Source: a virus | Taxonomy: Duplodnaviria; Heunggongvirae; Uroviricota; Caudoviricetes | Strand: one strand, 5' to 3' | Length of the DNA: 64,000 bases | Virus record (IMG/VR): IMGVR_UViG_3300046499_000850 | Part shown: positions 1 through 64,000 of the stretch, piece by piece | Numbering within the stretch: the stretch's first letter is position 1 | How the letters are laid out: every line of letters starts with the position of its first letter | The notes under the pieces: generated by a model | Database searches by the model: none | What the model saw: only the letters and a program-made list of their open reading frames with translations | Told to the model about the DNA's origin: nothing | Made by a program: the position numbers and the translations under genes

Positions 1-32
1 TCCCTGTCATCGACTAATCGTAGTACAGAGGA

Positions 33-84
33 GAGGAGACCTACGGGTCTCCCTCTTCTTCTCTTTCTTTTTTTCTTTTGTTGA
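33..84 (+). terminator. hairpin (gaggagacc/ggtctcc) followed by long T-rich run; probable intrinsic terminator of upstream operon
   Basis: 7-8 bp GC stem at 33-55 then ttcttctctttctttttttctttt. Confidence 0.55.
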
Positions 85-115
85 AAAGCAGAAGTGAGAG
101 CACAAGGAGGATTAG

Positions 116-140
116 AGTTATTAGCTTAAAGCTAATAACT
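116..140. promoter_or_regulatory. perfect palindrome agttattagctt-a-aagctaataact (12-bp arms); candidate operator
   Basis: exact reverse-complement arms read directly from sequence. Confidence 0.4.
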
Positions 141-338
141 AAGTATAGAAGTGAAAGTTGCCAAGGGGGAATGGAGGGCTGGAAGGGGTAGCAAGCGAAG
201 TCTTACCTGCCATTGCTGGCAAGTAGTGGCTTGAATTCGCTCAAGTGTTAATGGCGCTAAATAGAAATAAACCTATATCACAGATAGGATAAGTTGGGCT
301 GAAACTATCTGTTATTCTTTTGTAAATAGGAAAAAATC

Positions 339-566
339 ATGTATGCCATTGGACACACTAGATGTGTTGCAGACGCTTTGAAAGAAGCGTCTGATTTGGC
401 TGAATCATTTCGAAACAGACAACCGTCGATCGAAGAAGCCAAGAGACTAGTACAGTTAATTTCTGCCGCGGGAAAAGAAGCTGTTGGTCTTGCTAATATT
501 CTCATCGCTGGCGAAAAAGCATGGGAAGATATTAAGAACGGCGATCGACCCACCTTGAATTCGTAA
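339..566 (+). CDS. hypothetical small protein (75 aa)
   Basis: ORF with AG-rich upstream; no recognisable motif. Confidence 0.4.
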   Translation: MYAIGHTRCVADALKEASDLAESFRNRQPSIEEAKRLVQLISAAGKEAVGLANILIAGEKAWEDIKNGDRPTLNS

Positions 567-609
567 TCAGGCTATTTCGAAAATTAACAGCAAAACGAAA
601 GGAGAAGAA

Positions 610-798
610 ATGAGTGTGTTCAGAAGACACTTGAATCAAGCAAGGGACAGCTTGCGCCAAGCGTCCGATATCGTCGCTCTCCACAATGGCGAAGACATCG
701 ACTTGCAGCAACTGAAAGACGCTGCCAGACAAGCTGCACAAGCCTCGGAAGTGCTGAACCGTTTAGTCGGCATGAAGATGGCAGAACCGAAGAAATAA
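610..798 (+). CDS. hypothetical small helical protein (62 aa)
   Basis: RBS aaaggagaag 6 nt upstream of ATG. Confidence 0.5.
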   Translation: MSVFRRHLNQARDSLRQASDIVALHNGEDIDLQQLKDAARQAAQASEVLNRLVGMKMAEPKK

Positions 799-869
799 GT
801 CCGTGATTGTAAAAATACCGTAGAGACATTCTCTATGAAGCCACCCTCGCTGTTCACTTCAACCACCCA

Positions 870-880
870 ATAATCAACAA
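870..880 (+). promoter_or_regulatory. TATAATCAACAA-family promoter-like motif upstream of 890..1276
   Basis: aataatcaacaacat 10 nt before ATG; recurring motif. Confidence 0.5.
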
Positions 881-889
881 CATACGCAC

Positions 890-1276
890 ATGAAGAACCT
901 CACACCTGGCGCGATCCATATCGAACGCCAAAATGGTACACGGGTATCCTTACCACCGTGTGACAATCCCCCTACCATCAAAGAGATGCCGGGTCATGTT
1001 TTTGGTTATCTCGGTGGTTTGGAGATCGTGAAGGAAGGTTACAAGGAAGTTGACCTTCACGGTTTGACCAGTGACAGCGAAGAACAACTGTTTATCGTTA
1101 CCCGCGAAGTGTTTGACGCACTTCCGTTTTACGCTACCGAGTTCGTGACTCCCGATCTCGCTAGCGCTGTAGTTAATGGCTTGGGTATTGCCCACGTCAT
1201 CCGGCGATTCATCGCCAAACCTGCAATGCAAGCTGTACCTGAAAAACCCTTTGTGGCTAAAGAACAAGCCGCTTAA
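890..1276 (+). CDS. hypothetical protein (128 aa)
   Basis: ORF directly downstream of conserved motif. Confidence 0.5.
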   Translation: MKNLTPGAIHIERQNGTRVSLPPCDNPPTIKEMPGHVFGYLGGLEIVKEGYKEVDLHGLTSDSEEQLFIVTREVFDALPFYATEFVTPDLASAVVNGLGIAHVIRRFIAKPAMQAVPEKPFVAKEQAA

Positions 1277-1287
1277 TAATCAACAAC
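1276..1287 (+). promoter_or_regulatory. TATAATCAACAA-family promoter-like motif upstream of 1306..1743
   Basis: taataatcaacaacac. Confidence 0.5.
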
Positions 1288-1305
1288 ACTTTTAAAGGAA
1301 ACATC

Positions 1306-1743
1306 ATGTTTGGTTTCAACAAAAACAAAGCTGCCTCGTCCACGACTATCGAATTCGGCATCGATACCCCGGTCCTGTTCCACAAAGAATGCAACGGCCA
1401 TATCGAGCACGGTAAGCTGGCTGCCACCCACGCCACCCTCGGCGTGACCAAGAACGACGGCGTGCGCTTCGCCTTCCAAGGCATCGAGCCGCCGATGCTG
1501 ACTCCGGCCATCATGGCTTACATCTTCGACCAGGCCGAACGCAAGGGCTACGTCGTCAGCCACCTGCACAGCTACTGCAACGTCGTGACCCAGGTGCCGG
1601 CCCCGAAGCTCAACCCGCGTGACGATGCGGCGGCGCCGGTGCTGCACACGCCTCCCAGTCGTCTCGGTGACCACCAACGCGGTGTGGCGCGTACTCCGCG
1701 CCGTCCTTCCGGTCCGCGTGCCGATGCATCGCAAGCGTCGTAA
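1306..1743 (+). CDS. hypothetical protein (145 aa); C-terminal third is Pro/Arg-rich low complexity
   Basis: RBS aaaggaaacatc-ATG; antisense 174-aa ORF judged spurious. Confidence 0.5.
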   Translation: MFGFNKNKAASSTTIEFGIDTPVLFHKECNGHIEHGKLAATHATLGVTKNDGVRFAFQGIEPPMLTPAIMAYIFDQAERKGYVVSHLHSYCNVVTQVPAPKLNPRDDAAAPVLHTPPSRLGDHQRGVARTPRRPSGPRADASQAS

Positions 1744-1795
1744 CTCCTTACTGCGTTCACTGAAGTCAACACTCGACGTCGGCCTTAACCCCACC

Positions 1796-2068
1796 ATGCC
1801 AACCCATCTACGTCATGGGACAGCGTGGTTTGAAGTCAGTGGAATGGGATTGGTGAAACGTGATTTTCTGGTCAATGACCGTGATCTGTTGGTGGAACAT
1901 CCCCGGCAGATGGCGATCGATGTGGTCCAGCAAATCATGCTCATCGACCCCACCCTACCCAAACGACTAGAACTGTGCCGTCCAGCACAAATCGATATCG
2001 TGGGAACAGAACTGCGTCGGATGTATAAGCTTCCCACATTCAGCCTGGTTTTGGAACAGTCGCTGTAA
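1796..2068 (+). CDS. hypothetical protein; start uncertain (ORF opens at 1619 overlapping previous gene in another frame)
   Basis: first in-frame ATG after upstream stop; no clear RBS. Confidence 0.3.
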   Translation: MPTHLRHGTAWFEVSGMGLVKRDFLVNDRDLLVEHPRQMAIDVVQQIMLIDPTLPKRLELCRPAQIDIVGTELRRMYKLPTFSLVLEQSL

Positions 2069-2138
2069 TGTCTACCCCCTCCGCTCATCGAGCGGAGGGG
2101 ATAGCTCTTCTATTTATTTTTTTGCTTATAACAAAACC

Positions 2139-2813
2139 ATGTCCGATACTAAAGGTATGTTTATTACGTTCGAAGGCATTGATGCCAGCGGGAAGACCAC
2201 CAACGTCGCTATCCTTGCCGACCACTTGCGCTCGCGCGGTTACAAGGTCATCACCACCCGTGAACCGGGCGGTAACCCGATCGGTGACAAAATCCGCGAA
2301 CTGCTGCTCAGCACCAGCCGTGAAACCATGAAGATGGACAAACTCACGGAACTGTTGCTGTTCCTGGCCTCGCGTAACGAGCACGTCCAAAAGCAAGTGA
2401 TCCCGCATCTGAAAGCTGGTTACGTGGTAATCTGCGACCGCTTCCACGATTCGACTTATGCGTACCAAGGCTATGCCCGTGGGATGCTAGAAGATCTCAA
2501 CCGCTTGGGTAGCTATGTGAACGGCAACATCACACCGGACATCACCCTGTTCTTCACCCTGCCGTTCGAAGAAAGTGTACGCCGTTTGGAGCTGCGTAGG
2601 GAAAAGCAAGACCGGCTGGACTTGGAGGAGCAAGACTTCCGTCGCAAAGTCTACGATGGTTACCAGATGCGTTTGGGTCGTTGGCCGAACAGTGACCATT
2701 ACAAAGAAACGTTCAACCGCAAGGTCGTGCAGATCGACGCCCTGCCGGAACCCGAGGTAGTCTCGGCCAGTATCAAAGCCTGGGCCAACACCGTCTTTGA
2801 AAACCTGAACTGA
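2139..2813 (+). CDS. tmk: thymidylate kinase (dTMP kinase)
   Basis: P-loop FEGIDASGKTT at N-terminus, typical Tmk length and motifs. Confidence 0.9.
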   Translation: MSDTKGMFITFEGIDASGKTTNVAILADHLRSRGYKVITTREPGGNPIGDKIRELLLSTSRETMKMDKLTELLLFLASRNEHVQKQVIPHLKAGYVVICDRFHDSTYAYQGYARGMLEDLNRLGSYVNGNITPDITLFFTLPFEESVRRLELRREKQDRLDLEEQDFRRKVYDGYQMRLGRWPNSDHYKETFNRKVVQIDALPEPEVVSASIKAWANTVFENLN

Positions 2814-2815
2814 TC

Positions 2816-3082
2816 ATGGCACGCCATAAAGGGCTGAATATCAAGGTCGGCGACAAGATCTTCCGTGATGTTGATAAGATGGATCGGCGGCAATTGTGGG
2901 ATGTCCAAGATGCGATTTCCAGAAAGCAGGGCTTCATTCGTTTGGCATTGCACGGCAATGTCTCGCCTGCCACTGTCGTGTTGCTGAACAAGCAATATGA
3001 AAGTCTGCGTCGCCGCGCAACACGGGTCGATCATCTCATCCGTTCTTTGCCTGCCACGCTTATCATCCCTCCAAAAACCTAA
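2816..3082 (+). CDS. hypothetical protein, paralogue family A (with 3526..3846)
   Basis: N-terminus GLNIKVGDKIFRDVDKMDRRQL matches PNIKVGGKVYRDIQKMDANQL. Confidence 0.5.
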   Translation: MARHKGLNIKVGDKIFRDVDKMDRRQLWDVQDAISRKQGFIRLALHGNVSPATVVLLNKQYESLRRRATRVDHLIRSLPATLIIPPKT

Positions 3083-3097
3083 TCTAGGAGAACCTGC

Positions 3098-3523
3098 ATG
3101 CTAAGCAATACCAATTCTGTTTTTAGTAAATCGGGATTCGTTGATTGGATGCAGAAGTTCCAACGACAATGGTTCCGATGGATGCACGCCTGTTATCCCG
3201 TCGAGCATATCAACGACCCCAAAGAAAACCGCCAACGCTTTGCCGAAGAAGCGATCGAAGCCATGCAGGCATTCGATATGCCCAAAGAAGAAGTGCTAGC
3301 GATGGTCGAGTATGTGTACGGTCGTGAAAAGGGTGAACCGGCTCAAGAAGCGGCAGGTGCTCTCAATTGCCTTGTGACCTTGTGTAATCTACACAAAATC
3401 AATCTCGGTCAAGCCGCCGTCGAGGACCTCGACTATTGTTGGCAAAACTTGGACAAGATCCGCGCCAAGAATGCTCTGAAGCCCAAGTTTGGTAAACCAC
3501 CTCAACCCAACAACCAAGAATAA
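3098..3523 (+). CDS. hypothetical protein (141 aa)
   Basis: RBS ctaggagaacc-ATG. Confidence 0.55.
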   Translation: MLSNTNSVFSKSGFVDWMQKFQRQWFRWMHACYPVEHINDPKENRQRFAEEAIEAMQAFDMPKEEVLAMVEYVYGREKGEPAQEAAGALNCLVTLCNLHKINLGQAAVEDLDYCWQNLDKIRAKNALKPKFGKPPQPNNQE

Positions 3524-3525
3524 GC

Positions 3526-3846
3526 ATGCCCAATATTAAAGTCGGCGGTAAAGTCTACCGCGATATCCAAAAGATGGATGCCAACCAACTCCACGAAGTG
3601 CGTTCGAAGTTGGTGCAAGAACAAATGAAGGTGGCACTGAGCGCCCAGAAACTGATCGGCAAACCGAACATGGTGGCCCTGATCGGCAGGTACCAAGCGC
3701 AAGATCAACAGCTGGCCAAACGTATCGCGATCGTCGATAACTTTGCCAAGCAGATTTTCAAGAAGGCGATCCCGGAAGTCCCGAAACATTACACGGAACC
3801 CGAGCAAACCGATGAACAAACCGTTACACCTACTGCAGGAGCATAA
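3526..3846 (+). CDS. hypothetical protein, paralogue family A
   Basis: shares N-terminal 25-aa motif with 2816..3082. Confidence 0.55.
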   Translation: MPNIKVGGKVYRDIQKMDANQLHEVRSKLVQEQMKVALSAQKLIGKPNMVALIGRYQAQDQQLAKRIAIVDNFAKQIFKKAIPEVPKHYTEPEQTDEQTVTPTAGA

Positions 3847-3954
3847 CTGCGCCGGTAAGTGCCTTCGGGAAGATCTCGAAGGTGATGTTTGTTTTCATGG
3901 TACGTGCGAATACAACATCCATGATCCATTCAACGCGAAACAAAAGGAAGAGTT

Positions 3955-4272
3955 ATGTCAGTTGCAGCAGGTCACGCATCAGCAGGCCATAGCAGCGGCC
4001 ACAGCGCAGCACATGCCAGTACCGTCCATGCCACCGCTGTTACCCACGAAGCCACCACCAGCCACGGTAACAACAGCCCGGTTAATTTCCTCCTCGTCCC
4101 CCATTCCAGCGCGTCGTCAACGAGTAGCGCGGTGGGTGCAAGCAACCCGTCGCAAGAAAAAGAAGATCTCCAAATGAGTAATCCGTCGGCCGCTGGGGCC
4201 GGTGTGTTATTACTGGTCCTCGTAGTTATCGTGATCTTCACGTGTCGGGCGCTGGATCAAAAACGCAACTAG
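3955..4272 (+). CDS. hypothetical low-complexity (His/Ala/Ser-rich) protein with C-terminal transmembrane helix
   Basis: RBS aaaaggaagag; hydrophobic tail AGAGVLLLVLVVIVIF. Confidence 0.35.
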   Translation: MSVAAGHASAGHSSGHSAAHASTVHATAVTHEATTSHGNNSPVNFLLVPHSSASSTSSAVGASNPSQEKEDLQMSNPSAAGAGVLLLVLVVIVIFTCRALDQKRN

Positions 4273-4280
4273 GGATAACG

Positions 4281-4460
4281 ATGACTCAACCGAAAGAAGG
4301 CGGCCGCCGCCAGAAAACAGGCTTGGATGTTTTCCATGACCTCATGAATGGCGTTTACATACTGCTGTTAATCGCATTAATTATCTTCGCGTTTCAGTAC
4401 GACGGTATTCTGAAAGCCATCCACGATTACCAACAACCGACCTGCCGCTTGGTCAAATAA
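4281..4460 (+). CDS. small membrane protein (59 aa)
   Basis: RBS aggga; TM segment VYILLLIALIIFAF. Confidence 0.4.
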   Translation: MTQPKEGGRRQKTGLDVFHDLMNGVYILLLIALIIFAFQYDGILKAIHDYQQPTCRLVK

Positions 4461-4478
4461 CAAGGAACAAAAAACATC

Positions 4479-5543
4479 ATGAATCAAGCCATCCAAGAAC
4501 TTCAACAACATCTGCTGAACCCGCAAGAACAAACTTATCTGAATCTGATGCATAATGTCCACACCAATGGCCAGATCAAAACAGATCGCACTGGTACCGG
4601 CACTCGGTCAGATTTCGGCAAGATGATGCGCTTCAACCTGCAAGATGGCATTCCGATGCTGACTACCAAGAAGATCCACCTGAAGTCGATCATCCACGAA
4701 ATCATCTGGTTCCTGGCCGGCAGCACAAACATCCAGTACCTGAAGGACAACGGCGTCACCATCTGGGACGAGTGGGCTGATGAGAACGGTGAACTCGGTC
4801 CGGTCTACGGCAAGCAATGGCGACGCTGGGAAGACACCAAGGTCGTACCGGTCAATCGAATGGACGAGATCGACGAGTTGGTCGCGCAGGGTTATACACA
4901 ACTCGGGCACATCACTAAGCTCGACTTCACCCTGTGCTCTGTTCTGCAAAAGGAATACGACCAGATCACCGATGCAATGAACGCGATCAAGAACAACCCG
5001 GATTCGCGCCGCATCATCGTGAACGCCTGGAATGTCGGCGATGTGCCGGGTATGAAGCTGCCACCATGCCACGCGATGTACCAGTTCTACGTGTCGGACA
5101 TGACGTCACAAGAGCGTGCGAATTACGCCATCAGGAAGGGCGTCGAGATCAGTCAGGACATGGTGTCGCATTATGCGAGCGTCGATGAGTATCTCGACCA
5201 CGTCCACATCCCACGTAAGAAGTTATCCTGCATGTTGTACCAGCGTTCGGCAGATATCTTCTTGGGTGTGCCATTCAACATCGTGTCGTATTCGATGTTG
5301 GTACACATGTTCGCCCAACAGGCCGATATGGCAGTCGGTGACTTCATCTGGGTCGGCGGTGACTGCCACATCTACTCGAACCATACCGAGCAAGTTGATC
5401 TGCAACTGTCCCGTGATGCGCGCGCGATGCCGCAACTCGTGCTCAAACGTAAACCGAAATCGATCTTCGACTACAAGTTCGAAGACTTCGAGATCACGGG
5501 CTACGATCCGCATCCGACCATCAAAGCTCCAGTGGCGGTGTGA
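4479..5543 (+). CDS. thyA: thymidylate synthase ThyA with two internal insertions (354 aa)
   Basis: [28 protein letters not shown], catalytic LPPCH, LGVPFNI, C-terminal [13 protein letters not shown]; about 35 and 40 aa inserts relative to enterobacterial ThyA. Confidence 0.9.
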
Positions 5544-5734
5544 CGTGTGGTTCTTTGTATTTTGGACCTTGGGCCAAAGAACAAGTTCAACTGGCGGCGG
5601 AACGCCAAGGCGACTCAAGCGTGTTTGGCAGGCGTTTTGTCGTCTTCACTTTGGCTGGCAAATTGCTATCACCATGTGGCTGACGATCATGTGCGTTAAA
5701 GCCTTTTGTTAATTCATCTTTTAAGGAGATTCAC

Positions 5735-6040
5735 ATGAGCTGGGATCATGATGGTAATAACAGTGGCTCCGATTTTGTCTACTTCGCCGGCGGTTCGTCG
5801 GGCAAGACTGATGGCATCAGCGTTTTGTTCGCGCTGATCATCCTCGGGTTGTTGATTGGTCTTGGTATTTGGTTGCACAAGCGCACCCAGGAAAACGACC
5901 GCAAGCTGCTGGCGTACATCAACGCGCACCAGTGCAAGATCACCAACTATATCGGCGGGGACAAGAACCGTCGGGCGGTGTACATGTGTGACAACGGTGA
6001 GAAGCTCGACTTCGAAGTCCGTAAGGCGGCTCTCGAATGA
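5735..6040 (+). CDS. small membrane protein, paralogue family B (H-x-C...C-D-N-G motif)
   Basis: RBS ttaaggagattcac; TM helix; HQCKITNYIGG...YMCDNGEKLD. Confidence 0.5.
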   Translation: MSWDHDGNNSGSDFVYFAGGSSGKTDGISVLFALIILGLLIGLGIWLHKRTQENDRKLLAYINAHQCKITNYIGGDKNRRAVYMCDNGEKLDFEVRKAALE

Positions 6041-6261
6041 GTCAGCGCGCCTTCGTAACGATGGTATTGGTTGGGCTACTCCTTCTACTTTCTGCATTCA
6101 GTTACAAGCATGGTCGAGAGCAGGCCAAAAAACAAGGTCAGTTTTTGCTCCAACATTCCTGTACCCGTATCGAAATTAGTTTACATGTCGAATCGGTATA
6201 TCAGTGTGATAAAGGAGTGTGGACTGGAGAAGACATCGAGAAAATGGTGGAGGTGTTGTAA
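6037..6261 (+). CDS. small membrane protein, paralogue family B
   Basis: ATGA overlap with upstream stop; TM helix; HSCTRIE...YQCDKGVW. Confidence 0.45.
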   Translation: MSQRAFVTMVLVGLLLLLSAFSYKHGREQAKKQGQFLLQHSCTRIEISLHVESVYQCDKGVWTGEDIEKMVEVL

Positions 6262-6307
6262 AATAATCCAGCTGGCCAATCCACAATAGGGCGTTAAAGG
6301 AAGTTCT

Positions 6308-6613
6308 ATGAACTGGTTAAAATCGAAACTGCTTTGCTTCGACCCACTTGGTATTAATATTCCATTTCTCATCGCGATTGGGGCGGGGTTAGTACTCACG
6401 TTCATGGTTTGTCTTCATGATACGCCCTATAGTCCACTGAGTTTTGATAGTGATAAAAACCCAAAACGCGACGACAATCAGCGTTTCATGACTTATCTCG
6501 CCAACCACGAATGCAGCCGTTACACGATTGGGGGAGTACAGTACCATTGCGATAATGGTTGGTGGGATGAACGCGATATTCTCAAGATCATCAATGGACA
6601 ATATCCAAACTAA
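6308..6613 (+). CDS. small membrane protein, paralogue family B
   Basis: RBS aaaggaagttct; TM helix; HECSRYTIGG...YHCDNGWW. Confidence 0.5.
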   Translation: MNWLKSKLLCFDPLGINIPFLIAIGAGLVLTFMVCLHDTPYSPLSFDSDKNPKRDDNQRFMTYLANHECSRYTIGGVQYHCDNGWWDERDILKIINGQYPN

Positions 6614-6776
6614 ATTCTTAGAAAGTGCGAAGGTGGAGTCAGCCGCTATCCAGCGGCTGTTAGCACAAGACCCCAAAGACCTAACGCCGTATGAAATCAA
6701 GAACTGCGCCAAACGCGCCGCTGATCTGGCGGCAGAACTGAATATGTTGTTAGGCACCATTAACCGCAGTAAGTAA
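6594..6776 (+). CDS. hypothetical small protein (60 aa)
   Basis: first ATG of out-of-frame ORF overlapping end of 6308..6613. Confidence 0.3.
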   Translation: MDNIQTKFLESAKVESAAIQRLLAQDPKDLTPYEIKNCAKRAADLAAELNMLLGTINRSK

Positions 6777-6787
6777 AGGAATGTATT

Positions 6788-7861
6788 ATGTCGTTGTCTT
6801 TTGACGATGAACCACAAGCAGTAGAACAACCGGCGTCAAGCGCCGATGTGTCCAAGCGCGTCCATGCTTCGGACAAACGGATGATCAACGCCACCACCGA
6901 CGTCAATCAGCTGGTGCCGTTCAAGTACAAGTGGGCTTGGCAGATGTACTTGGATAGCTGCAACAACCACTGGATGCCGGCCGAGTACAAGATGGGCACC
7001 GACCTCAACCAAGTCGCGATGGACCTCATCACGACGGGCGAGCAAAAGATGATCGAACGGGTCATCGGCAGTCTGGTCTTGACCAAGGGTGGCGCTGGAG
7101 ATTTGGCGATGCACATCTACCGGCACATTACGGCGCCGGAAGCGCGGCAGTACATTCTGCGTCAAGGCTTCGAAGAAGCCCTGGTGCCACACGTCTACGC
7201 ACATATCGTCGAAAAGCTCACGCTGAACGAAGGTGTGTTGCTCGACCCGGCCAACCAGCCGACGACGTTCCACAACAAGCAGAACTATCTGGAAAATCGT
7301 CTGACGTTCCTGAGAGACCCGAAGTTCCGTACCGATACGACCGAAAACACGCAAGCGTTCATCCGCGGTCTCGCGGTGTACACGTGCGCCATGAAAGGTC
7401 TGTTCTCGATCGTCGACTTCGTTCAGGTGCTGACACTCGGTCAACGTGGCAAGATGCCCGATCTGGTGCAGCAGTTCTCGCTGATGCTGCGTGACCAGCA
7501 AACCCAGGTCGAGTTCGGTCTCGAAGTGATCCAGGCGATCCGCAATGAGAATCCGCAGGTCTGGACTGACGAGTTGGTGATCGATCTCAAGCAGATCCTC
7601 AAAGATGCCGTGATGCTGGAACTGGCACACGCTGTCGCTACCGCAACTGGAGAAGGCGCTGAACCGCCCCACCAGTATAGCCATCTGTTACAACTGGCGG
7701 CGAACCGCATGGCGATGAAGATCGGTATCGGTGTGATCTTCCAACCGCAAGCCAATCCGTTTCCGTGGATGACCCAGGCGCTGGGTCTGCAGGAACGTAA
7801 GAACATCACCAGCACCCCGGTGGTGGAAAACAAGGTCTCGACCACGTTGGACTGGGACTAA
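6788..7861 (+). CDS. nrdB: ribonucleotide reductase small subunit (R2)-like protein
   Basis: N-terminal FKYKWAWQMYL...NHWMPAEY and C-terminal NPFPWM resemble class I RNR beta; metal ligand set not verified. Confidence 0.65.
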   Translation: MSLSFDDEPQAVEQPASSADVSKRVHASDKRMINATTDVNQLVPFKYKWAWQMYLDSCNNHWMPAEYKMGTDLNQVAMDLITTGEQKMIERVIGSLVLTKGGAGDLAMHIYRHITAPEARQYILRQGFEEALVPHVYAHIVEKLTLNEGVLLDPANQPTTFHNKQNYLENRLTFLRDPKFRTDTTENTQAFIRGLAVYTCAMKGLFSIVDFVQVLTLGQRGKMPDLVQQFSLMLRDQQTQVEFGLEVIQAIRNENPQVWTDELVIDLKQILKDAVMLELAHAVATATGEGAEPPHQYSHLLQLAANRMAMKIGIGVIFQPQANPFPWMTQALGLQERKNITSTPVVENKVSTTLDWD

Positions 7862-7881
7862 TCATCTCAAGGAGTTAACGC

Positions 7882-8172
7882 ATGACACGTGAACAGAAAC
7901 AAGCATGGAAAGAGTTGTTTGTAGGGTTATCGAAAACCTCTGCACTTATTGTAGGTGTGGGTTGGATTTCGTGGCAGTGTTTCGTGGTACGACCAGCGCA
8001 AGCAGCATTGGCGACCCCAACGGTAAGTACGTTTACCTTCAAGGATGCTTGGGGTAAGGACTACAGTGTTACCAGCTGGTTTGCTGATGGCTTGAAATGT
8101 ACGTCGGTAACGGCCGCGCCTTTCAACAATTCGAACAGCGCTTCTGTTAGCGTTTCATGCGCTAAACCTTAA
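7882..8172 (+). CDS. hypothetical secreted/membrane protein (96 aa)
   Basis: RBS caaggagttaacgc; N-terminal hydrophobic segment. Confidence 0.5.
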   Translation: MTREQKQAWKELFVGLSKTSALIVGVGWISWQCFVVRPAQAALATPTVSTFTFKDAWGKDYSVTSWFADGLKCTSVTAAPFNNSNSASVSVSCAKP

Positions 8173-8210
8173 ACATACCCGGCCGCCTTCGGGTGGCCGG
8201 GATGTATGCC
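8173..8210 (+). repeat. GC-rich hairpin (catacccggccgcc ttcg ggtggccgggatgtatg); no downstream T-run on + strand
   Basis: inverted repeat read from sequence. Confidence 0.4.
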
Positions 8211-8300
8211 GTAAAAAAAATAACACGTAGCAACCTTTCTATGTAGCAACGTACGGGCACGTGAATGCTCGATCCTTTAATCTGAAAGAGACAATAAGAA

Positions 8301-9221
8301 ATGCTGAACAAGTTTAACCCGTTCGAGCGCCGCACTGATGGCGACTTGTACCTCAAACCGGCCGGAATTGCCCGCCTGGTCCTGGCACTCATCGCGCTGG
8401 TGATGGCGCTCAGTTACTGGCCGATCCAATCGATCCCCACCGGCTACCTCGGAATCGTTACCACCCTCGGTAAGATCGATGATGTCCGCACCGACGGCGG
8501 CACCTTTATCCTGCCTTGGCAGAAGCTGACCGCGTTCAATGCTCGTGCCGAGAAGGCCGACATCGAGAACGCTGAAGGTAGCACCTCCGACACCCAACCG
8601 GTGAAGGTCAGCCTGACGGTGCGTTACGCAATCAACCGCAACAAGGTCGCCGAAGTGTTCGAACAATACAGCCGCGATGGTGACCTGTCATCCTACGTGC
8701 AAACCGCCACGCAGGAAGTCTTCAAGGCCGTCACCGCCAAATACAGCGCACCGGACTTGATCTCCAAGCGCACCAATGTATCGTCGGACATCTCGTCGGC
8801 GCTGGCTACCAAGCTGTCCATGTACGGGGCCAAAGTCATCAGCATTGACATGCGCACGTTCTCGTTCTCGCCATCCTACATGGCGGCGATCAATGAAAAG
8901 GTCACGCAAGAACAGTTGCGCCTGGGTGCCGAGAATAAGCTGAAGACGGTCGAATCCGAACAGAAGCAGAAGGTTGTGATTGCCGAAGCCGAAGCCGAAG
9001 CTGTCAAGAAGACCGCCGACGGTTCTGCCTACTCGGTGACCAAAGCTGCCGAAGCCGAAGCCCAAGCGATCCGTGTCAAGGCTCAAGCGCTGGCTCAGAA
9101 CAAGGACCTGCTGGAACTGCGCCGGATCGAAGTCGAAGCCATCCGCGCAGAAAAGTGGAATGGTCAACTGCCGACCACGATGTACGGTTCGGCCCCGATT
9201 CCGTTCCTGAACGCCAAGTAA
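8301..9221 (+). CDS. SPFH/band-7 (prohibitin/HflK-like) membrane protein
   Basis: N-terminal TM, SPFH-like core, Ala/Glu-rich coiled-coil tail (AEAEAVKK...AEAEAQAIR). Confidence 0.75.
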   Translation: MLNKFNPFERRTDGDLYLKPAGIARLVLALIALVMALSYWPIQSIPTGYLGIVTTLGKIDDVRTDGGTFILPWQKLTAFNARAEKADIENAEGSTSDTQPVKVSLTVRYAINRNKVAEVFEQYSRDGDLSSYVQTATQEVFKAVTAKYSAPDLISKRTNVSSDISSALATKLSMYGAKVISIDMRTFSFSPSYMAAINEKVTQEQLRLGAENKLKTVESEQKQKVVIAEAEAEAVKKTADGSAYSVTKAAEAEAQAIRVKAQALAQNKDLLELRRIEVEAIRAEKWNGQLPTTMYGSAPIPFLNAK

Positions 9222-9229
9222 GCGTCATA

Positions 9230-9278
9230 CTCCCGCTACCCAAGTGGTAGCGGGAGCTATGCTGTTCTATTGTTTTTT
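9230..9278 (+). terminator. intrinsic terminator, conserved family (ctcccgctacc-caag-ggtagcgggag + T-run)
   Basis: 11-bp perfect stem then ctatgctgttctattgtttttt. Confidence 0.75.
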
Positions 9279-9414
9279 GCGGCTATATCACACTACAGAG
9301 TGTAAATGTTGCACAGCAGGAAATTTTTATTGGGCAACAGGATGTTTTGAGTAGTAAGGGAATCGCGACGCCCTGCAACAGTAAAAGATGCGCTTATTTT
9401 TCGGGAGTCGAAAA

Positions 9415-10515
9415 ATGCAAAACGTAGCACCTGCTGTACTTGGTAAGAATCCCCGCTTGGGTGTGATGATCGGTCGTTTCTCGTTCATCCACCGTCAACA
9501 CGAGCGTACCCTGCAAATCATGGCTGCCGAGAATGATTACATCCTCGTCATCATCGGTTCAGCGAATCGCTGCGAGTCCAAGAAAAACCCGCACCAGTTC
9601 GCGATCCGGGCCATGATCATGGCCGAAGTGCTTCGACGGATCAAACCGGATGGGCAGTGGCGGATCATGTCTGTCAACGATACCCTTTACAACGAGGACC
9701 GTTGGAAGATGCGGGTGTACGCGAATGGCGAGCACTACGCGGACCGGCATGGCATCCATCCTGACCGCATCACGTTGTACGGTACGGACAAGGATGAATC
9801 GACCTACTACATGAATTCGTTCCCGCAATGGAACGTCAAGAAAGTGGAGAAGGTCGAAGACATCGATGCCACCAGGTTGCGGGAAGTGTGGTTCCAGAAC
9901 TGCCAGACGGCGCCTGCCGGCCTGGGTCTCCAAGACCATCTGGTCCCGGAGATGTACCGCTATCTGCGTGATGGTCACAAGTTCAACAAACCGTTGCAGG
10001 ATGACTGGCATTATCTCACGGTCAAGGAACCGGAAAAGTTCAAGGACTATCCGTATCCCGAAGCTCTGAACGTGATGTGCGGTGACGCCATCGTGGAATG
10101 CGCGAACCACATCCTGACCGTGACCCGGTCGGGTGAACTCGGTTACGGGCAAATCGCTCTGCCGGGCGGTCACAAAAACAAAAACGAAACGGCGTTCAAC
10201 GCGGCGATTCGTGAACTGTTCGAAGAGACCAACTTGCGCACACCAGAGCAGACCATCCGTAATTGCGTGCAAAACACGTTCCTGTTCGACCATCCTGGTC
10301 GGACGCTGAGCTCGGTTCCCAAATCGACGCTCGGCGTGCACATCAAGATCGAGCTGTGGAAAGGGGAATTCCCGCGCGCCCGTGGCGGTGACGATGCCAA
10401 GCATCCGACGCTGCCGAATGGCGGTATCCGCTGGATTCCCAAGTATGACATCATCAGCGGCAAGGTCCAGATGTGGGATGACCACAACGACATCGTGGAT
10501 TATTTCACGGCGTAA
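9415..10515 (+). CDS. nadM: bifunctional NMN adenylyltransferase / Nudix ADP-ribose pyrophosphatase (NadM-like)
   Basis: GRFSFIHRQH nucleotidyltransferase motif near N-terminus; Nudix box GGHKNKNETAFNAAIRELFEETNL in C-terminal half. Confidence 0.8.
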   Translation: MQNVAPAVLGKNPRLGVMIGRFSFIHRQHERTLQIMAAENDYILVIIGSANRCESKKNPHQFAIRAMIMAEVLRRIKPDGQWRIMSVNDTLYNEDRWKMRVYANGEHYADRHGIHPDRITLYGTDKDESTYYMNSFPQWNVKKVEKVEDIDATRLREVWFQNCQTAPAGLGLQDHLVPEMYRYLRDGHKFNKPLQDDWHYLTVKEPEKFKDYPYPEALNVMCGDAIVECANHILTVTRSGELGYGQIALPGGHKNKNETAFNAAIRELFEETNLRTPEQTIRNCVQNTFLFDHPGRTLSSVPKSTLGVHIKIELWKGEFPRARGGDDAKHPTLPNGGIRWIPKYDIISGKVQMWDDHNDIVDYFTA

Positions 10516-10583
10516 AGAATAGTGGCAGAAGCCATGAGGGTGGCCGGTCCCTTACCGGTGCAGTAAATAATTGGGAGCCAATT

Positions 10584-12134
10584 ATGTTAGAACTGATTAA
10601 ACCCTTCAACATCATCCTTTGGGCAGACACCTACAAATTCTCGCACTGGGAAGAAATTCCGTTTGCGGTGAAGCAGTTGGTGTCAGCTGTGGTTCCGCGC
10701 AAAGCCATCACTTTCGAGGATGGTACGTTCATGACGGACGACCTGGTGGCCGCTGGACAAACGTTCATCGCCCACGTGTTCGCCACGGCGCGTCTCGAAC
10801 AATGGATGATCGACGAAGCGGAAGTCGAAATTACCGAGCAGGGCTACACCTTCAATCGCGCTGGTTGGGAATACATCCTCCGTACCTACGGTGGCCGGAT
10901 TCCGCTGACCATGTTCGGGGTTGAAGAAGGTCGTGTGGTTAAACCCCAAACACCGATTCTGCTGGTGACCAACGAAGACGACGACCACACCGCATGGTTG
11001 GTTCCGTACTTCGAGCCGGTGATCCAGTCGGTGTCCTGGTCGATGACTTACACGGCCACCATCTGCCGTTACATGTTCACCGTGATGGCGTACTACGTAC
11101 TGCTGTCCGGCGGTGACATCAAACTGCTGGAATATCTGATCCACAACTTCGGTGACCGTGGTGCGGATAGTCCGGATGAAACCCCCGTCCTCAAAGGCAT
11201 TGCTCACGCGATGCTGTTCCTGGGCAGTGACTGCGGGCGTGCCAACGGCTACATCAAGAAGCTGTACAACACGTCCAAACCCTTCACCTCGTCGGTGGAG
11301 GCCACGGAACACACGACGGTCTGCCTGAACTCGGACGCGGCAACGCGTGACGACTTCGGCGGCATGCAGATGGTGATGCGGCGCCTCAAAGCTGTGGTCG
11401 AACGCAGCAAGCGCGGCATCGGTATCCCCATCATCTCGACTGTGCCGGATACCTACGATGACGAACGGTTCATCACGGTGTACGTCGCTGGCTTCAAGGT
11501 GGAAATCGAAAACTCGGGTGGCCGCTTGGTCATCCGTCCGGATTCGGGTATCCCCGCGAAGAAGTTGCCACAAGTGCTCAACTGGCTGAAGGACATCTTC
11601 GGCACGGTTGCGAACGAACTCGGTTACCAGAACCTGCCATGGTGCATCGGCGCGTTGTATGGTGACGGCATGAACGTTCACACTTTCGAACCTGTCGTGC
11701 GGGCAGCGGTGGTGGATCACAAATTCACTACCAACAACTTCCTGCTCGGCATGGGTGCCGGCATCACCAACGAAGGTTCCCGTGACAAGGCAAGCTTCAG
11801 CATGAAAACCATTGCCATGCGTGGCGAAACGTGGAAACGTGTGCTGAAGGAGCCCAAGTCGGACCTGGGTAAGAAGTCGCTGTCGGGTCTGATCCGCAAT
11901 CGTGAAAACGAAAACGGTGAACTCGAAACCTTCGATGCACTGGTATCGAACAGCCTCTACGAGATGTTCGTGCCGGGACCTGGTCATCGTCGTTGGCTCG
12001 ATAAGGGTTACCGCGATTACCGTCAGTCGTTCGATGACGTCCGTGCTTGGGCACAAAAGGGCGCTATCGATAAAGCAACCGCTCGCCTCGCTGCCGAAAA
12101 AGTGGCGCACGATGCAGAAGCTGTAGTAGCGTAA
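10584..12134 (+). CDS. nadV: nicotinamide phosphoribosyltransferase (NAMPT/NadV)
   Basis: N-terminus NIILWADTYKFSHW typical of NAMPT; about 500 aa. Confidence 0.8.
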   Translation: MLELIKPFNIILWADTYKFSHWEEIPFAVKQLVSAVVPRKAITFEDGTFMTDDLVAAGQTFIAHVFATARLEQWMIDEAEVEITEQGYTFNRAGWEYILRTYGGRIPLTMFGVEEGRVVKPQTPILLVTNEDDDHTAWLVPYFEPVIQSVSWSMTYTATICRYMFTVMAYYVLLSGGDIKLLEYLIHNFGDRGADSPDETPVLKGIAHAMLFLGSDCGRANGYIKKLYNTSKPFTSSVEATEHTTVCLNSDAATRDDFGGMQMVMRRLKAVVERSKRGIGIPIISTVPDTYDDERFITVYVAGFKVEIENSGGRLVIRPDSGIPAKKLPQVLNWLKDIFGTVANELGYQNLPWCIGALYGDGMNVHTFEPVVRAAVVDHKFTTNNFLLGMGAGITNEGSRDKASFSMKTIAMRGETWKRVLKEPKSDLGKKSLSGLIRNRENENGELETFDALVSNSLYEMFVPGPGHRRWLDKGYRDYRQSFDDVRAWAQKGAIDKATARLAAEKVAHDAEAVVA

Positions 12135-12181
12135 TACATGAAGCCCTGGCCCCACAAGGGTCAGGGTCTTTATGCCACCAT

Positions 12182-12193
12182 TATAATCAACAA
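12182..12193 (+). promoter_or_regulatory. TATAATCAACAA promoter-like motif upstream of lipoprotein gene
   Basis: ttataatcaacaaggaaagcttc-ATG. Confidence 0.5.
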
Positions 12194-12203
12194 GGAAAGC
12201 TTC

Positions 12204-12926
12204 ATGAAAAAGTTCATTACCATCGTGTCCCTGATTGCGCTGACCGCATGCAGCGACCACAACCAACCCTATCCGCAACAATACCAGCAACCGCCGGTCG
12301 TCGTCCAACAGACCCCTGCCCAAGCCCCGGTCGTCGTGCAGCAATCCGACAACAGCGGCTCCGCCATGGTGGCTGGTGCCGCCCTCGGCGCCGTCGCTGC
12401 AATGGCCCTGTCCGACCGTGACCGCGGCTACGCCCAACCCGGCTATGCCCCCCAGCAAACCACCGCCGTCCAGCAAAACGTGACACACGTGACCAACGTC
12501 ACCAATATCGACCGCAGCAAAACCGTCAACAACAACGGCTCGACGAAAGACGTGCCGCCGGCAGCTACCGCCGCTGTTCCGACTCCGACCCCGGTCCCGC
12601 TGTCGCCAGCCCCGGCTGCTGTGAGCCTAGCCAAAGACGTGCCGACTGCGAAACCGAACTACGCTGCTGCGGGTACCGCCTCGCCCGTGCCGAGCATGAC
12701 TCCGGCTGCGCTGACGGCTGCCAAACCCCTGACCCTGCCGGCTGCCACGGGTTCGACCCAGAACTACAAGCCGGCGAACTATGCACAGGTCGCATACAAG
12801 CAGCCCGCTGCCCTGCCCGCGCCACCGAAGCCGTTGGCGCTGCCTGCGCCGAAACCGGCCGCACCGAGCTACAAAGCGCCGGCCGCAATCAGCTACAGTT
12901 ACAAAGCGCCCTCGGGTAAGAAATAA
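12204..12926 (+). CDS. Pro/Ala/Gln-rich lipoprotein (lipobox LTAC)
   Basis: MKKFITIVSLIALTAC signal/lipobox; low-complexity proline-rich body. Confidence 0.55.
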   Translation: MKKFITIVSLIALTACSDHNQPYPQQYQQPPVVVQQTPAQAPVVVQQSDNSGSAMVAGAALGAVAAMALSDRDRGYAQPGYAPQQTTAVQQNVTHVTNVTNIDRSKTVNNNGSTKDVPPAATAAVPTPTPVPLSPAPAAVSLAKDVPTAKPNYAAAGTASPVPSMTPAALTAAKPLTLPAATGSTQNYKPANYAQVAYKQPAALPAPPKPLALPAPKPAAPSYKAPAAISYSYKAPSGKK

Positions 12927-12999
12927 AAACTTTTATCGTGAAGCATATACCTTGACTCCATATGGGGTCAAGGGCATGCGCTTTACAAGGAGAATAGTG

Positions 13000-13251
13000 A
13001 TGGGTCTTTTAGGTTACCATTTTAACTTTGATCGTGAGTTCGATTTCGCTGGTCGTCGGCGCCATGAAATGGAGCGTTTGAACTTTGAACGCTGCCGTCT
13101 CGCAGAGCAACAACGTTTGCAAGAGCAAGCGGAAACCAAACGCCAACGGGCTGCAGTGCAAACCAAAAGCCATAAGGCCCGTTCCATCCCCACCCAGAAA
13201 GTGAAAGAAGTACCGACGTTTCTCAAGAATTTCGTCAACAAAAATCAATAA
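13000..13251 (+). CDS. hypothetical basic protein (83 aa)
   Basis: strong RBS aaggagaatagtg-ATG. Confidence 0.4.
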   Translation: MGLLGYHFNFDREFDFAGRRRHEMERLNFERCRLAEQQRLQEQAETKRQRAAVQTKSHKARSIPTQKVKEVPTFLKNFVNKNQ

Positions 13252-13278
13252 GACTTATCTGAATAGAGGAGTTGTAGA

Positions 13279-13713
13279 ATGTTGCGTTTGAAATGGTCGC
13301 TCGTCCAAGCCCTGTGGTCCACCGTAGTCTGGAACATTATCATCGTCGTGCTGCTCTGCGTCGTTGACCCCAGAAACACTTATGGCGCCATTCTGGCAGT
13401 CGCGTTCGCTATCGGGCTGCCGTTGCCATTCCTGTACCGTTGGCACCAGTTTTACCGGATGTACGCCATCCACCGGCTGTTCTGTAAAGAGTTCAAAGCC
13501 GAGATCAATATCGGCCACAAGCAAGCCTTCAGGGACCGCTACGCCGATAGCAAGTGGCCGGCCTTCCACCTGTTACTCGACAACGATCTTGTCGTGGCGT
13601 CGAACAACTACAGCGATTTGTCATCTTACGAAAATATCCTGGCAGAACACTTCAATTACAGGAAGTATTTCGGACTTATCGCCGAATGCAAAATTGCTGC
13701 GCTGCAGGCGTAA
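13279..13713 (+). CDS. hypothetical membrane protein (144 aa)
   Basis: RBS agaggagttgtag; two N-terminal TM helices. Confidence 0.5.
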   Translation: MLRLKWSLVQALWSTVVWNIIIVVLLCVVDPRNTYGAILAVAFAIGLPLPFLYRWHQFYRMYAIHRLFCKEFKAEINIGHKQAFRDRYADSKWPAFHLLLDNDLVVASNNYSDLSSYENILAEHFNYRKYFGLIAECKIAALQA

Positions 13714-13768
13714 TTAATTTTCATTCACCTTCAGTATTAATGGGAGGTCAACACCTAGACCTTCCGAC

Positions 13769-13781
13769 TAATTAACAACAA
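13769..13781 (+). promoter_or_regulatory. variant promoter-like motif taattaacaacaa
   Basis: upstream of 13793..14386. Confidence 0.35.
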
Positions 13782-13792
13782 AGGAAACCAGC

Positions 13793-14386
13793 ATGAACAA
13801 GACTCTCTCCAGCAACGTCGACATCACCCTAGGTAATTTCGGGTTTGACACCCGTGAAATGGAACTGGTGCACCGCCAGTTCGCCGGCACGCGTAGCAAG
13901 CTCATCTGCAACCTGGATGAACTGCTGCGTTCCTGGGCCATGGCCGGCAGTAGCAATCCGAGCCTGTCCTTCGACTACTACCTGGTCGCCCGCACCCGCG
14001 ACGGGAAGGCGCTGCGCCGCAACCAGCTCTACCGTTCCGACCACGCCCAGGTAACCTTCATGTACATGTCGGAACCCATCGAGATGTCCCGTGAAAACCG
14101 GATTGTGCTGAACAACCCGGCAGACATCATCAAGGTCTACGACTACGGCTTCTCGGTAGGCAAAAACGTCGCTCCGCGCGAAACTGTCGCGTCGTACTTC
14201 TCGCTGCGCGAATTCGTCGCACAAGTGGCTCGCGAAGCTGTGTACGCCGAAGTCGAAGGCCAGACCCTCAGCATGTACTTCAAGGACGGTGAAAGCCATT
14301 ACCTGGCTCAGCCGACCATGGACTACTTCCCCAACATGAACGAGTTCGCGCAATCCCTGAACCAGCAGGAAGCCGTTACCCAGTAA
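13793..14386 (+). CDS. hypothetical protein (197 aa)
   Basis: RBS caaaggaaaccagc-ATG. Confidence 0.55.
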   Translation: MNKTLSSNVDITLGNFGFDTREMELVHRQFAGTRSKLICNLDELLRSWAMAGSSNPSLSFDYYLVARTRDGKALRRNQLYRSDHAQVTFMYMSEPIEMSRENRIVLNNPADIIKVYDYGFSVGKNVAPRETVASYFSLREFVAQVAREAVYAEVEGQTLSMYFKDGESHYLAQPTMDYFPNMNEFAQSLNQQEAVTQ

Positions 14387-14442
14387 TCCACCATGCTCTC
14401 CACGCTTGCGGGCGTGGAGGGTCGTATGACTTACAAAAGAAC

Positions 14443-14577
14443 ATGTCAACAGCATTTGAAAACGGTTTTGACGCCTACGCGCGTCGTGAAGAACTTGACC
14501 CTTCGCAATCGCAAGAATGGCAAAACGGCTGGCACCACGCCGCCGCGATCGAAGAAGAAATATTATCCACGGGATAA
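14443..14577 (+). CDS. possible small ORF (44 aa, MSTAFENGFDAYARREELDPSQSQEWQNGWHHAAAIEEEILSTG)
   Basis: below ORF-track cutoff; fills gap; protein-like composition. Confidence 0.25.
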   Translation: MSTAFENGFDAYARREELDPSQSQEWQNGWHHAAAIEEEILSTG

Positions 14578-14580
14578 ATA

Positions 14581-15276
14581 ATGAACAACATAACAGCACA
14601 GTACAGCCTCCGTGACCGCATTTTTATGGAGCAGATGGCTCGTGAAGCAGCGGCCAGGCATCGCACTCCCGAACCCATCGGCGATCCCCATCCGAAAGGT
14701 GTGATCGTACAAGGTGACGAGTTCATGACGGAAAAAATCAGCGATCCTGATTATGTGCCGTATTGCGGACCCTGTGTTCCGATGCAGCGTGTCCGGCGCG
14801 TGTCGGATGGGTTTGAATGCCCGACCTGCTGCAATAAGTCGAACTGGGATCTGACGAAGTTCAACCACAACGTCGACGTCCAGTTCACGCCGGAACATGC
14901 GGAGGCCGGTGAGAAAGCCAAAGCCGAGTTACAGCAAAATGGTCCAGCCACGTCCATCATTGAAAGACCAAGAGATTTGGAATCCGAACATTTGGGTGAC
15001 AATCTGATCGAAAATGCCAAAGCTCATGCGGCAGAAGCGGCAGTTGATGAACTCATCCGGATCTCGGACCGTCACGATTGGAAAGAAGACCGTGGTAAGA
15101 AAGGCACCACATTGCATCCGTGCGGTAAGTGCATGCAACCCTTCTTCGGGAAACGTAGCCGTAAGTACTGTGTGCTGTGCCAGGAAAAGATCACCCGGCA
15201 CGTCAACCAGGTGACTCGTGAACAGCACAACAAACCTTTCTACGAAGCGAATCGCCGTGACCGCCGCCACGGATAG
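14581..15276 (+). CDS. Cys-rich protein with multiple CxxC pairs (zinc-ribbon-like)
   Basis: CGPC...CPTCC and CGKC...CVLC motifs. Confidence 0.55.
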   Translation: MNNITAQYSLRDRIFMEQMAREAAARHRTPEPIGDPHPKGVIVQGDEFMTEKISDPDYVPYCGPCVPMQRVRRVSDGFECPTCCNKSNWDLTKFNHNVDVQFTPEHAEAGEKAKAELQQNGPATSIIERPRDLESEHLGDNLIENAKAHAAEAAVDELIRISDRHDWKEDRGKKGTTLHPCGKCMQPFFGKRSRKYCVLCQEKITRHVNQVTREQHNKPFYEANRRDRRHG

Positions 15277-15442
15277 CTGTATGAACGAAGAACAAGCCAA
15301 CGAAGTATTAAGAGTGCTTGCTGAACATTGTTTGACCCGGATGGAATTCCTTTACGGACAACATCACGTGAGGGCGTCCGAAGTGGTCAAAGAAGCATTG
15401 ATCGTGAGTCGTGCGGCAAAGGACGCTAAACGAAAGGAATGA

Positions 15443-16336
15443 ATGAACGTGGACTCTGCTAAAGAACGTGGTGTGTACTTTATCGCTGACGTAGACTCTG
15501 GCAAAGTCTACGTTGGTAGTACTGAAAATAAACGAAGGCGTCTCCGTGATCATGAGCGAATGTTGGAAAATAATAAACATCATAATCCACCATTACAAAA
15601 CGCTTACAACAAAGGGCACGCTTTCGAAACAACATTTCTTCCTTTAGAATCGCATGTCGACATTCGGAAAGTAGAAGGTGTTTTTCTTGACCATTTAAAG
15701 GACGAGAAAGTACTCCTAAACGTTTCAATGGACCCGATCGCACCAATGGCTGGGAGAAAACAAACTCCTGAGCAAATTGAAGCAGCGCGACAGCGGATGA
15801 TGGGAAATACTTATACTCTCGGTCATAAACAAACTGATGAGCATAAACAGAACGCCGTAGCGGGTCGGGCAGGTTATCGTCATTCGGAAGAAACGATAGC
15901 CAAGATTAGCGAGTCCAATAAGGGGAAACAAACCGACAAGGTTATTTCTCCTGAAAATTTGGAGAAGCTAAGGCAAGCCAATCTGGGGCATACGCGAAGT
16001 TATGGTCGTACTCATTCGGATGAAACGAAAGAAAAACTTCGAATATTGAGTACAGGAAGAACCCATTCGGTTTCGGAAGAAGCTAGGGAAGTTATGCGTC
16101 AAGCAAAACTCGGGAAACCTCTTTCTGAAGAACATCGTCAAAAACTTAGCGTTGCAGGAATGGGTCGAGTAGATTCACCGGAAACACGTGCTAAGAAATC
16201 GCTTGCTAACGCAGATCGTGCAAAACCTGTTGTAATTGAAGGCGTCGAATACGGTAGCCGGAACGCAGCAGCAAAGGCGTTAGGTGTTACCCTTACTACG
16301 ATTACCAACCGGATTAATTCGGGACTTTACAAGTGA
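15443..16336 (+). CDS. free-standing GIY-YIG homing endonuclease with NUMOD3 repeats and C-terminal HTH
   Basis: GVYFIADVDSGKVYVGSTENKRRRLRDH (GIY...YVG...R), repeated SEETIAKIS/SDETKEKL/SEEHRQKLS NUMOD3-like units, lower GC than flanks. Confidence 0.85.
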   Translation: MNVDSAKERGVYFIADVDSGKVYVGSTENKRRRLRDHERMLENNKHHNPPLQNAYNKGHAFETTFLPLESHVDIRKVEGVFLDHLKDEKVLLNVSMDPIAPMAGRKQTPEQIEAARQRMMGNTYTLGHKQTDEHKQNAVAGRAGYRHSEETIAKISESNKGKQTDKVISPENLEKLRQANLGHTRSYGRTHSDETKEKLRILSTGRTHSVSEEAREVMRQAKLGKPLSEEHRQKLSVAGMGRVDSPETRAKKSLANADRAKPVVIEGVEYGSRNAAAKALGVTLTTITNRINSGLYK

Positions 16337-16343
16337 GATTAGA

Positions 16344-17249
16344 ATGGCGACTTACTTTATTTGGACAGTCCAGATATACCGTGCCGGTAATTTGAAGGAA
16401 CAGGGAATTCACTTACTTAACACTACGGCAAAAGACGGAGTCAGGGCGTTCGCGCCCTCCTTCAATGACGTGATGCTGTACAAGGAGGGTAAACTCTCCC
16501 AAACCCAGTACACGGACATTTACCTGCACCGCATGAAAGATTCGCGGGAGAAGAACCCCGCAGATTGGAAACGACTGCAAGAGCATGAGAAAGTGGCAGT
16601 GGCATGTTACTGTAGTCCTGGTAAGTTCTGTCACCGTCATTTGTTTATCCACGACATGAAGGCGGACCTAGAAGCCCGTGGTCATGAAGTGAAACTCATG
16701 GGAGAACTCAATGGACCTGATTACAGCCCGGTGGCTCCGAAAGCGGTAGTTTCGATTCCACGGGACGTGGTCATCGTTCCGTTTTATAGTAAACATGATT
16801 TGTTGTCGAATCATCACCCTAGTGGTTTTACCATCAAGGGTGTGACATTCGCGCACGTTGAGCAATTCATGATGTACTGTAAGGCGATGCTGTTTAACGA
16901 TAAACTGCAAGCAGGGCGGATTCTGGCTGAATCCAATCCCCAAGGGTGTAAAATTCTCGGGCGCGGGGTTCGTCCTTATGACGAGAAGTTGTGGGCTGCC
17001 AAACGGCGTCGGTATGTGTATTTCGCGTGTTTACAGAAAGCGCGCGAACACAAAGAGGTGCGTGAATATTTGCTGTCGACTGGCAATGCGATTTTAGTCG
17101 AAGCCAGCGCCAAGGATGTGATCTGGGGGGTGGGGATTGCCAAAGACGATCCACGCATCTACGACATGGCCCAATGGCGCGGGATGAATTTGTTGGGCGA
17201 GATCTGGATGGAAGTGCGTCGGGTCTTACAAGAAGATGTTCTATTCTAA
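16344..17249 (+). CDS. DUF4326-like N-domain fused to NADAR (YbiA-like) domain protein
   Basis: CYCSPGKFCHRHL motif N-terminal; NADAR-like FYSKHDLLSNHHP...EQFMMYCKAMLF...LLSTGNAILVEASAKDVIWGVG. Confidence 0.7.
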   Translation: MATYFIWTVQIYRAGNLKEQGIHLLNTTAKDGVRAFAPSFNDVMLYKEGKLSQTQYTDIYLHRMKDSREKNPADWKRLQEHEKVAVACYCSPGKFCHRHLFIHDMKADLEARGHEVKLMGELNGPDYSPVAPKAVVSIPRDVVIVPFYSKHDLLSNHHPSGFTIKGVTFAHVEQFMMYCKAMLFNDKLQAGRILAESNPQGCKILGRGVRPYDEKLWAAKRRRYVYFACLQKAREHKEVREYLLSTGNAILVEASAKDVIWGVGIAKDDPRIYDMAQWRGMNLLGEIWMEVRRVLQEDVLF

Positions 17250-17271
17250 TTCTAATAACTAGGGAGCGCAT

Positions 17272-17922
17272 GTGTTTTACCGTGCATTCAAGCATCACCT
17301 GCAAAACCGTTTTAAAGATCAGTATTCAATCGCTAACTTGACCATTAGCGCGTTGTTTTCGAATGTGATCGCAATGGCGAGCCAGCCTTTGTTTTTTGCG
17401 ATCACAGATCGGTATTTGGTCAACTACGATAACCTTCCTTGGATGCTGGGCGGGTATCTGATGTTGATGGTCACCACGCCAGGCATCCTCGGGTTGCTGA
17501 AAGCGTTATTCTACTGCTTGAAGTTCTATGGCAACTTCGAAGTCATTGACATGGCGTTTGGTTATCGCGCTTTTCGCTTGAACCGCGAACAGCAAGAGTA
17601 TCTCGGGTTGTATTACGAACGCCGCCAGAAAAAAGAAGAACGCATCATCGCGGTCGCAAATCTTCACAGGGACGGCACAATCTGGGCTGTCATGAATCCG
17701 GGCCGCCACCACCATTGTCACTGGTTCATACACGAGAACGGCGGTAGTGACCGCACCCTCCAGGAGATGGGATTCTTGACCAACCGCTATCGGTTCATTG
17801 GCCGCGAAGAAGCACGCGACATGGCGATGGTAAACGGCCAAGTGCCGAACCCCGATCACAGCCGCGATCTGTTCTCCGAAGATCTGTGGGATACCCCGAA
17901 ACACTTGCAATACAAAGGTTGA
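17272..17922 (+). CDS. hypothetical protein (216 aa), GTG start
   Basis: RBS agggag 8 nt upstream of GTG. Confidence 0.45.
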   Translation: MFYRAFKHHLQNRFKDQYSIANLTISALFSNVIAMASQPLFFAITDRYLVNYDNLPWMLGGYLMLMVTTPGILGLLKALFYCLKFYGNFEVIDMAFGYRAFRLNREQQEYLGLYYERRQKKEERIIAVANLHRDGTIWAVMNPGRHHHCHWFIHENGGSDRTLQEMGFLTNRYRFIGREEARDMAMVNGQVPNPDHSRDLFSEDLWDTPKHLQYKG

Positions 17923-17926
17923 AAAG

Positions 17927-18574
17927 ATGAACCAGCAACAACGTGCAGCACGCTTTGGTTTTAATACTCACGGTAACGTGATTCCGGTTCCGAACCCTAG
18001 CGGTCGCAATATCACCCTGATTGCAGCGATGGATGTCAAAAACGGTATCGGCAAGAACGGTGTGATGCCGTGGGCTGTTAGCCCCGATATGAAACAGTTT
18101 AAGCGTTTGACCACTGGTCATGCGGTGATCATGGGTCGTAAGACATTCGAATCGCTCGGTTGCAAACCGTTACCTGACCGTTTGAACATTGTCATCTCGC
18201 GTGATGGCGCCTACATCGAAAAGTTCCACGAGCTGCCCAACTTGAAGTTTGGTATGACTCTGGTTGGCGCGGTCCAGTACGCGGAAGATTATTACCGCAA
18301 CCAAGACTTCATCACGCATGGCGACGTCAACCGTCTGCCGGAACTGCCGATCCAGATCTTTATCATCGGTGGTGGTGAGATCTACAAGCAAGCGTTGCAG
18401 GACAACTATGTCAACGACATGATCTTGACCCGTTTCAACCATGATGCCCAATGCGACACGTTCTTTCCAGAACTGCAGGAACGTTTCTGGTTGGGACATT
18501 CGTATAGTTCCCATTTCTTAAGCGGCGGTATCAAGATGCGCTACGAATACTGGTGTCGTAAACAACTAGAATAG
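17927..18574 (+). CDS. folA: dihydrofolate reductase (extended, 215 aa)
   Basis: ITLIAAMDVKNGIGKNGVMPW...MGRKTFESLG...NIVISRD; GGGEIY. Confidence 0.85.
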   Translation: MNQQQRAARFGFNTHGNVIPVPNPSGRNITLIAAMDVKNGIGKNGVMPWAVSPDMKQFKRLTTGHAVIMGRKTFESLGCKPLPDRLNIVISRDGAYIEKFHELPNLKFGMTLVGAVQYAEDYYRNQDFITHGDVNRLPELPIQIFIIGGGEIYKQALQDNYVNDMILTRFNHDAQCDTFFPELQERFWLGHSYSSHFLSGGIKMRYEYWCRKQLE

Positions 18575-18585
18575 AAAGGAGTACC

Positions 18586-19071
18586 ATGTCCATCTCTCGC
18601 TTTGGATTACCTGTCACTGCTCCTGGTCGTAAACGTGGTCGACTGAACAAGAGCAAAGGCACGTTGGCGTACTCGCGTGTGGTGGGACTGCCGTTTGATC
18701 TGGCAACCATCTACGCGGCGGCACAAAACTTTCGCATCGATTTGGCGAAAGGGATTCACCCCAGTACCTCGGTGTGGCCATTGGTTCAGGACAGTTACTT
18801 GCGTGAAGCGCTGGAACTCATGCAAGAACAAGGCTGTAATCTTTATCCGGGCGATAACGATGAACCATGGATTCATGTGCGTACCGTGGGAATTGTCCCG
18901 ATACCTTCGCCGCGGGCGCAGACGCTGTCGAGTATTTTCGATCAGCTGTTTGAACGGGACAACACCAATCTGTTCAAAAGCGAGTACTTCCCCCGTCCTG
19001 AAGCCGTCAACAGTGACGAGAAGATCGCGCAGCTGAAAGTAAAGATTAACCACAAATTCGTGTACCACTAA
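18586..19071 (+). CDS. hypothetical protein (161 aa)
   Basis: RBS gaaaggagtacc-ATG. Confidence 0.55.
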   Translation: MSISRFGLPVTAPGRKRGRLNKSKGTLAYSRVVGLPFDLATIYAAAQNFRIDLAKGIHPSTSVWPLVQDSYLREALELMQEQGCNLYPGDNDEPWIHVRTVGIVPIPSPRAQTLSSIFDQLFERDNTNLFKSEYFPRPEAVNSDEKIAQLKVKINHKFVYH

Positions 19072-19074
19072 TAG

Positions 19075-19125
19075 CGCTCCCGCTACCTCTCGGGGTAGCG
19101 GGAGTATGCTGTGTATTTTTTATTT
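19075..19125 (+). terminator. intrinsic terminator, conserved family (ctcccgctacc-tctcgg-ggtagcgggag + T-run)
   Basis: same stem sequence as terminators at 9230 and 63008. Confidence 0.75.
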
Positions 19126-19166
19126 GCAACATTCAAGGTATAAGCTAAAACAAATGGGAGCCCTAG

Positions 19167-19418
19167 GTGGACCATCAAATGAATACCGCAACAATTCCCG
19201 AAAGCGAAACGAGCAAAGCACTTCGCTACGCGACGTGCCAATCTGGCGATTATGCTCCAACCCTTCAATTGCGGATCGCTGTGCCCGAAGGCACCCACAT
19301 GCCGGATCAGCAAAAGTTGCAACAACTGTGGGTTGCTCCGACTATTGGAGGCGGACAATTAAGGCAATGGCGGGAGATCCCGCGTGTTATTGTAAAAAGA
19401 GGCAAAGAACATGAGTGA
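19167..19418 (+). CDS. hypothetical protein (83 aa)
   Basis: ORF after terminator; weak RBS. Confidence 0.4.
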   Translation: MDHQMNTATIPESETSKALRYATCQSGDYAPTLQLRIAVPEGTHMPDQQKLQQLWVAPTIGGGQLRQWREIPRVIVKRGKEHE

Positions 19419-19536
19419 ACGTGGTAGTGTAGAGTTCACTCAAGATAACCTGAACCAGCATCTCGAAAGTCAGGGCAGGGCGCCGATGAAGAGCTTGTAT
19501 AAGTTCGACAACGAGACCAAAAAAGAAGTAAAATGA
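19411..19536 (+). CDS. possible small ORF (41 aa)
   Basis: RBS agaggcaaagaac-ATG; below ORF-track cutoff. Confidence 0.25.
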   Translation: MSERGSVEFTQDNLNQHLESQGRAPMKSLYKFDNETKKEVK

Positions 19537-19606
19537 TGTGGTTCTAGATTAAAAAACGCACATATTACTCCCTTGATCTAAGCGATAGAGTGATTAGCTC
19601 ACGCGG

Positions 19607-19638
19607 AAAGCCAGCCCTCGCGGGTTGGCTTTTTATGC
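19607..19638 (+). terminator. intrinsic terminator (aaagccagccc-tcgc-gggttggcttt + tttatg)
   Basis: GC stem plus T-run. Confidence 0.7.
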
Positions 19639-19725
19639 TGCCTAATGAAAAAATCATTCAGACCCCAGATGGTTTGTTACGCATGATTGCTGGGTGTGTC
19701 CCACCACCATTAACGGAGGACTTAA

Positions 19726-20103
19726 GTGAGAAAGAACTTGTGGCGCGACATCGAGATTTTTGAAGCGTTCCTCAACGGGGTCTCCGTCGATGAATTGATG
19801 AAGAAACATGACATTTGCATACAGCGACTTCGTCAGGTGATCGCGGGTGTATGTCGTCAGTCTTGCATTATCACTTACACAGCGGGTGAAAAGGAAGAGA
19901 ATCTTTCTTACGATTACACCTGCCTTGGCATCTTGGCACAAAAAGATTTGTGGCGGCGGTTGTTCGCTAACTACAAAGCCCACTGCCAGAAAGCCCAAGA
20001 AGAAGCCCAGTTACTTGCCGCCAACGCGAAGCCCAAACGCGTCCGACGCAACCACCAGCCAGCGAAGGACGTGGGTATGCTCACCATGACTTCTTTGCGG
20101 TAA
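19726..20103 (+). CDS. hypothetical small regulatory-like protein (GTG start)
   Basis: RBS ggagga 7 nt upstream of GTG; basic C-terminus. Confidence 0.45.
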   Translation: MRKNLWRDIEIFEAFLNGVSVDELMKKHDICIQRLRQVIAGVCRQSCIITYTAGEKEENLSYDYTCLGILAQKDLWRRLFANYKAHCQKAQEEAQLLAANAKPKRVRRNHQPAKDVGMLTMTSLR

Positions 20104-20129
20104 ACCGTAGTACCCAAGAGTAGGTTACC

Positions 20130-20142
20130 TATAATTAACAAC
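20130..20142 (+). promoter_or_regulatory. variant promoter-like motif tataattaacaac
   Basis: immediately upstream of AAA ATPase gene. Confidence 0.4.
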
Positions 20143-20159
20143 TAATGAAGGATATCACC

Positions 20160-21587
20160 ATGGAACAGAAAACCAACAAAGTCAACTTCGCCTTCGACCG
20201 CCACCCGGACGGTAAGATCGTGCCGATGCGCGAAATGAAGTCGAATATCGTGCGCGAAATCCCGGCGGGTACCTACCGCCTAGAATTCGACAGGGACATC
20301 GGCATGTACTTGATGCCGGTGAACGACTTCAAGCTGCCGGAGCGGATCTACGGCAAGGTCAATAACTACGCCCAGCGCTTCATGCGTGCCTACGAGCTCG
20401 GCAACAAGAACTTGGGCGCGCTGCTGATCGGCGACCCGGGCTCGGGTAAAACCCTGACCCTCAAGCAAGTCGCGGTGCTGGCGGTACAGATGGGATACCC
20501 GATGATTCTCATCGATAAGCCTTGGCCGGGCGATATGCTCAGCGCATTTCTGAACACCATCACCCAACCCTGCGTGGTCGGCGTTGATGAGTTCGACAAG
20601 AAGTATGGTGAGAAAGTCAGCCAACAACCCGGTCAATCGCCGCAAGACCAGCCAGCGGACATCCAGAACTCGATCCTGGAAATGCTGGACGGCGCCTCGT
20701 CGGGTGACAAGAAACTGTTCGTGCTGACTGCCAACGACGACAACCGGATCTCGGAATACATGAAAGACCGTCCGAGCCGCATCCGCTACACCATTTCCTT
20801 CAAACGGATCGAACGCGAAGCTGCGCTCGATTACGTGAACGCCAATCTGAAGAACGCCACGGAAGAAAACATCCGGGCGTTCTTGGCGCTGGTGCTAGCC
20901 GATGCCGGTCCGTCCAAGGGCATGAATTTCGACTCGATGGTGGAACTGGTCAAAGAGATGAACGACTTCGACTGCACTCTGGATGAAGCGCTCGAACTCA
21001 TGATCCGTAACGGCAAAAAGTCGTACACCTCGTTCGAGATCACGGTTTTCCATAATGGCGAGAAAGTGCAAAAAGTCGGCGGTCATGGTCGTCACCAGAG
21101 CGCTTACATCAACGGCAACTCCGATTACAGCATCGATACCATGCTGGTGCTGCCGCCAGCAGAGGGCGAAGAAGTCTCGCGTCGTGTCAACGTCAATCTG
21201 GACAAAGAGCATTTCGTCGGGTTCGGCGAAGACCTCGATATGTACGAGTTCCGTTACGGTGACTTCACCTTCATGGCCAAACTGGTCGGTTACAACGAAG
21301 CCATGAAAGCCAACCATGATGCTGAAAAGGAGTACACGGAACTGCCGGACGTGAAAGCGTACAAAGAAAAGTCGATCCAGAGAACCAAGGAAACCGGTGA
21401 GCTGCCCAAGAGTATGCAGGGGCGCAGCTACTTGCCTGACCACATGCAGCACCTGCCGGAAATGTACAACATGGACAGCCTGATGAAGGCGAATTTCGCG
21501 GGCCGCCGTGAAGCGAAGCCCCAGAAGCTGAAAAACAGTAATTTCTCGGGTGCACACGTGCAGCGCAACGGCACCTACGACAGTTAA
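20160..21587 (+). CDS. AAA+ family ATPase (paralogue 1)
   Basis: Walker A GDPGSGKT, Walker B VVGVDEFDK; architecture shared with 21660..22994. Confidence 0.75.
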   Translation: MEQKTNKVNFAFDRHPDGKIVPMREMKSNIVREIPAGTYRLEFDRDIGMYLMPVNDFKLPERIYGKVNNYAQRFMRAYELGNKNLGALLIGDPGSGKTLTLKQVAVLAVQMGYPMILIDKPWPGDMLSAFLNTITQPCVVGVDEFDKKYGEKVSQQPGQSPQDQPADIQNSILEMLDGASSGDKKLFVLTANDDNRISEYMKDRPSRIRYTISFKRIEREAALDYVNANLKNATEENIRAFLALVLADAGPSKGMNFDSMVELVKEMNDFDCTLDEALELMIRNGKKSYTSFEITVFHNGEKVQKVGGHGRHQSAYINGNSDYSIDTMLVLPPAEGEEVSRRVNVNLDKEHFVGFGEDLDMYEFRYGDFTFMAKLVGYNEAMKANHDAEKEYTELPDVKAYKEKSIQRTKETGELPKSMQGRSYLPDHMQHLPEMYNMDSLMKANFAGRREAKPQKLKNSNFSGAHVQRNGTYDS

Positions 21588-21596
21588 TCATTCAGT

Positions 21597-21626
21597 AGGC
21601 CCTCCGTAAAAGGCGGGCCTGTTTGT
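21597..21626 (+). terminator. hairpin aggccctcc...ggcgggcct with short T-run
   Basis: imperfect stem. Confidence 0.45.
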
Positions 21627-21632
21627 AGCACC

Positions 21633-21644
21633 ATAATCAACAAC
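21633..21644 (+). promoter_or_regulatory. ATAATCAACAAC promoter-like motif
   Basis: ccataatcaacaacagaaaaggaaatagc-ATG. Confidence 0.5.
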
Positions 21645-21659
21645 AGAAAAGGAAATAGC

Positions 21660-22994
21660 ATGGCAAACCAGAAAGACGAAATCAAGTTCATTTTCCACAT
21701 CGAGCAAGATGGCAACATCGTCCCGCATCCGATGGTGCGCGGCACCGCAGTGCCGGAAATCCCGCCGGGCGTGTTTTCGCTGGTGTACGAAGAACCCACG
21801 CCGATGACTTCGGCCAAGATTTACCTGCGTCCGGAAAACTCGTTCAAGACCCCGCAGCGCGTCTACGGCGGCGACAAGATCAATGACCTGGTGACCCGCT
21901 TCATCAAGTCCTACGAGCTCGACGACAAAAATCTCGGCATCGTTCTGATGGGTGAACGGGGATCGGGCAAGACCATGCTGCTCAAGACCCTGTCGGCCAA
22001 AGTCATCGAGATGGGTTTCCCGGTCATCCTGGTCGACGAGAAGATCCCGGCTGGCGTGCTGAACTGGTTCTTGTCCACCATCACCCAACAGTGTCTGGTG
22101 AACTTCGATGAGTTCGAGAAAGTCTACGATGATGTCGACGACCAGACCGGCATCCTGCGCCTGCTCGACGGTACCAACACCGGCGCCAAAAAGATGTACT
22201 GTTTCACGATCAACGACAAAGACAACGTGTCGAAGTATATGTTCGGCCGCCCCAGCCGGGTGCGTTACGTGTTGCCGTTCAAGCGCCTCGAAGTCAACGT
22301 CATCGCCGAGTACGTGCAGGCCAACCTCAGTAATTGCACGGAAGACCATCTGCGTGCTTTCCTGCACACGGGTCTGTGTGACGGCCGCGAATCGAACGGC
22401 ATGAACTTCGACTCGATGGTCGAGTACGTGAAAGAGATGAATCGCTTCGGCGACAACCTCAACAACGTGCTGAACATCATGGGGGAAACCAACACCAAGA
22501 GCTGGTCGCTCTTCGAAATCACCGGTTTCCACAACGGTGAAAAAGTGTGTCGCACCACCGCTCACGGCACGCACGAAGGTCCGTACATCGGCAAGGACGA
22601 GATGGAGCTTATCTTTAATATCCAGGTCTCGACCACCGAAGCCGATGCTGTCTCCACGAGCACCAACTGGCAGAAAGAACGGGTGGTGCTGACGCAAGAA
22701 CATTTCGTCGGCTTCGGTGACGCATACGACACGCTGTTGTTCGCCAAAGACGGGGTATCGTACAACCTGCGTTATTTGGACCATAACCTGGCCAGCAAGA
22801 TCACCAACGAGCTGGAGGCCGATAAATCGGGAAAGTCGGTCGGGGTGCGTCGATCCCCTACCTCAACTTCGACTTCGAATGGGATTTCTCTACCATCGCC
22901 CACGTTGTCTTCCGCTAACTTGGGCTCCGACGTGCAGGGAGAACCATATCTCGTTCTGCGCCCGGACCAAACGCGCAGCGGCACCAACGGTTAA
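21660..22994 (+). CDS. AAA+ family ATPase (paralogue 2)
   Basis: Walker A GERGSGKT, Walker B LVNFDEFEK; collinear similarity to 20160..21587. Confidence 0.75.
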   Translation: MANQKDEIKFIFHIEQDGNIVPHPMVRGTAVPEIPPGVFSLVYEEPTPMTSAKIYLRPENSFKTPQRVYGGDKINDLVTRFIKSYELDDKNLGIVLMGERGSGKTMLLKTLSAKVIEMGFPVILVDEKIPAGVLNWFLSTITQQCLVNFDEFEKVYDDVDDQTGILRLLDGTNTGAKKMYCFTINDKDNVSKYMFGRPSRVRYVLPFKRLEVNVIAEYVQANLSNCTEDHLRAFLHTGLCDGRESNGMNFDSMVEYVKEMNRFGDNLNNVLNIMGETNTKSWSLFEITGFHNGEKVCRTTAHGTHEGPYIGKDEMELIFNIQVSTTEADAVSTSTNWQKERVVLTQEHFVGFGDAYDTLLFAKDGVSYNLRYLDHNLASKITNELEADKSGKSVGVRRSPTSTSTSNGISLPSPTLSSANLGSDVQGEPYLVLRPDQTRSGTNG

Positions 22995-23012
22995 TCCAGA
23001 AAGGAACGCAGT

Positions 23013-23459
23013 ATGAAAGATACTGAAGCAGTAGTACCCAACACGATCCGTGTGATTTCGCAATCGTTTACTGGTCCCCTCAAGGCCGAAGTGGAAACCT
23101 TCAACATGGTTTATCCGCAAGGTATCGGTCGCCCGAAGAAGATGTCCGCAGAAGAGATCGAGGTCAAACTCGCCGCTTTCTTGCAACACGCCGCCTTCTC
23201 GGGCTTCAACGTCACCGTTCGTAACGAGAGCGATCCGCGCTTGGGGATGGGTGGTTATCGTCCGTGCATCGAAGTGCGTCCCGATTACCCGACGGTGCGC
23301 GCCAAGATGACCGAGATCGCCGAGATGCAAGCGCATTTCGAGAAACACGGCTGCCATGGTTTCATCCCGGCTGGTCCGGAAGAACCAACGGATGACGTCG
23401 AAGAACAGGCTGACGCCCAACCGGGTGAATCGGGCGACTGGTTGAAGCATAAACCGTGA
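23013..23459 (+). CDS. hypothetical protein (148 aa)
   Basis: RBS gaaaggaacgcagt-ATG. Confidence 0.55.
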   Translation: MKDTEAVVPNTIRVISQSFTGPLKAEVETFNMVYPQGIGRPKKMSAEEIEVKLAAFLQHAAFSGFNVTVRNESDPRLGMGGYRPCIEVRPDYPTVRAKMTEIAEMQAHFEKHGCHGFIPAGPEEPTDDVEEQADAQPGESGDWLKHKP

Positions 23460-23492
23460 GCGCCAGGATCGATAAACTAGAGAAAGGAAAGA

Positions 23493-23882
23493 ATGATGCG
23501 TAAGTGTCAAGAAGCACTCATCATGTTGATGTTTGTACTCATCTACGTGGCAAGTGCGTTTTACTGGGAAGTTGCGTTGGTTAAGATCGTGATGTGGTGG
23601 GGGAAACAACTCATCGCTCTACGACCTTCGCTCACCGATGGCCAGTCCTTTCTCTACACCCTCGTCGCGATCGTCTTCAGTACGGTGGTGATTCCGCACT
23701 TCGTGTGGTTTCCGGTATTGCTTACCAAGGAGATGCTCTACCTGATCAAGGAAGACATCAACGCACCCTATGTGGCGCGTGTCGCACGCCGGTCACCTAA
23801 CTCCTTCTTGGAAGGCATGCGTTTGACTATCCGCCGGTTCTTTCAAAATCACGGTCAACCAGTCATGACATCGATAAGGTGA
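23493..23882 (+). CDS. hypothetical polytopic membrane protein
   Basis: RBS gagaaaggaaag; 3 hydrophobic helices. Confidence 0.5.
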   Translation: MMRKCQEALIMLMFVLIYVASAFYWEVALVKIVMWWGKQLIALRPSLTDGQSFLYTLVAIVFSTVVIPHFVWFPVLLTKEMLYLIKEDINAPYVARVARRSPNSFLEGMRLTIRRFFQNHGQPVMTSIR

Positions 23883-23892
23883 CAACATAAGC

Positions 23893-23938
23893 GGGAGAGC
23901 CAGTAGGCTCTCCTGTTTTCTTTGCTTTCATTTTTTTT
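23893..23938 (+). terminator. intrinsic terminator (gggagagcc-agta-ggctctcc + long T-run)
   Basis: perfect 9-bp stem then tgttttctttgctttcattttttttg. Confidence 0.75.
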
Positions 23939-23943
23939 GTTAT

Positions 23944-24159
23944 TTGGAAATCATGCGCTATTACATTCAAAGTACTTGTTTGATCGCCACATGGTTATTG
24001 GTTTTTGGCGCCCACGCACTCAGCTTCTGGTATCCGTCGAAAGACTGGGTGATGTGGTACAAATGGGTGTGGCTTGGCGTGGTTACGGTGATCGCTATGA
24101 TAGGCGTGGGATTGGCCTGTAATATAGATACTGTGTTCCGAAAAAGAACCCGTCATTAA
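23944..24159 (+). CDS. small membrane protein (71 aa)
   Basis: two TM helices. Confidence 0.4.
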   Translation: MEIMRYYIQSTCLIATWLLVFGAHALSFWYPSKDWVMWYKWVWLGVVTVIAMIGVGLACNIDTVFRKRTRH

Positions 24160-24183
24160 AAAAGTATTACAGTGAGGAAAGCT

Positions 24184-24336
24184 ATGGACAGTTTACTGAA
24201 AGCGTTGATGATGGGGTTAGTCCTCATCCTTTCCCCCATTCCCATCATCATCGTGTTGTCCGCATCCGTTGTAGTATTCACAGCAGTATGGCTGACTCAT
24301 GCCTTATTGACAGCCGCATTTAAAGTAGGAGCATAA
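24184..24336 (+). CDS. possible small membrane ORF (50 aa)
   Basis: RBS gtgaggaaagct-ATG; hydrophobic. Confidence 0.3.
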   Translation: MDSLLKALMMGLVLILSPIPIIIVLSASVVVFTAVWLTHALLTAAFKVGA

Positions 24337-24337
24337 C

Positions 24338-24970
24338 GTGGGGCACATTGTTACTGTAGGGGGTATCGAAATGTTCGCCACTGTTCGCGGCCATGCGCTG
24401 GAGTGTGACAATTGTGGTGAACATTATGATGGCGGTAATGGGGAAGACAAAGGTGGACCGCTGATGCCGAGAGGTTATCGTGAATTGCGGCCTATCACGC
24501 TGATTGAACATGCAATCCGCCTAGGCTGGACAGGGTTAGAGAAATACCAAGACCCCGCCAGTGTCCAAGGTAAAGCGCCACCCGACCTGTGTCCGGTGTG
24601 CTCCGCCATGAAAGGTGCACCATACTGGCCAACCGTGGTGGAAGAACCAGCGGGTACCGCTGTGCTGGTGTACCGCCGAGATGGTCCACTGGTACAACGC
24701 TTCACGGTAGTGCGACCACTTGACCGTGCGCCACTCGGTATCGATACGGAAGGGTGGCCGGTACGGGATCGGTACAACGAACCACCAGCCGTCATGGAAC
24801 TCAAGGTGACGGCCAGTGAGACGGTGGTGCAGGGTATCCATTTCGACAGCAATGTCCGTTGGCCTAGCCAGCAACGTGGTGAATGTTTCAAAGAGAAGGC
24901 ACCAAGGATTCGCCTGTGGTCTTGGGGTGATGGCAAGGTGTATGGTAAAGAAGTTTCTCAATCGCGGTAA
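24338..24970 (+). CDS. hypothetical protein with CxxC...CxxC (GTG start)
   Basis: RBS aaagtaggagcataac-GTG; CDNCGEH...CPVC. Confidence 0.5.
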   Translation: MGHIVTVGGIEMFATVRGHALECDNCGEHYDGGNGEDKGGPLMPRGYRELRPITLIEHAIRLGWTGLEKYQDPASVQGKAPPDLCPVCSAMKGAPYWPTVVEEPAGTAVLVYRRDGPLVQRFTVVRPLDRAPLGIDTEGWPVRDRYNEPPAVMELKVTASETVVQGIHFDSNVRWPSQQRGECFKEKAPRIRLWSWGDGKVYGKEVSQSR

Positions 24971-24985
24971 TAACTAAAAACTATC

Positions 24986-25954
24986 ATGTCCCAAGAGAGA
25001 TATCCTAGCACCACACCCCACGACGTTGTTTGTTTGTACCATGCGAACTGCATGGATGGACTTATCGCAGCTGCCCTCACCCACCGTTTCTTCAAAGGGA
25101 ATGTGGAATGCGTACCGGTCCGCTACAACGAAGCCCCTCCACTGAAACTGGTACGGGACAAACATGTTTACCTGGTCGATTTTACATACCCGCCAGAAGA
25201 ACTGTTACCGCACCTCGACACGATGAAGTCGCTGAACGTCATCGACCACCATGACGACGCCATGAAACCGTGGCGCCAGCTCGACTGGAATAACGATACC
25301 GCGCTCGAAAAGCTGTATGTCAAGTTCGACAACAAAAAGTCGGGCGCGATGTTGGTGTGGGATTTCTTCTTCGGCAATGGTGCCTCGACCATCGAAGAAA
25401 CCCAACCACCGCTACTGGTTCGCTACGCGCAGGCATACGACCTGTGGACTAAAGAGCTGGCGATGACGGACGAAGTGCAAAGCGCGCTGCGCTACAGCTT
25501 CCCGCCACACAAGGCGCAGCTCGAAGAATTGGCAGATTTCCTCTGCACAGCCACCCACGACGCCATCGAGAAACTGAAAGCGATTGGCTCGATCATCGTG
25601 TCCCAAGAACAGAACATCGCTGAGTCGCTGATCAAACGCAATCTGTACTTCACGAACTTCCTCGATTACGAAGGCATCCCGGTGTGTTTCATGCCGGCAG
25701 AATTCGTGAACATGGCCGGCGAGATCATCTACACCCGATACCCAGAAGTGCCGTTCGTCGTGCTCTTCGAAGACAACTACGCGCGGCAAAGCCGGAAGTA
25801 CTCGTTCCGTAGCCGTCGTGATGGCGGAGCGAATGTCTCGCAAATCGCAGCGCGTATCGGTGGCAAAGGCCATGAAAATTCCTCTGGGGCGACCGTTGAC
25901 CTCGCTCTCGTTTTTGAACAACTCGAAATCCCGCAGAAAGAAGAACAGCAATGA
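24986..25954 (+). CDS. DHH/DHHA1 family phosphoesterase (NrnA-like)
   Basis: CMDGLIAAAL (DHH motif I), NVIDHHDD (motif III), C-terminal GGKGHENSSGA (DHHA1 GGGH). Confidence 0.75.
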   Translation: MSQERYPSTTPHDVVCLYHANCMDGLIAAALTHRFFKGNVECVPVRYNEAPPLKLVRDKHVYLVDFTYPPEELLPHLDTMKSLNVIDHHDDAMKPWRQLDWNNDTALEKLYVKFDNKKSGAMLVWDFFFGNGASTIEETQPPLLVRYAQAYDLWTKELAMTDEVQSALRYSFPPHKAQLEELADFLCTATHDAIEKLKAIGSIIVSQEQNIAESLIKRNLYFTNFLDYEGIPVCFMPAEFVNMAGEIIYTRYPEVPFVVLFEDNYARQSRKYSFRSRRDGGANVSQIAARIGGKGHENSSGATVDLALVFEQLEIPQKEEQQ

Positions 25955-27186
25955 CCTCACTCGTTGAAAAAGCCATTACTGGCACCATTTACGTTACTCA
26001 ACCGAATAAACGTTTGCCACAGTTTATCCTGGCTGTTGACAGCGCTTACTACGGTGTCGAAAACGTTGCCCTCAAAGGTGGGGGTGTCGCTAGCCTGTTC
26101 GCTAATCCGATCAACCAGGTACCGCACGAGTTGTTCTGCGATAATGTCCAAAGTTACCTGGTCATCCGCGAACGCGAATACCTGGACGAAGCACTCGGCG
26201 CCGTCTTCATCCAGGATACTGGTGTTCTGTATGGGCATGTTATCAACGCCAAGGGTGAGAAGAAGAAGGGTGATCCGCGTTACAAGCAACTGTTGCCGTA
26301 CCTCGTCGCACGTCAACTGCAGGCCGACGGCACCTACGTGTACTTCCCGTACCGCCGCACCAAGAAGGTCGGCGAACAACGTCTGGCTGGTAACGGTTCG
26401 CTCGGCTATGGGGGGCACATCGATCTGGAAGACATCGTCTCGACCAATTCGGTGATCAACCTGAAAGCCACGATCCTGAAGTCGGCCCTGCGCGAAGCGA
26501 TCGAAGAGTTCACGCTGTCCAACAGCGACTTCGGCAGCCACCGCGTCACGGCCGGTGTCTACGCAGATGCCATCTCGTTCGGCGACCTGTTCATCGTTGA
26601 CAACTCGAACGACGTCGGCGAACTGCACCTCGGCATCATCCTGTATTTCGACGTCCCGCTCGGCTGGACCCTCGAAGCGTCGGAAGACGAACTGGCCAAG
26701 CTGCCGCCGATGAACGCCGAACAGATGCGTACTGACCAGACCTTCAATGCCGAGAACTGGACCAAGATCTTCCTGACCTACCTGAAGATGCAAGACCTGA
26801 ACCAGCTCGCGGCTGATAACGGTCTGGCGCCGAATCCGGACGCAGTGATATCCATCGACCACGGTGGTGTGAAAGTCGCCGAAGTAGATTCGAAAATCCT
26901 CGACAACATGAAATCCATCCTGGAAGTCGGCGATCAAATGGCGACGATCCGTGCAGGTAGTGTCGATGCGGTCGAGCGTATCCAGCTGCATATTCAGGCT
27001 GGCGACGAGACCGAGGCGCGCAGCATCACCCGGGAAGATGTTCCCATCCCAACCAACGAGAAACAGGCCATTAACTTTGGCCGCAGCGGTACGCCCGCAA
27101 AACCGGGTACGCCGGAACATTTGGCAAAACTCCAGAACGCAGCGTTCGCCTCTTATCGTGGGGATGTCGAAGTCAAGGAAGACTGA
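25951..27186 (+). CDS. hypothetical protein (411 aa), translationally coupled to the DHH gene
   Basis: ATGA overlap; antisense 412-aa ORF judged spurious. Confidence 0.55.
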   Translation: MTSLVEKAITGTIYVTQPNKRLPQFILAVDSAYYGVENVALKGGGVASLFANPINQVPHELFCDNVQSYLVIREREYLDEALGAVFIQDTGVLYGHVINAKGEKKKGDPRYKQLLPYLVARQLQADGTYVYFPYRRTKKVGEQRLAGNGSLGYGGHIDLEDIVSTNSVINLKATILKSALREAIEEFTLSNSDFGSHRVTAGVYADAISFGDLFIVDNSNDVGELHLGIILYFDVPLGWTLEASEDELAKLPPMNAEQMRTDQTFNAENWTKIFLTYLKMQDLNQLAADNGLAPNPDAVISIDHGGVKVAEVDSKILDNMKSILEVGDQMATIRAGSVDAVERIQLHIQAGDETEARSITREDVPIPTNEKQAINFGRSGTPAKPGTPEHLAKLQNAAFASYRGDVEVKED

Positions 27187-27187
27187 T

Positions 27188-27496
27188 ATGACCAAGACCG
27201 TTCAATTGACTGATGGTCGCCATGTTCCGGTCAATGAAATTATTGATCAGCAAGTGTGCATGGGTGTTGGACGGTCTGGCCCTTATCCGGGTGTGAACAA
27301 TTGGCGGGATTACCTGCCAAATGGAAACACACCATCACCCGATGATGGCTGGACCAACAACATCGACTGGAACAACAGCATCACTGGCAACCCGCGCAAC
27401 GCTATCGAATTGAACCTCAATGAAGTTCGCGCGGGGTTGGCGGTTACCAACGCCGTTGATATTCCGGCAGGAGAATCCAATGAAAAAAGCTCATAA
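27188..27496 (+). CDS. hypothetical protein (102 aa)
   Basis: RBS aaggaagactgat-ATG. Confidence 0.45.
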   Translation: MTKTVQLTDGRHVPVNEIIDQQVCMGVGRSGPYPGVNNWRDYLPNGNTPSPDDGWTNNIDWNNSITGNPRNAIELNLNEVRAGLAVTNAVDIPAGESNEKSS

Positions 27497-27719
27497 GGCA
27501 CCCGTCAAACGGGCACGCGCGCCGCGTAAGAAGAAGTTGGTAGAGTTCACCCTTACCGACGAACAACGGCAACTCGCGGTCGCGACTGCTAACCGAGTGG
27601 TCAGTGGTGAAATCACCCGCGACTACGCCCAGAAGTTCTTGACGGAGAGCGGTATTCCAGTCTTGAAGATGAAGGGTTGGACGCCACCCACACCAGCACA
27701 AAAGGTCGACCATGCATGA
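27480..27719 (+). CDS. small basic protein (79 aa)
   Basis: RBS aggagaatcca-ATG; Lys/Arg-rich N-terminus. Confidence 0.4.
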   Translation: MKKAHKAPVKRARAPRKKKLVEFTLTDEQRQLAVATANRVVSGEITRDYAQKFLTESGIPVLKMKGWTPPTPAQKVDHA

Positions 27720-27957
27720 TGTGGCCCGTACCCAAGAAGAACTGCTGAACCGTCAGGTCCAGCAGGATCTTTTCCAGCGTGGTTTGGATCTCATGAACGA
27801 TGCTGCGGCAGCTGGTTTCGTCATGAAAATGTGCATGCCCACTACTCAACAGCAAGTCGTGTATAAATCCAGAGATTTTCTCATGGTGGCACCGGCCGCT
27901 GGCCAAGGTCAGACCTTGCTTCACCCGAATCCCAAAACCGACGGCCCGTACCGTTAA
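27712..27957 (+). CDS. hypothetical protein (81 aa)
   Basis: overlapping start ATGCATGA. Confidence 0.4.
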   Translation: MHDVARTQEELLNRQVQQDLFQRGLDLMNDAAAAGFVMKMCMPTTQQQVVYKSRDFLMVAPAAGQGQTLLHPNPKTDGPYR

Positions 27958-27974
27958 ACAAGGAAAACAATAAC

Positions 27975-28316
27975 ATGAAAACTACCGAAATAGCGGCAAC
28001 TGCAGAAACGCAGCGTATCCTGTATTTTGCCGAACGTCTGCGCGACCTCGTGATGGAAGCCAGTGAAAATGGTATCCAGTTATCGATCCCCGAAATCGAA
28101 GATAAACCGGAGATTAAAAAGAAGCAACCGTTCTACACCCAGTACCGTACGCTGATGACGATCCCGTGCCGCTTCGATCATCAGTTCCTGGGCCAACCGT
28201 TGTACGTTTCGGCGTCCGCCATCATCGATACACGACCAAAGAAGAACGTGCTCGATCTCGCGATCCTGCGCCCAGCGGACCTGGTGTACGGTGAAAGTCT
28301 GCCAGATCCAGCTTAA
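27975..28316 (+). CDS. hypothetical protein (113 aa)
   Basis: RBS caaggaaaacaataac-ATG. Confidence 0.5.
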   Translation: MKTTEIAATAETQRILYFAERLRDLVMEASENGIQLSIPEIEDKPEIKKKQPFYTQYRTLMTIPCRFDHQFLGQPLYVSASAIIDTRPKKNVLDLAILRPADLVYGESLPDPA

Positions 28317-28343
28317 CCAATAAGAACTAGGGAAAATAACAAA

Positions 28344-28958
28344 ATGCGTTTCGGTCCACTTCCGGGGATGAACCCCGTCGCACCGGTGCTCAGTCAAAAG
28401 ACCGCGCACTTTTTCATGCACCCGTCGGATGTCGATCCATGGGAAATCAACGACGGTGCCAACGTCACGTCGGCGCTCAAGTTCGGCGCTCACTTCGACC
28501 TGCTGGGGTTGACTCAGACTGACGACCTGCTCCTGAGCGGCGCGGTTGATGTCACGGATTGCCTCGATCCGAATCTGTCGATCAGTGCGCTGTACTATCG
28601 CACCAAGAACGGTGATGTGCACAAGCTGAACCTGACCGGTATGCCGCTCGTCACGATGGTGCCAATTGTCGAAGGCGATTACCGCCGCGTCGAACTGAAC
28701 CTGACCCTGATGGTCAGTAACCTCGGCGCGCCGCAGTCGTTCATCGGCAAACTGTATCACAAACTGCTGGCCCGTCTCGGTTACGAAAAGATCGTGCCAG
28801 TCAAGATCTTCGGCGCCGCCGACCTGCAATTGGGTACTGTGCAGGTCGATTACTCGTGCGCCGGCGTCGACATCACCCCGCTCGGCTACACGCTCGAAGC
28901 CTACCGCTTCAACCACAACCGTCGGCCAGCCGAAGGCAAATGCCCGTTCATGCACTAA
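28344..28958 (+). CDS. hypothetical protein (204 aa)
   Basis: ORF with AG-rich upstream. Confidence 0.55.
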   Translation: MRFGPLPGMNPVAPVLSQKTAHFFMHPSDVDPWEINDGANVTSALKFGAHFDLLGLTQTDDLLLSGAVDVTDCLDPNLSISALYYRTKNGDVHKLNLTGMPLVTMVPIVEGDYRRVELNLTLMVSNLGAPQSFIGKLYHKLLARLGYEKIVPVKIFGAADLQLGTVQVDYSCAGVDITPLGYTLEAYRFNHNRRPAEGKCPFMH

Positions 28959-28979
28959 ACCCAAGCATCATAAAAAATA

Positions 28980-29010
28980 CCCAGAGCCCCTATCATGGGA
29001 GCTCTGGGTA
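28980..29010 (+). terminator. hairpin cccagagc...gctctggg, weak T-run
   Basis: 8-bp stem. Confidence 0.45.
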
Positions 29011-29100
29011 TTATGTTGTCGTATAAAAATAAAAAGCTATATTACTAAGTTGAACAAATGTGTTCGTAACATGAAACTTCCTTTACAGGAGATTACCGAA

Positions 29101-29625
29101 ATGCGTTCTAGAAACAACAACATTTTTCGTCTGAGCAGCTACTTCAATAGTTGGTCACGTATTCTTTTCCATGATCATGGTGGTCGTGGAATGGAGAAAA
29201 TGCGGGAGAAATATGACATCCCCAAGAGCATCAAAACAATCGAGGTCGATGTCACTGGTGAGTGGGCTCGTGTGGCGCGTTGTAATGTTCGTTGTCATGC
29301 TTCGGATCTCACGACCGATCTGCTGGCCGGTACCTTGCATCAAGATGTTGTCGATGAGCTGGAAAAACGGTTGACACCGAAGTCCATTAATGCAGTCTTG
29401 CATGCGGATCTGTTGAGGTATATCGACTTTGACAAGTATAACCAGTACAGTAACGGCGGCGTACCGCTGGGGTTGATCATCAAAGACTTTCCTACACTCG
29501 ATCAGTACTGGGTAGAACAACGCCGTGCTGGCGGCGGCCCTGGTTTACTACGCGACGACGTGGAAGAAGATTGGCGTCTCCTTTCCCAGAAATGGGAAGA
29601 AGAACTGAAACGTGTTCTCCCTTAA
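29101..29625 (+). CDS. hypothetical protein; start uncertain (29050/29071/29101)
   Basis: RBS acaggagattaccgaa-ATG at 29101. Confidence 0.45.
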   Translation: MRSRNNNIFRLSSYFNSWSRILFHDHGGRGMEKMREKYDIPKSIKTIEVDVTGEWARVARCNVRCHASDLTTDLLAGTLHQDVVDELEKRLTPKSINAVLHADLLRYIDFDKYNQYSNGGVPLGLIIKDFPTLDQYWVEQRRAGGGPGLLRDDVEEDWRLLSQKWEEELKRVLP

Positions 29626-29650
29626 CAATAATTAACAAGAAAGAATTCAA

Positions 29651-30028
29651 ATGGCTTACAGGAAAGGGCATATCCTTTATTTCTACCGCGCCGATGGATA
29701 TGTCGAAAAAGTAATCGAAGGCAAGACGCATTATCGTGACGACACAATGGATGAGAACCAGTGGTTACCGTTGCCACATTCGGTTGACCGCTTGGTTCAA
29801 CACATCCAAGTCTTAACGGGCGCAAAACAACAAAAGCAGATGTTAGGCCGGATGCGTATCGACACCGCCACTATTTGCCGTGTACGTAAGAACAAGTTTC
29901 CGATTCCACCTGAGTGGCTGGTGAAGATGTCGGATTATACTGGCCTCACCATCAATGAATTGCGCATAATCGGCGGACTTGGACCGATTGTGAAACACTA
30001 CACCGAATTTAAACCAGGAGAGCAATAA
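29651..30028 (+). CDS. hypothetical protein with C-terminal HTH-like region, paralogue family C (with 40654..41025)
   Basis: YFYRADGY...YRDDTMDENQWLPLPHSVDRL...ICRVRKNKFPIPPEWLVKMSDYTGL parallels second copy. Confidence 0.55.
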   Translation: MAYRKGHILYFYRADGYVEKVIEGKTHYRDDTMDENQWLPLPHSVDRLVQHIQVLTGAKQQKQMLGRMRIDTATICRVRKNKFPIPPEWLVKMSDYTGLTINELRIIGGLGPIVKHYTEFKPGEQ

Positions 30029-30441
30029 TGAGCGTAGACGCTGTAAAGGTCATGTACATCTTGACCCCGTCGACCGCGGGATTGATTTACGAAAGCGTAC
30101 TCGGTGTGCTCAAGCAAGATCCAGCTATCGAGAAGGATTTCAGCGTCGGCAAGTACTGGGATCGGGTGTCGTTAATCGAATTCGACGACAGTGGCACGAA
30201 GATCGTTTACGATCAGAAGAATCCAGCCGCCGACGGTTTCACGCCGGACCACGCGTTCTTCCCTTATAACTGGAACGACAGTGTAACGGAGAACGTGCGC
30301 CAGAAGTTACTGGATCTGATCGCAAGCGAAGGAAAATCCAAGTACTTCCGCAATACGATCGTCGGCGCTGACATGATCACCATCGAGAAGTGCAACGCGT
30401 TAACCGGTAACGCGGTGTTGTACTTTGAAAACAAGAAATAG
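30028..30441 (+). CDS. hypothetical protein (137 aa)
   Basis: ATGA overlap with upstream gene. Confidence 0.5.
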   Translation: MSVDAVKVMYILTPSTAGLIYESVLGVLKQDPAIEKDFSVGKYWDRVSLIEFDDSGTKIVYDQKNPAADGFTPDHAFFPYNWNDSVTENVRQKLLDLIASEGKSKYFRNTIVGADMITIEKCNALTGNAVLYFENKK

Positions 30442-30450
30442 GATATCTGC

Positions 30451-30684
30451 ATGAGCAATAACGATAAACCAAAGAAGACTACGCGTGTGCAGATGGATTT
30501 ACCACTTTCGGCGCACGAGCGTCTAAAGCGCCTAGAAGAGAAAACTGAAGCTTCTTCGTATTCCGAGGTGATGAAAAACGCCCTGCGCGTTTACGACATT
30601 TTGCTGAAAAAGAATGAAGAGGGTGGCAAGATACTGTTTGTTGATAAAAATGGTAGCACTACCGAACTGATGATCTTAGTTTAG
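30451..30684 (+). CDS. hypothetical small protein (77 aa), possibly RHH-like DNA-binding
   Basis: ORF; charged helical composition. Confidence 0.4.
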   Translation: MSNNDKPKKTTRVQMDLPLSAHERLKRLEEKTEASSYSEVMKNALRVYDILLKKNEEGGKILFVDKNGSTTELMILV

Positions 30685-30694
30685 GAGAACAGCA

Positions 30695-30988
30695 ATGAAT
30701 CCAATACTCTTTTGGTATCTCATCGCTAGTGGTCTACTCATGTTGGGTATGGCGCTGTGGTTGGCGTGGGAAGATTACGACATGCGTTATGTAAATACTC
30801 ATAAACGCAGTACCAGTAAGTTCGGATACAATTACAAGCGAAATGGTAACTGGTGGTGGCTGATCGGGATTTGGCTACCTTTTGTTAACATCATTCCAAT
30901 TTTCATATTTGCCATGGCAACTTTCGTGACGCTAAATAAGAAGTGGGAAACATATATCGATAAACATTTTATCAATAGAAAGGAATAG
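30695..30988 (+). CDS. small membrane protein (97 aa)
   Basis: two TM helices. Confidence 0.45.
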   Translation: MNPILFWYLIASGLLMLGMALWLAWEDYDMRYVNTHKRSTSKFGYNYKRNGNWWWLIGIWLPFVNIIPIFIFAMATFVTLNKKWETYIDKHFINRKE

Positions 30989-30990
30989 CA

Positions 30991-31332
30991 ATGAATCGTC
31001 GTGGATTTTTAGCAGCGATGTTGGGCGCCGCTGCCGCCCCTGCGATCGTCCGGGCTGAGAGCCTGATGAAGATCGTGGTACCGAAACAAGAGATCATCGT
31101 TCTTGACTACGTGAAACTGTTGGAAGCGATTGCGCCTGAGTGGAATGAACTGGCGATGCAACGCTTCAATGAAAGGATCGCAAGAAATGCTCGTTGGGGC
31201 GCCCACGTCGGCGATATGGACATCAGCAGCATGTATCTGCATAGCACTCCAGTATTCGTGGATAAGTACCGTCATCCGTACGCTACCGCGATGCCACTGA
31301 TCTCGGACAAACACATGGGCATCATTCGCTAG
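30991..31332 (+). CDS. hypothetical exported protein with twin-arginine (Tat) signal peptide
   Basis: MNRRGFLAAMLGAAAAPAIVRAES. Confidence 0.5.
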   Translation: MNRRGFLAAMLGAAAAPAIVRAESLMKIVVPKQEIIVLDYVKLLEAIAPEWNELAMQRFNERIARNARWGAHVGDMDISSMYLHSTPVFVDKYRHPYATAMPLISDKHMGIIR

Positions 31333-31340
31333 GTTTTACC

Positions 31341-31538
31341 ATGACTACTCTTTATGTTCATCCCGACAAGCCCGGGTTTCAATTGGATGAAGTTTCGGGC
31401 AGTCAGCGGGTTAACTTGGCTAGCGACCCCGCTACATGGAATCAAGTAAATGAGATCGTTGCGCAGGTGGCGGCTGGTCAACAAAATCCTGCCCCTCCGT
31501 TAAACATCCTTGATTTAGCTAAACGTTATAAGCGTTAG
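31341..31538 (+). CDS. hypothetical small protein (65 aa)
   Basis: ORF. Confidence 0.4.
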   Translation: MTTLYVHPDKPGFQLDEVSGSQRVNLASDPATWNQVNEIVAQVAAGQQNPAPPLNILDLAKRYKR

Positions 31539-31558
31539 GACTCCTTATAACCGAGTTT

Positions 31559-31570
31559 TATAGTCAACAA
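31559..31570 (+). promoter_or_regulatory. variant promoter-like motif tatagtcaacaa
   Basis: upstream of 31584..32012. Confidence 0.35.
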
Positions 31571-31583
31571 TTAAAAAAGGAAC

Positions 31584-32012
31584 TTGAAAATGGGTATGTT
31601 TGATTCGTTTTACTTCCCGCGGAAGATGCCGGACAACTTCCATCAGCGAATGCCCGTTGGGGAACCAGCCTCGTCGCTGAGGGAGATTCCATCTTCCGCG
31701 CTTTACCAGACCAAAGACATGGATTCAGATTTGGATATCTACACAGTGGACGAACAAGATCGTTTGATGTGTTATCGCTCCAGGACGTTCAACAAATCTA
31801 AAGCTCCTTCCAATGAATTGGAATTTGTTGAATACACCGGAACGATTGATATCTATACGGATATTCCCCAAAAAGGTGAGTTTGGTTATCCCAACAAATA
31901 CATCGAATCGTTGCCAACGACAACGTCGAGCCGTTGGGTTGAATATGTGCTGACTTTTGAAGGTGGTATCCTCAAGAACGTCAGAAGTATGTTCGAAGAC
32001 GACGTCGAATAA
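31584..32012 (+). CDS. hypothetical protein (142 aa)
   Basis: RBS aaaaaggaacttgaaa-ATG. Confidence 0.5.
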   Translation: MKMGMFDSFYFPRKMPDNFHQRMPVGEPASSLREIPSSALYQTKDMDSDLDIYTVDEQDRLMCYRSRTFNKSKAPSNELEFVEYTGTIDIYTDIPQKGEFGYPNKYIESLPTTTSSRWVEYVLTFEGGILKNVRSMFEDDVE

Positions 32013-32064
32013 GGATTCTATGTCAGCCGTATATGCGGCAGTAGAATTCTAACTGAGGACGATC

Positions 32065-32601
32065 ATGACCGCTGCTAGCAAACCACTCTCGCTGGATAAC
32101 ATCTCGCAAGAGAAGATTCTGCACTTGAAGAAGTACCCGCGTCTACTCGATGCACTTGATCAGTGGGTGATGTTCGCTGATCGTCGATTGATCCCGGAGA
32201 TGCGGGAGCTCGGTCATGTGGTTCAAAAGCTGTACGATCTGCCAGATGTGTTGCATCTGTACCGGGGCTTTCGCTTGGGGAGTTTCCAAGACAGCCTCGG
32301 AATCAGCGAGGACGCCCACATCGGTCAAGTCACCCACTATAAAACCGAAGAGCGTTCGCTGTCCTTCAGTACCGATGAAGAGATTGCGAAAGCGTTCGGT
32401 AATGTGGTGGTGAGTACCGATGTGCGTTCCAACAACGCGGAGTATTTGTACATTACGGATGAGCTTGTAGTGATCATCCATGAACTCCGTAAACTCGAAC
32501 AAATCAAAACCCAGTGCGAAGTCATCCTGTTGCCGCCAATGGAACTTGCGCTCAAAGTTGTGCAGTTCGAAAAGAGCAAAGCAGGGTGGCTCGGCTGGTA
32601 A
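32065..32601 (+). CDS. hypothetical protein (178 aa)
   Basis: ORF. Confidence 0.5.
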   Translation: MTAASKPLSLDNISQEKILHLKKYPRLLDALDQWVMFADRRLIPEMRELGHVVQKLYDLPDVLHLYRGFRLGSFQDSLGISEDAHIGQVTHYKTEERSLSFSTDEEIAKAFGNVVVSTDVRSNNAEYLYITDELVVIIHELRKLEQIKTQCEVILLPPMELALKVVQFEKSKAGWLGW

Positions 32602-32961
32602 GAAGAGGAAGATGGATATGATCGGCCGTTACTGAACTGAAGAAGTTACAAAAAACTAATGTTACTTCCCAGTAATTATTTATAGTAAGTAAGTATGCTG
32701 TGCGAGAAAAGTTGCCTGAATCCTTTCATGAAACGGCTCTTGAGTTGCAACTGTCGGGGGACAGTAACGATGTGGTCATAACGCACCGCATCTGGACAAT
32801 CGTTCTTTTACAATCTAGTAAATCGTTCGGTAAGCGTGGAGGTTAAGCCTTGGAGCGCGAGTAACCGACCGGTGGAGCCGTAACCACCTCCTTTCCAAAG
32901 GGACGCAAGACTGTAAGGCAACCTCCCTATTTTTCCTTTCCAAAGAAAACTAGGAGCTGTA
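32602..32961 (+). other. 360-nt non-coding region with local hairpins (ggtggagccgtaaccacc); candidate ncRNA or regulatory region
   Basis: no credible ORF on + strand; minus 104-aa ORF judged spurious. Confidence 0.3.
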
Positions 32962-33324
32962 ATGAAAATGCAAATTACCCGTGAATGGCTGTTGGCTAAG
33001 CTGGCTGAGTTGGATGCGGCTGGTGTGGATGAAATCGCTGACGCCGGTGTTCCGGGTGTGGTCATGGTCTGCAAGTTGCAGTTGCATAGCAAAAACCCGA
33101 TGAAAGGGTTTAGCTCGACCAACCAAGAAATGCCAGGTCAAACGGTGCACTTCGGTGCGGTGTGGGAAGGCTCGACGGAAAAGCAACAGTTGTCCGAAAA
33201 CGCCATCTTCGGTCATTGGACTCCGTACGCGGAATTCAAAGGTTCGATCCTGAACCAACACGTGAATGACCAACTTGAAGTTAGTCAAAAGTACTACGTG
33301 ACTTTTGCCAGAGCACCGGACTGA
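32962..33324 (+). CDS. hypothetical protein (120 aa)
   Basis: RBS aactaggagctgta-ATG. Confidence 0.5.
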   Translation: MKMQITREWLLAKLAELDAAGVDEIADAGVPGVVMVCKLQLHSKNPMKGFSSTNQEMPGQTVHFGAVWEGSTEKQQLSENAIFGHWTPYAEFKGSILNQHVNDQLEVSQKYYVTFARAPD

Positions 33325-33919
33325 TTGATCAATGCTTCGTTACCTTTACGTCTAGCGTTAGTTCGCTTTTCGTCTGGTAGGGTAACGAGGAAGTTGTGCT
33401 CCTTACACGGGACATCTGGGCCTGTGGGGATAGTGATGAGTAGAGGCGCCCTTCTGGCAGCCACGAAAGCACTCAGGCAACACTCATCCGGGATGGCGGG
33501 TGAGTCGGGTTAATACAAGAACCTCGGGGTTTCTCGGGGCTTTCGCACCTCTGGGTGGAGTATCCGTCCACCGCCAGTGCTCCAGCGGCAGCCGCCGCTA
33601 CATGTAAGTGCTTGTATTGATTGCCCGCGGCGCGGCTGGCCTATTCTCAGTCAGCGTCTCACTCTTCGTCGGCCGCGGTTACCCCGGCCTCATGACGAAC
33701 GCCTGTGCATAGCCTACAGGACTTTGACAAGCTAACCGCTTGATGAGAGTTCCTGTGGGGTGTGTACCGCCAATTCACACCAATCCCTTTAAATGTTATC
33801 GGTTGAACCCTTGCTCGATGTGAATCGTTAGAGTGGTTCAGCAAGTCGTACACGTTGGTGTATAGCCGAAGCCTAAATCCTGATCGATCTAGGGCTTTGA
33901 GTGTGCATCTGGAGCTATC
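33325..33919 (+). other. 595-nt GC-rich non-coding region; candidate large ncRNA or replication/regulatory region
   Basis: no ORF above 62 aa on either strand despite dense coding elsewhere; many local hairpins. Confidence 0.35.
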
Positions 33920-34408
33920 ATGAATTTAGCGCGTCATTTGGCTACCGAGTCGGAGAACGATGCGGCTGCCGCAGAAATCGAAGCGCTTGCGAAAGCGCAG
34001 CCATATCTCGAAGAATGGATCGGTTACGATCTGGACAAGACATTGTTTGTCCATGAAATTTGGAAAGGTGTACTGCACTTTGGTGAGCCTATTCCTGCCA
34101 TGATCGAACACTTGAAGCACAACCTCGAACAAGGTATCAAGTGCAAGATCTTTACTGCTCGTGTTTCTTACGACAGCGAACTTATAAATGCAGTTGTTGG
34201 CAAGGCAATTCAAGATTTGCTCTTCGAGCACGTTGGTCAGCGCTTGGAAGTGACCTGCAAGAAGGACATGGGCATGCGTAAACTCTTCGACGATCGCGCT
34301 TTCAACGTTGAGCCCAACAAAGGCATCATCAATGGCGCCACCAACCATGGCCCTAGCATCACCGCTGAATTCACGCGGCGATTGAAAGAAGAACTCGGTC
34401 AGGATTGA
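33920..34408 (+). CDS. HAD-superfamily phosphatase (DxDxT)
   Basis: GYDLDKTLF (motif I), KIFTAR (Lys motif), FDDRAFN (Asp motif). Confidence 0.6.
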   Translation: MNLARHLATESENDAAAAEIEALAKAQPYLEEWIGYDLDKTLFVHEIWKGVLHFGEPIPAMIEHLKHNLEQGIKCKIFTARVSYDSELINAVVGKAIQDLLFEHVGQRLEVTCKKDMGMRKLFDDRAFNVEPNKGIINGATNHGPSITAEFTRRLKEELGQD

Positions 34409-34411
34409 ATC

Positions 34412-34570
34412 ATGGTCAGACTCTTCAAGAAGTACTTAGATGTTACCAAAATCGAATTAGATGAGAAGAACCGGATGGCTCGTATTGGCTACGGCTTGAA
34501 CGAGGGTCGTCCGTTCTTTCGCATCGATCTCTGGAAGCGTGGGTATCGCATCACGCGGAAAGAGAAATAG
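34412..34570 (+). CDS. possible small ORF (52 aa)
   Basis: below ORF-track cutoff; basic protein. Confidence 0.3.
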   Translation: MVRLFKKYLDVTKIELDEKNRMARIGYGLNEGRPFFRIDLWKRGYRITRKEK

Positions 34571-34580
34571 CAGTTTCAAC

Positions 34581-34723
34581 GCTAGGAGAGCTCAGTGAGG
34601 TCGTAGAGTGCTATCGGGTAGAAGGGGGTCGCTGAGTTGGAAACTCAGCCGTCTGAGGACGTAGCTCAATGTCAAGAGTACCTTCCAAGATAGAGGTCAC
34701 AGGTTCGAGTCCTGTTCCTAGCA
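34581..34723 (+). tRNA. split tRNA-like unit X0: 5' half 34581-34615 plus 3' half 34689-34723 with 73-nt intervening sequence that itself has a D-arm-like element
   Basis: acceptor gctagga/tcctagc 7/7, anticodon stem ctatc/gatag 5/5, var loop aggtc, T-arm acagg-ttcgagt-cctgt; no encoded CCA. Confidence 0.45.
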
Positions 34724-34735
34724 TCAAGTTTCATC

Positions 34736-34890
34736 GGGCACGTAGCTCAGCTGGTAGAGCGTTGTCATCGTTTGGGGTCGCTGGTTCGAGTCCAGCCTAG
34801 TTAGGGTGCACCTTCCTAGTAGCTCAGTTGGTTAGAGCACAAACCAGCTAAAGACAAAGGCCCTGGGTTCAATTCCTGGCGTGTCCACCA
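34736..34890 (+). tRNA. split tRNA-like unit X1: 5' half 34736-34766 plus 3' half 34853-34890; the 86-nt intervening sequence carries a permuted tRNA-like unit
   Basis: acceptor gggcacg/cgtgtcc 7/7 (1 GU), anticodon stem ttgtc/gacaa 5/5, halves 31+38 nt as in a canonical 76-nt tRNA; inner unit anticodon stem caaac/gtttg 5/5. Confidence 0.5.
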
Positions 34891-34900
34891 AGTTTCAATG

Positions 34901-35063
34901 CGCGGAGTAGCTCAGTTGGTAGAGCACTGTTTTTCTTAAGAAGGTCGAACGTTCGAATCGTTCCTGGACGGCGCGGGTTTACTCGCGCACGCCCTGTAGC
35001 TCAGCCAGGTAGAGCATCTTTTGAAGGCAGAGGTCGGGAGTTCGAGTCTCCTCTCCAAGCCCA
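34901..35063 (+). tRNA. two tandem tRNA-like units (about 34901-34971 and 34993-35063) with canonical D/T arms but short loops; cross-unit stem pairing is better than within-unit
   Basis: tagctcagttggtagagc / ttcgaatcg and tagctcagccaggtagagc / ttcgagtctcc; var loop aggtc in both. Confidence 0.4.
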
Positions 35064-35088
35064 GTTTCTAAGTAGTATGTAGTATGTA

Positions 35089-35168
35089 GGGCGTTTAGCT
35101 CAGTCCGGTAGAGCGTCGCCTCCATTAATCGGCGAAGGTCTTGGGTTCAAATCCCGCCGTATCCACCA
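35089..35168 (+). tRNA. tRNA-like unit with 10-nt anticodon loop (tcgcc-tccattaatc-ggcga) and poorly paired acceptor
   Basis: D-arm tagctcagtccggtagagc, T-loop ttcaaat, ends tccacca. Confidence 0.4.
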
Positions 35169-35187
35169 AGTTTTAAAGTAGTACCGT

Positions 35188-35265
35188 AGGGGTGTCGCCA
35201 AGCTGGTCTAAGGCTCCGGATTTTGATTCCGGCATTCGGAGGTTCGAATCCTCCCACCTCTGCCA
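35188..35265 (+). tRNA. tRNA-Gln (UUG)
   Basis: aggggtg..cacctct acceptor, anticodon arm ccgga-ttttgat-tccgg, T-arm ggagg-ttcgaat-cctcc, ends gcca; near-identical to enterobacterial tRNA-Gln. Confidence 0.85.
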
Positions 35266-35283
35266 AGTTTTTTTTGTTTCACC

Positions 35284-35446
35284 GGGTGTGTAGCTTAGTT
35301 GGTAGAGCGCGATCATTTAAGAATTGGGGGTTCGAGTCCCCCTACCTCCCTCTCGGAGGTATGGCGGAATTGGTAGACGCGCCGTCCTGAAAGACGGTTT
35401 CATACCGCGATCGAGGTCTTGGGTTCGATTCCTGACACATCCACCA
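35284..35446 (+). tRNA. split tRNA-like unit X2: 5' half 35284-35314 plus 3' half 35409-35446; the 94-nt intervening sequence carries a permuted type-II tRNA-like unit whose acceptor ends form a hairpin (tacctcc-ctctc-ggaggta)
   Basis: acceptor gggtgtg/cacatcc 7/7 (1 GU), anticodon stem cgatc/gatcg 5/5, var aggtc, T-arm ttggg-ttcgatt-cctga, ends acca. Confidence 0.5.
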
Positions 35447-35545
35447 TCAATGCCTAAGTCAACTTAACCATTTACTAATCAGCCGATAAGTTTAGGTTTC
35501 CAAGAAAGTTGATAAGGGCACCCTTTTGCGTTAGAAGAAGCGTCT

Positions 35546-35619
35546 GTCTCCGATAGCTCAGCTGGACAGAGCGGCCCCGGTGCAGGGGTATGGACCCTGG
35601 TTCGATGCCAGGTCGGGGA
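35546..35619 (+). tRNA. tRNA-like gene with non-canonical anticodon loop (ggtgcag)
   Basis: acceptor tctccga/tcgggga, D-arm gctcagctggacagagc, T-arm cctgg-ttcgatg-ccagg. Confidence 0.45.
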
Positions 35620-35686
35620 GCCCTATTCGAAGAATAAAGACGGCATACAACCCTTCCCAACCCCGGCGGGATCAGGAAGGGAAGAG

Positions 35687-36046
35687 TTAACGTGCGCCGC
35701 CGTTGTAGGGTACCGCCAAGCCTTGCTTCACCAATTCAGCATTGACGCTGGTGGTTGAGTTAGGCAGATATACCTCAGCCAAATAGCGACCGTACTTTTC
35801 TTTTTCGTCAGCGACAGTTTGGATCACCACGGGAGACTCCGGCGGTAACTTCTGTTGCAACCACGCTTTCGAAGCTTTGCCTGCCGGTGTGCTGGTCTCG
35901 GGCGCATTGATCCCGTTAAAGCGGCACGTCATGTTGATGTTGACATCGCAACCGAGGTCAACCCTGAACTCGGCGGTATCCCCATCGATCACCCGAATAA
36001 CGGTGGCGTTACGAATGTAGACATCTTTCTTTTTTGCTGCGACCAT
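35687..36046 (-). CDS. staphylococcal-nuclease (SNase/thermonuclease)-like nuclease
   Basis: VIDGDTAEF...NGINAPET...KYGRYLAEV pattern typical of SNase fold; only minus-strand gene in window. Confidence 0.75.
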   Translation of the reverse strand: MVAAKKKDVYIRNATVIRVIDGDTAEFRVDLGCDVNINMTCRFNGINAPETSTPAGKASKAWLQQKLPPESPVVIQTVADEKEKYGRYLAEVYLPNSTTSVNAELVKQGLAVPYNGGAR

Positions 36047-36113
36047 CGTAGAACTCCCAAAAATACATCATGTGATGCTCATAAAAATGGGCACCATGTT
36101 CTGAAAGAAAGCC

Positions 36114-36302
36114 ATGCTGTCGAAATTAAATGCAGAGCAGAAGAAGCTGGTAACTCACATCTTCAAAGGTATCAACCTTCTGCGCAAACGCGGAGAGTCC
36201 GAACTGAGTCGTGGCGAACGTATTCGGAAAGAATACCAAGCGTTGTCGGGTCGTGACAAACAGACCATCACCCTGCGTTTGAAGAAAGCACTTGGGCTAT
36301 GA
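36114..36302 (+). CDS. hypothetical small basic protein (62 aa)
   Basis: ORF; weak RBS. Confidence 0.35.
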   Translation: MLSKLNAEQKKLVTHIFKGINLLRKRGESELSRGERIRKEYQALSGRDKQTITLRLKKALGL

Positions 36303-36619
36303 TCAGTGCCAAAGAAGCGCGTCTTTTGTCCGAAGACGCGAAAGTCGATATCACTTCGATTCTGGAAAAGCTAGATCGCCGCATCGCTACTTCAGCGGCG
36401 CATGGTCACGATTCGCTGGAGTGTAGTGAAGAAGGTACTGAGGTGGCGACGTACGACGCACATCCCCCCGAACGGCAAAGCTGTCCGGCCACCGTTAAGC
36501 GCCTGATCACCGAACTCGAACGGCTCGGTTACAAGTGGCGTTGGGCATCGGTTCAAGGACCGTACAGAGTCGAACCTTTCACGCCAGGTACAATCTATCG
36601 CCTCGTCATTAACTGGTGA
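36299..36619 (+). CDS. hypothetical protein (106 aa)
   Basis: ATGA overlap. Confidence 0.45.
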   Translation: MISAKEARLLSEDAKVDITSILEKLDRRIATSAAHGHDSLECSEEGTEVATYDAHPPERQSCPATVKRLITELERLGYKWRWASVQGPYRVEPFTPGTIYRLVINW

Positions 36620-36626
36620 GCACAAG

Positions 36627-36704
36627 GCCGGTATAGCTCCTAATTGGTAGAGCAGCGGATTTGTAATCCGATGGTTGGGAGTTCGAATCTCTCTACCGGC
36701 ACCA
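36627..36704 (+). tRNA. tRNA-Thr (UGU)
   Basis: acceptor gccggta/taccggc perfect, anticodon loop tttgtaa, T-arm gggag-ttcgaat-ctctc, encoded CCA. Confidence 0.8.
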
Positions 36705-36721
36705 TTTATAATAAGGCAAAC

Positions 36722-36925
36722 ATGTTCGCTTTTATCTATTTCTTTTGCGCAATCATCTCGTTGGTGGAATTCATCACCGGCTGGGACAAAGCCCGTAACA
36801 AACTCAAGAGTATTGCTGGATGTGTGATCGCGCTCATTCCACTGCTCAACCTCATCATGGCCATCGCTGTTATCACACACCGGTGGCCGAAGATCAAAGC
36901 CTGGACCGTCAAGTATTTCGGCTAA
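36722..36925 (+). CDS. small membrane protein (67 aa)
   Basis: first ATG after tRNA within ORF 36644..36925. Confidence 0.35.
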   Translation: MFAFIYFFCAIISLVEFITGWDKARNKLKSIAGCVIALIPLLNLIMAIAVITHRWPKIKAWTVKYFG

Positions 36926-37971
36926 CGTTCAATGGGTTTAGTCTGGATCGTCCGCGGGTCGCATTGTCCATACAGGCGGTATCGCACCGCAGAAACAAGT
37001 GTCTTGACTTCTAAGGTCACCTTACTAAACCCACCCTTTAAGAACCCGTGTTTACACTCGAAGTAAGAACTGCATTAAGACTTGCCTTCGTCTGGCTTTA
37101 CATTTGCAGCTATCCCTCTCGCGGAGGTTTGAGGGACGTACCTAACATGGGTTCTTTCTTATTTCAAATAACCGTACTGATGAGCCGTGGAAGTCGGCCG
37201 CTAGCCTAGCTAGCCAAGGTTGCAAACCCTTCGAAACGGCGCAAGCTGTATGCGGATGGCCCCTCACAATGGAGGCTGTCCCCATGTCACCCCACTACCA
37301 ACAGGGACGGGACTTGATGTGGGTACCCGGCAGTAGCTGATGACAAGGCTGCTTAAATTGTGCGGCTATTTCAAACTGGGCGTACCCCTGTCAAGGGTTC
37401 GACCCCCGCTGGTAGCAAGTTGTGCGATAGTCTGTGCTGGACTTGTAACCGCAAGGAACTTGTTCTTCGTGACGCGATCGAAAGATCATTGTGCAGCCGT
37501 TGGTCTGTCTTTGGGGTTGTGGCCACAATCCGTGAAGAATTCCATCGTGGAATGGCGAGAGGAAGGGACATCGCGCCCGGCCGTGGATGGCGGACCTTCC
37601 TCTCACTTCCTTCTAGTTAACTTAGCCGGACTCTAATTCAGAAAGCATCTACCGGAAACAAAGAGCCGGTTAAGGATGGGAAGAATGAACGCCTAGAAGG
37701 AAGCACATGACTAAGGCAGGTGCGGGTCGACACGCATGGCTGTATGAAAGTGTGTGGGTATCTAGGACGGGGCATGGTTCGAATCCATGGCGTCCGGCTA
37801 AGTTAACTGTTTAGAAAGTACTTACAGGGTGGGGCAAAGGTACGGAAGGATCAGATCCGTGCTACGTAACCACAATACTGGATTGATCCTCTGGTATGTT
37901 GGTGGACCGTCACGACGGTGCCGCCACCCTGTAAGTACTTTTATGCCGTCAATTTTTTAGAGAGTGCAGAA
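36926..37971 (+). ncRNA. about 1-kb structured non-coding region with tRNA-like T-arm (37765-37789), AA*-ending mini-ORF and 18-bp perfect inverted repeat (37815-37832 / 37924-37941); candidate tmRNA-like or other large ncRNA
   Basis: ggacgggg-catgg-ttcgaat-ccatg; gca gta gct gat gac aag gct gct taa at 37330-37356; no credible CDS. Confidence 0.35.
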
Positions 37972-38865
37972 ATGTGGAAATGGTTGATGCGTGTACTGAG
38001 CGGCAAAGAACCACTGGCAAACACCAAGAGTCTCCGAATCGAACACTTGGTAGATCGTCAAACCCAGACTGTCGAAGAAGGTGGTGTGGGTGTTCAAGTA
38101 GGCGGTGATTTGGTACAACCAAAACCATCGTCGGGCGGTAAAGGGGCTCCGTATATGACCCCCATCTCTTCACTTTCTACCCAACGTTCGCGCAGTCTGG
38201 AAGAACTCGGTATTCGGGCATCCCGTGGTCCGATCGATTCCGAGGCTACACGCCGCTCTATCGAGCGGTTCAAACAAACCCAAGCTTTAAGCGATAGCGC
38301 CCGCCAAGCAGCGCTCGAACATATCAAACGGAGCTCGACGTTCAATCCTGCGCCACCGAGTAATAATGTGTTCAACGCGACACCCCACGTGACCCTGGTT
38401 CCCGGGAGCCGTGCTGCGCAAATTCAAGCGGCCGCAAACGCGGCGGCTCGCGATCAAGCAGACTGGGCTAGGATTCGGGCAGAGCAAGATCGCCAAGACG
38501 CCCTGCGTCGAGCTTTGACTAAAGCGGCTGAGATGAATGCAGCAACCAGTCGCGGCGTTGCTGCTGTTCGTCAGGATCAAGAAGATTATCGCCGTAGGCA
38601 AGAAGAAGAGTTGACACGTCGTCGCCGTGACGACGATGACGCTACTACCCGTAGCCTAATGTTCAGCAACACAAACAACACTGTCGACAACAGTCCGGCA
38701 CCGGCGTACCACCCGCCCGTTCATCATGATCCAGCGCCGTGCCCTGCGCCGTATTACCATCAAGACAACAGTTCGAACCGCCACCCCAGTTGCCCGACCC
38801 CGTCGTATGACAACGGTGGCAGCAACTGGGGTGGCGCCGATCCGAGTCCCTCGAACAACGATTAA
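37972..38865 (+). CDS. hypothetical disordered/low-complexity protein (Ala/Arg/Asp/Pro-rich)
   Basis: RBS agagagtgcagaa-ATG; upstream part of ORF lies in inverted repeat. Confidence 0.45.
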   Translation: MWKWLMRVLSGKEPLANTKSLRIEHLVDRQTQTVEEGGVGVQVGGDLVQPKPSSGGKGAPYMTPISSLSTQRSRSLEELGIRASRGPIDSEATRRSIERFKQTQALSDSARQAALEHIKRSSTFNPAPPSNNVFNATPHVTLVPGSRAAQIQAAANAAARDQADWARIRAEQDRQDALRRALTKAAEMNAATSRGVAAVRQDQEDYRRRQEEELTRRRRDDDDATTRSLMFSNTNNTVDNSPAPAYHPPVHHDPAPCPAPYYHQDNSSNRHPSCPTPSYDNGGSNWGGADPSPSNND

Positions 38866-38876
38866 GCAATAAGAAT

Positions 38877-39110
38877 ATGAACATCGATAATTCTCCCACT
38901 TACTTTGTTGCTGGGATTGCGAACCTGCGCGTGGGGGACCTTTCCTTTGTCCAACATCATCGGGCGACACTGATTGGTCGTGTTAATAAAGTGTGGTCGA
39001 TGGGTGGTGAAATCGCTATCGCCTTCGGTGACAACACCGAACCCACCCACCGCTGGCGTAATAACAAATGGGAAAAGGTAACGTACTTGTCCCTAAGGGG
39101 TCGTTCGTAA
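38877..39110 (+). CDS. hypothetical protein (77 aa)
   Basis: ORF. Confidence 0.4.
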   Translation: MNIDNSPTYFVAGIANLRVGDLSFVQHHRATLIGRVNKVWSMGGEIAIAFGDNTEPTHRWRNNKWEKVTYLSLRGRS

Positions 39111-39145
39111 AGAATTACCTTATTGCCGAATAGTAAGAGCGACAT

Positions 39146-39234
39146 GCCCGGATGGTGAAACTGGTAGACACCCGAGGCTTAAACCCTCGTGCGAATAAAG
39201 TAGCGTGCGGGTTCGATTCCCGCTCCGGGCACCA
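39146..39234 (+). tRNA. tRNA-Leu (UAA), type II
   Basis: acceptor gcccgga/tccgggc, anticodon arm cgagg-cttaaac-cctcg, long variable arm, T-arm gcggg-ttcgatt-cccgc, CCA. Confidence 0.8.
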
Positions 39235-39235
39235 A

Positions 39236-39320
39236 GGGAGTATGGCGGAATTGGTAGACGCCCCGGCCTCAAAATCCGGTGTCGAAAGACGTGCGAGTTC
39301 GAGTCTCGCTACTCCCACCA
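39236..39320 (+). tRNA. tRNA-Leu (CAA), type II
   Basis: acceptor gggagta/tactccc perfect, D-arm gcggaattggtagacgc, loop ctcaaaa, long variable arm, T-arm gcgag-ttcgagt-ctcgc, CCA. Confidence 0.7.
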
Positions 39321-39339
39321 AACATAAAGAGAGAGTGCG

Positions 39340-39555
39340 ATGTGTGAAGCATTAACGATGTGCCCACGCGCTATTTATCCCTCGGACTTGTCCGACAAGC
39401 AGTTACGTGCGCTGCATCGGATCAACAAGAGCAACATTCTTAGCGCGTGGCGCACCAGTGAAGGATTCACGGTTTACCTTGATAGCGCGAAGCCCAATTG
39501 CTATTTTTGGAAGAAATGCCTTTGGGTCGAAGTGAAAGAGGAAGAACATGGGTAA
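39340..39555 (+). CDS. hypothetical Cys-containing small protein (71 aa)
   Basis: RBS aagagagagtgcg-ATG. Confidence 0.45.
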   Translation: MCEALTMCPRAIYPSDLSDKQLRALHRINKSNILSAWRTSEGFTVYLDSAKPNCYFWKKCLWVEVKEEEHG

Positions 39556-39919
39556 GCACATTGTTAACAACCACGTGATTGTCGGAGATGGTCCGGAAGC
39601 CCACTTTGCAACATTGGAAGAATTCGATACATGGTTTGAAGGTTTTCGTAAACGCCACCGACGCCACAATCCCCATGTGACGCTGAGCGTCAAAATGAAT
39701 CGCACGTTATCGAACGTGTTGATGTGGGTGGCGAAGCGCAACCTAGTCCAAGAAAATCTGTCGGTCAAGATCACCCGCAACCAGGTGTTCGAATCGCAAC
39801 CTCCGCCACAATTTAGCACCGTCAGCAGTTCCGACAGTATCAGTCGCGTGCGTGATATGCAGGTGAACAAGATGGCTGTTCTCATCCATCGGTTATACAA
39901 CCCGTTGATTGCAAAATGA
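39548..39919 (+). CDS. hypothetical protein (123 aa)
   Basis: overlapping start. Confidence 0.5.
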   Translation: MGKHIVNNHVIVGDGPEAHFATLEEFDTWFEGFRKRHRRHNPHVTLSVKMNRTLSNVLMWVAKRNLVQENLSVKITRNQVFESQPPPQFSTVSSSDSISRVRDMQVNKMAVLIHRLYNPLIAK

Positions 39920-40299
39920 TCATCAGCTATGACTATAAACGCCTAGTAAACGACATCAAGAAGACCCCCACCCGACGCAAATTCCAGCGCGCGTTTATCG
40001 CGCTCGCTAAAGTACTGCGTGAAAAGTACGTACCAATCAAACATGGCGGTAACGCTGGCGGCGATTGTCCGGGTGACAAAGGATCTACGCTGTTGTACTG
40101 GGATGTCGGTTTGCATTATTGTGACATCGAAGTCAACGCGTCCGGCAAGACTTACTCGGTGTTCATCAAACAGTGCAAACATCCCCAGTTCGTCCATTCC
40201 GAAAAAGAATGGTTCTTCGAGAGTGTGACCCTGGAAGAGTTCAGTGAAGATTGGCTAACCCGTTTACTCGTGCCTTTCCGGAAGAAAGAAGATGAATAA
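39916..40299 (+). CDS. hypothetical protein (127 aa)
   Basis: ATGA overlap. Confidence 0.5.
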   Translation: MIISYDYKRLVNDIKKTPTRRKFQRAFIALAKVLREKYVPIKHGGNAGGDCPGDKGSTLLYWDVGLHYCDIEVNASGKTYSVFIKQCKHPQFVHSEKEWFFESVTLEEFSEDWLTRLLVPFRKKEDE

Positions 40300-40639
40300 T
40301 ACTGGACCGCAACCTTTATCTGAGGTTGAGCGTGAAACAGCGAAGAAAGTTTTCAAAGAGCAGTACAATATTGACGATTCCGTAATTGGGAAAATTATCA
40401 ACGATATTGCATTGCTAGCATATTCGAAAGGTGTGGCCGACACCACAAAGCAAATTGCGGATGCAGCTCCGGATTGGTACCCAGAGTTACCTCAACCGGC
40501 GATTGCTCTTAGTTTCCTCAACAGTTCTGCAAAGTATTACGGTAGCGCACAGATGTATTTGTACGCCCAGGCGGCGGTTGGCGCCTATGCCGACAACCAC
40601 TCTCCTGTAGAGACAGTGTTACGGTCTCGGACGGATTAA
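40292..40639 (+). CDS. hypothetical protein (115 aa)
   Basis: overlapping start. Confidence 0.45.
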   Translation: MNNTGPQPLSEVERETAKKVFKEQYNIDDSVIGKIINDIALLAYSKGVADTTKQIADAAPDWYPELPQPAIALSFLNSSAKYYGSAQMYLYAQAAVGAYADNHSPVETVLRSRTD

Positions 40640-40653
40640 ATCGAGCGAATAAA

Positions 40654-41025
40654 ATGTCCAACAAAACAAAAGCGCCAGCGTATTTTTATCGTCCCATGGG
40701 TTACGAAGAAGCGGAACAATCGGGTGTGATGATGTACCGTGACTCCAGTATGCCGGAGGATGTCTGGCACGCGCTACCGCACGCCATTGATCGCTTGATC
40801 GGCCACCTGATGTCTGTCACTGGTGACAAAACGATCGGTCTGTTCTTGGATGCCATTGGCATTGAGAGTGCCTCTGTGACTAGAGTGCGTCAAGGGAAAC
40901 AAGACATCCCTGAGAAGTGGCTGGTCTGGATGTCGAGTTACAGCGGTCTGGGTTTGCGTGCGTTATATGAGATCAGTGGGTTGGAACCGAGCATACCGCG
41001 GTTCGACGCCCACAGGTACACCTAA
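40654..41025 (+). CDS. hypothetical protein, paralogue family C (with 29651..30028)
   Basis: YFYRPMGY...YRDSSMPEDVWHALPHAIDRL...VTRVRQGKQDIPEKWLVWMSSYSGL. Confidence 0.55.
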   Translation: MSNKTKAPAYFYRPMGYEEAEQSGVMMYRDSSMPEDVWHALPHAIDRLIGHLMSVTGDKTIGLFLDAIGIESASVTRVRQGKQDIPEKWLVWMSSYSGLGLRALYEISGLEPSIPRFDAHRYT

Positions 41026-41182
41026 GGGGAGCGCCATTAGCAAACAATGCACCTGCAAGTGTTCCCATTGCATCAAGATGGGAAACGTGCCCAAGAAGAA
41101 GTCGTAGTCTGTAGTAAGTAGTACTGGTTGTATCAGTGGAGATGGCGGGATCGAAAATCGTCCAACTTTCACTGAGAAAACC

Positions 41183-41746
41183 ATGAAGAAAATCAAGTCG
41201 TTGTTTCAACGTAATTACGATGGCGACCGCCAAGTCCGTAACGAAGTCGTTCCTGGTTCGGAATGGGTGACCCTTGGAGAGGGTTACGCTACCCGGAAAT
41301 GGGATGGCATGGCAGTTAAGTTAGAGAACGGGCAGTTCTTTAAACGGTACGATGCCAAAACGGGGCGTACACCTCCGCCCGACTTTCAGCCTGCTCAACC
41401 CTTGCCTGATCCGGAAACGGGCCATTGGCCGGGTTGGGTGCCATTGCAAGGTAAAGAACTCAAGCGTGTCATGGAAGCCTACCGCCAATCTGGTGTGTCG
41501 GAAGAAGGCACGTTCGAATTCTGTGGTCCAACGATTGGTACGCGTCACGGCGCCAATCCGGAAAACCTCACCGAACACATTTTGGTACCGCACGGGCAGG
41601 AAATACTGTCCAACTGTCCGCGCGATTTCGATGGATTGAAAACGTTCTTGGGGGAACGAAATATCGAAGGGGTTGTGTGGTGGCATCCCGATGGCCGTCG
41701 GGTCAAAATCAAGGCTGCTGACTTCGGTATTCAGCGGCGGCACTAG
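41183..41746 (+). CDS. small covalent-nucleotidyltransferase (ATP-dependent RNA/DNA ligase-like) protein
   Basis: TRKWDGMAV (KxDG motif I), EGVVWWHPDG (motif IV-like), RVKIK (motif V-like); only 187 aa. Confidence 0.45.
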   Translation: MKKIKSLFQRNYDGDRQVRNEVVPGSEWVTLGEGYATRKWDGMAVKLENGQFFKRYDAKTGRTPPPDFQPAQPLPDPETGHWPGWVPLQGKELKRVMEAYRQSGVSEEGTFEFCGPTIGTRHGANPENLTEHILVPHGQEILSNCPRDFDGLKTFLGERNIEGVVWWHPDGRRVKIKAADFGIQRRH

Positions 41747-41820
41747 AGGAGTTGTTATGTTCTATATGTCCCACGTGGTTTGCTCACTGATGCGTAGATT
41801 ACCTACGCTAAGGAGGAACC

Positions 41821-42129
41821 ATGAGCAAAACCATCCGCAGGAAAAACGGCCACGATCTTAACTACGCGATCCGCGATCGTAACTATACTGACACCCGTCT
41901 TGGTGGCGCATACTACCACCCGTGCACGCTCGAAGGTAAAAAGCGTCGTCAGGCGATTGCGCGTTACCATAGCGATATGCGTGTCGGCTGGTCGGCACCG
42001 AGCTTCGATCGCAAGATCGAGCATGCGGCCCACCGCGCCCGCGCTAGCCAAGAAATCGTCCGTTACTATAAGGACGACGAGCACGAGGTGCAAATCCTCG
42101 CCAACCCGCGTTGGCCGTATTGGAACTAA
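41821..42129 (+). CDS. hypothetical basic protein (102 aa)
   Basis: strong RBS taaggaggaacc-ATG. Confidence 0.5.
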   Translation: MSKTIRRKNGHDLNYAIRDRNYTDTRLGGAYYHPCTLEGKKRRQAIARYHSDMRVGWSAPSFDRKIEHAAHRARASQEIVRYYKDDEHEVQILANPRWPYWN

Positions 42130-42135
42130 TAGAGT

Positions 42136-42170
42136 CCCCATGAGGCGTTAAGCCTCATGGGGGTTTTATG
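42136..42170 (+). terminator. intrinsic terminator (ccccatgaggc-gtta-agcctcatgggg + gttttatg)
   Basis: perfect 11-bp stem and T-run. Confidence 0.75.
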
Positions 42171-42308
42171 CCGTCAAAAAAGTTCAAGACTATATCACCA
42201 ATAGGAGAGAATGCTCTCCATGTATTATGTTGTTAAATATCTCACAAGAAATTTTCTGGTAATCTTTGATCCGTGACATGTATGTAGTGAGAGAAAAGGA
42301 GTTTAAGC

Positions 42309-42740
42309 ATGTCAACATCGCATTTTACTCCTGCACGCATCATCATCAGTAGCGATGGTTGGGTCGAGAGACTGAGGTTTTTTCTCCCTTACCTGACGAC
42401 CGATCTAGACGAAGCGCTGCGCGGGATTCTGTACGCTGTGGTCGAATCCGTACGCTATCGCGACAAAGCGATGCGTGAAATCGTGACCATGGTCAAAGCG
42501 TTAGAACGCAATCTGGACTATGGCGTTTCAGTCAAAGCGGAGATTGTCCATACCGTCAAAGAACTGGCCAAAGAAGTTTACTTTCAAGTGGAAGGCTTAC
42601 ATCTCTACAACGATCGAGGCGTATTGATGTACACCTACTTCTGGAACCCAGAACCCACCTTTGATGACATTATCCTCATCCCCATTGGCTTACTTACCTA
42701 CAACCCTTCAATTCCCTGCTATGAACCACGCCCCTATTAG
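42309..42740 (+). CDS. hypothetical protein (143 aa)
   Basis: RBS gagaaaaggagtttaagc-ATG. Confidence 0.5.
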   Translation: MSTSHFTPARIIISSDGWVERLRFFLPYLTTDLDEALRGILYAVVESVRYRDKAMREIVTMVKALERNLDYGVSVKAEIVHTVKELAKEVYFQVEGLHLYNDRGVLMYTYFWNPEPTFDDIILIPIGLLTYNPSIPCYEPRPY

Positions 42741-43293
42741 GGTTCGTCCGCACAGCGTGTTCATCTTGGATCTTGAACCGCAACTCGGCGAACTACAAAA
42801 CGTCTTGGTCGACTACTGCGATGATTTCTCACTAGTCGGTGAAATCAACATACTGCTCACCACCATCAACTTACTGGGTACCTCGTACGCAGTCGAAGAA
42901 GCGGTGGAGGCGATGGAGATCCATGTAAACGCTTTTTGTAATTACGAACATACCCCGTACAAAACCGATCGCTTACGCCATTCGATCCGGGTGTTTATGC
43001 GTGAGATGCATCGCATCTTCAATGAATGTCAGATGTACGGTCCCGATGACCGGATGGCCTACGTCTTCGCTGGATGGCATGGTCCGTTCTCGCCGATCTT
43101 TGCGCCACGCAAGTACGTGGAGTACTGGCCCCAAGCCCGTTCCGGTACCGTGCACAGTGAACCCTACGGCACAAACGCGCTGGACATTTTTCAATTGATC
43201 AACGACCCAGACGCCTACCACCGTCTGTACAACTTCTCGCTGCGCGACAAGGCAGACTTCGAACTGATGCAACGAGAAATTCTGCCCTTTTAG
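42721..43293 (+). CDS. hypothetical protein (190 aa); start uncertain
   Basis: internal ATG of ORF 42661..43293 overlapping upstream stop. Confidence 0.45.
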   Translation: MNHAPIRVRPHSVFILDLEPQLGELQNVLVDYCDDFSLVGEINILLTTINLLGTSYAVEEAVEAMEIHVNAFCNYEHTPYKTDRLRHSIRVFMREMHRIFNECQMYGPDDRMAYVFAGWHGPFSPIFAPRKYVEYWPQARSGTVHSEPYGTNALDIFQLINDPDAYHRLYNFSLRDKADFELMQREILPF

Positions 43294-43304
43294 TTTATCC
43301 GTTT

Positions 43305-43341
43305 GGGTGACGTAGCGGCAACAACGTCACCACTTTTTTGC
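43305..43341 (+). terminator. intrinsic terminator (ggtgacg...cgtcacc + cttttttg) followed by AT-rich promoter-like region
   Basis: 7-bp stem and T-run; downstream AT-rich 140 nt. Confidence 0.6.
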
Positions 43342-43482
43342 AAGTATCCTTTTTCGCTTGCGTGACCAGCTTTCTAAGTCGTAATGCTTAGAAACATTAA
43401 AATATTAAAGAACTCTAGTATTGAGTTTTTTATCGAGTATAAATATAGGTTGCCGAAAGAGGCACACCAATGAGAGGTTATC

Positions 43483-43857
43483 ATGACTGAATCCCCGATG
43501 AAGAAGATTGCAACGCCCGTTTTCATGCGCTCGATGCATCGTACGTGGACAAATGCTTCTGGCCGCATCGTCACCGCTCAACAGGAAGCACCGAAAGCCC
43601 CAACGGTTAAAACGGTCAAGTGGGAAGCCAGCGTGGTGGATACCGCAACCGATCACCCTATCGAGTCGTACCCGACCCTGACTGGCGAAACCACCGTTAC
43701 CAGTGATGTGGACAGTGACCGTGAAGTTACGACTGCCTACATTAACAAATGTCGTTTCGTTGATGGCGAGAAGCCAAATGTGACATTGTTGCAACAAAAC
43801 CTCAACGCCGGGCTCTGGGACATTGACATTAAAACAGATGAGCCCGTAACAGCATAG
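43483..43857 (+). CDS. hypothetical protein (124 aa)
   Basis: RBS gagagg; follows AT-rich region. Confidence 0.5.
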   Translation: MTESPMKKIATPVFMRSMHRTWTNASGRIVTAQQEAPKAPTVKTVKWEASVVDTATDHPIESYPTLTGETTVTSDVDSDREVTTAYINKCRFVDGEKPNVTLLQQNLNAGLWDIDIKTDEPVTA

Positions 43858-43876
43858 TGAAAGGTCGGTAACCGTA

Positions 43877-43923
43877 CCCGCCTAGCTTCGGCTAGGTGGG
43901 AATATGCCTTCAATTCTTTTTTT
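43877..43923 (+). terminator. intrinsic terminator (cccgcctagc-ttcg-gctaggtggg, T-run 15 nt downstream)
   Basis: 10-bp stem. Confidence 0.55.
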
Positions 43924-44019
43924 ATAGCAAATCTCCATCTTGTTGACAGAGCGGCGCTAGATAAATTAAGTGCTATATTACCATGGTGATACACGTTCGC
44001 GTATCACAACCCTTTCCTT

Positions 44020-44031
44020 TATAATCAACAA
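44020..44031 (+). promoter_or_regulatory. TATAATCAACAA promoter-like motif
   Basis: cctttcctttataatcaacaaaaaactcattcacgact-ATG. Confidence 0.5.
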
Positions 44032-44048
44032 AAAACTCATTCACGACT

Positions 44049-44666
44049 ATGGCTGGTAACTCGAAAAAATCCCGTAAGGCTGCAACCTCGCAAACCCAAC
44101 CGAAACGTCTGGCGGCTCAAGTCAGTCAAGCGGTGCAACACCCCCAAGCACGGCGGATCTTCGGTAACTTCCTGAAACCGGATAGCTTCGTTACCAACGC
44201 CAGTAAGATGGCGCTCACGAGCTTGAAGAAGATCGTGGACGGCGCCGGAAACTTCCATGACTGGAATAACCTGATGGTGCGGATGTATGCCGGTTCGATC
44301 TCGTACGCCGATTACTTCAAACCGGATGACGGTATCGGCCAATCGTTTAACCGCGCGGTCGCGTCGTTGCAACTCATCATGGTGCGGACGCACTGCACCG
44401 GTATCGATGGCTTCGCCATGCGACCAACCGAGATGGACCGCATTGTCGACGCACTGAGTGTATTTGACACCATGACACACTACATGCGTCCGGAAGAAGT
44501 GATGAGCGCGTACAACAATGCCGGCTATTACCTGGACGACATCGTCAAAGCCAACAAGAAGGCGAGCGACCTGCACGATCAGCGCCAAGCCATGGCCAAG
44601 CAACTCGCTACCGAGTACGCCGAAGTCGCCGACAAACCGGTGGAGTTCTTGGAGCAGGCTGCGTAG
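44049..44666 (+). CDS. hypothetical protein (205 aa)
   Basis: ORF downstream of promoter motif. Confidence 0.55.
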   Translation: MAGNSKKSRKAATSQTQPKRLAAQVSQAVQHPQARRIFGNFLKPDSFVTNASKMALTSLKKIVDGAGNFHDWNNLMVRMYAGSISYADYFKPDDGIGQSFNRAVASLQLIMVRTHCTGIDGFAMRPTEMDRIVDALSVFDTMTHYMRPEEVMSAYNNAGYYLDDIVKANKKASDLHDQRQAMAKQLATEYAEVADKPVEFLEQAA

Positions 44667-44675
44667 GAGACAGTA

Positions 44676-44957
44676 ATGTATAAAGTTGGTGAAGTCTATG
44701 TTTGGCAAAACCAATCGGGCATTAATGCATACTTGAACGGCACCGAATGCGCGGTAACCCAAGGTCCCGATCCATTCTTTTGTGAAACTGAAAAGAAGAT
44801 CGTGGATGGTTGGGATACCGATAGCCCCTTACCTCCTGGTGTCAGTAGTGATCTCGTTATGGTGGCGTTCGAGGGCGATCTGCGCCCCAAAGAACCACCT
44901 AGTGGTGAGAAGTCGATTCTGAACCTTTTCAAGCAACCTATGCTGGAGCCCGCATGA
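44676..44957 (+). CDS. hypothetical protein (93 aa)
   Basis: RBS taggagacagta-ATG. Confidence 0.5.
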   Translation: MYKVGEVYVWQNQSGINAYLNGTECAVTQGPDPFFCETEKKIVDGWDTDSPLPPGVSSDLVMVAFEGDLRPKEPPSGEKSILNLFKQPMLEPA

Positions 44958-45295
44958 CTGTAATTGGTTATGAAGTAACGATGTGTCTTTGGGTAGAGTG
45001 TTCGGACACGCAACACATCCTTCTTTCGCCGCAAGAGTACACCTTCGACATACAGCCGCCGATGTGGTCGCGTGATGACGATGTGTCGCTGGAAATGTCT
45101 TTGGATCACCAAGCCAAAATGAAGTTCTTAGTGGAGCTGCGTAAACGTGCCAAAGACGACACCACGATCGAACGCTTTACCCGCTATAACCAATTCTTGA
45201 TCCGCGGCATGATTAAACGTTGGTTGTCACCTGCCGACAGCAACGGCCAACGCCGTGAAAAGGTGTTTGACAACGACAAACTGCATAGCGCATAA
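44954..45295 (+). CDS. hypothetical protein (113 aa)
   Basis: ATGA overlap. Confidence 0.5.
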   Translation: MTVIGYEVTMCLWVECSDTQHILLSPQEYTFDIQPPMWSRDDDVSLEMSLDHQAKMKFLVELRKRAKDDTTIERFTRYNQFLIRGMIKRWLSPADSNGQRREKVFDNDKLHSA

Positions 45296-45296
45296 A

Positions 45297-45330
45297 GACC
45301 CCCTCTAGGCTGATGCCTAGAGGGAAGTAT
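45297..45330 (+). terminator. hairpin ccctctaggc-tgat-gcctagaggg, weak T-run
   Basis: 10-bp perfect stem. Confidence 0.4.
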
Positions 45331-45386
45331 GCCCTTAGTAGAAAAGAATCCGCAGCTTTTAAGCTATGGCTTAAACCCTCAACTTT

Positions 45387-45398
45387 TATAATCAACAA
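45387..45398 (+). promoter_or_regulatory. TATAATCAACAA promoter-like motif
   Basis: aacttttataatcaacaattaaaatatc-ATG. Confidence 0.5.
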
Positions 45399-45408
45399 TT
45401 AAAATATC

Positions 45409-45585
45409 ATGACCACGCAAAACAGCCACAACGACTACGACCTGACCATTATGTTGGCTGAAATGCCAGCACCCATCGACCCGACAGGATTGATGGTGGT
45501 TAACCATGTGGAACTCAAACATCCACAACTGGGTAGCTATCCGAGCTCCCAGTACAACGACTACCCGGAACTGGGGAGCTGCTAA
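45409..45585 (+). CDS. possible small ORF (58 aa)
   Basis: follows promoter motif; below ORF-track cutoff. Confidence 0.3.
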   Translation: MTTQNSHNDYDLTIMLAEMPAPIDPTGLMVVNHVELKHPQLGSYPSSQYNDYPELGSC

Positions 45586-45595
45586 GCGAAGTCAT

Positions 45596-45609
45596 TAACA
45601 ATCAACAAC
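45596..45609 (+). promoter_or_regulatory. variant promoter-like motif taacaatcaacaac
   Basis: upstream of 45622..46458. Confidence 0.4.
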
Positions 45610-45621
45610 ATAGAGGGCAAT

Positions 45622-46458
45622 ATGACTGACCAAGATAAACCCAACAACATTGTGAACCTCGAAGATGTTCGCGACCGTCGCGCCGCGGAAGCAGCTATCG
45701 ACTCCGTCATCGATGAGAACGGCAATCGCGCTGAGATGATCTTCGATCCTTGTTCGACGATCGGAAGCTTTACCAAGCGTTTCGAGAAACAGATGGATAT
45801 GCTGGCGATTTCCAAAGTGATCGGCGTGTTCTGTGACACCGATCAGCAACTCATCGAACTGCTCAAAGAACGCCAGACCGTGGTGTTCTACAAAGCCGGC
45901 GAGAAGTGGGTAGAATTCGATCACGTTGTTGGCCGGGAACTGGATCGTACCGAATCGATTGCTAGGACGCTGGCGGTGCTTGGTTCGTACACCCACTTCG
46001 ATTTCCCGGTAAGGTACATCAACTACCAACGCTTCGCTGAGCAAGAGAAAGAGAAGCGCCGCAAGCAAGCTACCGGGGTGATTGACCGGATTGACAATCC
46101 TCGTCCTAAATCATCGTGCTTGTTCGTTGGTGATTTTAGTGGGCCGCCATCCAGGATGATCATCACCGACACGCACATTGGCGGCCGTAATTTTAACGGT
46201 AAGGCAGGTTTAATGCTGGGGCTTTTAGCGAAAGCGTTTACCCTCCCGCAAAATAAAGCATGGCTTAACGTGCCTTTTGCCAACATAAATCGTAAACAAG
46301 AGCGCGACAAGGTCACCAAGGCCAAGATCGCTGAAGGTTACGTGGTGAAAGCAACTGCTGGTCCCAAGAAGCATGGGGATCGCAACGCTACCCAGTTCGT
46401 TAAAGATGTCAAACCCCATCCGCTCCTCAAGGGGCTCGTCAAGAAAATGGAGAACTGA
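45622..46458 (+). CDS. hypothetical protein (278 aa)
   Basis: ORF after motif. Confidence 0.55.
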   Translation: MTDQDKPNNIVNLEDVRDRRAAEAAIDSVIDENGNRAEMIFDPCSTIGSFTKRFEKQMDMLAISKVIGVFCDTDQQLIELLKERQTVVFYKAGEKWVEFDHVVGRELDRTESIARTLAVLGSYTHFDFPVRYINYQRFAEQEKEKRRKQATGVIDRIDNPRPKSSCLFVGDFSGPPSRMIITDTHIGGRNFNGKAGLMLGLLAKAFTLPQNKAWLNVPFANINRKQERDKVTKAKIAEGYVVKATAGPKKHGDRNATQFVKDVKPHPLLKGLVKKMEN

Positions 46459-46460
46459 CT

Positions 46461-46652
46461 ATGCAAATTAACAACTACAAGGTAGTGGAAGGTAACACGG
46501 CTGAAGAGATCGCTGGCGAGGTGCGCAGGGCGTTGAACGCGGGATGGGAAGTGTTGGGCGGCATTGCCACCCGTGTGGAGCAACGCGACGATCCGAACTT
46601 TAAAGGCGAGTTCTACAATGTAACCACTTATTCTCAAGCCATGGTGAAATGA
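46461..46652 (+). CDS. hypothetical small protein (63 aa)
   Basis: ORF. Confidence 0.45.
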   Translation: MQINNYKVVEGNTAEEIAGEVRRALNAGWEVLGGIATRVEQRDDPNFKGEFYNVTTYSQAMVK

Positions 46653-46653
46653 C

Positions 46654-47034
46654 ATGATGACCATCAAAAAACATCGCAGTCTGTTATTAGCTGAAGCTGT
46701 GTTCGGTATGCTCGCTATTTTGATTGGCGAGGGTGAAGGTTTGCGTGAGTGTGAGCTCGTAGTTTCTTCAGCGAATATCGGCGCCCAACCAGGGCTGATG
46801 ATTTCAGATGTTTTAGGTGGTCGAGTGGTGTGGATCTTTTCACGTAAGAACGTTACCGGAATTCGGGTAGTGTTGGGTGAACGGAGTAATCGGGGTTATG
46901 ATTTCGACGTCGTCAAGCTCCCCAACGACGATTCGGAAGAATACGATTTCATGGAGGACGAGGTCGCGCAAGCAGCGGCTTCGATTCTGAAGTTCTTCGA
47001 AACACCATTAAATAAAACCAGGGTTTTTAGATAG
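46654..47034 (+). CDS. hypothetical protein (126 aa)
   Basis: overlapping stop/start. Confidence 0.5.
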   Translation: MMTIKKHRSLLLAEAVFGMLAILIGEGEGLRECELVVSSANIGAQPGLMISDVLGGRVVWIFSRKNVTGIRVVLGERSNRGYDFDVVKLPNDDSEEYDFMEDEVAQAAASILKFFETPLNKTRVFR

Positions 47035-47046
47035 ACGGTGAAATAA

Positions 47047-47412
47047 ATGTTAAATTTGAACGCAGAAGAACTGGAGTACCTGATCACCCGTCTAACGGTC
47101 TCGGAAGGGCAACTGCGTAATGTTCTGTTGGAAAAGTTCCAAGAAGAACAACGGCGCGTTCTTCAATACGTGTCGGCGGCAGCGCGCGTCGAAGCTTGCA
47201 GCTTCGTTATTGTCGGCGCGCAGAAAGACCGCATTGCGGCGGTTAAGTTATACCGTTCGGTTACGGGTACCGGGCTTCGTGAAGCCCATGATTACGTTAA
47301 CAACCTCCTTAATGATGGCAAGGAAATCCTGGTCCAATCTACCCGTGTCGCTTATGAACAAGCGCTGGTGAACCTGAACAGCTTCCCCAAACTTTCCATC
47401 GAACTCCGTTAA
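47047..47412 (+). CDS. protein with ribosomal bL12 (L7/L12) C-terminal-domain-like region
   Basis: KDRIAAVKLYRSVTGTGLREAHDYVNNL resembles bL12 CTD K..VIK.VR.ITGLGLKEAKDLV. Confidence 0.45.
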   Translation: MLNLNAEELEYLITRLTVSEGQLRNVLLEKFQEEQRRVLQYVSAAARVEACSFVIVGAQKDRIAAVKLYRSVTGTGLREAHDYVNNLLNDGKEILVQSTRVAYEQALVNLNSFPKLSIELR

Positions 47413-47427
47413 GAAAAGGAATTAGAA

Positions 47428-47745
47428 ATGAAGAAACAAGTTGGCCCGAATGTGATTTGCCGCATTATCGGTTCCGCACGTGGTCCGAAAGGCAGTTCGG
47501 TGGGTAAGATCGTGAAAGTCATCGGGCGGTCGGAACACCCCGAGCATGTTGTCTGGGGTCCGATGTGGGATGTGAAGAAAGTCGACGGCACCCCCTTCGA
47601 AGTGGAAGTTACTTCACCGGACCTCCAAACCAAGAAGATCGTGCAGAACGCTTTCGCTGCATGTGCTGAGGATTGGCTGGAACCGCTCGACGACGATCCG
47701 GAACCGCCGAAGGTGCAGGAAAAAGAACACGAACTCACCGATTAA
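47428..47745 (+). CDS. hypothetical protein (105 aa), acidic C-terminus
   Basis: RBS aaaggaattagaa-ATG. Confidence 0.5.
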   Translation: MKKQVGPNVICRIIGSARGPKGSSVGKIVKVIGRSEHPEHVVWGPMWDVKKVDGTPFEVEVTSPDLQTKKIVQNAFAACAEDWLEPLDDDPEPPKVQEKEHELTD

Positions 47746-47757
47746 AAAGGAGGCTGT

Positions 47758-48258
47758 ATGGAACATGATAAAGTCATTCAGCAGGCACAACTGCTGGTGA
47801 TGAGAAATCAGCATCTGGATTGGTTGGTGGACAAGGTCGTCCGCGGCTTAGCTAAGTTGTTCGAGAAAGGTCTGCAGCCCGGTATCGCGTACCAGCCGGA
47901 TGTGATTCCTAGCGCAACCGGCTTCGGTGCACAAGGTGATGACCAGCTGATGGCTCAAAACATGGACCTGAGTACGAGCATGTCCGTGATATTCAAACCC
48001 ATATTGCCGGAGAAACTGCACGAGGTCCATGACTTAGTGGAAACGATCTCTGCTCGCCGGGTGTCGATCAGCGGCCTGCAAGCGGACAATACGTTTAACG
48101 TGATTTTCATGTTCCAGCACGGCGAAACGATGGAAGAAAAGGGCAACCATGTGTACCAGCTTCTCGATGCGGCCGATGATAATAATCCCACCATCGTCGA
48201 GTGTGGTCGTGATTTGCTCCAATACTTCTTGGAAGGTAATCTTCCAGGCGATAATTAA
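47758..48258 (+). CDS. hypothetical protein (166 aa)
   Basis: RBS aaaggaggctgt-ATG. Confidence 0.5.
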   Translation: MEHDKVIQQAQLLVMRNQHLDWLVDKVVRGLAKLFEKGLQPGIAYQPDVIPSATGFGAQGDDQLMAQNMDLSTSMSVIFKPILPEKLHEVHDLVETISARRVSISGLQADNTFNVIFMFQHGETMEEKGNHVYQLLDAADDNNPTIVECGRDLLQYFLEGNLPGDN

Positions 48259-48276
48259 GAAGAAAGGTCAACAGTA

Positions 48277-48657
48277 GTGAATGTCACCCAAGCACCAATG
48301 ACGATGATCCGCTGCGCCGCTGACAGCGCAGTGGAGTCGTTTCAAACGTCGGAACAGATCCCCGCTACGCTGTATGTGTTGTACGAGTACATGCAGCAAC
48401 ATACTTCACTCGGTCGCAGGTTCAGCACCACCGAGTTGGAGTCGATCAAGTTCCGCCATCGCGGTCTCGACAAACAACGCCAGGACATCCAGCCATTGAT
48501 TCCTGGCCTGAAGCGGCAATGGCCCGCAGCTTGGCAAATCGTTTTCATGAAAGACGAAGACCGTCTGCCGCCTGAAATTGCCAGCAAGCAGAGCAAGAAA
48601 AAGGCGGGCGGTCCATACACCGTGTTCGGGTATTGTTCGCAATTCCCGGTTGCGTAA
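48277..48657 (+). CDS. hypothetical protein (126 aa), GTG start
   Basis: RBS gaaagg upstream. Confidence 0.45.
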   Translation: MNVTQAPMTMIRCAADSAVESFQTSEQIPATLYVLYEYMQQHTSLGRRFSTTELESIKFRHRGLDKQRQDIQPLIPGLKRQWPAAWQIVFMKDEDRLPPEIASKQSKKKAGGPYTVFGYCSQFPVA

Positions 48658-48932
48658 TGAATAGCTTAAGTAACTTTCAACAGCTTCTGGTGTGGGTATA
48701 CGCAGTATCGGTTGTGTTGTCAGCGATCTATGCTACTTGCCATTACGACGTCGCGGCTAAGCAGATTGCCGATGAAACAAGGCGTCGTAACGGCAAGTCA
48801 CCCGTTTGGGCAGGTTGGCCATCGGCGATCTTTGTGATCGTTTGCCCAGTCATTAATACGTTCATCGCCGGCAGCGTTGTACTGATCGTGATTGGCTGGA
48901 CATTGGTACACCTTACCAGACCGAAGCGTTAA
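48657..48932 (+). CDS. small membrane protein (91 aa)
   Basis: TAATG overlap; two TM helices. Confidence 0.4.
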   Translation: MNSLSNFQQLLVWVYAVSVVLSAIYATCHYDVAAKQIADETRRRNGKSPVWAGWPSAIFVIVCPVINTFIAGSVVLIVIGWTLVHLTRPKR

Positions 48933-48941
48933 AATAACTAG

Positions 48942-48975
48942 AGATGAGCCGTGGCTCATCTCTAGGGGTTATGCT
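48942..48975 (+). terminator. hairpin agagatgagcc-gtg-gctcatctct
   Basis: 11-bp stem; weak T-run. Confidence 0.45.
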
Positions 48976-49011
48976 TTCAATAAATACTTTTTAACTTACC
49001 AGGAGAATCAC

Positions 49012-50382
49012 ATGAATCAACAGCAGCAAGTATCTCTCCGAATCCTGTCGATCACGTTTAATCCCGCCGGTCGTCACGCGCAGCAGTACTCGCGCCCTTT
49101 CGTCCCGGGTATCCATGATATCCGCCAGAACTTCATGGCCCGATATCACGCGCTGCAACTCTCGCCCAAAGTCCTCGGTCCGGTGTCGAGCCCCAAAGGC
49201 AACACGCAGTGGGATGACGAGGTGTCGTACTTCACCATGGAGGTCGAAGTCGACTATCGTGGCGGGATCGGCAAATCGCGTTTGGTGGTGGGTGGTTACA
49301 CCGATCGCTTGGTGCCGCCGAATGTCGCCGAGATTGATCCGACGACGCAACTCACTATCAACTCGATCTTCAAAGGTCGTCTGATGCCTATGGAAACTCC
49401 GGACGGTCCTGGCGCCGAGTGGGTGATTGAAAGCGCACAGCAAGTGTTGGCTGACGAGAACCATGAGGGTGATTACGAGAAAGCCATCGCCCTGAATCGA
49501 CCTGTCGATATCGCGAGTGCTCTGACTCGACTGTGTGATCCGATGTTGACGGGTCATGGTGTCACCGCGTTCGACACACGCAGCATGTTGACAAACGCGC
49601 CAGTGTTGTCGAAGTATGGCCATAGCGACGTGTTCAGTTACATGAATACCCTAGCGGTGAGTAAACTCGCATCGATCTGTTCGGCGGATATTTTCAGTAA
49701 CCGTGGTGTAACGGAAAAATACATGGTGATGGCGCGCGAAAGCAGGGACGAAGCTGCGCAGCGCAACCCGTTGTTATGGACAATGAGCAGGCTCCATGGC
49801 GTCGTCCCCACACGCCATATCTCGTTCGGTCAACTGCTGGGGGATAGTCCAGAAGCCACAGTCGCCTCCACGTTGGTCGAGTTCGATACCACCTCGGCGC
49901 CGATGGATGGTAGTGATGAACGGTCGTGGTTGTCGTCCGCCATCGCGAATCTGGTACCGGCTACCATGGCCGATGCCGGTGTGAGGGCCTTTGAGTTCGA
50001 CAGCATGGTCGTCGACAGCCGGATGTACATCATCGATAAAAGTCTAGAAGGGGTATTCGGCCCGATCTCGGAAGAAGACCGAAAACAGTTCATCTGTCGA
50101 CTGGAAAAACGTCTGTTGACGTTGATGGATGGCGGCGTCACGACTTACGAGGTGGTGGGCAAGTTCGATTTGTTCGGTAACAGCCGTTTCAAACTCGGCC
50201 GTGGCAGTAGCCGTGAATGGTACGTATCGCCGACCTGGGCAAATGCGCGTTTCTCCCCACTCATTACCACCCGTCCGATGCTCGACTCGTTGGCGCAACA
50301 TCTGGACTCGATCCTGGGTCAGTTATTGCTGGTAGCGTTCAGTGACGAGATGGGTGAGTTGCCACCGCGCCCTAGTTATTAA
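49012..50382 (+). CDS. hypothetical large protein (456 aa), possibly structural
   Basis: RBS accaggagaatcac-ATG. Confidence 0.55.
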   Translation: MNQQQQVSLRILSITFNPAGRHAQQYSRPFVPGIHDIRQNFMARYHALQLSPKVLGPVSSPKGNTQWDDEVSYFTMEVEVDYRGGIGKSRLVVGGYTDRLVPPNVAEIDPTTQLTINSIFKGRLMPMETPDGPGAEWVIESAQQVLADENHEGDYEKAIALNRPVDIASALTRLCDPMLTGHGVTAFDTRSMLTNAPVLSKYGHSDVFSYMNTLAVSKLASICSADIFSNRGVTEKYMVMARESRDEAAQRNPLLWTMSRLHGVVPTRHISFGQLLGDSPEATVASTLVEFDTTSAPMDGSDERSWLSSAIANLVPATMADAGVRAFEFDSMVVDSRMYIIDKSLEGVFGPISEEDRKQFICRLEKRLLTLMDGGVTTYEVVGKFDLFGNSRFKLGRGSSREWYVSPTWANARFSPLITTRPMLDSLAQHLDSILGQLLLVAFSDEMGELPPRPSY

Positions 50383-50391
50383 CCATGTCAT

Positions 50392-50450
50392 AAAGAGGGG
50401 GCCTACGGGCTTCCTCTTTTTTCTATGCTTTATTTTTTTTGTTGCTTTAT
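50392..50450 (+). terminator. imperfect hairpin followed by two T-runs
   Basis: aagaggggcctacgggcttcctcttttttctatgctttattttttttg. Confidence 0.55.
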
Positions 50451-50712
50451 GACACAAGACGAAGAATTGTTTGCGACAATTGTACGCATCCGGTTGTGGT
50501 GTCGTGCTGAATTGGAACAACACCAGCCCGTTCTCCCGGCCTACGAATTTTCCGTTGTCAAGAAACGGTACGATGCGTTTCAAAAACGCGCGAATGATTA
50601 CTACAAAGATTACGATTTGAGGTCGCTTAAAGGAATGTTGACTGAAATGCCATTCTTTATGCTGCCATGGGAAGCCACGGTCTGGTATGCGAGCCACAAA
50701 AAGAAGGGTTAA
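50425..50712 (+). CDS. hypothetical protein (95 aa)
   Basis: ORF; weak RBS. Confidence 0.4.
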   Translation: MLYFFCCFMTQDEELFATIVRIRLWCRAELEQHQPVLPAYEFSVVKKRYDAFQKRANDYYKDYDLRSLKGMLTEMPFFMLPWEATVWYASHKKKG

Positions 50713-50767
50713 AGAATATTTGGAGGCTATATTACTTAGCTGAATCCACCAACTAGAAGGGGCGGTC

Positions 50768-51484
50768 ATGTTAGGCATCAACAAACACATCGAAACGATT
50801 ATTAACTATCTCGACGGTGAACAAAAACCAGAAGTCCACGGACATACCGACTTCATCACTCTCAAGCGTGTGATCCCCGCAACCGACGAATACCAGCAAA
50901 TTGAACGGACGGTAATCGTTACGGCTGAAAATGATAAGCGAAAGTTTAGGGTCGAGCTGGAAGAAATCGCCATGCCGCTCAACTTCGTAACCAATCGAGA
51001 CAAGTCGTTTTTCGATGCACCGATGCATGGTTCGGTAATGCACGCTTGTCGCTACGTATTTGCGCTACTGCACGGTAAAGTCAAACCGCAACTCATTCCA
51101 CCTGAAAGACATGTTAAAAAATGTGAAGAGATCAACGTCAAATGGTTGATCGGTGGCCCATTCTCCTGCGCGTTGTTCTTACAAGGTAGCGAGTTCGGGG
51201 ATGATTGGCGTCTGCGTCTCACCCATGCCGACGGCCAAGTTATCTGCGAGAGCCTCGACCCCGACAACACCGATGGTCACACCTGCTGCACTATCGCCCG
51301 CGTGGCACAAGAGTCGTTCGACCGCGGGGTGCGTGAAGGGGAAACGCGTGTGGTCGAGAGACTCTGCGGTGATATTGCAGAAAAATCAATCTCTACCCAT
51401 CCGCACAATCTCTGGCGCTGGCCGACTGAATTAGTCAACCTCATCAAAACCAAAACCATTCGCGACAAACAAGCGGCTATTTAA
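50768..51484 (+). CDS. hypothetical protein (238 aa)
   Basis: RBS ctagaaggggcggtc-ATG. Confidence 0.55.
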   Translation: MLGINKHIETIINYLDGEQKPEVHGHTDFITLKRVIPATDEYQQIERTVIVTAENDKRKFRVELEEIAMPLNFVTNRDKSFFDAPMHGSVMHACRYVFALLHGKVKPQLIPPERHVKKCEEINVKWLIGGPFSCALFLQGSEFGDDWRLRLTHADGQVICESLDPDNTDGHTCCTIARVAQESFDRGVREGETRVVERLCGDIAEKSISTHPHNLWRWPTELVNLIKTKTIRDKQAAI

Positions 51485-51491
51485 GTACACC

Positions 51492-51962
51492 ATGGAAAAC
51501 GACGACAAAGACTGGGTGGAGGTCAAACTCCACCGTGTGGGTGTGTCTAACCGCGCCGGTGACAATTACCCGCCCGAAGTGGTGGCGAAGATGATCGAAG
51601 ATCTTCAACATAAAGCCAAAGAGCGTATGCGAAAGGGTGAATGCGGCTTTCCTGTCCGCGTAGAAAATGAAACTGTCGAGGACTTTGCCCGGCGCGTTGG
51701 ACTCATCATTGAACAGCAGGTCTCGCACGTCATCGACCTTAACACCATGCGAGTCAAAGATGGGTTCGTTACCGCGATGATGAAGCCAATTGGCCCTTTT
51801 GGAAATGTGTTGGAAAAAGCACTTCTCGAAAAGCCCAGCGAAGTTCATTTCGGTATGCGCGCTTTCGTGCAGTATGAAGAGGGTAATACTACCCAAACCA
51901 AAAACCTCACCGTTCGAAGCTGCGACATCGTCACCTTCGACCTCATCAACCCTCAACCATAA
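51492..51962 (+). CDS. hypothetical protein (156 aa)
   Basis: ORF. Confidence 0.5.
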
Positions 51963-51970
51963 TCAACAAC
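51959..51970 (+). promoter_or_regulatory. ATAATCAACAAC motif abutting start codon of dcd
   Basis: ccataatcaacaac-ATG. Confidence 0.45.
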
Positions 51971-52906
51971 ATGAACGAAACCCAATTGCCCGGCATTTTA
52001 TCCGATCGCCAAATTCGCGAACTGTGCCTGCCACCGACGTTCATTATCCACGAACGTCTTTCCCGTGTTCGGGAACCGAGCGACACAGCATTCAATTCGA
52101 TGGTGCCGCTGACAAAACGCAGCTCTCCGACCTATATGTCGGAAGAAAAAATTCGCTCTCAACTGGTGCGTGACTCGTACGATGAGCCGGGTATTTATGC
52201 GTATACACCACTGACCAACAAAGAGAAGGCTGAGTTTAAGCCGATGATCTCGCCGTTCGTACCCGAACAAGTACGCGTGCAAGAGCGCGCAGCTACTATT
52301 GATGAACATCAGCTGTTTCATCTGCTCACTTATCAGGGTGCTTCTGCCGAATTTCTTCTCACTAGCATGCAGAAGAAATGGCCTGCTATTAAAGGCGTGC
52401 GGCGGGATGCCATACTCGGTGTGATGGTGCTAGAGAAAGCAATCTCGTGGGGCTTAACCTCCTACGGTTACGATGTGCGTTGCGGTGACGAGTTCAAGAT
52501 CTTCACCGACGTCAACTCCACCGTGATCGACCCGAAGAACTTCGACGAGAAGAACTTTGTACCCTTCAAAGGTGACGTGTGCATCATCCCGCCAAATTCA
52601 TTCGTACTGGCCCGTACCCTCGAATACTTCGACCTGCCGCGTAACATCGTGGCCGACTGTGTGGGTAAATCCACCTATGCGCGCTGCGGTATCTCGATCA
52701 TGGTCACGCCGCTCGAACCGGAATGGGATGGCTACCTGACGCTGGAGTTCGCCAACACCACGCCGTTGCCGGCCAAGATCTACGCTGGTGAAGGCTGTGG
52801 CCAGATCCGTTTCTTCCGTGGCTCGGAACCGTGTGAAGTCTCGTATCGTGACCGCGGTGGTAAATATAACGGTCAAGGCGCTGAGCCCACCACGCCGAAA
52901 GTATAA
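51971..52906 (+). CDS. dcd: dCTP deaminase-family protein with about 100-aa N-terminal insertion
   Basis: N-terminus [12 protein letters not shown]; C-terminal [13 protein letters not shown]...[50 protein letters not shown] typical of Dcd/dUTPase fold. Confidence 0.75.
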
Positions 52907-52915
52907 TCAACAACA
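52903..52915 (+). promoter_or_regulatory. TATAATCAACAAC promoter-like motif upstream of rtcB
   Basis: gtataatcaacaacaggaaaacaa-ATG. Confidence 0.5.
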
Positions 52916-52924
52916 GGAAAACAA

Positions 52925-54157
52925 ATGGAAACCAAATACGAATTGCTGGACAATCCCTCGTTTGAATCGGCCGCACCTGTCAAGATGTGGACACGTGGTG
53001 TGCCGGTCGAAGACGAGGCCAAAGTTCAACTTAGCCGTATGGCAGAAATGCCGTTCATCTACAAGCACATCGCGGTTATGCCGGACGTCCACGTCGGCAA
53101 AGGTTCGACCATCGGCAGCGTGATCCCGACCCTTGGCGCCATCATACCGGCTGCCGTCGGCGTCGATATCGGCTGCGGTATGATGGCGGCCAAAACCACG
53201 CTGGCGGCTAGCGACCTGCCAGACAATCTGTTCGGTATCCGCTCAGCGATCGAGAAAGCCGTACCGCACGGCCGTACCAACAATGGTGGACGTGGCGACC
53301 GTGGCGCATGGTACAGCACTCCGGAAGAAGTTGTTCACGCGTGGGGTGAACTGGCAACCGAGTTTGCCACCATCACGCAGAAACATCCGCGTCTCGCCAA
53401 GACCAACAACATCCAGCATCTGGGTACGCTTGGGACTGGTAACCACTTCGTGGAATTGTGTCTCGATGAACATGGTTCGGTCTGGATCATGTTGCACTCG
53501 GGTTCGCGTGGTGTCGGCAACAGCATCGGTATGCAATTCATCGAGCTGGCGAAAGAAGACATGCGTTCGCACCAGATCAATCTGCCAGAAAAGGATCTGG
53601 CGTATTTGCAGGAAGGTACCCGGCATTACGACGACTACGTGGAAGCCGTCGGTTGGGCGCAGAAGTTCGCGCTCAAGAACCGCGAGGTGATGATGCACAA
53701 CGTCATCAAGGCTATCCGCACGATCATCACCAAACCGTTCGAGACCCATGTCGAAGCGATCAACTGCCACCACAACTACGTGCAGAAGGAAAACCACTTC
53801 GGCCGTGATGTGATGTTGACCCGCAAAGGCGCAGTGTCGGCTAAGCAAGGTCAGCTCGGTATCATCCCGGGTTCGATGGGCGCCAAGAGCTTTATCGTGC
53901 GCGGTAAAGGTAACCCCGAATCGTTCGACAGCTGCTCGCACGGCGCTGGACGCAAGATGAGCCGTACTGCCGCGAAAGCTGCGTTCACGGTGGAAGACCA
54001 GATCAAGGCAACCGAAGGTATCGAATGCCGCAAAGACGCCGAGGTGATCGACGAGATCCCGCTAGCGTACAAGGACATCGATGCGGTGATGGAAGCCCAG
54101 AGCGATCTGGTTGAAGTCGTCTACACGCTACGCCAAGTCGTCTGCGTCAAAGGTTAA
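52925..54157 (+). CDS. rtcB: RNA-splicing ligase RtcB
   Basis: HVGKGSTIGSV, DIGCGM, GTGNHF, HSGSRG, NCHHNY, SCSHGAGR signature motifs. Confidence 0.95.
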   Translation: METKYELLDNPSFESAAPVKMWTRGVPVEDEAKVQLSRMAEMPFIYKHIAVMPDVHVGKGSTIGSVIPTLGAIIPAAVGVDIGCGMMAAKTTLAASDLPDNLFGIRSAIEKAVPHGRTNNGGRGDRGAWYSTPEEVVHAWGELATEFATITQKHPRLAKTNNIQHLGTLGTGNHFVELCLDEHGSVWIMLHSGSRGVGNSIGMQFIELAKEDMRSHQINLPEKDLAYLQEGTRHYDDYVEAVGWAQKFALKNREVMMHNVIKAIRTIITKPFETHVEAINCHHNYVQKENHFGRDVMLTRKGAVSAKQGQLGIIPGSMGAKSFIVRGKGNPESFDSCSHGAGRKMSRTAAKAAFTVEDQIKATEGIECRKDAEVIDEIPLAYKDIDAVMEAQSDLVEVVYTLRQVVCVKG

Positions 54158-54164
54158 ATTGTAC

Positions 54165-54192
54165 CCCGAGGGCTCGCAACCCTCAGTTTTTC
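54165..54192 (+). terminator. intrinsic terminator (gaggg-ctcgcaa-ccctc + agttttt)
   Basis: stem-loop plus T-run. Confidence 0.6.
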
Positions 54193-54207
54193 AACCAGGA
54201 GATTAAC

Positions 54208-55065
54208 ATGAACACCCGTCCCGTTTGCAGTAAAGAATGGTTGCTGGAACTATGCGCCGAAGTGGTCACCCGTCCGGAACTTACTCACCTGTACGACAAA
54301 GACCATTTCGAAGAAGGTCTGAATGTCATTGAAATCAATGAACTGGATCTTGATGAAACATATTCCGACGCCTACGGGTTGCCGGACAAGTTCCGTGTCT
54401 TGTTCCCAGACACATATCTCAAGTTGCAGTTCATCTGGCAGAACTTGATTGAGCTACGTGACCTGCATCAGTTCAAAACTGATGCCAGCCACTTGATCCG
54501 GTCGATCGACGGCACGCCGTTATCCGGCATGGTTTTCCTCTTTAACCTCAATCGTTACGATCTCGAACGTTGGGAAGAGCGCACCAAGTTCTTCCATGAC
54601 ATCATCGATGATGCCGAAGCGCGCATCGTCGCGATGCACCCGGACAAGCCGATGAAGCTCAAGCGTTTCCCGTTTGCGCAAGGTGACTGGATGCAAGTCG
54701 TGCAATCGGAAGACGGTACCAAATCGGCGTTGGTATCTACTGGTGGATCGCTAGGTGGCGATATGGGGACATGGGTTGAATTCACCATGGTCAATCCTGA
54801 TCCAGCCATAGCCGACCAACCTTATCCATTCGACGAAAATGCTAGCTATCCGCGCGACCGCCAAGTCGGCACGAGCTACACTTGGCTCTCCGGACCTGTG
54901 CTGGCAGACTGGTTCGCCAACGGCGTCATTCCTGAGCCTGATTTGGTCCAGTTGATGGATAGCTATGCTAAAGATGGTGAATTCAAATCCGGTCCCTTGA
55001 CCGAGACCATGGCCGAGATTCACGCCCGCTTCGACCAAGAACATCCGGCCGACAAAGACGAATAA
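54208..55065 (+). CDS. hypothetical protein (285 aa)
   Basis: RBS accaggagattaac-ATG. Confidence 0.55.
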   Translation: MNTRPVCSKEWLLELCAEVVTRPELTHLYDKDHFEEGLNVIEINELDLDETYSDAYGLPDKFRVLFPDTYLKLQFIWQNLIELRDLHQFKTDASHLIRSIDGTPLSGMVFLFNLNRYDLERWEERTKFFHDIIDDAEARIVAMHPDKPMKLKRFPFAQGDWMQVVQSEDGTKSALVSTGGSLGGDMGTWVEFTMVNPDPAIADQPYPFDENASYPRDRQVGTSYTWLSGPVLADWFANGVIPEPDLVQLMDSYAKDGEFKSGPLTETMAEIHARFDQEHPADKDE

Positions 55066-55073
55066 TCAACAAC
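55062..55073 (+). promoter_or_regulatory. ATAATCAACAAC promoter-like motif
   Basis: gaataatcaacaacacaaaaaggaaaagcatc-ATG. Confidence 0.5.
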
Positions 55074-55091
55074 ACAAAAAGGAAAAGCATC

Positions 55092-55802
55092 ATGACTCTC
55101 GTTGTTTACAAAGATGGCGTTCTGGCTGCTGATAGCCGTGGTACCGTCATGGGTGACATCTTCGACGAACACGATCGCTGTGCCCATTGCGGCGAAGAAG
55201 CGCATATCGTCAACGACACCGGCAACAAGATTACGCTGGCACCGGCAGACAAAGAAATCAAATTCCGTGGCAGCAAGGTGCTCGCGATCGGTCAAGCTGG
55301 TAACAAAATGCTCAGCCAGCGTATCGTCGGCATGATCATGAAGGGCAAGGACCTGGAAGAGATGTTCGCGAATTACATCGCCTTCCACACCACCCATCAT
55401 GACCACCGGCAAACCTCGTCGTTCCTGTTCTGCTGCGAAAAGGAAAACTACACGGTACACATGCCGAAGAAAGGCAACCTGGTCATCGAGCGACATGAAC
55501 TCGGCAAGGTCATTGGCATCGGCGCCAATGTCAAGGTCGCGGAGTGGTTTAGCGAAGTTATCCCGAGCGTCACCCCTTCGCACCTGATCAACCTGATCAT
55601 GGCCAAGAACAAAGGTATCGGTGGCCCGGTGCTTGAAGTCGACTTGAAACAAGCTGAACGCAAAATTCAAAAGGTCGAGATCAAGGACCCGACGGCACTG
55701 ATGAAAGAAATCACCAATATCTTTACAATAGGCATCGAAGCCAAAGTGGCTGCCGAAAAGAAACCAGCGAGCCGTCGTAAGTCGGCTGTGAAGAAGGAGT
55801 AA
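55092..55802 (+). CDS. Ntn-hydrolase, HslV/proteasome-beta-like peptidase with inserted Cys/His segment
   Basis: M-TLVVYKDGVLAADSRGT (Thr2 nucleophile context like HslV TTIVSVR..G.VVIAGDGQAT), VLAIGQAGN, VIGIGAN. Confidence 0.5.
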   Translation: MTLVVYKDGVLAADSRGTVMGDIFDEHDRCAHCGEEAHIVNDTGNKITLAPADKEIKFRGSKVLAIGQAGNKMLSQRIVGMIMKGKDLEEMFANYIAFHTTHHDHRQTSSFLFCCEKENYTVHMPKKGNLVIERHELGKVIGIGANVKVAEWFSEVIPSVTPSHLINLIMAKNKGIGGPVLEVDLKQAERKIQKVEIKDPTALMKEITNIFTIGIEAKVAAEKKPASRRKSAVKKE

Positions 55803-55806
55803 GTCA

Positions 55807-57051
55807 GTGGAAATATATCTCGTAGGCGGCGCAGTCCGTGACCAAGTCATGGGTGTGCCATCGTTGGACCGTGATTGGGTGGTGGTAGGTAGCACTCCTG
55901 AGCAAATGGAAACCCAAGGTTATCGCTCAGTCGGTAAAGACTTCCCGATCTACTTACATCCGCTCACGAAAGAAGAATACGCGTTAGCGAGGCGTGAACG
56001 CAACGGCAACGTCACCGTGTTCTCGCCGGATGTGACACTGGAAGAAGACTTGGCGAAGCGTGATCTCACGATCAATGCCATGGCGATGGAACTGTTCGAT
56101 CTGGACAAGCCAACGGCGTCGTACCGCGTGATCGACCCGCACTTCGGCCACGACGACATCCTCAACAAAGTACTGCGGATGGTCAGCTACGATGCTTTTT
56201 GGGAAGACCCGATCCGGGTGTTGCGCGTCGCTCGCTTTGCTGCGCGCTATCCGGACTTTCGCATCGATTGCGGTACCATGCTGGCGATGGAAGAACTGGC
56301 CGACAAGGGCAAGCTCGATAACCTCGCACCGGAACGCGTCTGGAAAGAACTGTCACGTGGTCTGATGGAGATCAAGCCATCGCGCATGCTGCAAGTGCTG
56401 CGTGAATGCGGCGCGTTGAAAGTGATCCTACCAGAAGTCGATGCGCTCTACGGTGTTATTCAACCCGCCCAATGGCACCCGGAGATCGACACCGGCGTCC
56501 ACGTCGAGCAAGTGCTCGATTATGCTGCCAGCCAGAACTTCGAACTGCCAGTGCGGTGGGCGTGTTTGTTGCACGATCTCGGTAAAGCGTTGTCGCCGAA
56601 AGACACTCTGCCTGCCCACCACGGTCATGAGTACGAAGGCGTCCATCTCGCGTTAAATGTTTGTGAGCGTTTAAACGTACCAACGCGAATAGCCCAAGTG
56701 GCCATCACTACGACCCGTGAACACGGTAACATCCACGGGGCGATGAAGTTGCGGCACACGAGTATCACCAAAATCTTGCGCAAGTGTGATGCGTTCCGTA
56801 ACCCAGACCGTTTCCAACACATCCTGCAAGCGTGTCTGTGCGATGCCCGCGGTCGGCATTCAGAAACCAAGAGCTTCGCTGATGTCGAGTACCCGCAAGC
56901 CGTACGTCTGACCAACGCTCTGTGGGCTGCCAAGCAAGTCAAAGGTGACCTAGTCGCGGAACGCTGCAAAGGTCGTCCACAAGACATCGCTTTGGAAATG
57001 CACGCAGCTCGCGCCCGCGCCATCAAAGCATTCGAGCGTAATCAAAAATAA
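55807..57051 (+). CDS. cca: CCA-adding tRNA nucleotidyltransferase (class II, with HD domain)
   Basis: YLVGGAVRDQVMGVPSLDRDWVVVG head motif; HD-type C-terminal half; GTG start with RBS aagaaggagtaag. Confidence 0.9.
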   Translation: MEIYLVGGAVRDQVMGVPSLDRDWVVVGSTPEQMETQGYRSVGKDFPIYLHPLTKEEYALARRERNGNVTVFSPDVTLEEDLAKRDLTINAMAMELFDLDKPTASYRVIDPHFGHDDILNKVLRMVSYDAFWEDPIRVLRVARFAARYPDFRIDCGTMLAMEELADKGKLDNLAPERVWKELSRGLMEIKPSRMLQVLRECGALKVILPEVDALYGVIQPAQWHPEIDTGVHVEQVLDYAASQNFELPVRWACLLHDLGKALSPKDTLPAHHGHEYEGVHLALNVCERLNVPTRIAQVAITTTREHGNIHGAMKLRHTSITKILRKCDAFRNPDRFQHILQACLCDARGRHSETKSFADVEYPQAVRLTNALWAAKQVKGDLVAERCKGRPQDIALEMHAARARAIKAFERNQK

Positions 57052-57068
57052 TCGGAAAGGGGTGATGT

Positions 57069-58199
57069 ATGGGTGGCAATGCTGTTGACCAGACTTATGA
57101 AGGAAAACCTGGCCGTAAACCTGCGGAAGAGTACTTTCGTATCATGGAACGTGTTTGCTGGCGTGTGGGTAATATGTTCCCGTGGTCGCACCTGACCGCA
57201 GTGACCGCCTACGCCAAGAAGGAAAGTTTCGGCGATGGTGACATCCTGATCGAACGTGACAATCTGCCGAGTGACTGGGTACAGCAAATGCACAAAGCGT
57301 TCATGCCCCAGAATCTCGTCATCAACCGTTTCAAAGGTACGCCGCTGTCGTATCGTTGGGACGACGAAGTACCAGCAATCAGTCCCGAGTGCTTCTCGGT
57401 GTCTCTCGACATCATGGGTCTGCAAGTTGACTTAATCCTAGTGAATCGGGATGAATTCAATACTGCTCGTACGTACTATGCGTTCAACGATCTGGGTAAC
57501 TTCATGGGCCGCATCGCCGAACGCATGGGTTTCAAGTACGGCTGGGATGGTCTCTGGAAAGAGCTCATTAACGATAAGGGTGAACCATTTGCAAAGATCC
57601 TGGTAAGCCGTGATGTCGCGCAGATCTTCGAGTTCCTGGGTTACGACCATGGTCGCTTCAGCCGTGGTTTCGAAACCCAGGAAGACGTCTTTACGTTTGC
57701 GGCTTCCACCCGGTACTTCAACAGACGTATCTATCTGCTGGAGAGCCGGAACCATAAGTCACGGGCACGGGACGCGAAGCGTAAGTCGTATACTGCGTTC
57801 CTGACCTGGCTGGGGATGAAGCCGGAACTGGAGAAGTATCAGTGGCTGGAGTATACGCCTGGCGATAAATCCGCAGAGCGTGACAAGGAAAAAGCGTACT
57901 GGCTTGAAAAGTCTTATGACTATTTCCCTGGTCTAGAAGGGCTGGTCATCATCAAACAGACCGAGGATCAGCAAGCGCGCGAAGCCAAGAAAGTCTGGAA
58001 TGGCGCGATTGTTACCGCTATCACCGGTTTGACAGGCAAAGCGTTGGGTGATTTCATGCAGGAATGTCGTGACCGGCAGAAGCGAATGAGCATGTTCTCG
58101 TTTGAACAGTGGGTCAATCACCAAACCCCGCAGCAAATTGAAGAATTTGTCAAAGAAGTTCAGCAGCAACCCAAGAGTAACACAATTATCAATAACTAA
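57069..58199 (+). CDS. hypothetical protein (376 aa); possible nucleotidyltransferase-fold (FGDGDILIE)
   Basis: RBS aaaggggtgatgt-ATG; weak G..DGD motif only. Confidence 0.5.
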   Translation: MGGNAVDQTYEGKPGRKPAEEYFRIMERVCWRVGNMFPWSHLTAVTAYAKKESFGDGDILIERDNLPSDWVQQMHKAFMPQNLVINRFKGTPLSYRWDDEVPAISPECFSVSLDIMGLQVDLILVNRDEFNTARTYYAFNDLGNFMGRIAERMGFKYGWDGLWKELINDKGEPFAKILVSRDVAQIFEFLGYDHGRFSRGFETQEDVFTFAASTRYFNRRIYLLESRNHKSRARDAKRKSYTAFLTWLGMKPELEKYQWLEYTPGDKSAERDKEKAYWLEKSYDYFPGLEGLVIIKQTEDQQAREAKKVWNGAIVTAITGLTGKALGDFMQECRDRQKRMSMFSFEQWVNHQTPQQIEEFVKEVQQQPKSNTIINN

Positions 58200-58213
58200 T
58201 AAGGAAAGAAGTC

Positions 58214-59899
58214 ATGTCTGAAACCGCAGTCGCAGCAAACACAGACGTCGTCAAAGCACCGTACGACCCGAGCCTGTTCCACCGTATCGCCCAGCGCGCC
58301 CAAGCGAACTACGACGCCCATGTCAACGGCAACGAGCCGCTGTTCCGTGTCGAAGTCCCGAAGGGTAAACTGTTCGACGCCTACCTCAACAGCCTGCCGG
58401 CGGAAATCCGCCAACAGATGAACTGCTCGTGCTGCCGCAGCTTCCTGAACCGCAGCGGCGGCCTGGTCCGCATCTCGACCGCCACCGAGACCTTCGGCCA
58501 GCTGCAATCGGTGCTGTGGCGTGATGACACGCCGACGGAAACCGATCCGGCCTTCGATGCAGCAGTGACCACCATGCGTGACCTGGTCGAGAAAGCCGCC
58601 ATCGGCTACCACTTCCTGTCGAGCGCTGAACACTTCGGCGAATTCGAAAAGGGCGGCTTCGAACACTTCGCGGTGATCAACAAGCAAGTCTTCGTCCACG
58701 AGCTGTCCCAAGCGCACGAAGTCGTCGCCACCGAAATGCAGACCTTCAGCAACCTGTCGAAGTTTATCGGCAAGGACGTCACCCAAGACGTGCTGGACAA
58801 GGCCCTGGTGTTCTTCAAGCACGACGCCCGCCTCAAGAGCCAGGCCAAGTGGATCGGTCACCTCGAATGGCTGGCGGAATTCAAGCGTCAACGCGATGCC
58901 CTGCCGCAAGACCAGCGCCGCGCCTACGTCTGGCTGCAGGTCGCGACCCAGTCGCCGGGTCGTGTCGATGTGAAGAACAGCCCGCTCGGCAAGTTCATCA
59001 AGAACATCGTCGCCGGCATCAGCTACGACGTCGCCACCAAGAAGTTCCTGGAAATGACCAATGGTATCAACTACATGCGTCCGACGGCAGCGCCGAAGCA
59101 AGGCGCCGTGCAACGCGCAGAAGCGATCTTCGAGAAGATGGAACTCGCCCCGTCCCTCGAACGCCGTGAACTGACCCACGAAGAAATCCGTGGCAAGGTC
59201 TGGTCGCAACCGGTGCCGGAAGTCGAGGAAGAAAAGAAGAAGCCGCTGTTCGGCCACCTGACCACGCAGAACGAGAAGCCGGCCCAACCGGAAAAACTCG
59301 AAATCAACGGCGGCCCGATCACGCTGCAGCGCTTCATGGCGGAAATCCTGCCGCAGGCCGAGGAGCTGTACTTCGACTACCGCAACCACTACAGCGGCGG
59401 CTTCAACATCCGTGGCTTCATCACCGCGGTGCGTGCCGATGCCAAGCCGATCCTGCTGTGGGACCGTGAAGACGACCGCAATCCGGTGTCGAGCTACGTG
59501 TACCATAACGGTTCGTCGCCGCAGCACTGGGACCTGCCGCCCGGTAAGGTGCGGATCACCGACATCGTGATCAACCCGGACCAGTGGAACAACGCCACGC
59601 TGGAAAAACCGTTTAACTTCGGCGAGCAAGACCTGGTCTTCATCTTCGAAACCGGCCGCGATTCCCGTCTGGCCCAAGTCGGCAGCACGCCGATGTTCCC
59701 GGAAACCTTCCGTCCGGAACTGCACGAAGTGCGCTCGGTGATGGAGTTGTTCTTCCGCACCAAACGCATGACCCCGCTGGATGAAGGTCAAAAGCCGGTG
59801 GTCGGCCTGCACGCCAACAAGAACGGTCAGATGTTCATCCCGCTGCTGGTGGTGACGAAAGACGCGATCATGAAGTACCAGATCGACCGTTCACACTAA
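58214..59899 (+). CDS. hypothetical large protein (561 aa)
   Basis: RBS taaggaaagaagtc-ATG; antisense 538-aa ORF judged spurious. Confidence 0.6.
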   Translation: MSETAVAANTDVVKAPYDPSLFHRIAQRAQANYDAHVNGNEPLFRVEVPKGKLFDAYLNSLPAEIRQQMNCSCCRSFLNRSGGLVRISTATETFGQLQSVLWRDDTPTETDPAFDAAVTTMRDLVEKAAIGYHFLSSAEHFGEFEKGGFEHFAVINKQVFVHELSQAHEVVATEMQTFSNLSKFIGKDVTQDVLDKALVFFKHDARLKSQAKWIGHLEWLAEFKRQRDALPQDQRRAYVWLQVATQSPGRVDVKNSPLGKFIKNIVAGISYDVATKKFLEMTNGINYMRPTAAPKQGAVQRAEAIFEKMELAPSLERRELTHEEIRGKVWSQPVPEVEEEKKKPLFGHLTTQNEKPAQPEKLEINGGPITLQRFMAEILPQAEELYFDYRNHYSGGFNIRGFITAVRADAKPILLWDREDDRNPVSSYVYHNGSSPQHWDLPPGKVRITDIVINPDQWNNATLEKPFNFGEQDLVFIFETGRDSRLAQVGSTPMFPETFRPELHEVRSVMELFFRTKRMTPLDEGQKPVVGLHANKNGQMFIPLLVVTKDAIMKYQIDRSH

Positions 59900-59905
59900 G
59901 CATCA

Positions 59906-60020
59906 AGATTCCCGCGCAAGCGGGAATGCCGTACCGGCCGTGATAATCGTTTGATGAACGGCCGTGGTAGCAACTAAGTCTTGAGGGAAGGGGAGCTCCG
60001 GCTCCTCTTCTTTATGCCGT
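59906..60020 (+). terminator. structured intergenic region with three consecutive hairpins (attcccgc-gcaa-gcgggaat; cggccgtg...acggccg; ggggagctccggctcctc)
   Basis: inverted repeats read from sequence; T-run after the last. Confidence 0.5.
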
Positions 60021-60079
60021 CGATATTTTGCGATTAGCGAACATGCATTTATGAGTCAAACATTAAAAGGAATAACAAC

Positions 60080-60505
60080 ATGAACGTACAACACCACAAC
60101 ACCCTGATCGAACTGAAACAGATCCTCCCTACCGATCTGGTGTACATCCTTGCTCCTTACACCGCCAAGTTACCTGACGGCAGTGAAGACAAGGTCAAAG
60201 TCGCCGAGCGTGTGCGCGTCGTGAGCCTGTGCATGGCGAAACTCATGCACATGGGGATCAAGACCTGCAGCCCGGTGCTGATGCACCTGCTGCGCACCTA
60301 TGTCAATGAACTGCCAGGTGACTGGGCTTACTGGGGCGAGTACTCCGAAGTCATGCTTGGCAAGTGCGACCGCGCAATCGTTCTCATGATCGATGGTTGG
60401 GAAAAGTCAACCGGCATTGCTGCCGAGACCGAACTGTGGAACGATCGTCCCAGCACCCTACCCATGATTTACCTCGATCCAGTGGAGTTCCTGAAAAATG
60501 AATAA
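60080..60505 (+). CDS. hypothetical protein (141 aa)
   Basis: RBS aaaaggaataacaac-ATG. Confidence 0.5.
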   Translation: MNVQHHNTLIELKQILPTDLVYILAPYTAKLPDGSEDKVKVAERVRVVSLCMAKLMHMGIKTCSPVLMHLLRTYVNELPGDWAYWGEYSEVMLGKCDRAIVLMIDGWEKSTGIAAETELWNDRPSTLPMIYLDPVEFLKNE

Positions 60506-60803
60506 ACCAGAGAACCTCGGCCCGATCTGGTGCCACACGCAAGACGAGATCCCCAAAGAAAAACACTGGGCGATTCTGGAGACGGGTTCGGTCCGTGAAG
60601 AAGGTTATGATGTCGGCGACCCGTCCACCACCAAAAACTTCATCGAGTATATCGCATATCTCGACAAAGCGCTGTGGGAAGCAGAAATCATCAAGCGGGC
60701 CCGAGACGCACTCCAACCGCGTTTCGGTACACCCAAGGCATTCATCCCGATCGAGGTTAATCCAGTCCATGTGGAAACCTCGATTAGTGTCAAGGTCGGC
60801 TAA
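60498..60803 (+). CDS. hypothetical protein (101 aa)
   Basis: overlapping start. Confidence 0.45.
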   Translation: MNKPENLGPIWCHTQDEIPKEKHWAILETGSVREEGYDVGDPSTTKNFIEYIAYLDKALWEAEIIKRARDALQPRFGTPKAFIPIEVNPVHVETSISVKVG

Positions 60804-60821
60804 CAATCAATAACAAGGTTT

Positions 60822-61724
60822 ATGGAAAAGTACCTAGACAGGATTGAGTTATCGTTTGGCTGCGTGGAAATCTGTGACTTCCCGGCCAGCGCCACGGCTT
60901 TTGAACAATACCCCTCGGGTCGCCTGATCATCAACGATCTGCATGGTGACGACCTGGTGTATTACCGTTTGAAGGTCAGTGCTACGGTACGCAATCGTAA
61001 CATCAAATACAACCGCTTTGACGATTTGAAAGCGGAGCTGGAAAACGTGATCACGCAGTACTTTAAGAACTTGTATGGTTATCCGGTGCAGGTCCACGGG
61101 TTGCCCACCATGCGCCGGTACTTGATGTGGCTGTTAAACCCCAGTGGCCGTTACATGGGGCAAAAGCCAGGCTCGCGGATCGAACCGATCAACAGTTCGA
61201 TGGGTGGCTACCAGATGTTTATCGAGCTACCCAACCTGATCTTCTTTCACATGCATGACCGGGTGGTGTGCCGTGACCCCAACGACGCCAAGGCGCCACC
61301 GCAGAGCTTCTATAGCCGTCGCTTTGAAGAACTGTCGCAGAAAGATGTCAATCCGGATACGGTCGCGCACACGTACCCGCGCGATGGCTTCTTCGGTGTA
61401 ATGCGCTTTGCTGGGATCTCGTACTTCTTCTCCCTGCAAGTGGCCGATCTGCCGCGTTGGAACCGCATTGCTGAAGTCACCAGTAGTGTCACCAAACCAC
61501 AGTGGAATATTGAGAAACGCCTCAGCAACAGTCTCGACCCGGATCTGCTCGGTGTGATTCTGCACCGGGAGATTCTGCGTCGCTTCACGTTCTTCCGCCT
61601 CGGTACGCTGGAGAAACACCACGACATCCAAGTGCTGTTTACCCTCAAAGACCGGATGAATGAAAAACCGGCGGAGTATGACCAGATTCAAATCCTTCAA
61701 CCAGACGCAAAATTAACAACATAA
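60822..61724 (+). CDS. hypothetical protein (300 aa)
   Basis: follows variant motif taacaatcaataacaagg. Confidence 0.55.
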   Translation: MEKYLDRIELSFGCVEICDFPASATAFEQYPSGRLIINDLHGDDLVYYRLKVSATVRNRNIKYNRFDDLKAELENVITQYFKNLYGYPVQVHGLPTMRRYLMWLLNPSGRYMGQKPGSRIEPINSSMGGYQMFIELPNLIFFHMHDRVVCRDPNDAKAPPQSFYSRRFEELSQKDVNPDTVAHTYPRDGFFGVMRFAGISYFFSLQVADLPRWNRIAEVTSSVTKPQWNIEKRLSNSLDPDLLGVILHREILRRFTFFRLGTLEKHHDIQVLFTLKDRMNEKPAEYDQIQILQPDAKLTT

Positions 61725-61735
61725 AGGAGTCTATC

Positions 61736-62509
61736 ATGAGCGACAACATCATCGATTTTGAAAAGCTTCGCAAGGACAGGGCCGAGAAAGACGGCGCCCA
61801 ACAACAGGCTGTGGCGATCGTACATGACCGCGCAGCTTATGTGTTGCGGAAAGATGGGATGATGGAAATCATCGAGGGGAGGAACATGGTTGTTCAAGAA
61901 CCAACCAACCCCGAACGGCAAATGATCGTGCAAATCCAGCACATGGAACAGGTCATTGCAGAGTTGATCCACAAATACGAACCCCATCGCATCTGGGACG
62001 ACTACTTGTGCTATGTGTACTTTGACTGGGACAAAGTCGCGCGCAATACCGGCGGTCAAGAACTGGTGTGGCACACGAACTTTATGGATGCACCGGAAGT
62101 CTTGATCCAGCGGGCAGTGTGGCCAATTTTAGTGGCAGTGCGGGAATACGCCGAATCGATGGGGATGCGAGCCAAGATCGGCGGCATGGCGCAAGAGCCC
62201 GGCGAGATGTTCAAACTTCTGTCGTCTGACTGTTCCCCGTTTGTGTTTCGCATCGATGCACCCGAGGATGTGATGGGTACCCGTCTCAAGGCCAAGTTCA
62301 TCCGCAAACCCGGCCGCGGTAACAAGAGCGATCCAATCTTGGGTGGGGAGTTGGAGATCCCCCACTTCTGGAGTGACCAAGAACGCACCATTTGCTTGGC
62401 ACGGATTCTGACCTGCGATTCGAGCGACACCATCATCCACACGGTTAACGATTACATCAAGATCGCCAAAGCTGGTTACATCCATACCCAGTCGATTCTC
62501 GACCTGTAG
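61736..62509 (+). CDS. hypothetical protein (257 aa)
   Basis: RBS aaaggagtctatc-ATG. Confidence 0.55.
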   Translation: MSDNIIDFEKLRKDRAEKDGAQQQAVAIVHDRAAYVLRKDGMMEIIEGRNMVVQEPTNPERQMIVQIQHMEQVIAELIHKYEPHRIWDDYLCYVYFDWDKVARNTGGQELVWHTNFMDAPEVLIQRAVWPILVAVREYAESMGMRAKIGGMAQEPGEMFKLLSSDCSPFVFRIDAPEDVMGTRLKAKFIRKPGRGNKSDPILGGELEIPHFWSDQERTICLARILTCDSSDTIIHTVNDYIKIAKAGYIHTQSILDL

Positions 62510-62598
62510 CACCCGTAGCACCTGAAAGAGACTTATTGAATGAAGGGGCCAACCACCGCTCCTTCGTTCAATCAACTTACAAGCCAATAACAAACAAA

Positions 62599-63000
62599 AT
62601 GCTCACAACGACAAAACAAGTATCGCCTTCCAAGGGCGGTGCAGTTTACGCCGCTTTCGTCATGGATGCCATGGAAGCGGTGCGCAACTACTGTATCAAC
62701 GATGCAGCCATCCGCGTGCATATCGACGCTACTGCCATGACCGCGATTTCCTTCACCGCTGATTGGCTGGAACGTAAATGGGGCCACCGCCCCATTACCC
62801 GTCGGGTATACATCGAAACCAAGCTGACGGACGACGGTTTGATCTCGGTGATCTACATGGCCAAGTCGTTCGATGAAAACGCAGTCCGGGTGAAGTACAA
62901 CCAAAAGACCGCACCCCACATCGCAAACGATATCCAACAGTTCTTGCGCCTGAACAAACTGCCAGTCACTGTCGCTGTTCCCACCCCGCTCGCCGCTTAA
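62599..63000 (+). CDS. hypothetical protein; start uncertain (62536 or 62599)
   Basis: ORF; weak RBS. Confidence 0.4.
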   Translation: MLTTTKQVSPSKGGAVYAAFVMDAMEAVRNYCINDAAIRVHIDATAMTAISFTADWLERKWGHRPITRRVYIETKLTDDGLISVIYMAKSFDENAVRVKYNQKTAPHIANDIQQFLRLNKLPVTVAVPTPLAA

Positions 63001-63007
63001 CGCGCAT

Positions 63008-63060
63008 ACTCCCGCTACCCTGAAGGGTAGCGGGATTTATGTCGTCTCTACATTTTTTTG
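63008..63060 (+). terminator. intrinsic terminator, conserved family (tcccgctaccc-tgaa-gggtagcggga + T-runs)
   Basis: same stem as terminators at 9230 and 19075. Confidence 0.65.
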
Positions 63061-63100
63061 GTTATATATTACTCTTTTGAACCATTATACGAAGTACCTC

Positions 63101-63113
63101 TATAATCAACAAC
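63101..63113 (+). promoter_or_regulatory. TATAATCAACAAC promoter-like motif
   Basis: ctctataatcaacaacatatccaaggaaatcatcacg-ATG. Confidence 0.5.
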
Positions 63114-63134
63114 ATATCCAAGGAAATCATCACG

Positions 63135-64000
63135 ATGCCATTAACCAAACCCACCTTCGCCAAAACCACGGCGTCGCAGGAACTGCTGGGCATTTCACTC
63201 GGTATGCCGCCGGTCTCACTTCAGATCGCTGAGAATCCCAAGAAGTTGGTTTTCTCGCCTGGGTTCGAAAAGCTCTACCCGAAAGCCCGTCTGGAGAAAG
63301 ATGTGTTCGATGTCCGGGTGATGGTGCAAAACGCCACCAAGTTCGTCTGGCCGGTGCTCAACCTTAACCTGCATCACAGCTTTGACAACGCCAGTAACGA
63401 AGAATACTGGCAAGCCTTTGAGAAGGTCGAAGGGAATTTTAAGGATTGGCGGAATATGGTCAAGTCCCTCAATTCGTTCATGCTGCTGCCGGTTGATACG
63501 CTGGTGATCGAGAACTCCACCGGGGCGTACTTGATTTACATCGACCCACGCTGGCCAGACGGTTACACGGTGCGTATCATCTCGTTCGCTATTACGGCGT
63601 GCTATCTGCTACCGACCGTTTACGTCATCTACCCCAAGGAGTTCGATGCCAAGGGCTACATGGTGGTGCGGAGTTACAACGTCATGTCTGATCCCGATAA
63701 CCCCCAAGAGATGGACACCGCAGAGGACATGGCCAACAAAGACTATTCTGGTAGCATGGTGTACCGCACTGGTTTCTTGGCCATGAAAGACATCACCGAA
63801 GGGTTGGCTGTCCTCAGCACCGCGAACCTCGATGCACACATGTATCTTCTCAGTCGCAAAGAAGCCTCAAAGATCCCACAAGTCTTGCGCAGCAACTACG
63901 CTTACCACGTGGTGGACCTGTATCGGTTGGCCAATGAAGTCACGTCACTCGATGGGTTGATGAACCTCATGAACATGACCAACCTCGACTACGTGGCGAA
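63135..64000 (+). CDS. hypothetical protein, 3'-truncated by window end (more than 288 aa)
   Basis: RBS ccaaggaaatcatcacg-ATG; open to end of window. Confidence 0.55.
   Translation, partial: MPLTKPTFAKTTASQELLGISLGMPPVSLQIAENPKKLVFSPGFEKLYPKARLEKDVFDVRVMVQNATKFVWPVLNLNLHHSFDNASNEEYWQAFEKVEGNFKDWRNMVKSLNSFMLLPVDTLVIENSTGAYLIYIDPRWPDGYTVRIISFAITACYLLPTVYVIYPKEFDAKGYMVVRSYNVMSDPDNPQEMDTAEDMANKDYSGSMVYRTGFLAMKDITEGLAVLSTANLDAHMYLLSRKEASKIPQVLRSNYAYHVVDLYRLANEVTSLDGLMNLMNMTNLDYVA

Follow-up and report, generated by a model that had tools for sequence, protein, structure and literature searches.

A divergent nadM-nadV gene pair of an uncultivated jumbo phage, probably a NARP2-type NAD+ salvage module, with predicted RNA hairpins at both start codons

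The adjoining nadM and nadV genes of a 64-kb stretch of phage DNA (hereafter the window) most probably form a NARP2-type NAD+ salvage and reconstitution module of an uncultivated jumbo phage, a reading to which we assign a probability of about 85%. Judged from its sequence, the pair is a divergent version of the known NARP2 pathway. A conserved RNA hairpin, predicted to cover the ribosome-binding site at both genes, is a new point. An earlier note on this DNA had placed adjacent NadM-like and NadV/NAMPT genes at 9415-12134, and both open reading frames are found there, separated by a gap of 68 nt (10516-10583). The longest frames at the locus are 9388/9415-10515 and 10584-12134, both on the plus strand. 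The start of nadM at 9415 is preferred over that at 9388, because GGGAG is located 7 nt upstream of 9415 and no Shine-Dalgarno (SD) sequence precedes 9388; the resultant 366-residue protein is also obtained by independent gene calls on identical contigs. The motifs read in the earlier note (GRFSFIHRQH, the Nudix box and the NAMPT N-terminus) are all present, and the profile searches that it asked for beforehand assign both proteins to exactly the families claimed. The features of the locus are summarized in Table 1.

Table 1. Positions of genes, protein motifs and RNA elements at the nadM-nadV locus
Feature	Position	Strand	Description
Terminator-like hairpin	9230-9256	+	11-bp stem, after SPFH/Band_7 gene; then T-rich tract at about 9257-9279
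Candidate H-type pseudoknot, nadM 5' leader	9357-9393	+	segments defined by hand; no Rfam match
Pseudoknot stem A	9357-9360 with 9371-9374	+	AGGG with CCCU
Pseudoknot stem B	9365-9368 with 9390-9393	+	GCGA with GCGC
nadM initiation hairpin	9397-9415	+	UUUUUCG-GGAGU-CGAAAAA; MFE -6.5 kcal/mol; covariance model 38.4 bits
nadM	9415-10515	+	366 aa; predicted bifunctional NMN adenylyltransferase with Nudix domain of ADP-ribose pyrophosphatase type
NadM NMNAT domain	residues about 14-170		
NadM Nudix domain	residues about 225-366		
NadM motif GRFSFIHRQH	9472-9501	+	HRQH at 9490-9501
NadM motif DATRLR	9865-9882	+	
NadM Nudix box	10165-10236	+	GGHKNKNETAFNAAIRELFEETNL
NadM motif FDHPGRT	10285-10305	+	
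NadM motif GGDDA	10384-10398	+	
nadM-nadV spacer hairpin	10544-10558	+	CCGGU-CCCUU-ACCGG
nadV initiation hairpin	10567-10585	+	AUAAUUG-GGAGC-CAAUUAU; -5.9 kcal/mol; covariance model 37.9 bits
nadV	10584-12134	+	516 aa; predicted nicotinamide phosphoribosyltransferase (Nampt)
NadV motif ADTYK	10623-10637	+	NAMPT N-terminus
NadV NAMPT_N	residues 9-109		
NadV catalytic barrel	residues 186-444		
NadV clade-specific insertion	residues 257-281		
NadV C-terminal tail	residues 495-516		Ala-rich
NadV motif ATEHTT	11301-11318	+	contains catalytic His243
Terminator-like hairpin	12137-12174	+	GC-rich, directly after nadV stop; then UCUUUAU

The phage that contains the window is an uncultivated jumbo phage with contigs of about 272 kb. 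Positions 9000-12500 have no match among GenBank phages by megablast; no sequenced isolate represents this phage, and its nearest relatives are metagenomic sequences. The nearest NadV of a GenBank phage is that of Xanthomonas phage XaC1, which is only 38% identical to the window NadV. The order nadM then nadV is kept in 13 phage lineages with identities between 90% and 25%, and NadM homologs are found in 459 of 50,697 phage records, including those of KVP40-like phages (33% identical across 96% of the length). An SPFH/Band_7 gene is located upstream of nadM.

NadM is collinear over its full length with PDB 2qjo (7e-39, residues 14-365), including the whole NMNAT domain, and also aligns with 2qjt (1.8e-26). 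It is matched by NCBIfam PRK05379 (2e-50; 172 bits versus an equivalog cut-off of 397), phrog_395 (7e-52) and Pfam NUDIX (1.5e-8; 35.2 bits versus a cut-off of 21.1). NadV is matched by Pfam NAMPT_N (PF18127; 5.6e-9, 36.6 bits, cut-off 25) and NAPRTase (PF04095; 1.1e-14, 55.2 bits, cut-off 20.8), phrog_448 (3e-90), mouse and human NAMPT (4e-41 over residues 7-450), and NCBIfam PRK09198 (1.4e-84), for which its 284.5 bits lie under the equivalog cut-off of 405, a threshold for naming rather than a family limit. Each protein thus stays under its NCBIfam equivalog cut-off, which marks it as a divergent member of its family. Their folds may be regarded as settled by the full-length sequence matches to solved structures. 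Both genes are under purifying selection, with dN/dS values of 0.15-0.18 for nadM against its relatives and 0.11-0.14 for nadV.

The NMNAT signature of the window NadM is HRQH, not (H/T)xGH, so that both His residues are kept and Gly is replaced by Gln, and the GRFQ sequence of NMNAT reads GRFS. Hx[QE]H is present in all relatives with at least 46% identity (P0002-P0009 and L005), HNAH in L006 and the canonical HxGH in more distant homologs. We read HRQH as a derived trait of the window subclade and list it among the new points. These changes raise the question of whether the NMNAT half has lost or altered its activity, in which case NadM would function chiefly as a Nudix ADP-ribose/NAD(H) pyrophosphatase and leave it to host NadD/NadR to complete NAD+ synthesis from phage-made NMN. 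The Pfam CTP_transf_like profile also stays below threshold in the window NadM and its closest relatives, and is detected in more distant ones, a further point in favour of that reading. However, the second NMNAT motif, (I)S[SA]TxxR, is kept, with DIDATRLR of the window aligned with FSSTAIR and FNATEFR, as are the GS...NP segment, W and YY..FPQW; the altered signature is stable across the subclade under the selection given above, and the alignment with 2qjo spans the full NMNAT domain. Loss or alteration of the NMNAT activity is therefore improbable. In the C-terminal half, the Nudix box GX5EX7REUXEEXGU is matched as G-HKNKN-E-TAFNAAI-RE-L-F-EE-T-N-L, with Asn at the last G as in Francisella NadM, and FDxPxR and GGDDA are kept. 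The bacterial NadM-Nudix proteins of Synechocystis (slr0787, 2qjo) and Francisella (2qjt) are homologous to the window NadM over the full length and have an identical Nudix-box layout, as well as FDxPxR and GGDDA, but they contain HLGH or HKGH instead of HRQH, and the window protein is encoded in a phage genome and has a 7-residue insertion after GGDDA.

The active-site residues of mammalian NAMPT are identical in the window NadV at 12 of 13 positions: D15, Y17, F189, R192, D216 and H243 correspond to mouse D16, Y18, F193, R196, D219 and H247, and R318, D320, G360, D361, G391 and R400 to mouse R311, D313, G353, D354, G383 and R392. The sole change is A392 for mouse G384, where homologs have G, S or A. 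Several homologs are named 'nicotinate phosphoribosyltransferase' in databases, which would suit an enzyme that uses nicotinate (NaPRT-like) instead of nicotinamide. Such a preference is very unlikely for the window NadV, because the NAMPT_N domain is present, the top matches among solved structures are all NAMPT, and the counterpart of NAMPT D219, which we take to govern amide specificity, is kept as D216.

The phage carries both a gene of the Nampt clade and an Nmnat gene, and no Adps gene is found in the window; this combination defines NARP2. At the sequence level, three features separate Nampt from Namat: the SCH motif, which gene is the partner, and whether Adps is present. In favour of a Namat identity, Namat and Nampt are homologous, KVP40 Nampt uses ADPR-pyrophosphate weakly, and the window NadV is as near to Staphylococcus phage G1 Namat (28.7% identity) as to mouse NAMPT (28.6%), with 26.2% identity to the KVP40-type Nampt. 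In a neighbor-joining tree of 16 sequences, with three well-supported groups, the clade of the window NadV, XaC1 and GAP32 is apart from the Nampt and Namat groups. Because this clade joins neither group and its identity to the KVP40-type, mammalian and Namat enzymes is alike (26-29%), the tree alone is not decisive, and the substrate preference is assigned by the SCH motif and gene context instead of phylogeny. The Namat SCH consensus is GS-X-Phi-X-Phi-X-Phi-TRD, with aromatic residues at X (PMC12774641). The corresponding segments of three Adps-linked Namats are GSFSYQFNTRD, GSYTYQYMTRD and GSYTYAYNTRD, and that of the window NadV is GAGITNEGSRD, in which the aromatic "selectivity clamp" is missing, with none at SCH positions 3, 5 and 7. 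A tblastn search with three Adps proteins gives nothing at E < 1 within the window, which covers 64 kb of a genome that measures 272 kb or more, and no PRPS family is found among the scanned ORFs of the window, either adjacent to the pair or elsewhere. In every relative an Nmnat gene adjoins nadV, and the three Adps-linked Namats form a clade of their own with 100% bootstrap. It is thus highly improbable that NadV is a Namat-type (NARP1-like) enzyme that would convert nicotinamide and ADPR-pyrophosphate directly to NAD+. NARP1 (Adps and Namat) resembles the window pair in that Namat is homologous to NadV, with the same catalytic core and the same goal of rebuilding NAD+, but the window NadV has Nmnat as a partner and PRPP as the expected donor. 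NARP3 (PnuC and NadR-like) likewise ends in an NMNAT step; it differs in starting from imported nicotinamide riboside, and no PnuC or ribosylnicotinamide kinase domain is seen in the window.

On the preferred NARP2 reading, NadV would convert nicotinamide and PRPP to NMN, and the N-terminal domain of NadM would convert NMN and ATP to NAD+. From ADP-ribose, the Nudix domain at the C-terminus would release AMP and ribose-5-phosphate, the latter of which host Prs could return to PRPP. The module would keep NAD+ supplied through infection and thereby allow the phage to replace NAD+ that TIR-, SIR2- or SEFIR-type defence effectors split to ADP-ribose and nicotinamide. In Vibrio phage KVP40, Nampt and Nmnat constitute NARP2; this pair abolished the defence conferred by type I Thoeris and by DSR2, and it increased NAD+ in the course of infection, even in cells that lack a defence system (bioRxiv 10.1101/2024.02.11.579819). 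NadV-NadM modules are known from a third of jumbo phages, so that the literature bears out the earlier statement that such pairs occur in large phages. The accompanying statement that NAD+ rebuilding overcomes NAD+-depleting defences stands for type I Thoeris and DSR2, against which NARP2 itself was assayed; for the further systems DSR1, SIR2-HerA and SEFIR, it was demonstrated with NARP1.

The enzyme activities and the counter-defence role in this phage are predictions from sequence; by homology, we infer that the pair serves both metabolism and counter-defence. The pair could instead be purely auxiliary metabolic, supplying NAD+ for phage nucleotide and DNA metabolism with no anti-defence role. 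It lies within a block of nucleotide-metabolism genes (thymidylate kinase, ThyA, RNR small subunit, DHFR and a dCTP-deaminase-like gene), and the rise of NAD+ in defence-free cells agrees with such a role. This alternative has some appeal but is rather unlikely, because the same two enzymes of KVP40 abolished defence and a NADAR gene (ADP-ribose-processing) 4 kb downstream of the pair fits a conflict setting; moreover, a metabolic role is compatible with the NARP2 reading and is not its opposite.

The KVP40 NARP2 shares with the window pair the enzyme families and architecture (Nampt, and NMNAT fused to Nudix) and all Nampt catalytic residues. However, the window NadV belongs to another clade with only 26% identity, and it has a C-terminal tail as well as 25 additional residues inserted behind the catalytic His. 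The nadV gene of the KVP40-like phage VH1_2019 has no NadM homolog within 5 kb, and neither regex survey nor covariance model detects the start-codon hairpin at that locus. XaC1 and the GAP32/CBB/Rak2-like phages are closer: they share the NadV clade (100% bootstrap), the gene order, the post-His insertion and an SD-in-loop hairpin at both start codons. They differ from the window phage in sequence (only 34-39% identity for NadV and 25-27% for NadM), in the hairpin stem (CUAAG/CUUAG), and in NadM, which has the canonical HxGH but a degenerate Nudix box and FDxPxR. Their two genes are separated by an ORF of about 165 residues in place of the 68-nt spacer, and this small ORF has no homolog in the window or L006.

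In the nadM hairpin, the SD sequence GGGAG (9403-9407) occupies the loop and the closing pair, and the 3' arm extends to the A of AUG. In the nadV hairpin, GGGAG is located at 10573-10577, and the AU of AUG is part of the 3' arm. Among 21 nadM and nadV leaders, all seven base pairs are changed on both sides, and 94.5% of the cells are paired, compared with 57.6% in shuffles. Within the window this hairpin occurs at nadM and nadV only, and in GAP32-like genomes (354-378 kb) the exact 15-mer is likewise found only at these two genes, twice per genome. A known riboswitch is rejected, because a cmscan of positions 9150-12300 against Rfam 15, including its NAD+ classes, gives no match to the nadM or nadV leader at E values up to 10. 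The same scan yields three weak, chance-like matches, all outside the leaders. Mobile promoter/stem-loop cassettes of the PeSL type are rejected as well: PeSLs of T4-like phages are many-copy promoter-plus-terminator units (PMC2839356), whereas the hairpins here number two per genome and contain the SD sequence. Because each start codon has its own SD-containing hairpin, translation of both genes is probably controlled together. The hairpins, which may be regulatory, point to a dedicated post-transcriptional control of the module. We tentatively propose, as a possibility that is more speculative than the pathway assignment, a small post-transcriptional regulon of NARP2 genes in the window clade, XaC1 and the GAP32/CBB/Rak2-like phages, marked by a covarying GGGAGU-loop hairpin at each start codon. 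Candidate binders of these RNAs are a trans-acting factor, either enzyme, or a metabolite (NAD+, NMN, ADP-ribose or PRPP). Binding would restrain the PRPP-draining, toxic pathway, and release would follow when NAD+ falls.

Further RNA elements are predicted around the two genes. The stems of the candidate pseudoknot in the nadM leader are fully paired throughout nine related contigs, the single exception being a mismatch in the window sequence. Stem A reads AGGG/CCCU, UGGG/CCCA, AAGG/CCUU or GAGG/CCUU, and stem B GCGC/GCGC, GUGCAC/GUGCAC, ACACUC/GAGUGU or GGUGC/GCACC. The spacer between the genes differs from that of L003 at only 5 of 68 positions, while dS of the flanking genes is 0.63-0.70, and one stem pair of its hairpin is G-C, A-U or U-A depending on the phage. 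The MFE z-score of the spacer hairpin is not significant alone, and its covariation depth is low because a metagenome scan for the element adds one contig only. The spacer is rejected as a coding sequence, because the NadV frame is open but startless and the substitutions follow the hairpin rather than a codon pattern; relatives have the 10-codon mini-ORF of the window spacer in a different frame or lack it. It is also rejected as a generic promoter or repeat, because its 15-mer and its 17-mer are each present only once in the window and the pattern occurs once in each of three related IMG/VR contigs (226-322 kb).

The two genes appear to be one transcription unit between the terminator-like hairpins, an operon structure that we infer from these flanking elements. 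The hairpin at 9230-9256 (-26.7 kcal/mol, z = -3.84) is the probable 5' boundary and that at 12137-12174 (-25.9 kcal/mol, z = -4.19) the probable 3' boundary; for each of them, 0 of 200 shuffles is as stable. The hairpin after nadV is kept in relatives with different stem sequences, always followed by U(C)UUUAUG. A scan for sigma-70 promoters and terminators gives no promoter on the plus strand and flags neither hairpin; the one at 9230-9256 is missed by this simple terminator scan because its stem and T-run are not contiguous.

The gene pair itself adds little beyond confirming NARP2 in an uncultivated and very divergent lineage of jumbo phages. The unexpected by-product is the presence of dedicated, covarying RNA structures at the ribosome-binding sites of both genes. 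A NARP2-type pathway drains PRPP and is toxic when freely expressed. A regulatory role of the hairpins, if real, would account for how phages can afford such a pathway, and would provide a compact, testable case in which a phage links translational control to an anti-defence function.

The earlier note placed adjacent NadM-like and NadV/NAMPT genes at 9415-12134 and read them as a NAD+ salvage module. Both ORFs are present in this interval on the same strand, together with the quoted motifs, and the reading is supported by profile and structure matches to both families. In profile searches of the kind that the note proposed, the product of ORF A (nadM) matches NCBIfam PRK05379 (2e-50) and phrog_395 (7e-52) and exceeds the Pfam NUDIX threshold; it is aligned over its full length with Synechocystis NadM-Nudix 2qjo (7e-39) and Francisella NadM 2qjt (1.8e-26). 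The product of ORF B (nadV) matches both NAMPT_N and NAPRTase of Pfam, PRK09198 (1.4e-84), phrog_448 (3e-90), mammalian NAMPT (4e-41, residues 7-450) and Xanthomonas Nampt (1e-36). Both proteins score well under the NCBIfam equivalog cut-offs, indicating that they are divergent members of their families. The nadM start at 9415 is favoured over that at 9388, because GGGAG is located 7 nt upstream of the former and no Shine-Dalgarno-like sequence is seen before the latter. Gene calls on window-identical contigs give the same NadM product.

Features of the nadM-nadV region and of other parts of the window
Feature	Position	Strand	Description
thyA	4557-5491		
SPFH/Band_7 gene	8301-9221		upstream of nadM
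Upstream flanking hairpin	9230-9256		z -3.84
nadM leader pseudoknot (candidate)	9357-9393		H-type
nadM start-codon hairpin	9397-9415	+	also in related loci L001-L006, L019-L026, L036-L058
nadM (ORF A)	9415-10515 (longest frame from 9388)	+	366 aa, NadM-type NMN adenylyltransferase/Nudix hydrolase
GRFSFIHRQH	9472-9501		NadM residues 20-29
Nudix box	10165-10236		
nadM-nadV spacer	10516-10583		68 nt
nadV start-codon hairpin	10567-10585	+	related loci as for nadM
nadV (ORF B)	10584-12134	+	nicotinamide phosphoribosyltransferase
NAMPT N-terminus	10623-10637		
Downstream flanking hairpin	12137-12174		z -4.19
Gene after nadV	12204-12926	+	240 aa, Pro/Ala-rich, lipoprotein-like signal MKKFITIVSLIALTAC
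GIY-YIG/NUMOD3 homing endonuclease	15443-16336		ahead of NADAR-DUF488 gene
NADAR-DUF488 gene	16344-17249	+	301 aa, NADAR (3e-41) fused to DUF488-N3a; 4.2 kb downstream of nadV
AAA/STAND-like ATPases	20145-21587, 21660-22994		neighbouring paralogs, both phrog_2376; weak ORC/Cdc6-like and nSTAND matches
tRNA cluster	35188-39320		six tRNAs (Gln, Thr, two Leu), ARAGORN
RNA-ligase-1-like fragment	41183-41746		near tRNA cluster
RtcB	52925-54157		near tRNA cluster
CCA-adding enzyme	55849-57051		near tRNA cluster

When NadV is aligned with mouse NAMPT, KVP40-type Nampt, three Namats and metagenomic relatives, 12 of the 13 active-site positions are unchanged, including the phosphorylated His (H243) and the Asp equivalent of D219. 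Ala replaces G384, at a position that is variable across homologs. NadM retains both His residues of the first nucleotidyltransferase motif, [SA]TxxR, the complete Nudix box, FDxPxR and GGDDA, and contains GRFSFIHRQH instead of the canonical GRFQPxHxGH. Every relative with at least 46% identity carries both the Gly to Gln/Glu and the Gln to Ser replacement; NadM homologs that are more distant retain GRFQ...HxGH. This co-occurrence is not statistical evidence of coupling, because the two replacements look like a single lineage-specific event. The dN/dS values against relatives are 0.15-0.18 for nadM and 0.11-0.14 for nadV, indicating that both genes are maintained by selection.

Phages have two homologous enzyme types: Nampt, which uses PRPP and is partnered by Nmnat (NARP2), and Namat, which uses ADPR-pyrophosphate and is partnered by the PRPS-like Adps (NARP1). 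Identity does not discriminate between them, as NadV is 26-29% identical to both types alike, and in a small neighbour-joining tree NadV forms one clade with its counterparts from Xanthomonas phage XaC1 and jumbo phage GAP32 (100% bootstrap), separate from both other groups. The Namat signature is the SCH motif, GS-X-Phi-X-Phi-X-Phi-TRD with X aromatic (PMC12774641), which is found in all three Adps-linked Namats compared. The module is assigned to the NARP2 type, because the corresponding segment of NadV, GAGITNEGSRD, has none of the SCH aromatic residues, no Adps/PRPS-like sequence is found within the 64-kb window, and an Nmnat gene is the partner, directly upstream of nadV here and in every relative examined. 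In KVP40, NadV and NatV convert nicotinamide to NAD+, and this NARP2 abolishes type I Thoeris and DSR2 defence (bioRxiv 10.1101/2024.02.11.579819). NARP2 occurs in about 1.1% of phages, and NadM homologs are found in 459 of 50,697 phage records (about 0.9%). In a 2022 survey, NadV was present in 33% of jumbo phages, NadM invariably accompanied NadV, and NADAR genes were present in these neighbourhoods, as is the case in the window. On account of the KVP40 results, these frequencies and the survey, the pair is a divergent new representative of an already-known module type. The NADAR-DUF488 gene is a second NAD/ADP-ribose-related gene near the pair.

Almost all genes of the window, which is phage DNA, share one strand. 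Its source is an uncultivated jumbo phage, because megablast against 50,697 GenBank phage records gives no match, window-identical contigs are present in Logan assemblies, a 272-kb JGI contig represents a strain 95-98% identical to it, and its IMG/VR relatives range from 226 to 322 kb. At the protein level, XaC1 gives the best match (37.7%), followed by GAP32/CBB/Rak2-like jumbo phages (about 34%). XaC1 and GAP32 share the gene order of the window, but have a small ORF between nadM and nadV that is missing here. Genes with tRNA functions comprise six tRNAs, two of which are given abnormal two-base anticodons by ARAGORN, together with RtcB and a CCA-adding enzyme; with the RNA-ligase-1-like fragment, the latter two make up a set of tRNA/RNA-repair genes. 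The window also encodes a nucleotide-metabolism block (thymidylate kinase, ThyA, RNR small subunit, SPFH protein, DHFR and a dCTP-deaminase-like gene). The identity of thyA to its JGI-strain counterpart falls to 86%, compared with 95-98% in its flanks, which suggests that this segment was replaced by recombination. In the 322-kb relative L005, the SPFH/Band_7 gene (9558-10460) comes after nadV instead of before nadM, indicating that it has been relocated around the module. For the gene after nadV, the most likely start is 12204 rather than 12138; its product has no Pfam match, and its sole match is a weak one to an uncharacterised PHROG (8.6e-5).

Strong hairpins flank the pair on both sides, and the downstream one is retained in relatives with other stem sequences, followed by U(C)UUUAUG. 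No terminator-like structure is seen in the spacer, and no promoter for the pair is found by a sigma-70 scan of the + strand. The simplest reading is that nadM and nadV would form a bicistronic unit. The spacer is much more conserved than synonymous sites: it differs from that of the related contig L003 at 5 of 68 positions, compared with a dS of 0.63-0.70 in the flanking genes, and about 45 nt are nearly invariant even where phage NadM is just 46-53% identical. Within it lies the hairpin CCGGU-CCCUU-ACCGG, one pair of which varies between G-C, A-U and U-A from phage to phage. The nadM leader contains a candidate pseudoknot with compensatory changes in both stems in four lineages of the window clade, its segments being hand-defined and the window copy having one mismatch in stem B. 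No Rfam family matches the nadM/nadV leader structures.

The start codons of nadM and nadV are each directly preceded by a 5-7 bp A/U-rich stem with a GGAG[U/C] loop, in which the first G of GGGAG lies within the closing pair and AUG is 0-3 nt downstream. The stems vary by gene and lineage (UUUUCG/CGAAAA, AAUUG/CAAUU, CUAAG/CUUAG, AUUAG/CUAAU, ACAUA/UAUGU and AAUUCG/CGAAUU). Among 21 leaders, all seven pairs (7/7) are altered on both sides, and 94.5% of cells are paired, as compared to 57.6% when shuffled and 33-55% when partner columns are slid. Stability is modest (-4.9 to -6.5 kcal/mol). A covariance model run with filters off has no match in the 64-kb window other than these two sites; across 392 kb from other loci, it matches identified nadM/nadV sites with one weak exception (locus L050, E 0.013, without nadM/nadV alongside), and it finds no such hairpin in KVP40-like or NARP1 loci. 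Eight GAP32-like contigs (354-378 kb) each contain two exact copies of the 15-mer CTAAGGGAGTCTTAG, immediately before nadM and nadV, and a 345.8-kb contig contains one, ahead of nadV. Covarying RNA structures dedicated to nadM/nadV are unexpected, and these hairpins may jointly control translation of the two genes, whose pathway is costly.

Follow-up and report, generated by a model that had tools for sequence, protein, structure and literature searches.

Organization of the tRNA-like array

The window analyzed in this study comprises 64,000 nucleotides of a ~272-kb Caudoviricetes genome (IMG/VR record IMGVR_UViG_3300046499_000850). Positions 34581–35446 of the window contain ten tRNA-like units, all on the plus strand, eight of which make four nested doublets. 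In these doublets the outer 5′ tRNA half pairs with a 3′ half 73–94 nt downstream, and the sequence between the two outer halves folds as a circularly permuted tRNA-like module. An original prediction made from this sequence had proposed three doublets, all of which stand, and had missed the fourth at 34901–35063. Doublets 2 and 4 (34736–34890 and 35284–35446) and the single unit U7 carry G3·U70, A73 and G2-C71 and are referred to here as Ala-type; doublets 1 and 3 lack this combination.

Doublet 1 (U1/U2, 34581–34726) begins with an outer 5′ half (34581–34615) composed of the acceptor strand GCTAGGA, a D arm and the anticodon-stem strand CTATC, and ends with an outer 3′ half (34689–34726) composed of GATAG, AGGTC, a T arm, TCCTAGC and A-TCA. 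The predicted pairings gctagga/tcctagc (7/7) and ctatc/gatag (5/5) were confirmed in the sequence (34581–34615 with 34689–34722). Its inner module (34616–34688) consists of the stem GAAGG/CCTTC, a T-like hairpin (34632–34648), a mini acceptor hairpin CGTC-TGAG-GACG (34650–34661) and a D arm (34664–34679). Applied to this one sequence, RNAfold arrives at the nested fold as the minimum-free-energy structure (−51.1 kcal/mol, z = −2.2).

The outer body of doublet 2 (U3/U4, 34736–34890) is formed by a 5′ half (34736–34766, GGGCACG ... TTGTC) and a 3′ half (34853–34890) containing GACAA, AGGCC, a T arm, CGTGTCC and A-CCA, and both of its predicted helices were found as described (gggcacg/cgtgtcc, 7/7 with one G·U, and ttgtc/gacaa, 5/5, at 34736–34766 and 34853–34886). 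The inner permuted tRNA-like module (34767–34852) comprises the stem GTTTG/CAAAC (5/5, as predicted), a T arm (34780–34796), a closed acceptor CTAGTTA...TTCCTAG and a D arm (34822–34838), and is flanked by the linkers ATC and CAGCTAAA.

Doublet 3 (U5/U6, 34901–35063) has the outer acceptor CGCGGAG/CTCCAAG, in which 5/7 positions pair, followed by C-CCA, and the outer anticodon stem CTGTT/GGCAG. A T arm (34947–34963) and a D arm (34999–35015) are located inside, together with an extension of the inner acceptor, the hairpin GCGCG-GGTTTACT-CGCGC (34971–34988). Folded by itself, the window copy does not stand out (z = −0.26).

In doublet 4 (U9/U10, 35284–35446), the 5′ half (35284–35314, GGGTGTG ... 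CGATC) and the 3′ half (35409–35446; GATCG, AGGTC, T arm, CACATCC, A-CCA) again pair as predicted, through gggtgtg/cacatcc (7/7, one G·U) and cgatc/gatcg (5/5) at 35284–35314 and 35409–35442. The inner module (35315–35408) corresponds to a class II (tRNA-Leu-like) tRNA opened at its variable region and contains a T arm (35326–35342), the closed acceptor TACCTCC-CTCTC-GGAGGTA (35343–35361), which had been predicted as a hairpin and pairs 7/7, a D arm GCGGAATTGGTAGACGC (35364–35380) and an anticodon-like arm with a 6-nt loop (35382–35397). The 76 nt counted for a reassembled outer tRNA already include the ACCA end, which had been described as following them.

Three further units accompany the doublets. 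U7 (35089–35168) is a single Ala-type unit whose loop is enlarged to 10 nt (TCCATTAATC) and whose acceptor is broken (GGGCGTT/CGTATCC, 5/7). U8 (35188–35265) is a canonical tRNA-Gln(UUG) recovered by ARAGORN and by the Rfam tRNA model (58.1 bits), the sole ordinary tRNA within the array and kept in all relatives. Downstream, U11 (35547–35622) forms a good cloverleaf with a 6-nt anticodon loop (GGTGCA) and the acceptor TCTCCGA/TCGGGGA, has no CCA and is not nested; ARAGORN reports it as "tRNA-???" with the anticodon (tg), and it represents a further non-canonical member of the array.

All 5′ acceptor strands were scored against all 3′ strands of the 11 units U1–U11, and the best partner of a 5′ strand is the 3′ strand of the next unit, not its own (7 versus 2 pairs for U1, 7 versus 4 for U3 and 7 versus 6 for U9). 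The 5′ strand of U10 likewise forms 7/7 pairs with the 3′ strand of U9, whereas the chance of 7/7 for a random pair of 7-mers, with G·U allowed, is ~0.001. Read as tandem genes, U1–U6 have own-unit acceptors of 2/7, 3/7, 4/7, 2/7, 4/7 and 2/7, none of them a 7-bp stem, and U9 and U10 reach 6/7 and 5/7. At 6/7, the own acceptor of U9 is not a poor one, and the U9/U10 doublet would be ambiguous if judged from this single genome. An encoded CCA followed by an AGTTT spacer is found at outer 3′ ends only (U2, U4, U6, U7 and U8) and never at inner ones, which is independent evidence that the doublets are real units; the 3′ end of U10 also has CCA.

tRNA-Gln is the only normal ARAGORN call in 34581–35446, U10 being reported as "tRNA-???" with a 2-nt anticodon and the remaining units being missed. 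Rfam tRNA matches of 26–37 bits include non-canonical pairs and gapped anticodon regions. Apart from tRNA-Gln, neither program recovered in 34581–35446 a tandem unit with a 7-nt anticodon loop, U33 and an assignable anticodon.

Conservation and covariation in related phages

Metagenomes yielded homologous doublets in seven or more diverged chimallin-type jumbo phages of ~270 kb, which were located through an adjacent HAD-like (haloacid dehalogenase family) gene with 58–78% protein identity. The doublets of these relatives share 70–81% DNA identity with those of the window. Orthologues of doublet 2 occur in L016, L169, L012 and L166, and five homologues of doublet 4 in L007, L016, L012 (two copies) and L166. 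The doublet 3 orthologue L012:8429–8591 has a fully paired outer acceptor (TTCTCGA/TCGGGAA, 7/7, A-CCA), a compensated anticodon stem and a compensated tip hairpin (GCGCA/TGCGC). Doublet 1 has no covariation support because no orthologue was found outside the same phage. In the distant isolates BcepSaruman and FLC4-3B, the equivalent locus holds ordinary tRNAs.

In the alignment of doublet 4 (A3), the nested fold is paired in 94.3% of cells with 19 compensatory pairs, and is matched by 0/500 shuffles; slid controls reach 39–51%. The covarying pairs include 5/5 of the outer anticodon stem and 5/7 of the inner acceptor. The alignment of doublet 2 (A6) gives 93.4% of cells paired and 27 compensatory pairs, with 0/500 shuffles as good on all five measures. 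RNAalifold returns the nested fold on both alignments without guidance, and single-sequence RNAfold finds it for many family members. The tandem-gene reading was rejected: it pairs 68.4% (A3) and 50.0% (A6) of cells, values equal to those of shuffles.

The nested architecture is thus almost certainly real and under selection, and this selection acts on the plus strand at the RNA level because G·U pairs become C·A mismatches on the other strand. That outer tRNA halves are separated by a permuted tRNA-like module, as originally predicted, is borne out by these comparative data: the covariance analysis in related phages that had been proposed as a check shows nested helices that are 93–94% paired, and pairing confined to single units is no better there than in shuffles.

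Comparison with sister genomes shows that U7 arose by a recent deletion that recombined two units, both of them intact in those genomes. L003 and L006 belong to the same phage (99.3–99.7% identity) and are ~350–370 nt longer at U7; the extra sequence contains U7a (Ala-type, 58-nt insert, acceptor 7/7), a tRNA-Ser(GCT) and U7b (Ala-type, 12-nt loop, acceptor 7/7). The breakpoint is inside a D arm common to both parents, at 35096–35118 of the window, and the deletion is also present in L004 and L005. The loop core of U7b, ACCATTTAA, was found again in L012:7579 with a covarying stem. The suggestion that the array consists of recombinant pseudo-tRNAs consequently applies to U7 (35089–35168), and for the doublets it is refuted by covariation.

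Outer bodies and inserts

A scan for GGG.../...TCC bodies across at least seven phage lineages yielded 24 distinct outer bodies. Most members share G1-C72, G2-C71 and G3·U70, an invariance of G1–G3 and U70 that the scan filter partly builds in; this type nevertheless accounts for about 24 of the roughly 30 bodies that bear inserts. Positions 4–7/66–69 occur in 12 different combinations and are Watson–Crick in 46/48 cells, and 16 different anticodon stems are represented. An A73-CCA ending is found in 20 of the 24 bodies, and the variable loop AGGTC in 22. G3·U70, A73 and G2-C71 constitute the established tRNA-Ala identity set, and alanyl-tRNA synthetase (AlaRS) does not read the anticodon. We lean toward the view that the Ala-type outer bodies could be charged with alanine, because the outer stem keeps G1-C72, G2-C71, G3·U70 and A73 while positions 4–7 vary freely. 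Doublets 1 and 3 are not Ala-type, and the outer acceptor of doublet 3 pairs at only 5/7 positions, so alanine charging cannot explain everything.

The inserts of the 24 Ala-type bodies are 12–110 nt long and can be sorted into three or more structural classes. In all four doublets the inner module is permuted: the 3′ half precedes the 5′ half, and a short linker connects the two acceptor ends. Inner modules of class 3a offer no anticodon loop that could be restored, and the inner arms of class 3b have loops of 5–8 nt; CUAGAAA, a well-formed 7-nt loop, is common to three inner arms. A canonical anticodon loop or a conserved anticodon is absent from all inserts examined. Conservation is likewise lacking for the suppressor anticodons (CUA/UUA) that had been considered for these units, and the window's genes show a normal reading under the standard code. 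Among paralogues, chassis and cargo have been shuffled, as in L017, where a U5/U6-type chassis carries a U3/U4-type inner module, and the same chassis (e.g., GGGCGTT/AACGTCC) holds cargo of different classes in different phages.

Neighboring genes

The window encodes an RtcB RNA ligase of the 3′-P/5′-OH joining type (52925–54157, plus strand; Pfam PF01139, E = 7.5e-128) and a CCA-adding enzyme with tRNA nucleotidyltransferase head, RNA-binding and HD domains (55807–57051, plus strand; PF01743, PF12627 and PF01966), both of which provide genomic context of the array only. RtcB is a possible partner in processing or repair of the array RNAs. Genes for NAMPT+NUDIX, NADAR and an RLIG1-like ligase are also present in the window, and Acb2/Tad1-like genes adjoin the arrays of L016 and L168. 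Homing-endonuclease genes were identified as well (GIY-YIG at 15443–16336 of the window; HNH in L007).

Interpretation of the array

The array is neither a set of tandem tRNAs nor a set of pseudogenes. We favor, with a probability of roughly 60%, the explanation that the locus encodes a conserved family of non-decoding chimeric tRNA mimics on a tRNA-Ala chassis. Each gene contains all parts of a tRNA body, from the acceptor stem with its encoded CCA through the D arm, the 5-bp anticodon stem and the 5-nt variable loop to the T arm, with a folded "cargo" of 12–110 nt standing where the 7-nt anticodon loop would be. The cargo in the window is a circularly permuted tRNA-like module consisting of a T arm, a loop-closed acceptor stem and a D arm, with or without an anticodon-like arm of its own. 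It meets the outer anticodon stem via its own anticodon stem in doublets 1–3 and via the class II variable-arm position in doublet 4, and each chimera is thus a head-to-head pair of tRNA-shaped bodies.

The units are probably cut from the array transcript by RNase P and 3′ end nucleases, as the outer acceptor/T-arm helix is intact and CCA-ended. Outer bodies would then receive alanine, like tmRNA, and the chimeras, which have no anticodon loop and therefore cannot decode, would work off the decoding pathway as tRNA mimics or as decoys that capture host factors with affinity for tRNA bodies or CCA ends. Alternatively, they might serve as a natural "tRNA scaffold" that stabilizes and presents the inner module. 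Beyond the fold, all of this explanation is inferred from sequence, and the counter-defence decoy and the natural RNA scaffold are guesses as to function. An anti-defence role is guessed to be the most likely of them because the neighborhood is rich in counter-defence and RNA-repair genes; a decoy or counter-defence role nevertheless seems doubtful overall, and nucleases that recognize the anticodon loop would not be bound by a decoy that lacks it.

It is conceivable, if rather speculative, that chimallin-type jumbo phages make alanine-charged, anticodon-less double-tRNA chimeras, with the CCA loaded by AlaRS. Their role would lie outside decoding; they could, for instance, soak up or inhibit host immune effectors whose targets are tRNA bodies or aminoacyl/CCA ends, or provide a phage-specific substrate for rescue or transfer. 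In a more radical version, RNase P and RtcB would rearrange the chimeras into functional tRNAs, which, if true, would amount to protein-dependent tRNA splicing or permutation in a bacterial virus.

An unlikely alternative is that these are intron-containing or split/permuted tRNA genes, in which an endonuclease cuts both linkers and RtcB joins the outer halves into a decoding tRNA; RtcB may also circularize the inner module, and RNase P and RNase Z may open its acceptor tip, thereby releasing a second tRNA. The outer halves do rebuild all stems of a 76-nt tRNA, but the loop residues are not conserved among orthologues. Linker lengths differ (3+8, 6+8, 5+8, 3+6, 10+6, 11+11, etc.) and linker sequences are unconserved; the linkers do not sum to a 7-nt loop, and a consistent U33 or anticodon cannot be rebuilt. 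CTTGC occurs in some 3′ linkers, which is possibly a relic or a real Ala anticodon context, and in L016, where the two linkers total 14 nt, CTTGC plus AC would make an Ala-type loop. An empty 7-nt loop was found in 0/24 Ala-type bodies, and no intron-less allele among the same 24. The junction forms one internal loop with the linkers facing each other (3x8, 5x3 and 11x11 nt), not a 3-4-3 bulge-helix-bulge (BHB).

As to the machinery, RtcB and the CCA-adding enzyme are encoded in the window and RtcB would supply the exon-joining ligase needed by a protein-dependent pathway, but tRNA repair explains RtcB equally well, and no tRNA splicing endonuclease domain was detected by Pfam in the 56 open reading frames scanned in the window (64 kb of the ~272-kb genome). 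The inserts, at 12–110 nt, are too short for a group I intron core (~200 nt or more, P3–P8), and the Rfam scan of the window region and five related loci gave no intron or ribozyme above noise. The tRNA "introns" reported for Lak megaphages, one of them possibly tRNA-encoding, speak for this alternative (PMC6784885). Selection on the inner helices, which would be needless for an excised spacer, points the other way. Spliced, intron-containing tRNAs, which the original prediction had offered as one of two options, thus fit poorly with the linkers, the filled loops, the junction and the lack of an endonuclease match in the scanned frames, and the chimeras are probably not spliced into decoding tRNAs.

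An improbable reading treats the inserts as small mobile or selfish elements with the anticodon loop of tRNA-Ala-like genes as their target; the host genes would be tolerated wrecks, and the structure would be kept because the element needs it to move or persist. The shuffling of chassis and cargo, the different cargo classes on one chassis and the homing-endonuclease genes noted above would agree with such elements. However, outer stems covary as strongly as inner ones, which indicates that the host body is under selection, and most copies retain G3·U70, A73 and CCA. The 24 bodies include no empty target site, and the inserts have neither coding content nor terminal repeats.

Very improbable, too, is that the units are genuine bacterial-type Y RNAs of the YrlA family acting with Ro60/Rsr and RtcB in RNA repair or decay. 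The Rfam YrlA model gives sub-threshold matches on inner modules (34.7, 37.3 and 31.3 bits, the first on doublet 2), which do contain a tRNA-like module as in YrlA (T arm, closed acceptor and D arm), and RtcB is encoded in the window. YrlA RNAs occur in some phages and adjoin rsr and rtcB in Salmonella, but their describers warn of false positives from dimeric tRNAs (PMC4201824). The matches span only positions 23–86 of the 114 of the model, and where the 5′ and 3′ ends would form a Ro60-binding helix, tRNA halves are in place. The best scores (34.7–37.3 bits) come to half of the 69 bits set as gathering threshold, the open reading frames scanned in the window gave no TROVE match, and class 1 and 2 cargo is not YrlA-like.

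That the array consists of decayed tandem tRNAs or half-swapped recombination pseudo-tRNAs, with cross-pairing as a by-product of paralogy, is scarcely credible. In its favor, U7 is a recombinant of just this kind, cross-pairing does occur between paralogous acceptors (7/7 for the U9 5′ strand with the 3′ strands of U4, U7 and U10), and a covariance model built from the doublets also scores ordinary tandem tRNAs high. Against it, compensatory changes preserve nested and not tandem helices between phages whose flanking protein is just 58–78% identical. In tandem tRNAs taken from IMG/VR as controls, the acceptors are self-consistent and the loops measure 7 nt, and in the doublets stable tetraloop hairpins, which covary as well, cap the inner tips.

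Among the non-coding genes of phages, those for tRNAs are the most common, and they are usually read as codon supply or as anti-nuclease spares. On our preferred reading, that of non-decoding tRNA mimics, this phage lineage would keep many non-decoding tRNA bodies under clear purifying selection, most of which retain the features needed for processing and alanine charging and bear interchangeable structured inserts. tRNA finders mis-call such units as "tRNA-???", tRNA-Ser(AGA) or pseudo-tRNAs, and the Rfam tRNA and YrlA models yield misleading partial matches on them. Similar arrays in metagenomic jumbo phages are probably being mis-annotated.

Comparison with known systems

We found no published description of a conserved phage gene family in which a second folded RNA takes the place of the anticodon loop of a tRNA body. 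Among the tRNAs with "enigmatic introns" of Lak megaphages, one carries an insert that was itself predicted to be tRNA-encoding (Devoto et al., 2019; PMC6784885); these introns make the earlier statement that intervening sequences of this kind would be unprecedented for a bacteriophage overstated. As in the phage array, the anticodon region of the Lak genes is broken by a short conserved insert with no known splicing mechanism, and no covariation test of the structures appears to be given (PMC6784885). Lak genes differ in having an assignable anticodon (e.g., Thr TGT and Tyr GTA) and intron-less alleles (PMC6784885). In the phage array there is no conserved anticodon, no empty allele was found, the bodies are mostly Ala-type, and the acceptor of the circularly permuted inner module is closed.

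The YrlA RNAs (Rfam RF02553) resemble the inner modules in their order of variable region, T arm, loop-closed acceptor, D arm and closing stem; they are processed by tRNA enzymes, including modification, occur in some phages and are linked to RtcB operons (PMC4201824). In Mycobacterium smegmatis YrlA, which has this closed-acceptor design, RNase P cleaves the RNA and CCA is added (Chen et al., 2014; PMC4201824). The YrlA module is carried on a Ro60-binding helix and its gene adjoins rsr, whereas in the phage array the module is located in the anticodon stem of a second tRNA with its own CCA. No Ro60 gene was found in the scanned open reading frames, YrlA scores are about half of the threshold, and some cargo is not tRNA-like.

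tmRNA is a tRNA-Ala mimic with G3·U70 and a ...UCCACCA end; AlaRS charges it although it has no anticodon. Its anticodon arm is replaced by a large structured RNA, and permuted two-piece forms exist; tmRNA has no D stem, binds SmpB and contains a tag reading frame flanked by pseudoknots. The phage array shares with tmRNA the G3·U70 acceptor ending in ACCA (doublets 2 and 4, U7 and bodies of the relatives), but its D arm and 5-bp anticodon stem are intact and it has no tag frame. ARAGORN detected no tmRNA, and the Rfam tmRNA and permuted-tmRNA models scored at most 17 bits.

In the permuted and split tRNA genes of Cyanidioschyzon merolae and Nanoarchaeum equitans, the 3′ half is upstream, a short linker connects the acceptor ends, and maturation involves RNase P, RNase Z and an RtcB-type ligase. 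Such genes stand alone, are BHB-flanked, are cut by the splicing endonuclease and give decoding tRNAs. The unit in the phage array, in contrast, is inside another tRNA without a BHB, class 3a has no anticodon loop, and the host is bacterial.

The "tRNA scaffold" of Ponchon and Dardel, a laboratory design, shares its topology with the phage array: a structured RNA replaces the anticodon loop, which reportedly provides processing and nuclease resistance in bacteria. To our knowledge, no natural tRNA scaffold with several cargo classes on one chassis has been described. If the RNAs of this array are expressed, they would be viral tRNA mimics of a new class, and the tRNA scaffold would have a natural counterpart.

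Organization of the tRNA-like array

Eleven tRNA-like units (U1–U11, in order along the array) occupy positions 34581–35622 on the plus strand, and a D arm and a T arm can be recognised in every one. They are flanked on one side by a HAD-like gene and a 52-codon ORF (33920–34570, plus strand) and on the other by a convergent staphylococcal-nuclease-like gene (35687–36046, minus strand). ARAGORN, a check proposed in the original prediction, accepted a single unit of the eleven, tRNA-Gln(UUG) (U8; 35188–35265, plus strand), as a normal tRNA. Two further units were returned as "tRNA-???" with 2-nt anticodons, and the remaining units scored 26–37 bits against the Rfam tRNA model with gapped anticodon regions and non-canonical pairs.

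When all 5′ acceptor strands were scored against all 3′ acceptor strands, the 5′ strand of U1 paired with its own 3′ strand at 2/7 positions and with that of U2 at 7/7, and the corresponding values were 4/7 and 7/7 for U3 with U4 and 6/7 and 7/7 for U9 with U10. Pairing is also 7/7 between the U10 5′ strand and the more upstream U9 3′ strand, and the U5 and U6 acceptors cross-pair at 5/7 in both directions. Anticodon-stem strands are also cross-paired (CTATC/GATAG, TTGTC/GACAA, CTGTT/GGCAG, and CGATC/GATCG). An encoded CCA (TCA for U2) followed by an AGTTT-type spacer is present only after U2, U4, U6, U7, U8, and U10, and never after U1, U3, U5, or U9. The cross-pairing of acceptors and anticodon stems, together with the placement of CCA, therefore indicates that the repeating gene unit is a doublet, and four doublets are present on the plus strand (U1/U2, 34581–34726; U3/U4, 34736–34890; U5/U6, 34901–35063; U9/U10, 35284–35446; hereafter doublets 1–4). 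Three of them had been correctly described as nested pairs in the original prediction, which missed the third in order (34901–35063).

The motif AGTTT(C/T)A, in many cases with GTAGTA behind it, is common to the spacers that follow the outer CCA ends (e.g., 34891–34900, 35169–35187, and 35266–35283), and it also occurs in the related phage loci L007, L012, L016, L166, and L169. It may serve as a signal for processing or as a phage promoter element; a promoter scan of the array found no sigma-70-like promoter. The tRNA-like unit at 35547–35622, just before the convergent nuclease gene, shows a good cloverleaf with a 7/7 acceptor and a 6-nt anticodon loop (GGTGCA), and lacks CCA.

Anatomy of the nested doublets

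Doublets 1–3 start with the 5′ strand of the outer acceptor, a D arm, the 5′ strand of the outer anticodon stem, and a short linker, and end with a linker, the 3′ strand of the outer anticodon stem, AGGTC, a T arm, the 3′ strand of the acceptor, and NCCA. Between them lie, in order, the 5′ strand of an inner stem, a variable loop, a T arm, the 3′ strand of an inner acceptor, a closing loop or hairpin, the 5′ strand of the inner acceptor, a D arm, and the 3′ strand of the inner stem. This order makes the inner unit a tRNA with a circular permutation at its anticodon loop that forms an end-to-end stack with the outer anticodon stem. In doublet 4, an anticodon-like arm (CCGTC-CTGAAA-GACGG) is retained within the inner unit, which is opened at the position of the long variable arm of a class II tRNA. 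This unit carries the tRNA-Leu D arm (GCGGAATTGGTAGACGC), as does the real tRNA-Leu(CAA) at 39236–39320; in two relatives, the corresponding D arm resembles that of tRNA-Ser.

Conservation and covariation

The window is part of a ~272-kb metagenomic phage carrying genes for chimallin-type (phage-nucleus shell) protein and PhiKZ-type capsid, and the same phage has been independently assembled four times (L003–L006). Relatives were obtained only via exact-protein and homologue look-ups with the flanking HAD-like protein, which is 78% identical in L007–L011, 66% in L012–L015, 65% in L166, 63% in L016, 62% in L169, and 58% in L017. In BLAST comparisons of the array with these loci, whole doublets proved to be conserved at 70–81% identity. 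Close isolate relatives were not found in INPHARED by megablast or blastn, apart from single-tRNA matches, and the IMG/VR search with the flanking protein found no close relatives. In the distant relatives BcepSaruman and FLC4-3B, the comparable locus holds ordinary tRNA arrays.

A covariance check in related phages, also proposed in the original prediction, showed that the nested helices are compensated whereas the tandem helices, in which each unit is read as its own tRNA, are not. In the alignment of the U9/U10 family (six sequences), 94.3% of cells are paired in the nested structure (slid controls, 39–51%), and both-sided changes occur at nineteen pairs, with 0/500 shuffles as good; covarying pairs include 5/5 of the outer anticodon stem and 5/7 of the inner acceptor. 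The tandem reading, with own acceptors and own anticodon stem, gave 68.4% paired and a covariation score equal to that of shuffles. The alignment of the U3/U4 plus U5/U6 family (eight sequences) is 93.4% paired in the nested structure, with 27 compensatory pairs and 0/500 shuffles reaching it on all five measures, and its tandem acceptors are paired at the noise level (50.0%). Parsed per sequence, the L012 orthologue of doublet 3 has a 7/7 outer acceptor of different sequence (TTCTCGA/TCGGGAA) and a compensated anticodon stem and tip hairpin. RNAalifold without an input structure predicted the nested fold for both alignments, and RNAfold on single sequences recovered it for doublet 1 and many relatives.

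The nested fold of the doublets and its conservation are thereby shown. Because these covariation tests rule out tandem tRNAs and pseudogenes, the array is neither, with the exception of U7. Conserved G·U pairs would become C·A mismatches on the opposite strand, and selection therefore acts on the plus-strand RNA.

A covariance model built from the nested alignment scored ordinary tandem tRNA pairs at 60–106 bits, including 98–106 bits for tandem tRNA-Lys pairs (IMG/VR loci such as L021, L039, L048, and L060), versus 127–162 bits for training members; since the model is not specific, its hits were not counted as evidence. Model searches, Rfam YrlA included, cannot separate nested doublets from tandem tRNA dimers, and only cross-pairing and covariation can.

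A recombinant unit

Sister assemblies L003 and L006 carry ~350–370 nt of extra sequence at window position ~35118 (L003:11170–11623 versus window 35089–35168). It holds an Ala-type body with a 58-nt insert (U7a, acceptor 7/7), a tRNA-Ser(GCT), and an Ala-type body with a 12-nt loop (U7b, acceptor 7/7). In the window, L004, and L005, a deletion between paralogous D arms joins the 5′ end of U7a to the 3′ end of U7b, which breaks the acceptor to 5/7. U7 is a fusion across the deleted stretch, and the earlier suggestion of recombinant pseudo-tRNAs created by paralogous exchange is therefore right for this single unit; for the doublets, it is contradicted by covariation. The deletion is a population-level polymorphism within one phage, with the U7a/tRNA-Ser(GCT)/U7b arrangement kept in two assemblies and deleted in three (window included).

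A wider family of interrupted tRNA bodies

A structure-aware scan of the loci, combined with unusually long Rfam tRNA hits, catalogued 24 distinct tRNA bodies, which revealed that the doublets are one class of a larger family. These bodies share the acceptor GGGnnnn/nnnnTCC, an ACCA tail (20/24), and the variable loop AGGTC (22/24); the invariance of positions 1–3 is partly built in because the catalogue filter demanded GGG/TCC. Positions 4–7/66–69 show 12 different combinations (46/48 cells Watson–Crick), and 16 different anticodon stems occur. The anticodon "loops" are 12, 40, 49–58, 61–71, or 80–110 nt long, and none is 7 nt. Class 1 inserts consist of a T-arm-like hairpin and a tetraloop hairpin. 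Class 2 inserts (61–71 nt; L019:629–758, L166:5691–5825, L012:8267–8403, L016:7775–7912, and L169:5940–6080) comprise three hairpins, one being the invariant GCCGAAAGGC; they matched no Rfam family and probably form a loop-to-tail pseudoknot, the pairing of which appears to covary (GTCGC/GCGAC, TTGC/GCAA). Class 3 inserts are permuted tRNA-like modules, as in the window.

The GGG/TCC type accounts for about 24 of roughly 30 insert-bearing bodies; window doublets 1 and 3, L016:7223, and L017:6968 are not of this type. The latter two (L016:7223–7374 and L017:6968–7121) represent another interrupted tRNA-like type, with compensated 7/7 acceptors (GTCAAGA/TCTTGAC or GTCGAGA/TCTCGAC), the D arm GCGAAGTGGAAGACGC, and a conserved 87–89-nt insert in place of the loop. 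Ala-type bodies with an expanded 10–12-nt loop and no large insert are found at L003:11542–11623, L012:7579–7662, and window 35089–35168. The loop core ACCAUUUAA is common to L003 and L012, with different closing stems (TCGCC/GGCGA versus GCTC/GAGC), and ARAGORN assigns the L012 copy a 4-nt anticodon, "attt". Doublet 4 and its homologue in L166 have AUUUAA as well, at their 5′ linkers.

Public scans with an exact pattern for the Ala-type body and a 60–90-nt gap identified one further same-clade contig in IMG/VR (L019, IMGVR_UViG_3300031134_000001, 271 kb), 17 loci in metagenomes, and 9 in genomes. Most of these metagenome and bacterial genome loci fall outside this family, being either duplications of part of a tRNA-Ala or hairpin inserts in bacteria of the candidate phyla radiation (CPR). 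With a 90–120-nt gap, IMG/VR yielded >120 loci, which after filtering were almost all ordinary tandem tRNAs with self-consistent acceptors and served as a negative control only. As far as exact-pattern searches can show, the family seems restricted to this jumbo-phage clade.

Another, probably structured non-coding stretch

Positions 36925–37915 contain ~0.9 kb without a convincing ORF, with block conservation (69–88% identity) in six diverged relatives. Within it, a domain at 37610–37812 closed by an 18-bp stem (TTAACTTAGCCGGAC / GTCCGGCTAAGTTAA) has a folding energy of -79.4 kcal/mol (z = -6.7), a T-arm-like hairpin (CATGG-TTCGAAT-CCATG, 37773–37789) beside the 3′ strand of the stem, and a ~65-nt expansion in relatives. 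It has no Rfam match and is probably an undescribed large structured RNA. The motif ACTGATGAGCCGTGGAAGTCGGCC in the same stretch (37175–37200; L016 ~9430–9460; L017 ~9090–9112) is conserved across relatives; it starts with CUGAUGA as a hammerhead core does, but it is not followed by GAAA and matches no ribozyme in Rfam.

Possible functions and alternatives

The alanyl-tRNA synthetase (AlaRS) identity set consists of G1–C72, G2–C71, G3·U70, and A73, and AlaRS does not read the anticodon, a trick also used by tmRNA. With the outer acceptor/T-arm helix and encoded CCA, every unit would be suited to cleavage by RNase P and to 3′ end maturation, and G3·U70 with A73 would allow alanine charging whatever replaces the anticodon loop. 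A product without an anticodon could not decode and would therefore be a tRNA mimic or tRNA-scaffolded RNA. By analogy with Mycobacterium smegmatis YrlA, which is opened by RNase P (PMC4201824), a 7-bp closed inner acceptor such as that of doublet 4 could be opened to give a two-piece complex held by the swapped helices.

We rank an anti-defence role, as decoy or sink, first (probability about 0.3) because most genes in the surroundings have counter-defence or RNA-repair functions, namely NAMPT plus NUDIX, NADAR/DUF488, an RLIG1-like ligase (fragment), RtcB, and a CCA-adding enzyme (9388–12134, 16284–17249, 41183–41746, and 52925–57051). Acb2/Tad1-like genes adjoin the arrays in L016 and L168. 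Two unannotated ORFs lie between RtcB and the CCA-adding enzyme (54208–55802).

That the doublets are instead spliced into decoding tRNAs is a more doubtful reading, for which the presence of RtcB is the main reason. Neither a splicing endonuclease nor an archease was found among 56 ORFs (Pfam; eight also PHROGs) of the window, which spans 64 of about 272 kb. No anticodon is conserved and the linkers are not conserved among orthologues, loops rebuilt from the linkers at every cut position gave no consistent 7-nt solution across orthologues, and no empty (intron-less) allele occurs among the 24 catalogued bodies. A bulge-helix-bulge intron was rejected because the two linkers lie opposite one another in one internal loop.

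A strict Y RNA was likewise rejected: Rfam YrlA hits reach 34.7–37.3 bits (threshold 69) and cover the tRNA-like module only, tRNA halves stand where the Ro60-binding helix would be, and no Ro60/TROVE gene was found among the same ORFs with the same databases. The authors of the YrlA family noted that dimeric tRNAs yield false positives (PMC4201824). tmRNA was rejected as well, given an intact D arm, the lack of a tag frame, and model hits that stayed within noise. Group I introns are dismissed since the inserts are too short and Rfam gave none.

Comparison with known systems

In the full-text literature, we found no account of an Ala-type tRNA chassis with permuted tRNA-like or other structured cargo in phages, and on nested or chimeric tRNA-like RNAs in phages only a report on tRNAs of Lak megaphages, whose "enigmatic introns" include one that may itself contain a tRNA (PMC6784885). 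The doublet family belongs with tRNA-like non-coding RNAs or interrupted phage tRNAs. The Lak introns are its closest published parallel. Structurally, the inner module comes nearest to YrlA (PMC4201824). The Ala-type chassis has its closest functional analogue in tmRNA, and in topology the engineered tRNA scaffold is the nearest counterpart.

Follow-up and report, generated by a model that had tools for sequence, protein, structure and literature searches.

A modular, highly folded non-coding RNA in the tRNA island of a PhiKZ-like jumbo phage includes a candidate variant type-I hammerhead ribozyme

What is encoded by about 1 kb of phage DNA in which no gene is called? The question is raised by positions 36926-37971 of the stretch of DNA analysed here (the window, 64,000 nucleotides), which is part of a jumbo-phage contig carrying a PhiKZ_MCP gene. 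A reading of the letters alone (the sequence-only reading) had seen no credible CDS in this region and had proposed a large structured non-coding RNA, possibly a tmRNA, with a self-splicing intron remnant among the alternatives. The absence of a CDS was borne out, as gene callers place no gene at the element in 10 contigs (0 in 7 near-identical contigs and 0 in 3 contigs of a divergent lineage). ORFs of 44-98 aa within the region have no match in Pfam, and their sole match in PHROGs is marginal (E = 0.097). No ORF is conserved between the homologous regions, and the many indels by which they differ do not come in multiples of three. Both strands of the region form better folds than shuffled sequence does (z = -3.3 and -3.1). 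In the covarying helices of the central domain and GA-rich hairpin alignment described below, 85 cells are G-U and 8 are A-C, and the + strand is therefore the RNA strand. Folding, covariation and the lack of a called gene thus uphold the proposal of a large structured RNA: region 36926-37971 is a modular, highly folded non-coding RNA on the + strand of a PhiKZ-like jumbo phage.

The element is surrounded by tRNAs at 34901-36704 and 39146-39320 (ARAGORN, Rfam), and among the proteins encoded in the window are RtcB (52925-54154; E = 7.5e-128), an enzyme of the CCA-adding type and a ligase resembling RLIG1. The RNA measures 0.85-1.05 kb, has dozens of helices and is known from three PhiKZ-like jumbo-phage lineages only (the lineage of the window, L008 and L056), where it occupies the same syntenic position, always within a tRNA island and upstream of the same fast-evolving gene. 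A blastn search of the region against 50,697 GenBank phages gave no match. With the three flanking genes as queries, protein searches gave no more than these genes themselves or the same three lineages, and no related locus was found by way of the downstream gene. A search for loci with the SNase and RLIG1-like genes identified 43, with the RNA present in the L008 contig only. DNA-pattern scans of IMG/VR using hammerhead, central-domain, tRNA-like-domain and P1 blocks recovered the L008 contig or chance matches only; a scan of metagenomes added one new lineage (L056/L059) together with chance matches, and a scan of GTDB genomes gave chance matches only. In 0.8 Mb of related loci, neither nhmmer profiles nor covariance model R1 turned up anything new, and R1 matches the three lineages only. 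In a related 322-kb phage the flanking genes are present and the RNA is missing.

The modules of the element, and the promoter-like motif that forms its 3' boundary, are the following:

36933..37033, + strand: P1 domain, an inverted repeat with covariation, in all three lineages
37040..37156, + strand: variable hairpin insertion with a 13-bp helix, AAGAACCCGUGUU / AACAUGGGUUCUU
37160..37255, + strand: type-I hammerhead-like core, candidate self-cleaving, from a part-by-part table of four sequences
37256..37556, + strand: central domain, ~300 nt with ~13 helices (RNAalifold), in all three lineages
37557..37604, + strand: GA-rich hairpin, GAGAGGAAGG / CCUUCCUCUC, an inverted repeat and helix 14 of the alignment
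37615..37808, + strand: tRNA-like cloverleaf domain, a 17-bp closing helix and three arms, the last being the T-arm
37815..37941, + strand: 127-nt hairpin closed by an 18-bp inverted repeat, followed by UUUUAU
37940..37952, + strand: promoter-like motif TTTATGCCGTCAA before the downstream gene

Comparison with the related phages identified covarying helices in the three lineages. The share of cells that are paired is 90% for the P1 domain, 92% for the central domain including the GA-rich hairpin (37251-37610) and 96% for the tRNA-like domain. Pairs changed on both sides number 7 in the P1 domain and 8 in the tRNA-like domain (0-1 in slid controls for each) and 36 in the 37251-37610 alignment (6-10 in slid controls, 0/500 shuffles), counts that are statistically weak as only three independent lineages are known; the structures were derived from the alignments on which the pairs were counted. 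The P1 domain is closed by a 10-bp helix (UGGGUUUAGU / ACUAAACCCA) around ~80 nt of conserved hairpins, and this helix covaries (AGU/ACU, GAC/GUC, GGU/ACC). According to the alignments, the variable hairpin is longer in L008 and missing from L056. In the central domain, a palindromic loop UGGCCA (37520-25) is conserved on a covarying stem (helix 13).

The stretch directly upstream of the central domain has a layout like that of a type-I hammerhead, with these parts:

37160-71, + strand: 5' tail UAUUUCAAAUAA
37172-76 with 37251-55, + strand: stem I, CCGUA with UGCGG
37177-83, + strand: core CUGAUGA
37184-37232, + strand: stem II region of 49 nt, with hairpin A (GCCG-UGGAAGU-CGGC), hairpin B (covarying) and hairpin C (AAGG-UUGCAAAC-CCUU)
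37233-35, + strand: core GAA
37236-49, + strand: stem III, ACGGC-GCAA-GCUGU
37250, + strand: A17, with the predicted cut between 37250 and 37251

These parts were tabulated by script across four sequences from the three lineages, because stem III is longer in L008 and is misaligned there by MAFFT. The catalytic core (C3, U4, G5, A6, N7, G8, A9, G12, A13, A14, the A15.1-U16.1 pair and H17) is present in all four sequences, with CUGAUGA, GAA, A15.1-U16.1, C15.2-G16.2 and G10.1/C11.1 invariant. At H17 three of the sequences have A and the fourth has C, so that the cleavage triplet reads GUA or GUC. Covariation is seen in stems I and III and in hairpin B: stem I is CCGUA/UGCGG, CCGUA/UACGG, GGUA/UACC and GCGUA/UAAGC, and stem III, of 5, 5, 7 and 5 bp, shows compensatory changes. 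Loop A (UGGAA) is able to pair with the 5' tail (UUUCA, UUCUA or UUCCA), in the window 37188-92 with 37162-66, and this loop-tail pseudoknot is preserved by C/U changes opposite G. A custom scan found the core to be the only such site in 128 kb (shuffle mean 0.073). Among the sequences compared, the hammerhead-like core is thus both conserved and covarying. That the catalytic nucleotides and the GUH triplet are kept while the stems change is difficult to account for unless catalysis is under selection, and we infer that the element includes a variant type-I hammerhead ribozyme that would cleave itself. A second CUGAUGA at 37336-42 was considered as a second ribozyme and rejected as not conserved. 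The sequence-only reading had missed the hammerhead core, the most informative element of the region.

Like type-I hammerheads (RF00163 and related Rfam models; Perreault et al. 2011, PMC3088659), the candidate has a complete CUGAUGA...GAA core, A15.1-U16.1 and a GUH triplet, and its open stem I corresponds to the type-I topology. Pseudoknots stabilise the active hammerhead fold (PMC3088659), and the loop-tail pseudoknot resembles those found to do so in many natural hammerheads. Phage hammerheads process long transcripts (PMC3088659); the candidate is phage-encoded and intergenic, and from its position it could process such a transcript. Stem II of a hammerhead may be just 1-2 bp (PMC3088659). 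Here, G10.1 and C11.1 are present, and a conserved 47-nt three-hairpin block, of a kind not found among the variants described in PMC3088659, lies between them (or between C11.1 and G12); the fold of this junction is ambiguous because hairpins A and C never vary. The candidate further differs in being embedded in a ~1-kb conserved structured RNA instead of standing alone, and in that Rfam searches at E <= 10 report no hammerhead family for it, including a search restricted to the 121-nt segment. In engineered allosteric hammerheads (aptazymes), a sensor is grafted on stem II and makes cleavage ligand-dependent. The extra folded module at stem II of the candidate is similar to this in architecture only.

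The tRNA-like domain is closed by a perfect 17-bp inverted repeat (37615-31 / 37792-808), which the sequence-only reading had overlooked. The T-arm that it reported is found where it had placed it, with ggacgggg at 37765-72, catgg at 37773-77, ttcgaat at 37778-84 and ccatg at 37785-89. As RNA, the arm is CAUGG-UUCGAAU-CCAUG (37773-89), with 5 bp and a 7-nt UUCRANY loop, and it belongs to a four-way junction. It is conserved in L056, where GGUUCGAAUCCAUG is identical and the arm reads CGUGG...CCAUG. The domain as a whole is present in the window lineage and L056 and is missing in L008. Its other arms, ~54 nt and ~145 nt, are not of standard D/anticodon size. No tRNA was found by Rfam or ARAGORN within 36926-37971, and an Rfam search with the domain gave a weak mascRNA-type T-arm match only (E = 8).

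A canonical T-arm beside a long helix, together with a short frame ending in AA-stop, is what had suggested a tmRNA, either one-piece or two-piece. The mini-ORF AVADDKAA* does exist (gca gta gct gat gac aag gct gct taa, 37330-37356, +), but it does not behave as a tag-peptide frame: the frame is missing from L008 and L056, and its bases form a covarying hairpin, AGUAGCU / GGCUGCU (helix 5 of the central-domain alignment). ARAGORN found no tmRNA, and the Rfam tmRNA models gave no match either at the gathering score or at E <= 10. The sequence-only reading had itself noted that acceptor pairing and an encoded CCA were not to be found; a 7-bp acceptor stem and CCA are indeed both missing, and the helix adjoining the T-arm is 12-17 bp and without CCA. 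In L008 the T-arm module is missing altogether. The tests run here refute the tmRNA reading, to which we assign next to no probability. Another T-loop-like sequence, GGGUUCGACCCC at 37397-408, was rejected as not conserved. What the module does share with the tRNA-like domain of tmRNA and with MALAT1/mascRNA is the canonical T-arm (5 bp and UUCGAAU) stacked by a terminal helix. Points of difference are its closing helix of 12-17 bp instead of 7 bp, without CCA or discriminator base, its oversized other arms and the lack of a tag frame. As at MALAT1/mascRNA, a long structured RNA immediately precedes the module on the 5' side, and we conjecture that RNase P could make the 3' end of that RNA.

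The 18-bp inverted repeat described by the sequence-only reading proved to be perfect (37815-32 / 37924-41), with 91 nt between its arms; about 1e-5 such 18-bp pairs are expected by chance in 1.4 kb. The 127-nt hairpin which it closes is identical in both variants of the window lineage and missing from L008 and L056. As the repeat occurs in the window lineage only, it is not a core feature, and the hairpin is a lineage-specific accessory, possibly a terminator-like one. In L008, the counterpart of the GA-rich hairpin is an intrinsic terminator-like site (8037-8072) followed by a T-run, which ends the element there and takes the place of the 3' modules. On the + strand, TTTATGCCGTCAA has exact copies at 37940 and 42165, one copy with 1 mismatch at 60011 and one with 2 mismatches at 8203, with 6 matches in total vs 1.5 expected; L008 and L056 also conserve the motif in front of the downstream gene. 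A scan of the window region for sigma-70 promoters and terminators found nothing on the + strand.

With respect to known RNA families, Rfam at the gathering score returned only tRNAs from the whole window. At E <= 10 nothing meaningful was found in the region, and a search of the homologues from L056 and L008 at E <= 1 gave nothing on the element. No group I or group II intron was matched; RNase P RNA likewise gave no match in the region, and neither these families nor tmRNA appeared at E <= 10 on short segments. The Rfam models for hammerheads, GOLLD and ROOL do not match the element either. GOLLD and ROOL are large ornate RNAs of phages and prophages near tRNA islands (PMC12286853). The element resembles them in its length of 0.85-1.05 kb, its dozens of helices, its phage origin and its location within a tRNA island, and the tRNA-like element within the RNA recalls GOLLD, which sometimes has tRNAs in its linker. 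Unlike GOLLD and ROOL, it is matched by no Rfam model at the thresholds given above, contains a hammerhead core, and is known from three jumbo-phage lineages only.

We consider it probable that the locus encodes a modular + strand RNA in which a variant type-I hammerhead splits the transcript. The setting is most likely a phage tRNA and RNA-repair module, the same genomic niche as that of GOLLD and ROOL. Predicted cleavage after A37250 would give two pieces, a 5' piece consisting of the P1 domain and the ribozyme with a 2',3'-cyclic phosphate end, and a 3' piece of ~350 nt that comprises the central domain and starts with a 5'-OH. On its 3' side, the central RNA would end at the GA-rich hairpin (near 37604-37614), through intrinsic termination in one lineage (L008) and, in the other two lineages, by tRNA-processing enzymes that may act on the following tRNA-like domain, as RNase P does at MALAT1/mascRNA. 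Since some lineages do without the tRNA-like domain and the 18-bp hairpin, this model of end formation is conjecture. Along with self-cleavage and end formation, we infer a possible role for the phage RtcB and CCA-adding enzyme. There is one ribozyme only, and the lack of an evident second cleavage site speaks against circularisation by RtcB.

The whole RNA of 0.85-1.05 kb might instead act intact in the manner of GOLLD and ROOL, possibly by self-assembly, with the hammerhead-like core being inactive, very slow, regulated or a structural junction only. The niche fits those RNAs, the element being phage-encoded, in a tRNA island and with an embedded tRNA-like element (PMC12286853). Conservation extends to both sides of the predicted cleavage site, over the P1 domain and the central domain; the UGGCCA loop could mediate self-association, and the stem II region is non-canonical and the hammerhead-like core without an Rfam hammerhead match. 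We nevertheless judge an intact RNA unlikely, though worth keeping in view, given that the GOLLD and ROOL models do not match and that the catalytic nucleotides and GUH triplet persist from lineage to lineage as the stems around them change.

The location upstream of the fast-evolving gene, which encodes 297 aa, also suggests a long cis-acting leader or regulator, in which ribozyme cleavage would control the mRNA of that gene. RNA and gene co-occur in all three lineages, and the related 322-kb phage has neither of them at the syntenic position; however, this may just reflect shared gene order. Since a strong terminator separates the RNA from the gene in L008, and since in every lineage the gene is immediately preceded by the repeated promoter-like motif, we give the leader reading a poor chance. 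It is barely credible that the region is a DNA-level element (a replication origin, packaging site or cruciform) or a decayed coding sequence. The two perfect inverted repeats, which are long (17 and 18 bp), and the better folding of both strands speak for this, but the excess of G-U over A-C cells favours a single-stranded + strand RNA, the hammerhead core and T-loop are strand-specific, there is no GC-skew turn here, and no ORF is conserved.

The analysis corrects a tempting misannotation as tmRNA. The functions of GOLLD and ROOL are a standing puzzle, and an unrelated RNA in the same niche offers an independent handle on it, the more so as this element has recognisable parts, a candidate self-cleaving core and a tRNA-shaped domain. 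If the core is a hammerhead variant, as we favour, it would widen the known architecture of the best-studied small ribozyme, with a conserved folded module sitting where engineers place sensors. The natural substrates of RtcB are ends of the kind that hammerheads make, and with RtcB encoded in the same genome a ribozyme-ligase pathway is directly testable. A more far-reaching idea, which we hold to be rather improbable, is that the element represents a third class of giant ornate tRNA-island phage RNAs that matures by its own catalysis: a hammerhead with a sensor-like stem II module would free the ~350-nt 5'-OH RNA, and this RNA or its cyclic-phosphate partner would be the substrate for the phage RtcB and CCA-adding enzyme. 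If true, this would be a natural case of ribozyme-plus-RtcB RNA processing in a bacterial virus, possibly regulated and possibly yielding a ligated or circular RNA.

The phage of the window is a jumbo phage (272-kb contig with a PhiKZ-type capsid gene), and the element, at 36926-37971 on the + strand, lies within a tRNA island with nine tRNA genes on its 5' side (34901-36704) and two tRNA-Leu genes at 39146-39320, as called by ARAGORN and Rfam. All neighbouring genes are on the + strand except one SNase. The sequence-only reading had found no credible CDS in the region, and this was borne out: gene calling returned none in seven near-identical contigs and three divergent-lineage (L056-type) contigs, and the ORFs inside the element gave no Pfam match and one marginal PHROGs match (E = 0.097). 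Both strands of the region fold better than shuffles (z = -3.3 and -3.1).

Three lineages carry the element: the window lineage (the phage of the window and near-identical contigs), L008 (IMG/VR 3300038443_002533, 272 kb), which was reached via a nearby RLIG1-like gene, and L056 (65-67-kb contigs, also represented by L059, L069, L070 and L071), which was reached via a DNA-pattern scan of metagenomes. The window lineage consists of two variants with 25 differing positions, clustered in 37238-52 and 37507-37614, and identical over 36926-37237 and 37712-37971. In all three lineages the element is located 3' of a tRNA, with or without an intervening 67-aa membrane ORF, and 5' of the same fast-evolving, low-complexity gene. 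Alignment of the three lineages showed that the element is a modular RNA, composed as follows.

Modules of the element, 5' to 3'
36933-37033, + strand: P1 domain, in all three lineages
37040-37156, + strand: variable hairpin, extended in L008, missing from L056
37160-37255, + strand: hammerhead-like core, in all three lineages
37256-37556, + strand: central domain, in all three lineages
37557-37604, + strand: GA-rich hairpin, with a 14-bp hairpin followed by a T-run as its L008 counterpart
37615-37808, + strand: tRNA-like domain, in the window lineage and L056, absent in L008
37815-37941, + strand: 127-nt hairpin closed by an 18-bp repeat, window lineage only

The L008 counterpart of the GA-rich hairpin is predicted to be an intrinsic terminator, which would close the element there. 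The perfect 18-bp inverted repeat noticed earlier (37815-32 / 37924-41, arms 91 nt apart) is present, but it forms a terminal hairpin specific to the window lineage and is not element-wide; the sequence-only reading had not listed a further perfect inverted repeat, 17 bp long (37615-31 / 37792-808), or several shorter ones of 10-13 bp.

Covariation was counted over three independent lineages only, in structures predicted from the same alignments, and on this basis 36 pairs changed on both sides in the central domain (37251-37610, including the GA-rich hairpin; 92% of cells paired; 6-10 in slid controls; 0/500 shuffles reaching the observed value), eight in the tRNA-like domain (96% paired; controls 0-1; 0/500) and seven in the P1 domain (90% paired; controls 0-1; 1/500). 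The central-domain helices contain 85 G-U cells versus 8 A-C cells. Pairing thus works for the + strand transcript only and fails for the opposite strand and for duplex DNA, which identifies the element as RNA of the + strand. A replication origin, one of the alternatives raised by the sequence-only reading, is unsupported, since the covarying helices with this G-U excess point to RNA. Helix 13 of the consensus fold over 37251-37610, a stem with covariation across the three lineages, is capped by the palindrome UUGUGGCCACAA (window 37517-37528); its UGGCCA, at the tip, never varies, and this loop is a candidate site for loop-loop self-association.

The region had also been proposed to encode a tmRNA, on account of a T-arm-like sequence and a short frame ending in AA*. 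Both are present: ggacgggg-catgg-ttcgaat-ccatg at 37765-37789 is real and belongs to the optional tRNA-like module, and gca gta gct gat gac aag gct gct taa is found at 37330-37356. The frame is not conserved, and instead of a tag it makes up the loop and one strand of a hairpin that covaries (37332-53). ARAGORN and Rfam find no tmRNA, and neither a CCA nor a 7-bp acceptor stem is present. Rfam gave no match to the region at gathering score, nor at E <= 10 on 1.4 kb, which also leaves an intron remnant unsupported; 121-nt and 226-nt sub-segments searched alone gave no match either, with the sole exception of a mascRNA-type alignment of the T-arm (E = 8). The broader suggestion of a large regulatory or other ncRNA is supported. 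No match to the region was found by blastn against 50,697 GenBank phages, and in a related 322-kb phage the flanking genes are there without the RNA. The RNA family is real but narrow in distribution, because all other searches (protein searches, four more IMG/VR scans, a GTDB scan, nhmmer, and a covariance model over 0.8 Mb) added no homologues.

The hammerhead-like core reads, on the + strand, CCGUA (3' strand of stem I), CUGAUGA (37177-83), G, 47 nt, C, GAA (37233-35), stem III (ACGGC-GCAA-GCUGU), A17 (37250) and UGCGG (37251-55; 5' strand of stem I), an arrangement with type-I hammerhead topology. All catalytic-core nucleotides are present, as are A15.1-U16.1, C15.2-G16.2 and the GUH triplet. 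The core nucleotides are invariant across lineages and the stems vary: stem III occurs as ACGGC/GCUGU, ACAGC/GCUGU, ACAUCUC/GAGAUGU (19-nt loop) and ACGUC/GACGU, and stem I as CCGUA/UGCGG, CCGUA/UACGG, GGUA/UACC and GCGUA/UAAGC. At H17 the four sequences have A, A, A and C; G does not occur. A script scan for the core arrangement found a single site across both strands of the 64-kb window, compared to a shuffle mean of 0.073 sites. The 47-nt block at the position of stem II folds into three hairpins, of which A (GCCG-UGGAAGU-CGGC) and C (AAGG-UUGCAAAC-CCUU) are invariant and B covaries (GCUAGC/GCUAGC, CCUGU/ACAGG, CCUACUA/UAGUAGG). Loop A (UGGAA) is able to pair with the 5' tail (UUUCA, UUCUA or UUCCA), both variable positions remaining pyrimidines opposite G; many natural hammerheads are stabilised by pseudoknots of this loop-tail kind, and stem II may be just one or two pairs (PMC3088659). 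None of the Rfam hammerhead models (E <= 10, 121-nt segment) reports the core, and the present sequences leave the topology of the stem II junction ambiguous; we therefore assign the site as a predicted hammerhead-type core of a new variant. Judged from its conservation pattern, the core is very likely selected for catalysis. Extra copies of the hairpin A motif GCCGUGGAAGUCGG occur in the loop of the GA-rich hairpin (GCCGUGGAUGGCGG, window 37580-37593) and in the variable insertion of L008 (GCCGUGGAAAUCGGU, L008 ~7592-7606), and could serve either for alternative pairing or for binding a protein.

In the tRNA-like domain, a 17-bp helix (14 bp in L056, with differing outer pairs) closes a four-way junction. 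The first arm has UUCA/UGAA around a hairpin whose stems differ between lineages (CAUC/GAUG to CAUG/CAUG, CCGG/CCGG to GCGG/CCGC). The second is long and variable, with three compensatory pairs at its base (CGCCUAGA/UCUAGGACG to CGCUUUGG/CCAAAGACG), and the third is a canonical T-arm, two nucleotides 5' of the 3' strand of the closing helix. The layout is cloverleaf-like, but unlike a tRNA the domain has oversized arms and lacks both a CCA and a 7-bp acceptor stem. Because it begins ~10 nt 3' of the hairpin acting as terminator in L008, we conjecture a role like that of the mascRNA element at MALAT1, with the domain attracting tRNA-processing enzymes that would cut near its start.

The motif TTTATGC(C/T)GT(C/A)AA stands between the element and the downstream gene in every lineage. 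In the window, TTTATGCCGTCAA is found upstream of genes on the + strand at 37940-52, 42165-77, 60011-23 and 8203-15 (6 matches versus 1.5 expected). It is probably a phage promoter that marks the 3' boundary of the element, and it shares TATG with the late promoters of PhiKZ. The downstream gene (37972-38865), found in the three RNA-bearing lineages only, encodes a 297-aa low-complexity protein rich in R, E and D, then P, S and G, which evolves fast (only ~46% identity across 70 residues to the L069 homologue).

Several observations concern the surrounding genome. The staphylococcal-nuclease-type SNase gene (35687-36046, - strand), the sole minus-strand gene within the tRNA island, has counterparts of 81-82% identity in both relatives (272 kb and 322 kb). 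Among the odd tRNAs at 34901-35622, ARAGORN lists those at 35355-35446 and 35547-35622 with undetermined anticodon. L056 has several Rfam tRNA matches of 106-134 nt within positions 1-1750 (646-768, 1014-1119, 1235-1368), which look as if they were tRNAs with long inserts or introns, as well as one tRNA with a 4-base anticodon call and weak YrlA-like matches. The ORF that matches PhiKZ_MCP (window 28344-28958) is short, at 204 aa, or 196 aa in the gene call for contig L001; as this is far below a full-length major capsid protein, it may be a fragment or domain-only paralogue. The phage also carries a set of RNA-repair and NAD genes:

52925-54154: RtcB (E = 7.5e-128)
55807-57048: CCA-adding / poly(A)-polymerase-type (PolyA_pol) enzyme with HD domain
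41183-41746: RLIG1-like RNA ligase
10584-12134: NAMPT
9388-10515: NUDIX protein

The nearest RtcB among GenBank phages is that of Acinetobacter phage MD-2021a (69.5% identity), followed by Pseudomonas phage D6 (62%).

In the mechanism that we favour, with some reserve, the transcript of the tRNA island would fold into the structured RNA and the hammerhead would cut after A37250. The 5' product would consist of the P1 domain and the ribozyme with a cyclic phosphate, and the central RNA of ~350 nt would carry a 5'-OH and end at the GA-rich hairpin; in L008 this end would come from termination, in L056 and the window lineage from processing at the tRNA-like domain. RtcB joins cyclic-phosphate and 5'-OH ends, and a link of the phage RtcB and the CCA-adding-type enzyme to the element RNA is speculation. 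In terms of niche, the element is nearest to GOLLD and ROOL, which phages encode close to tRNA islands and in which tRNAs are sometimes embedded (PMC12286853); it has no homology to either. The element represents a genuine family of structured RNA, narrowly distributed and not described before, in which a predicted new variant of the hammerhead is combined with a tRNA-like module. It is of interest to RNA biologists and directly testable.
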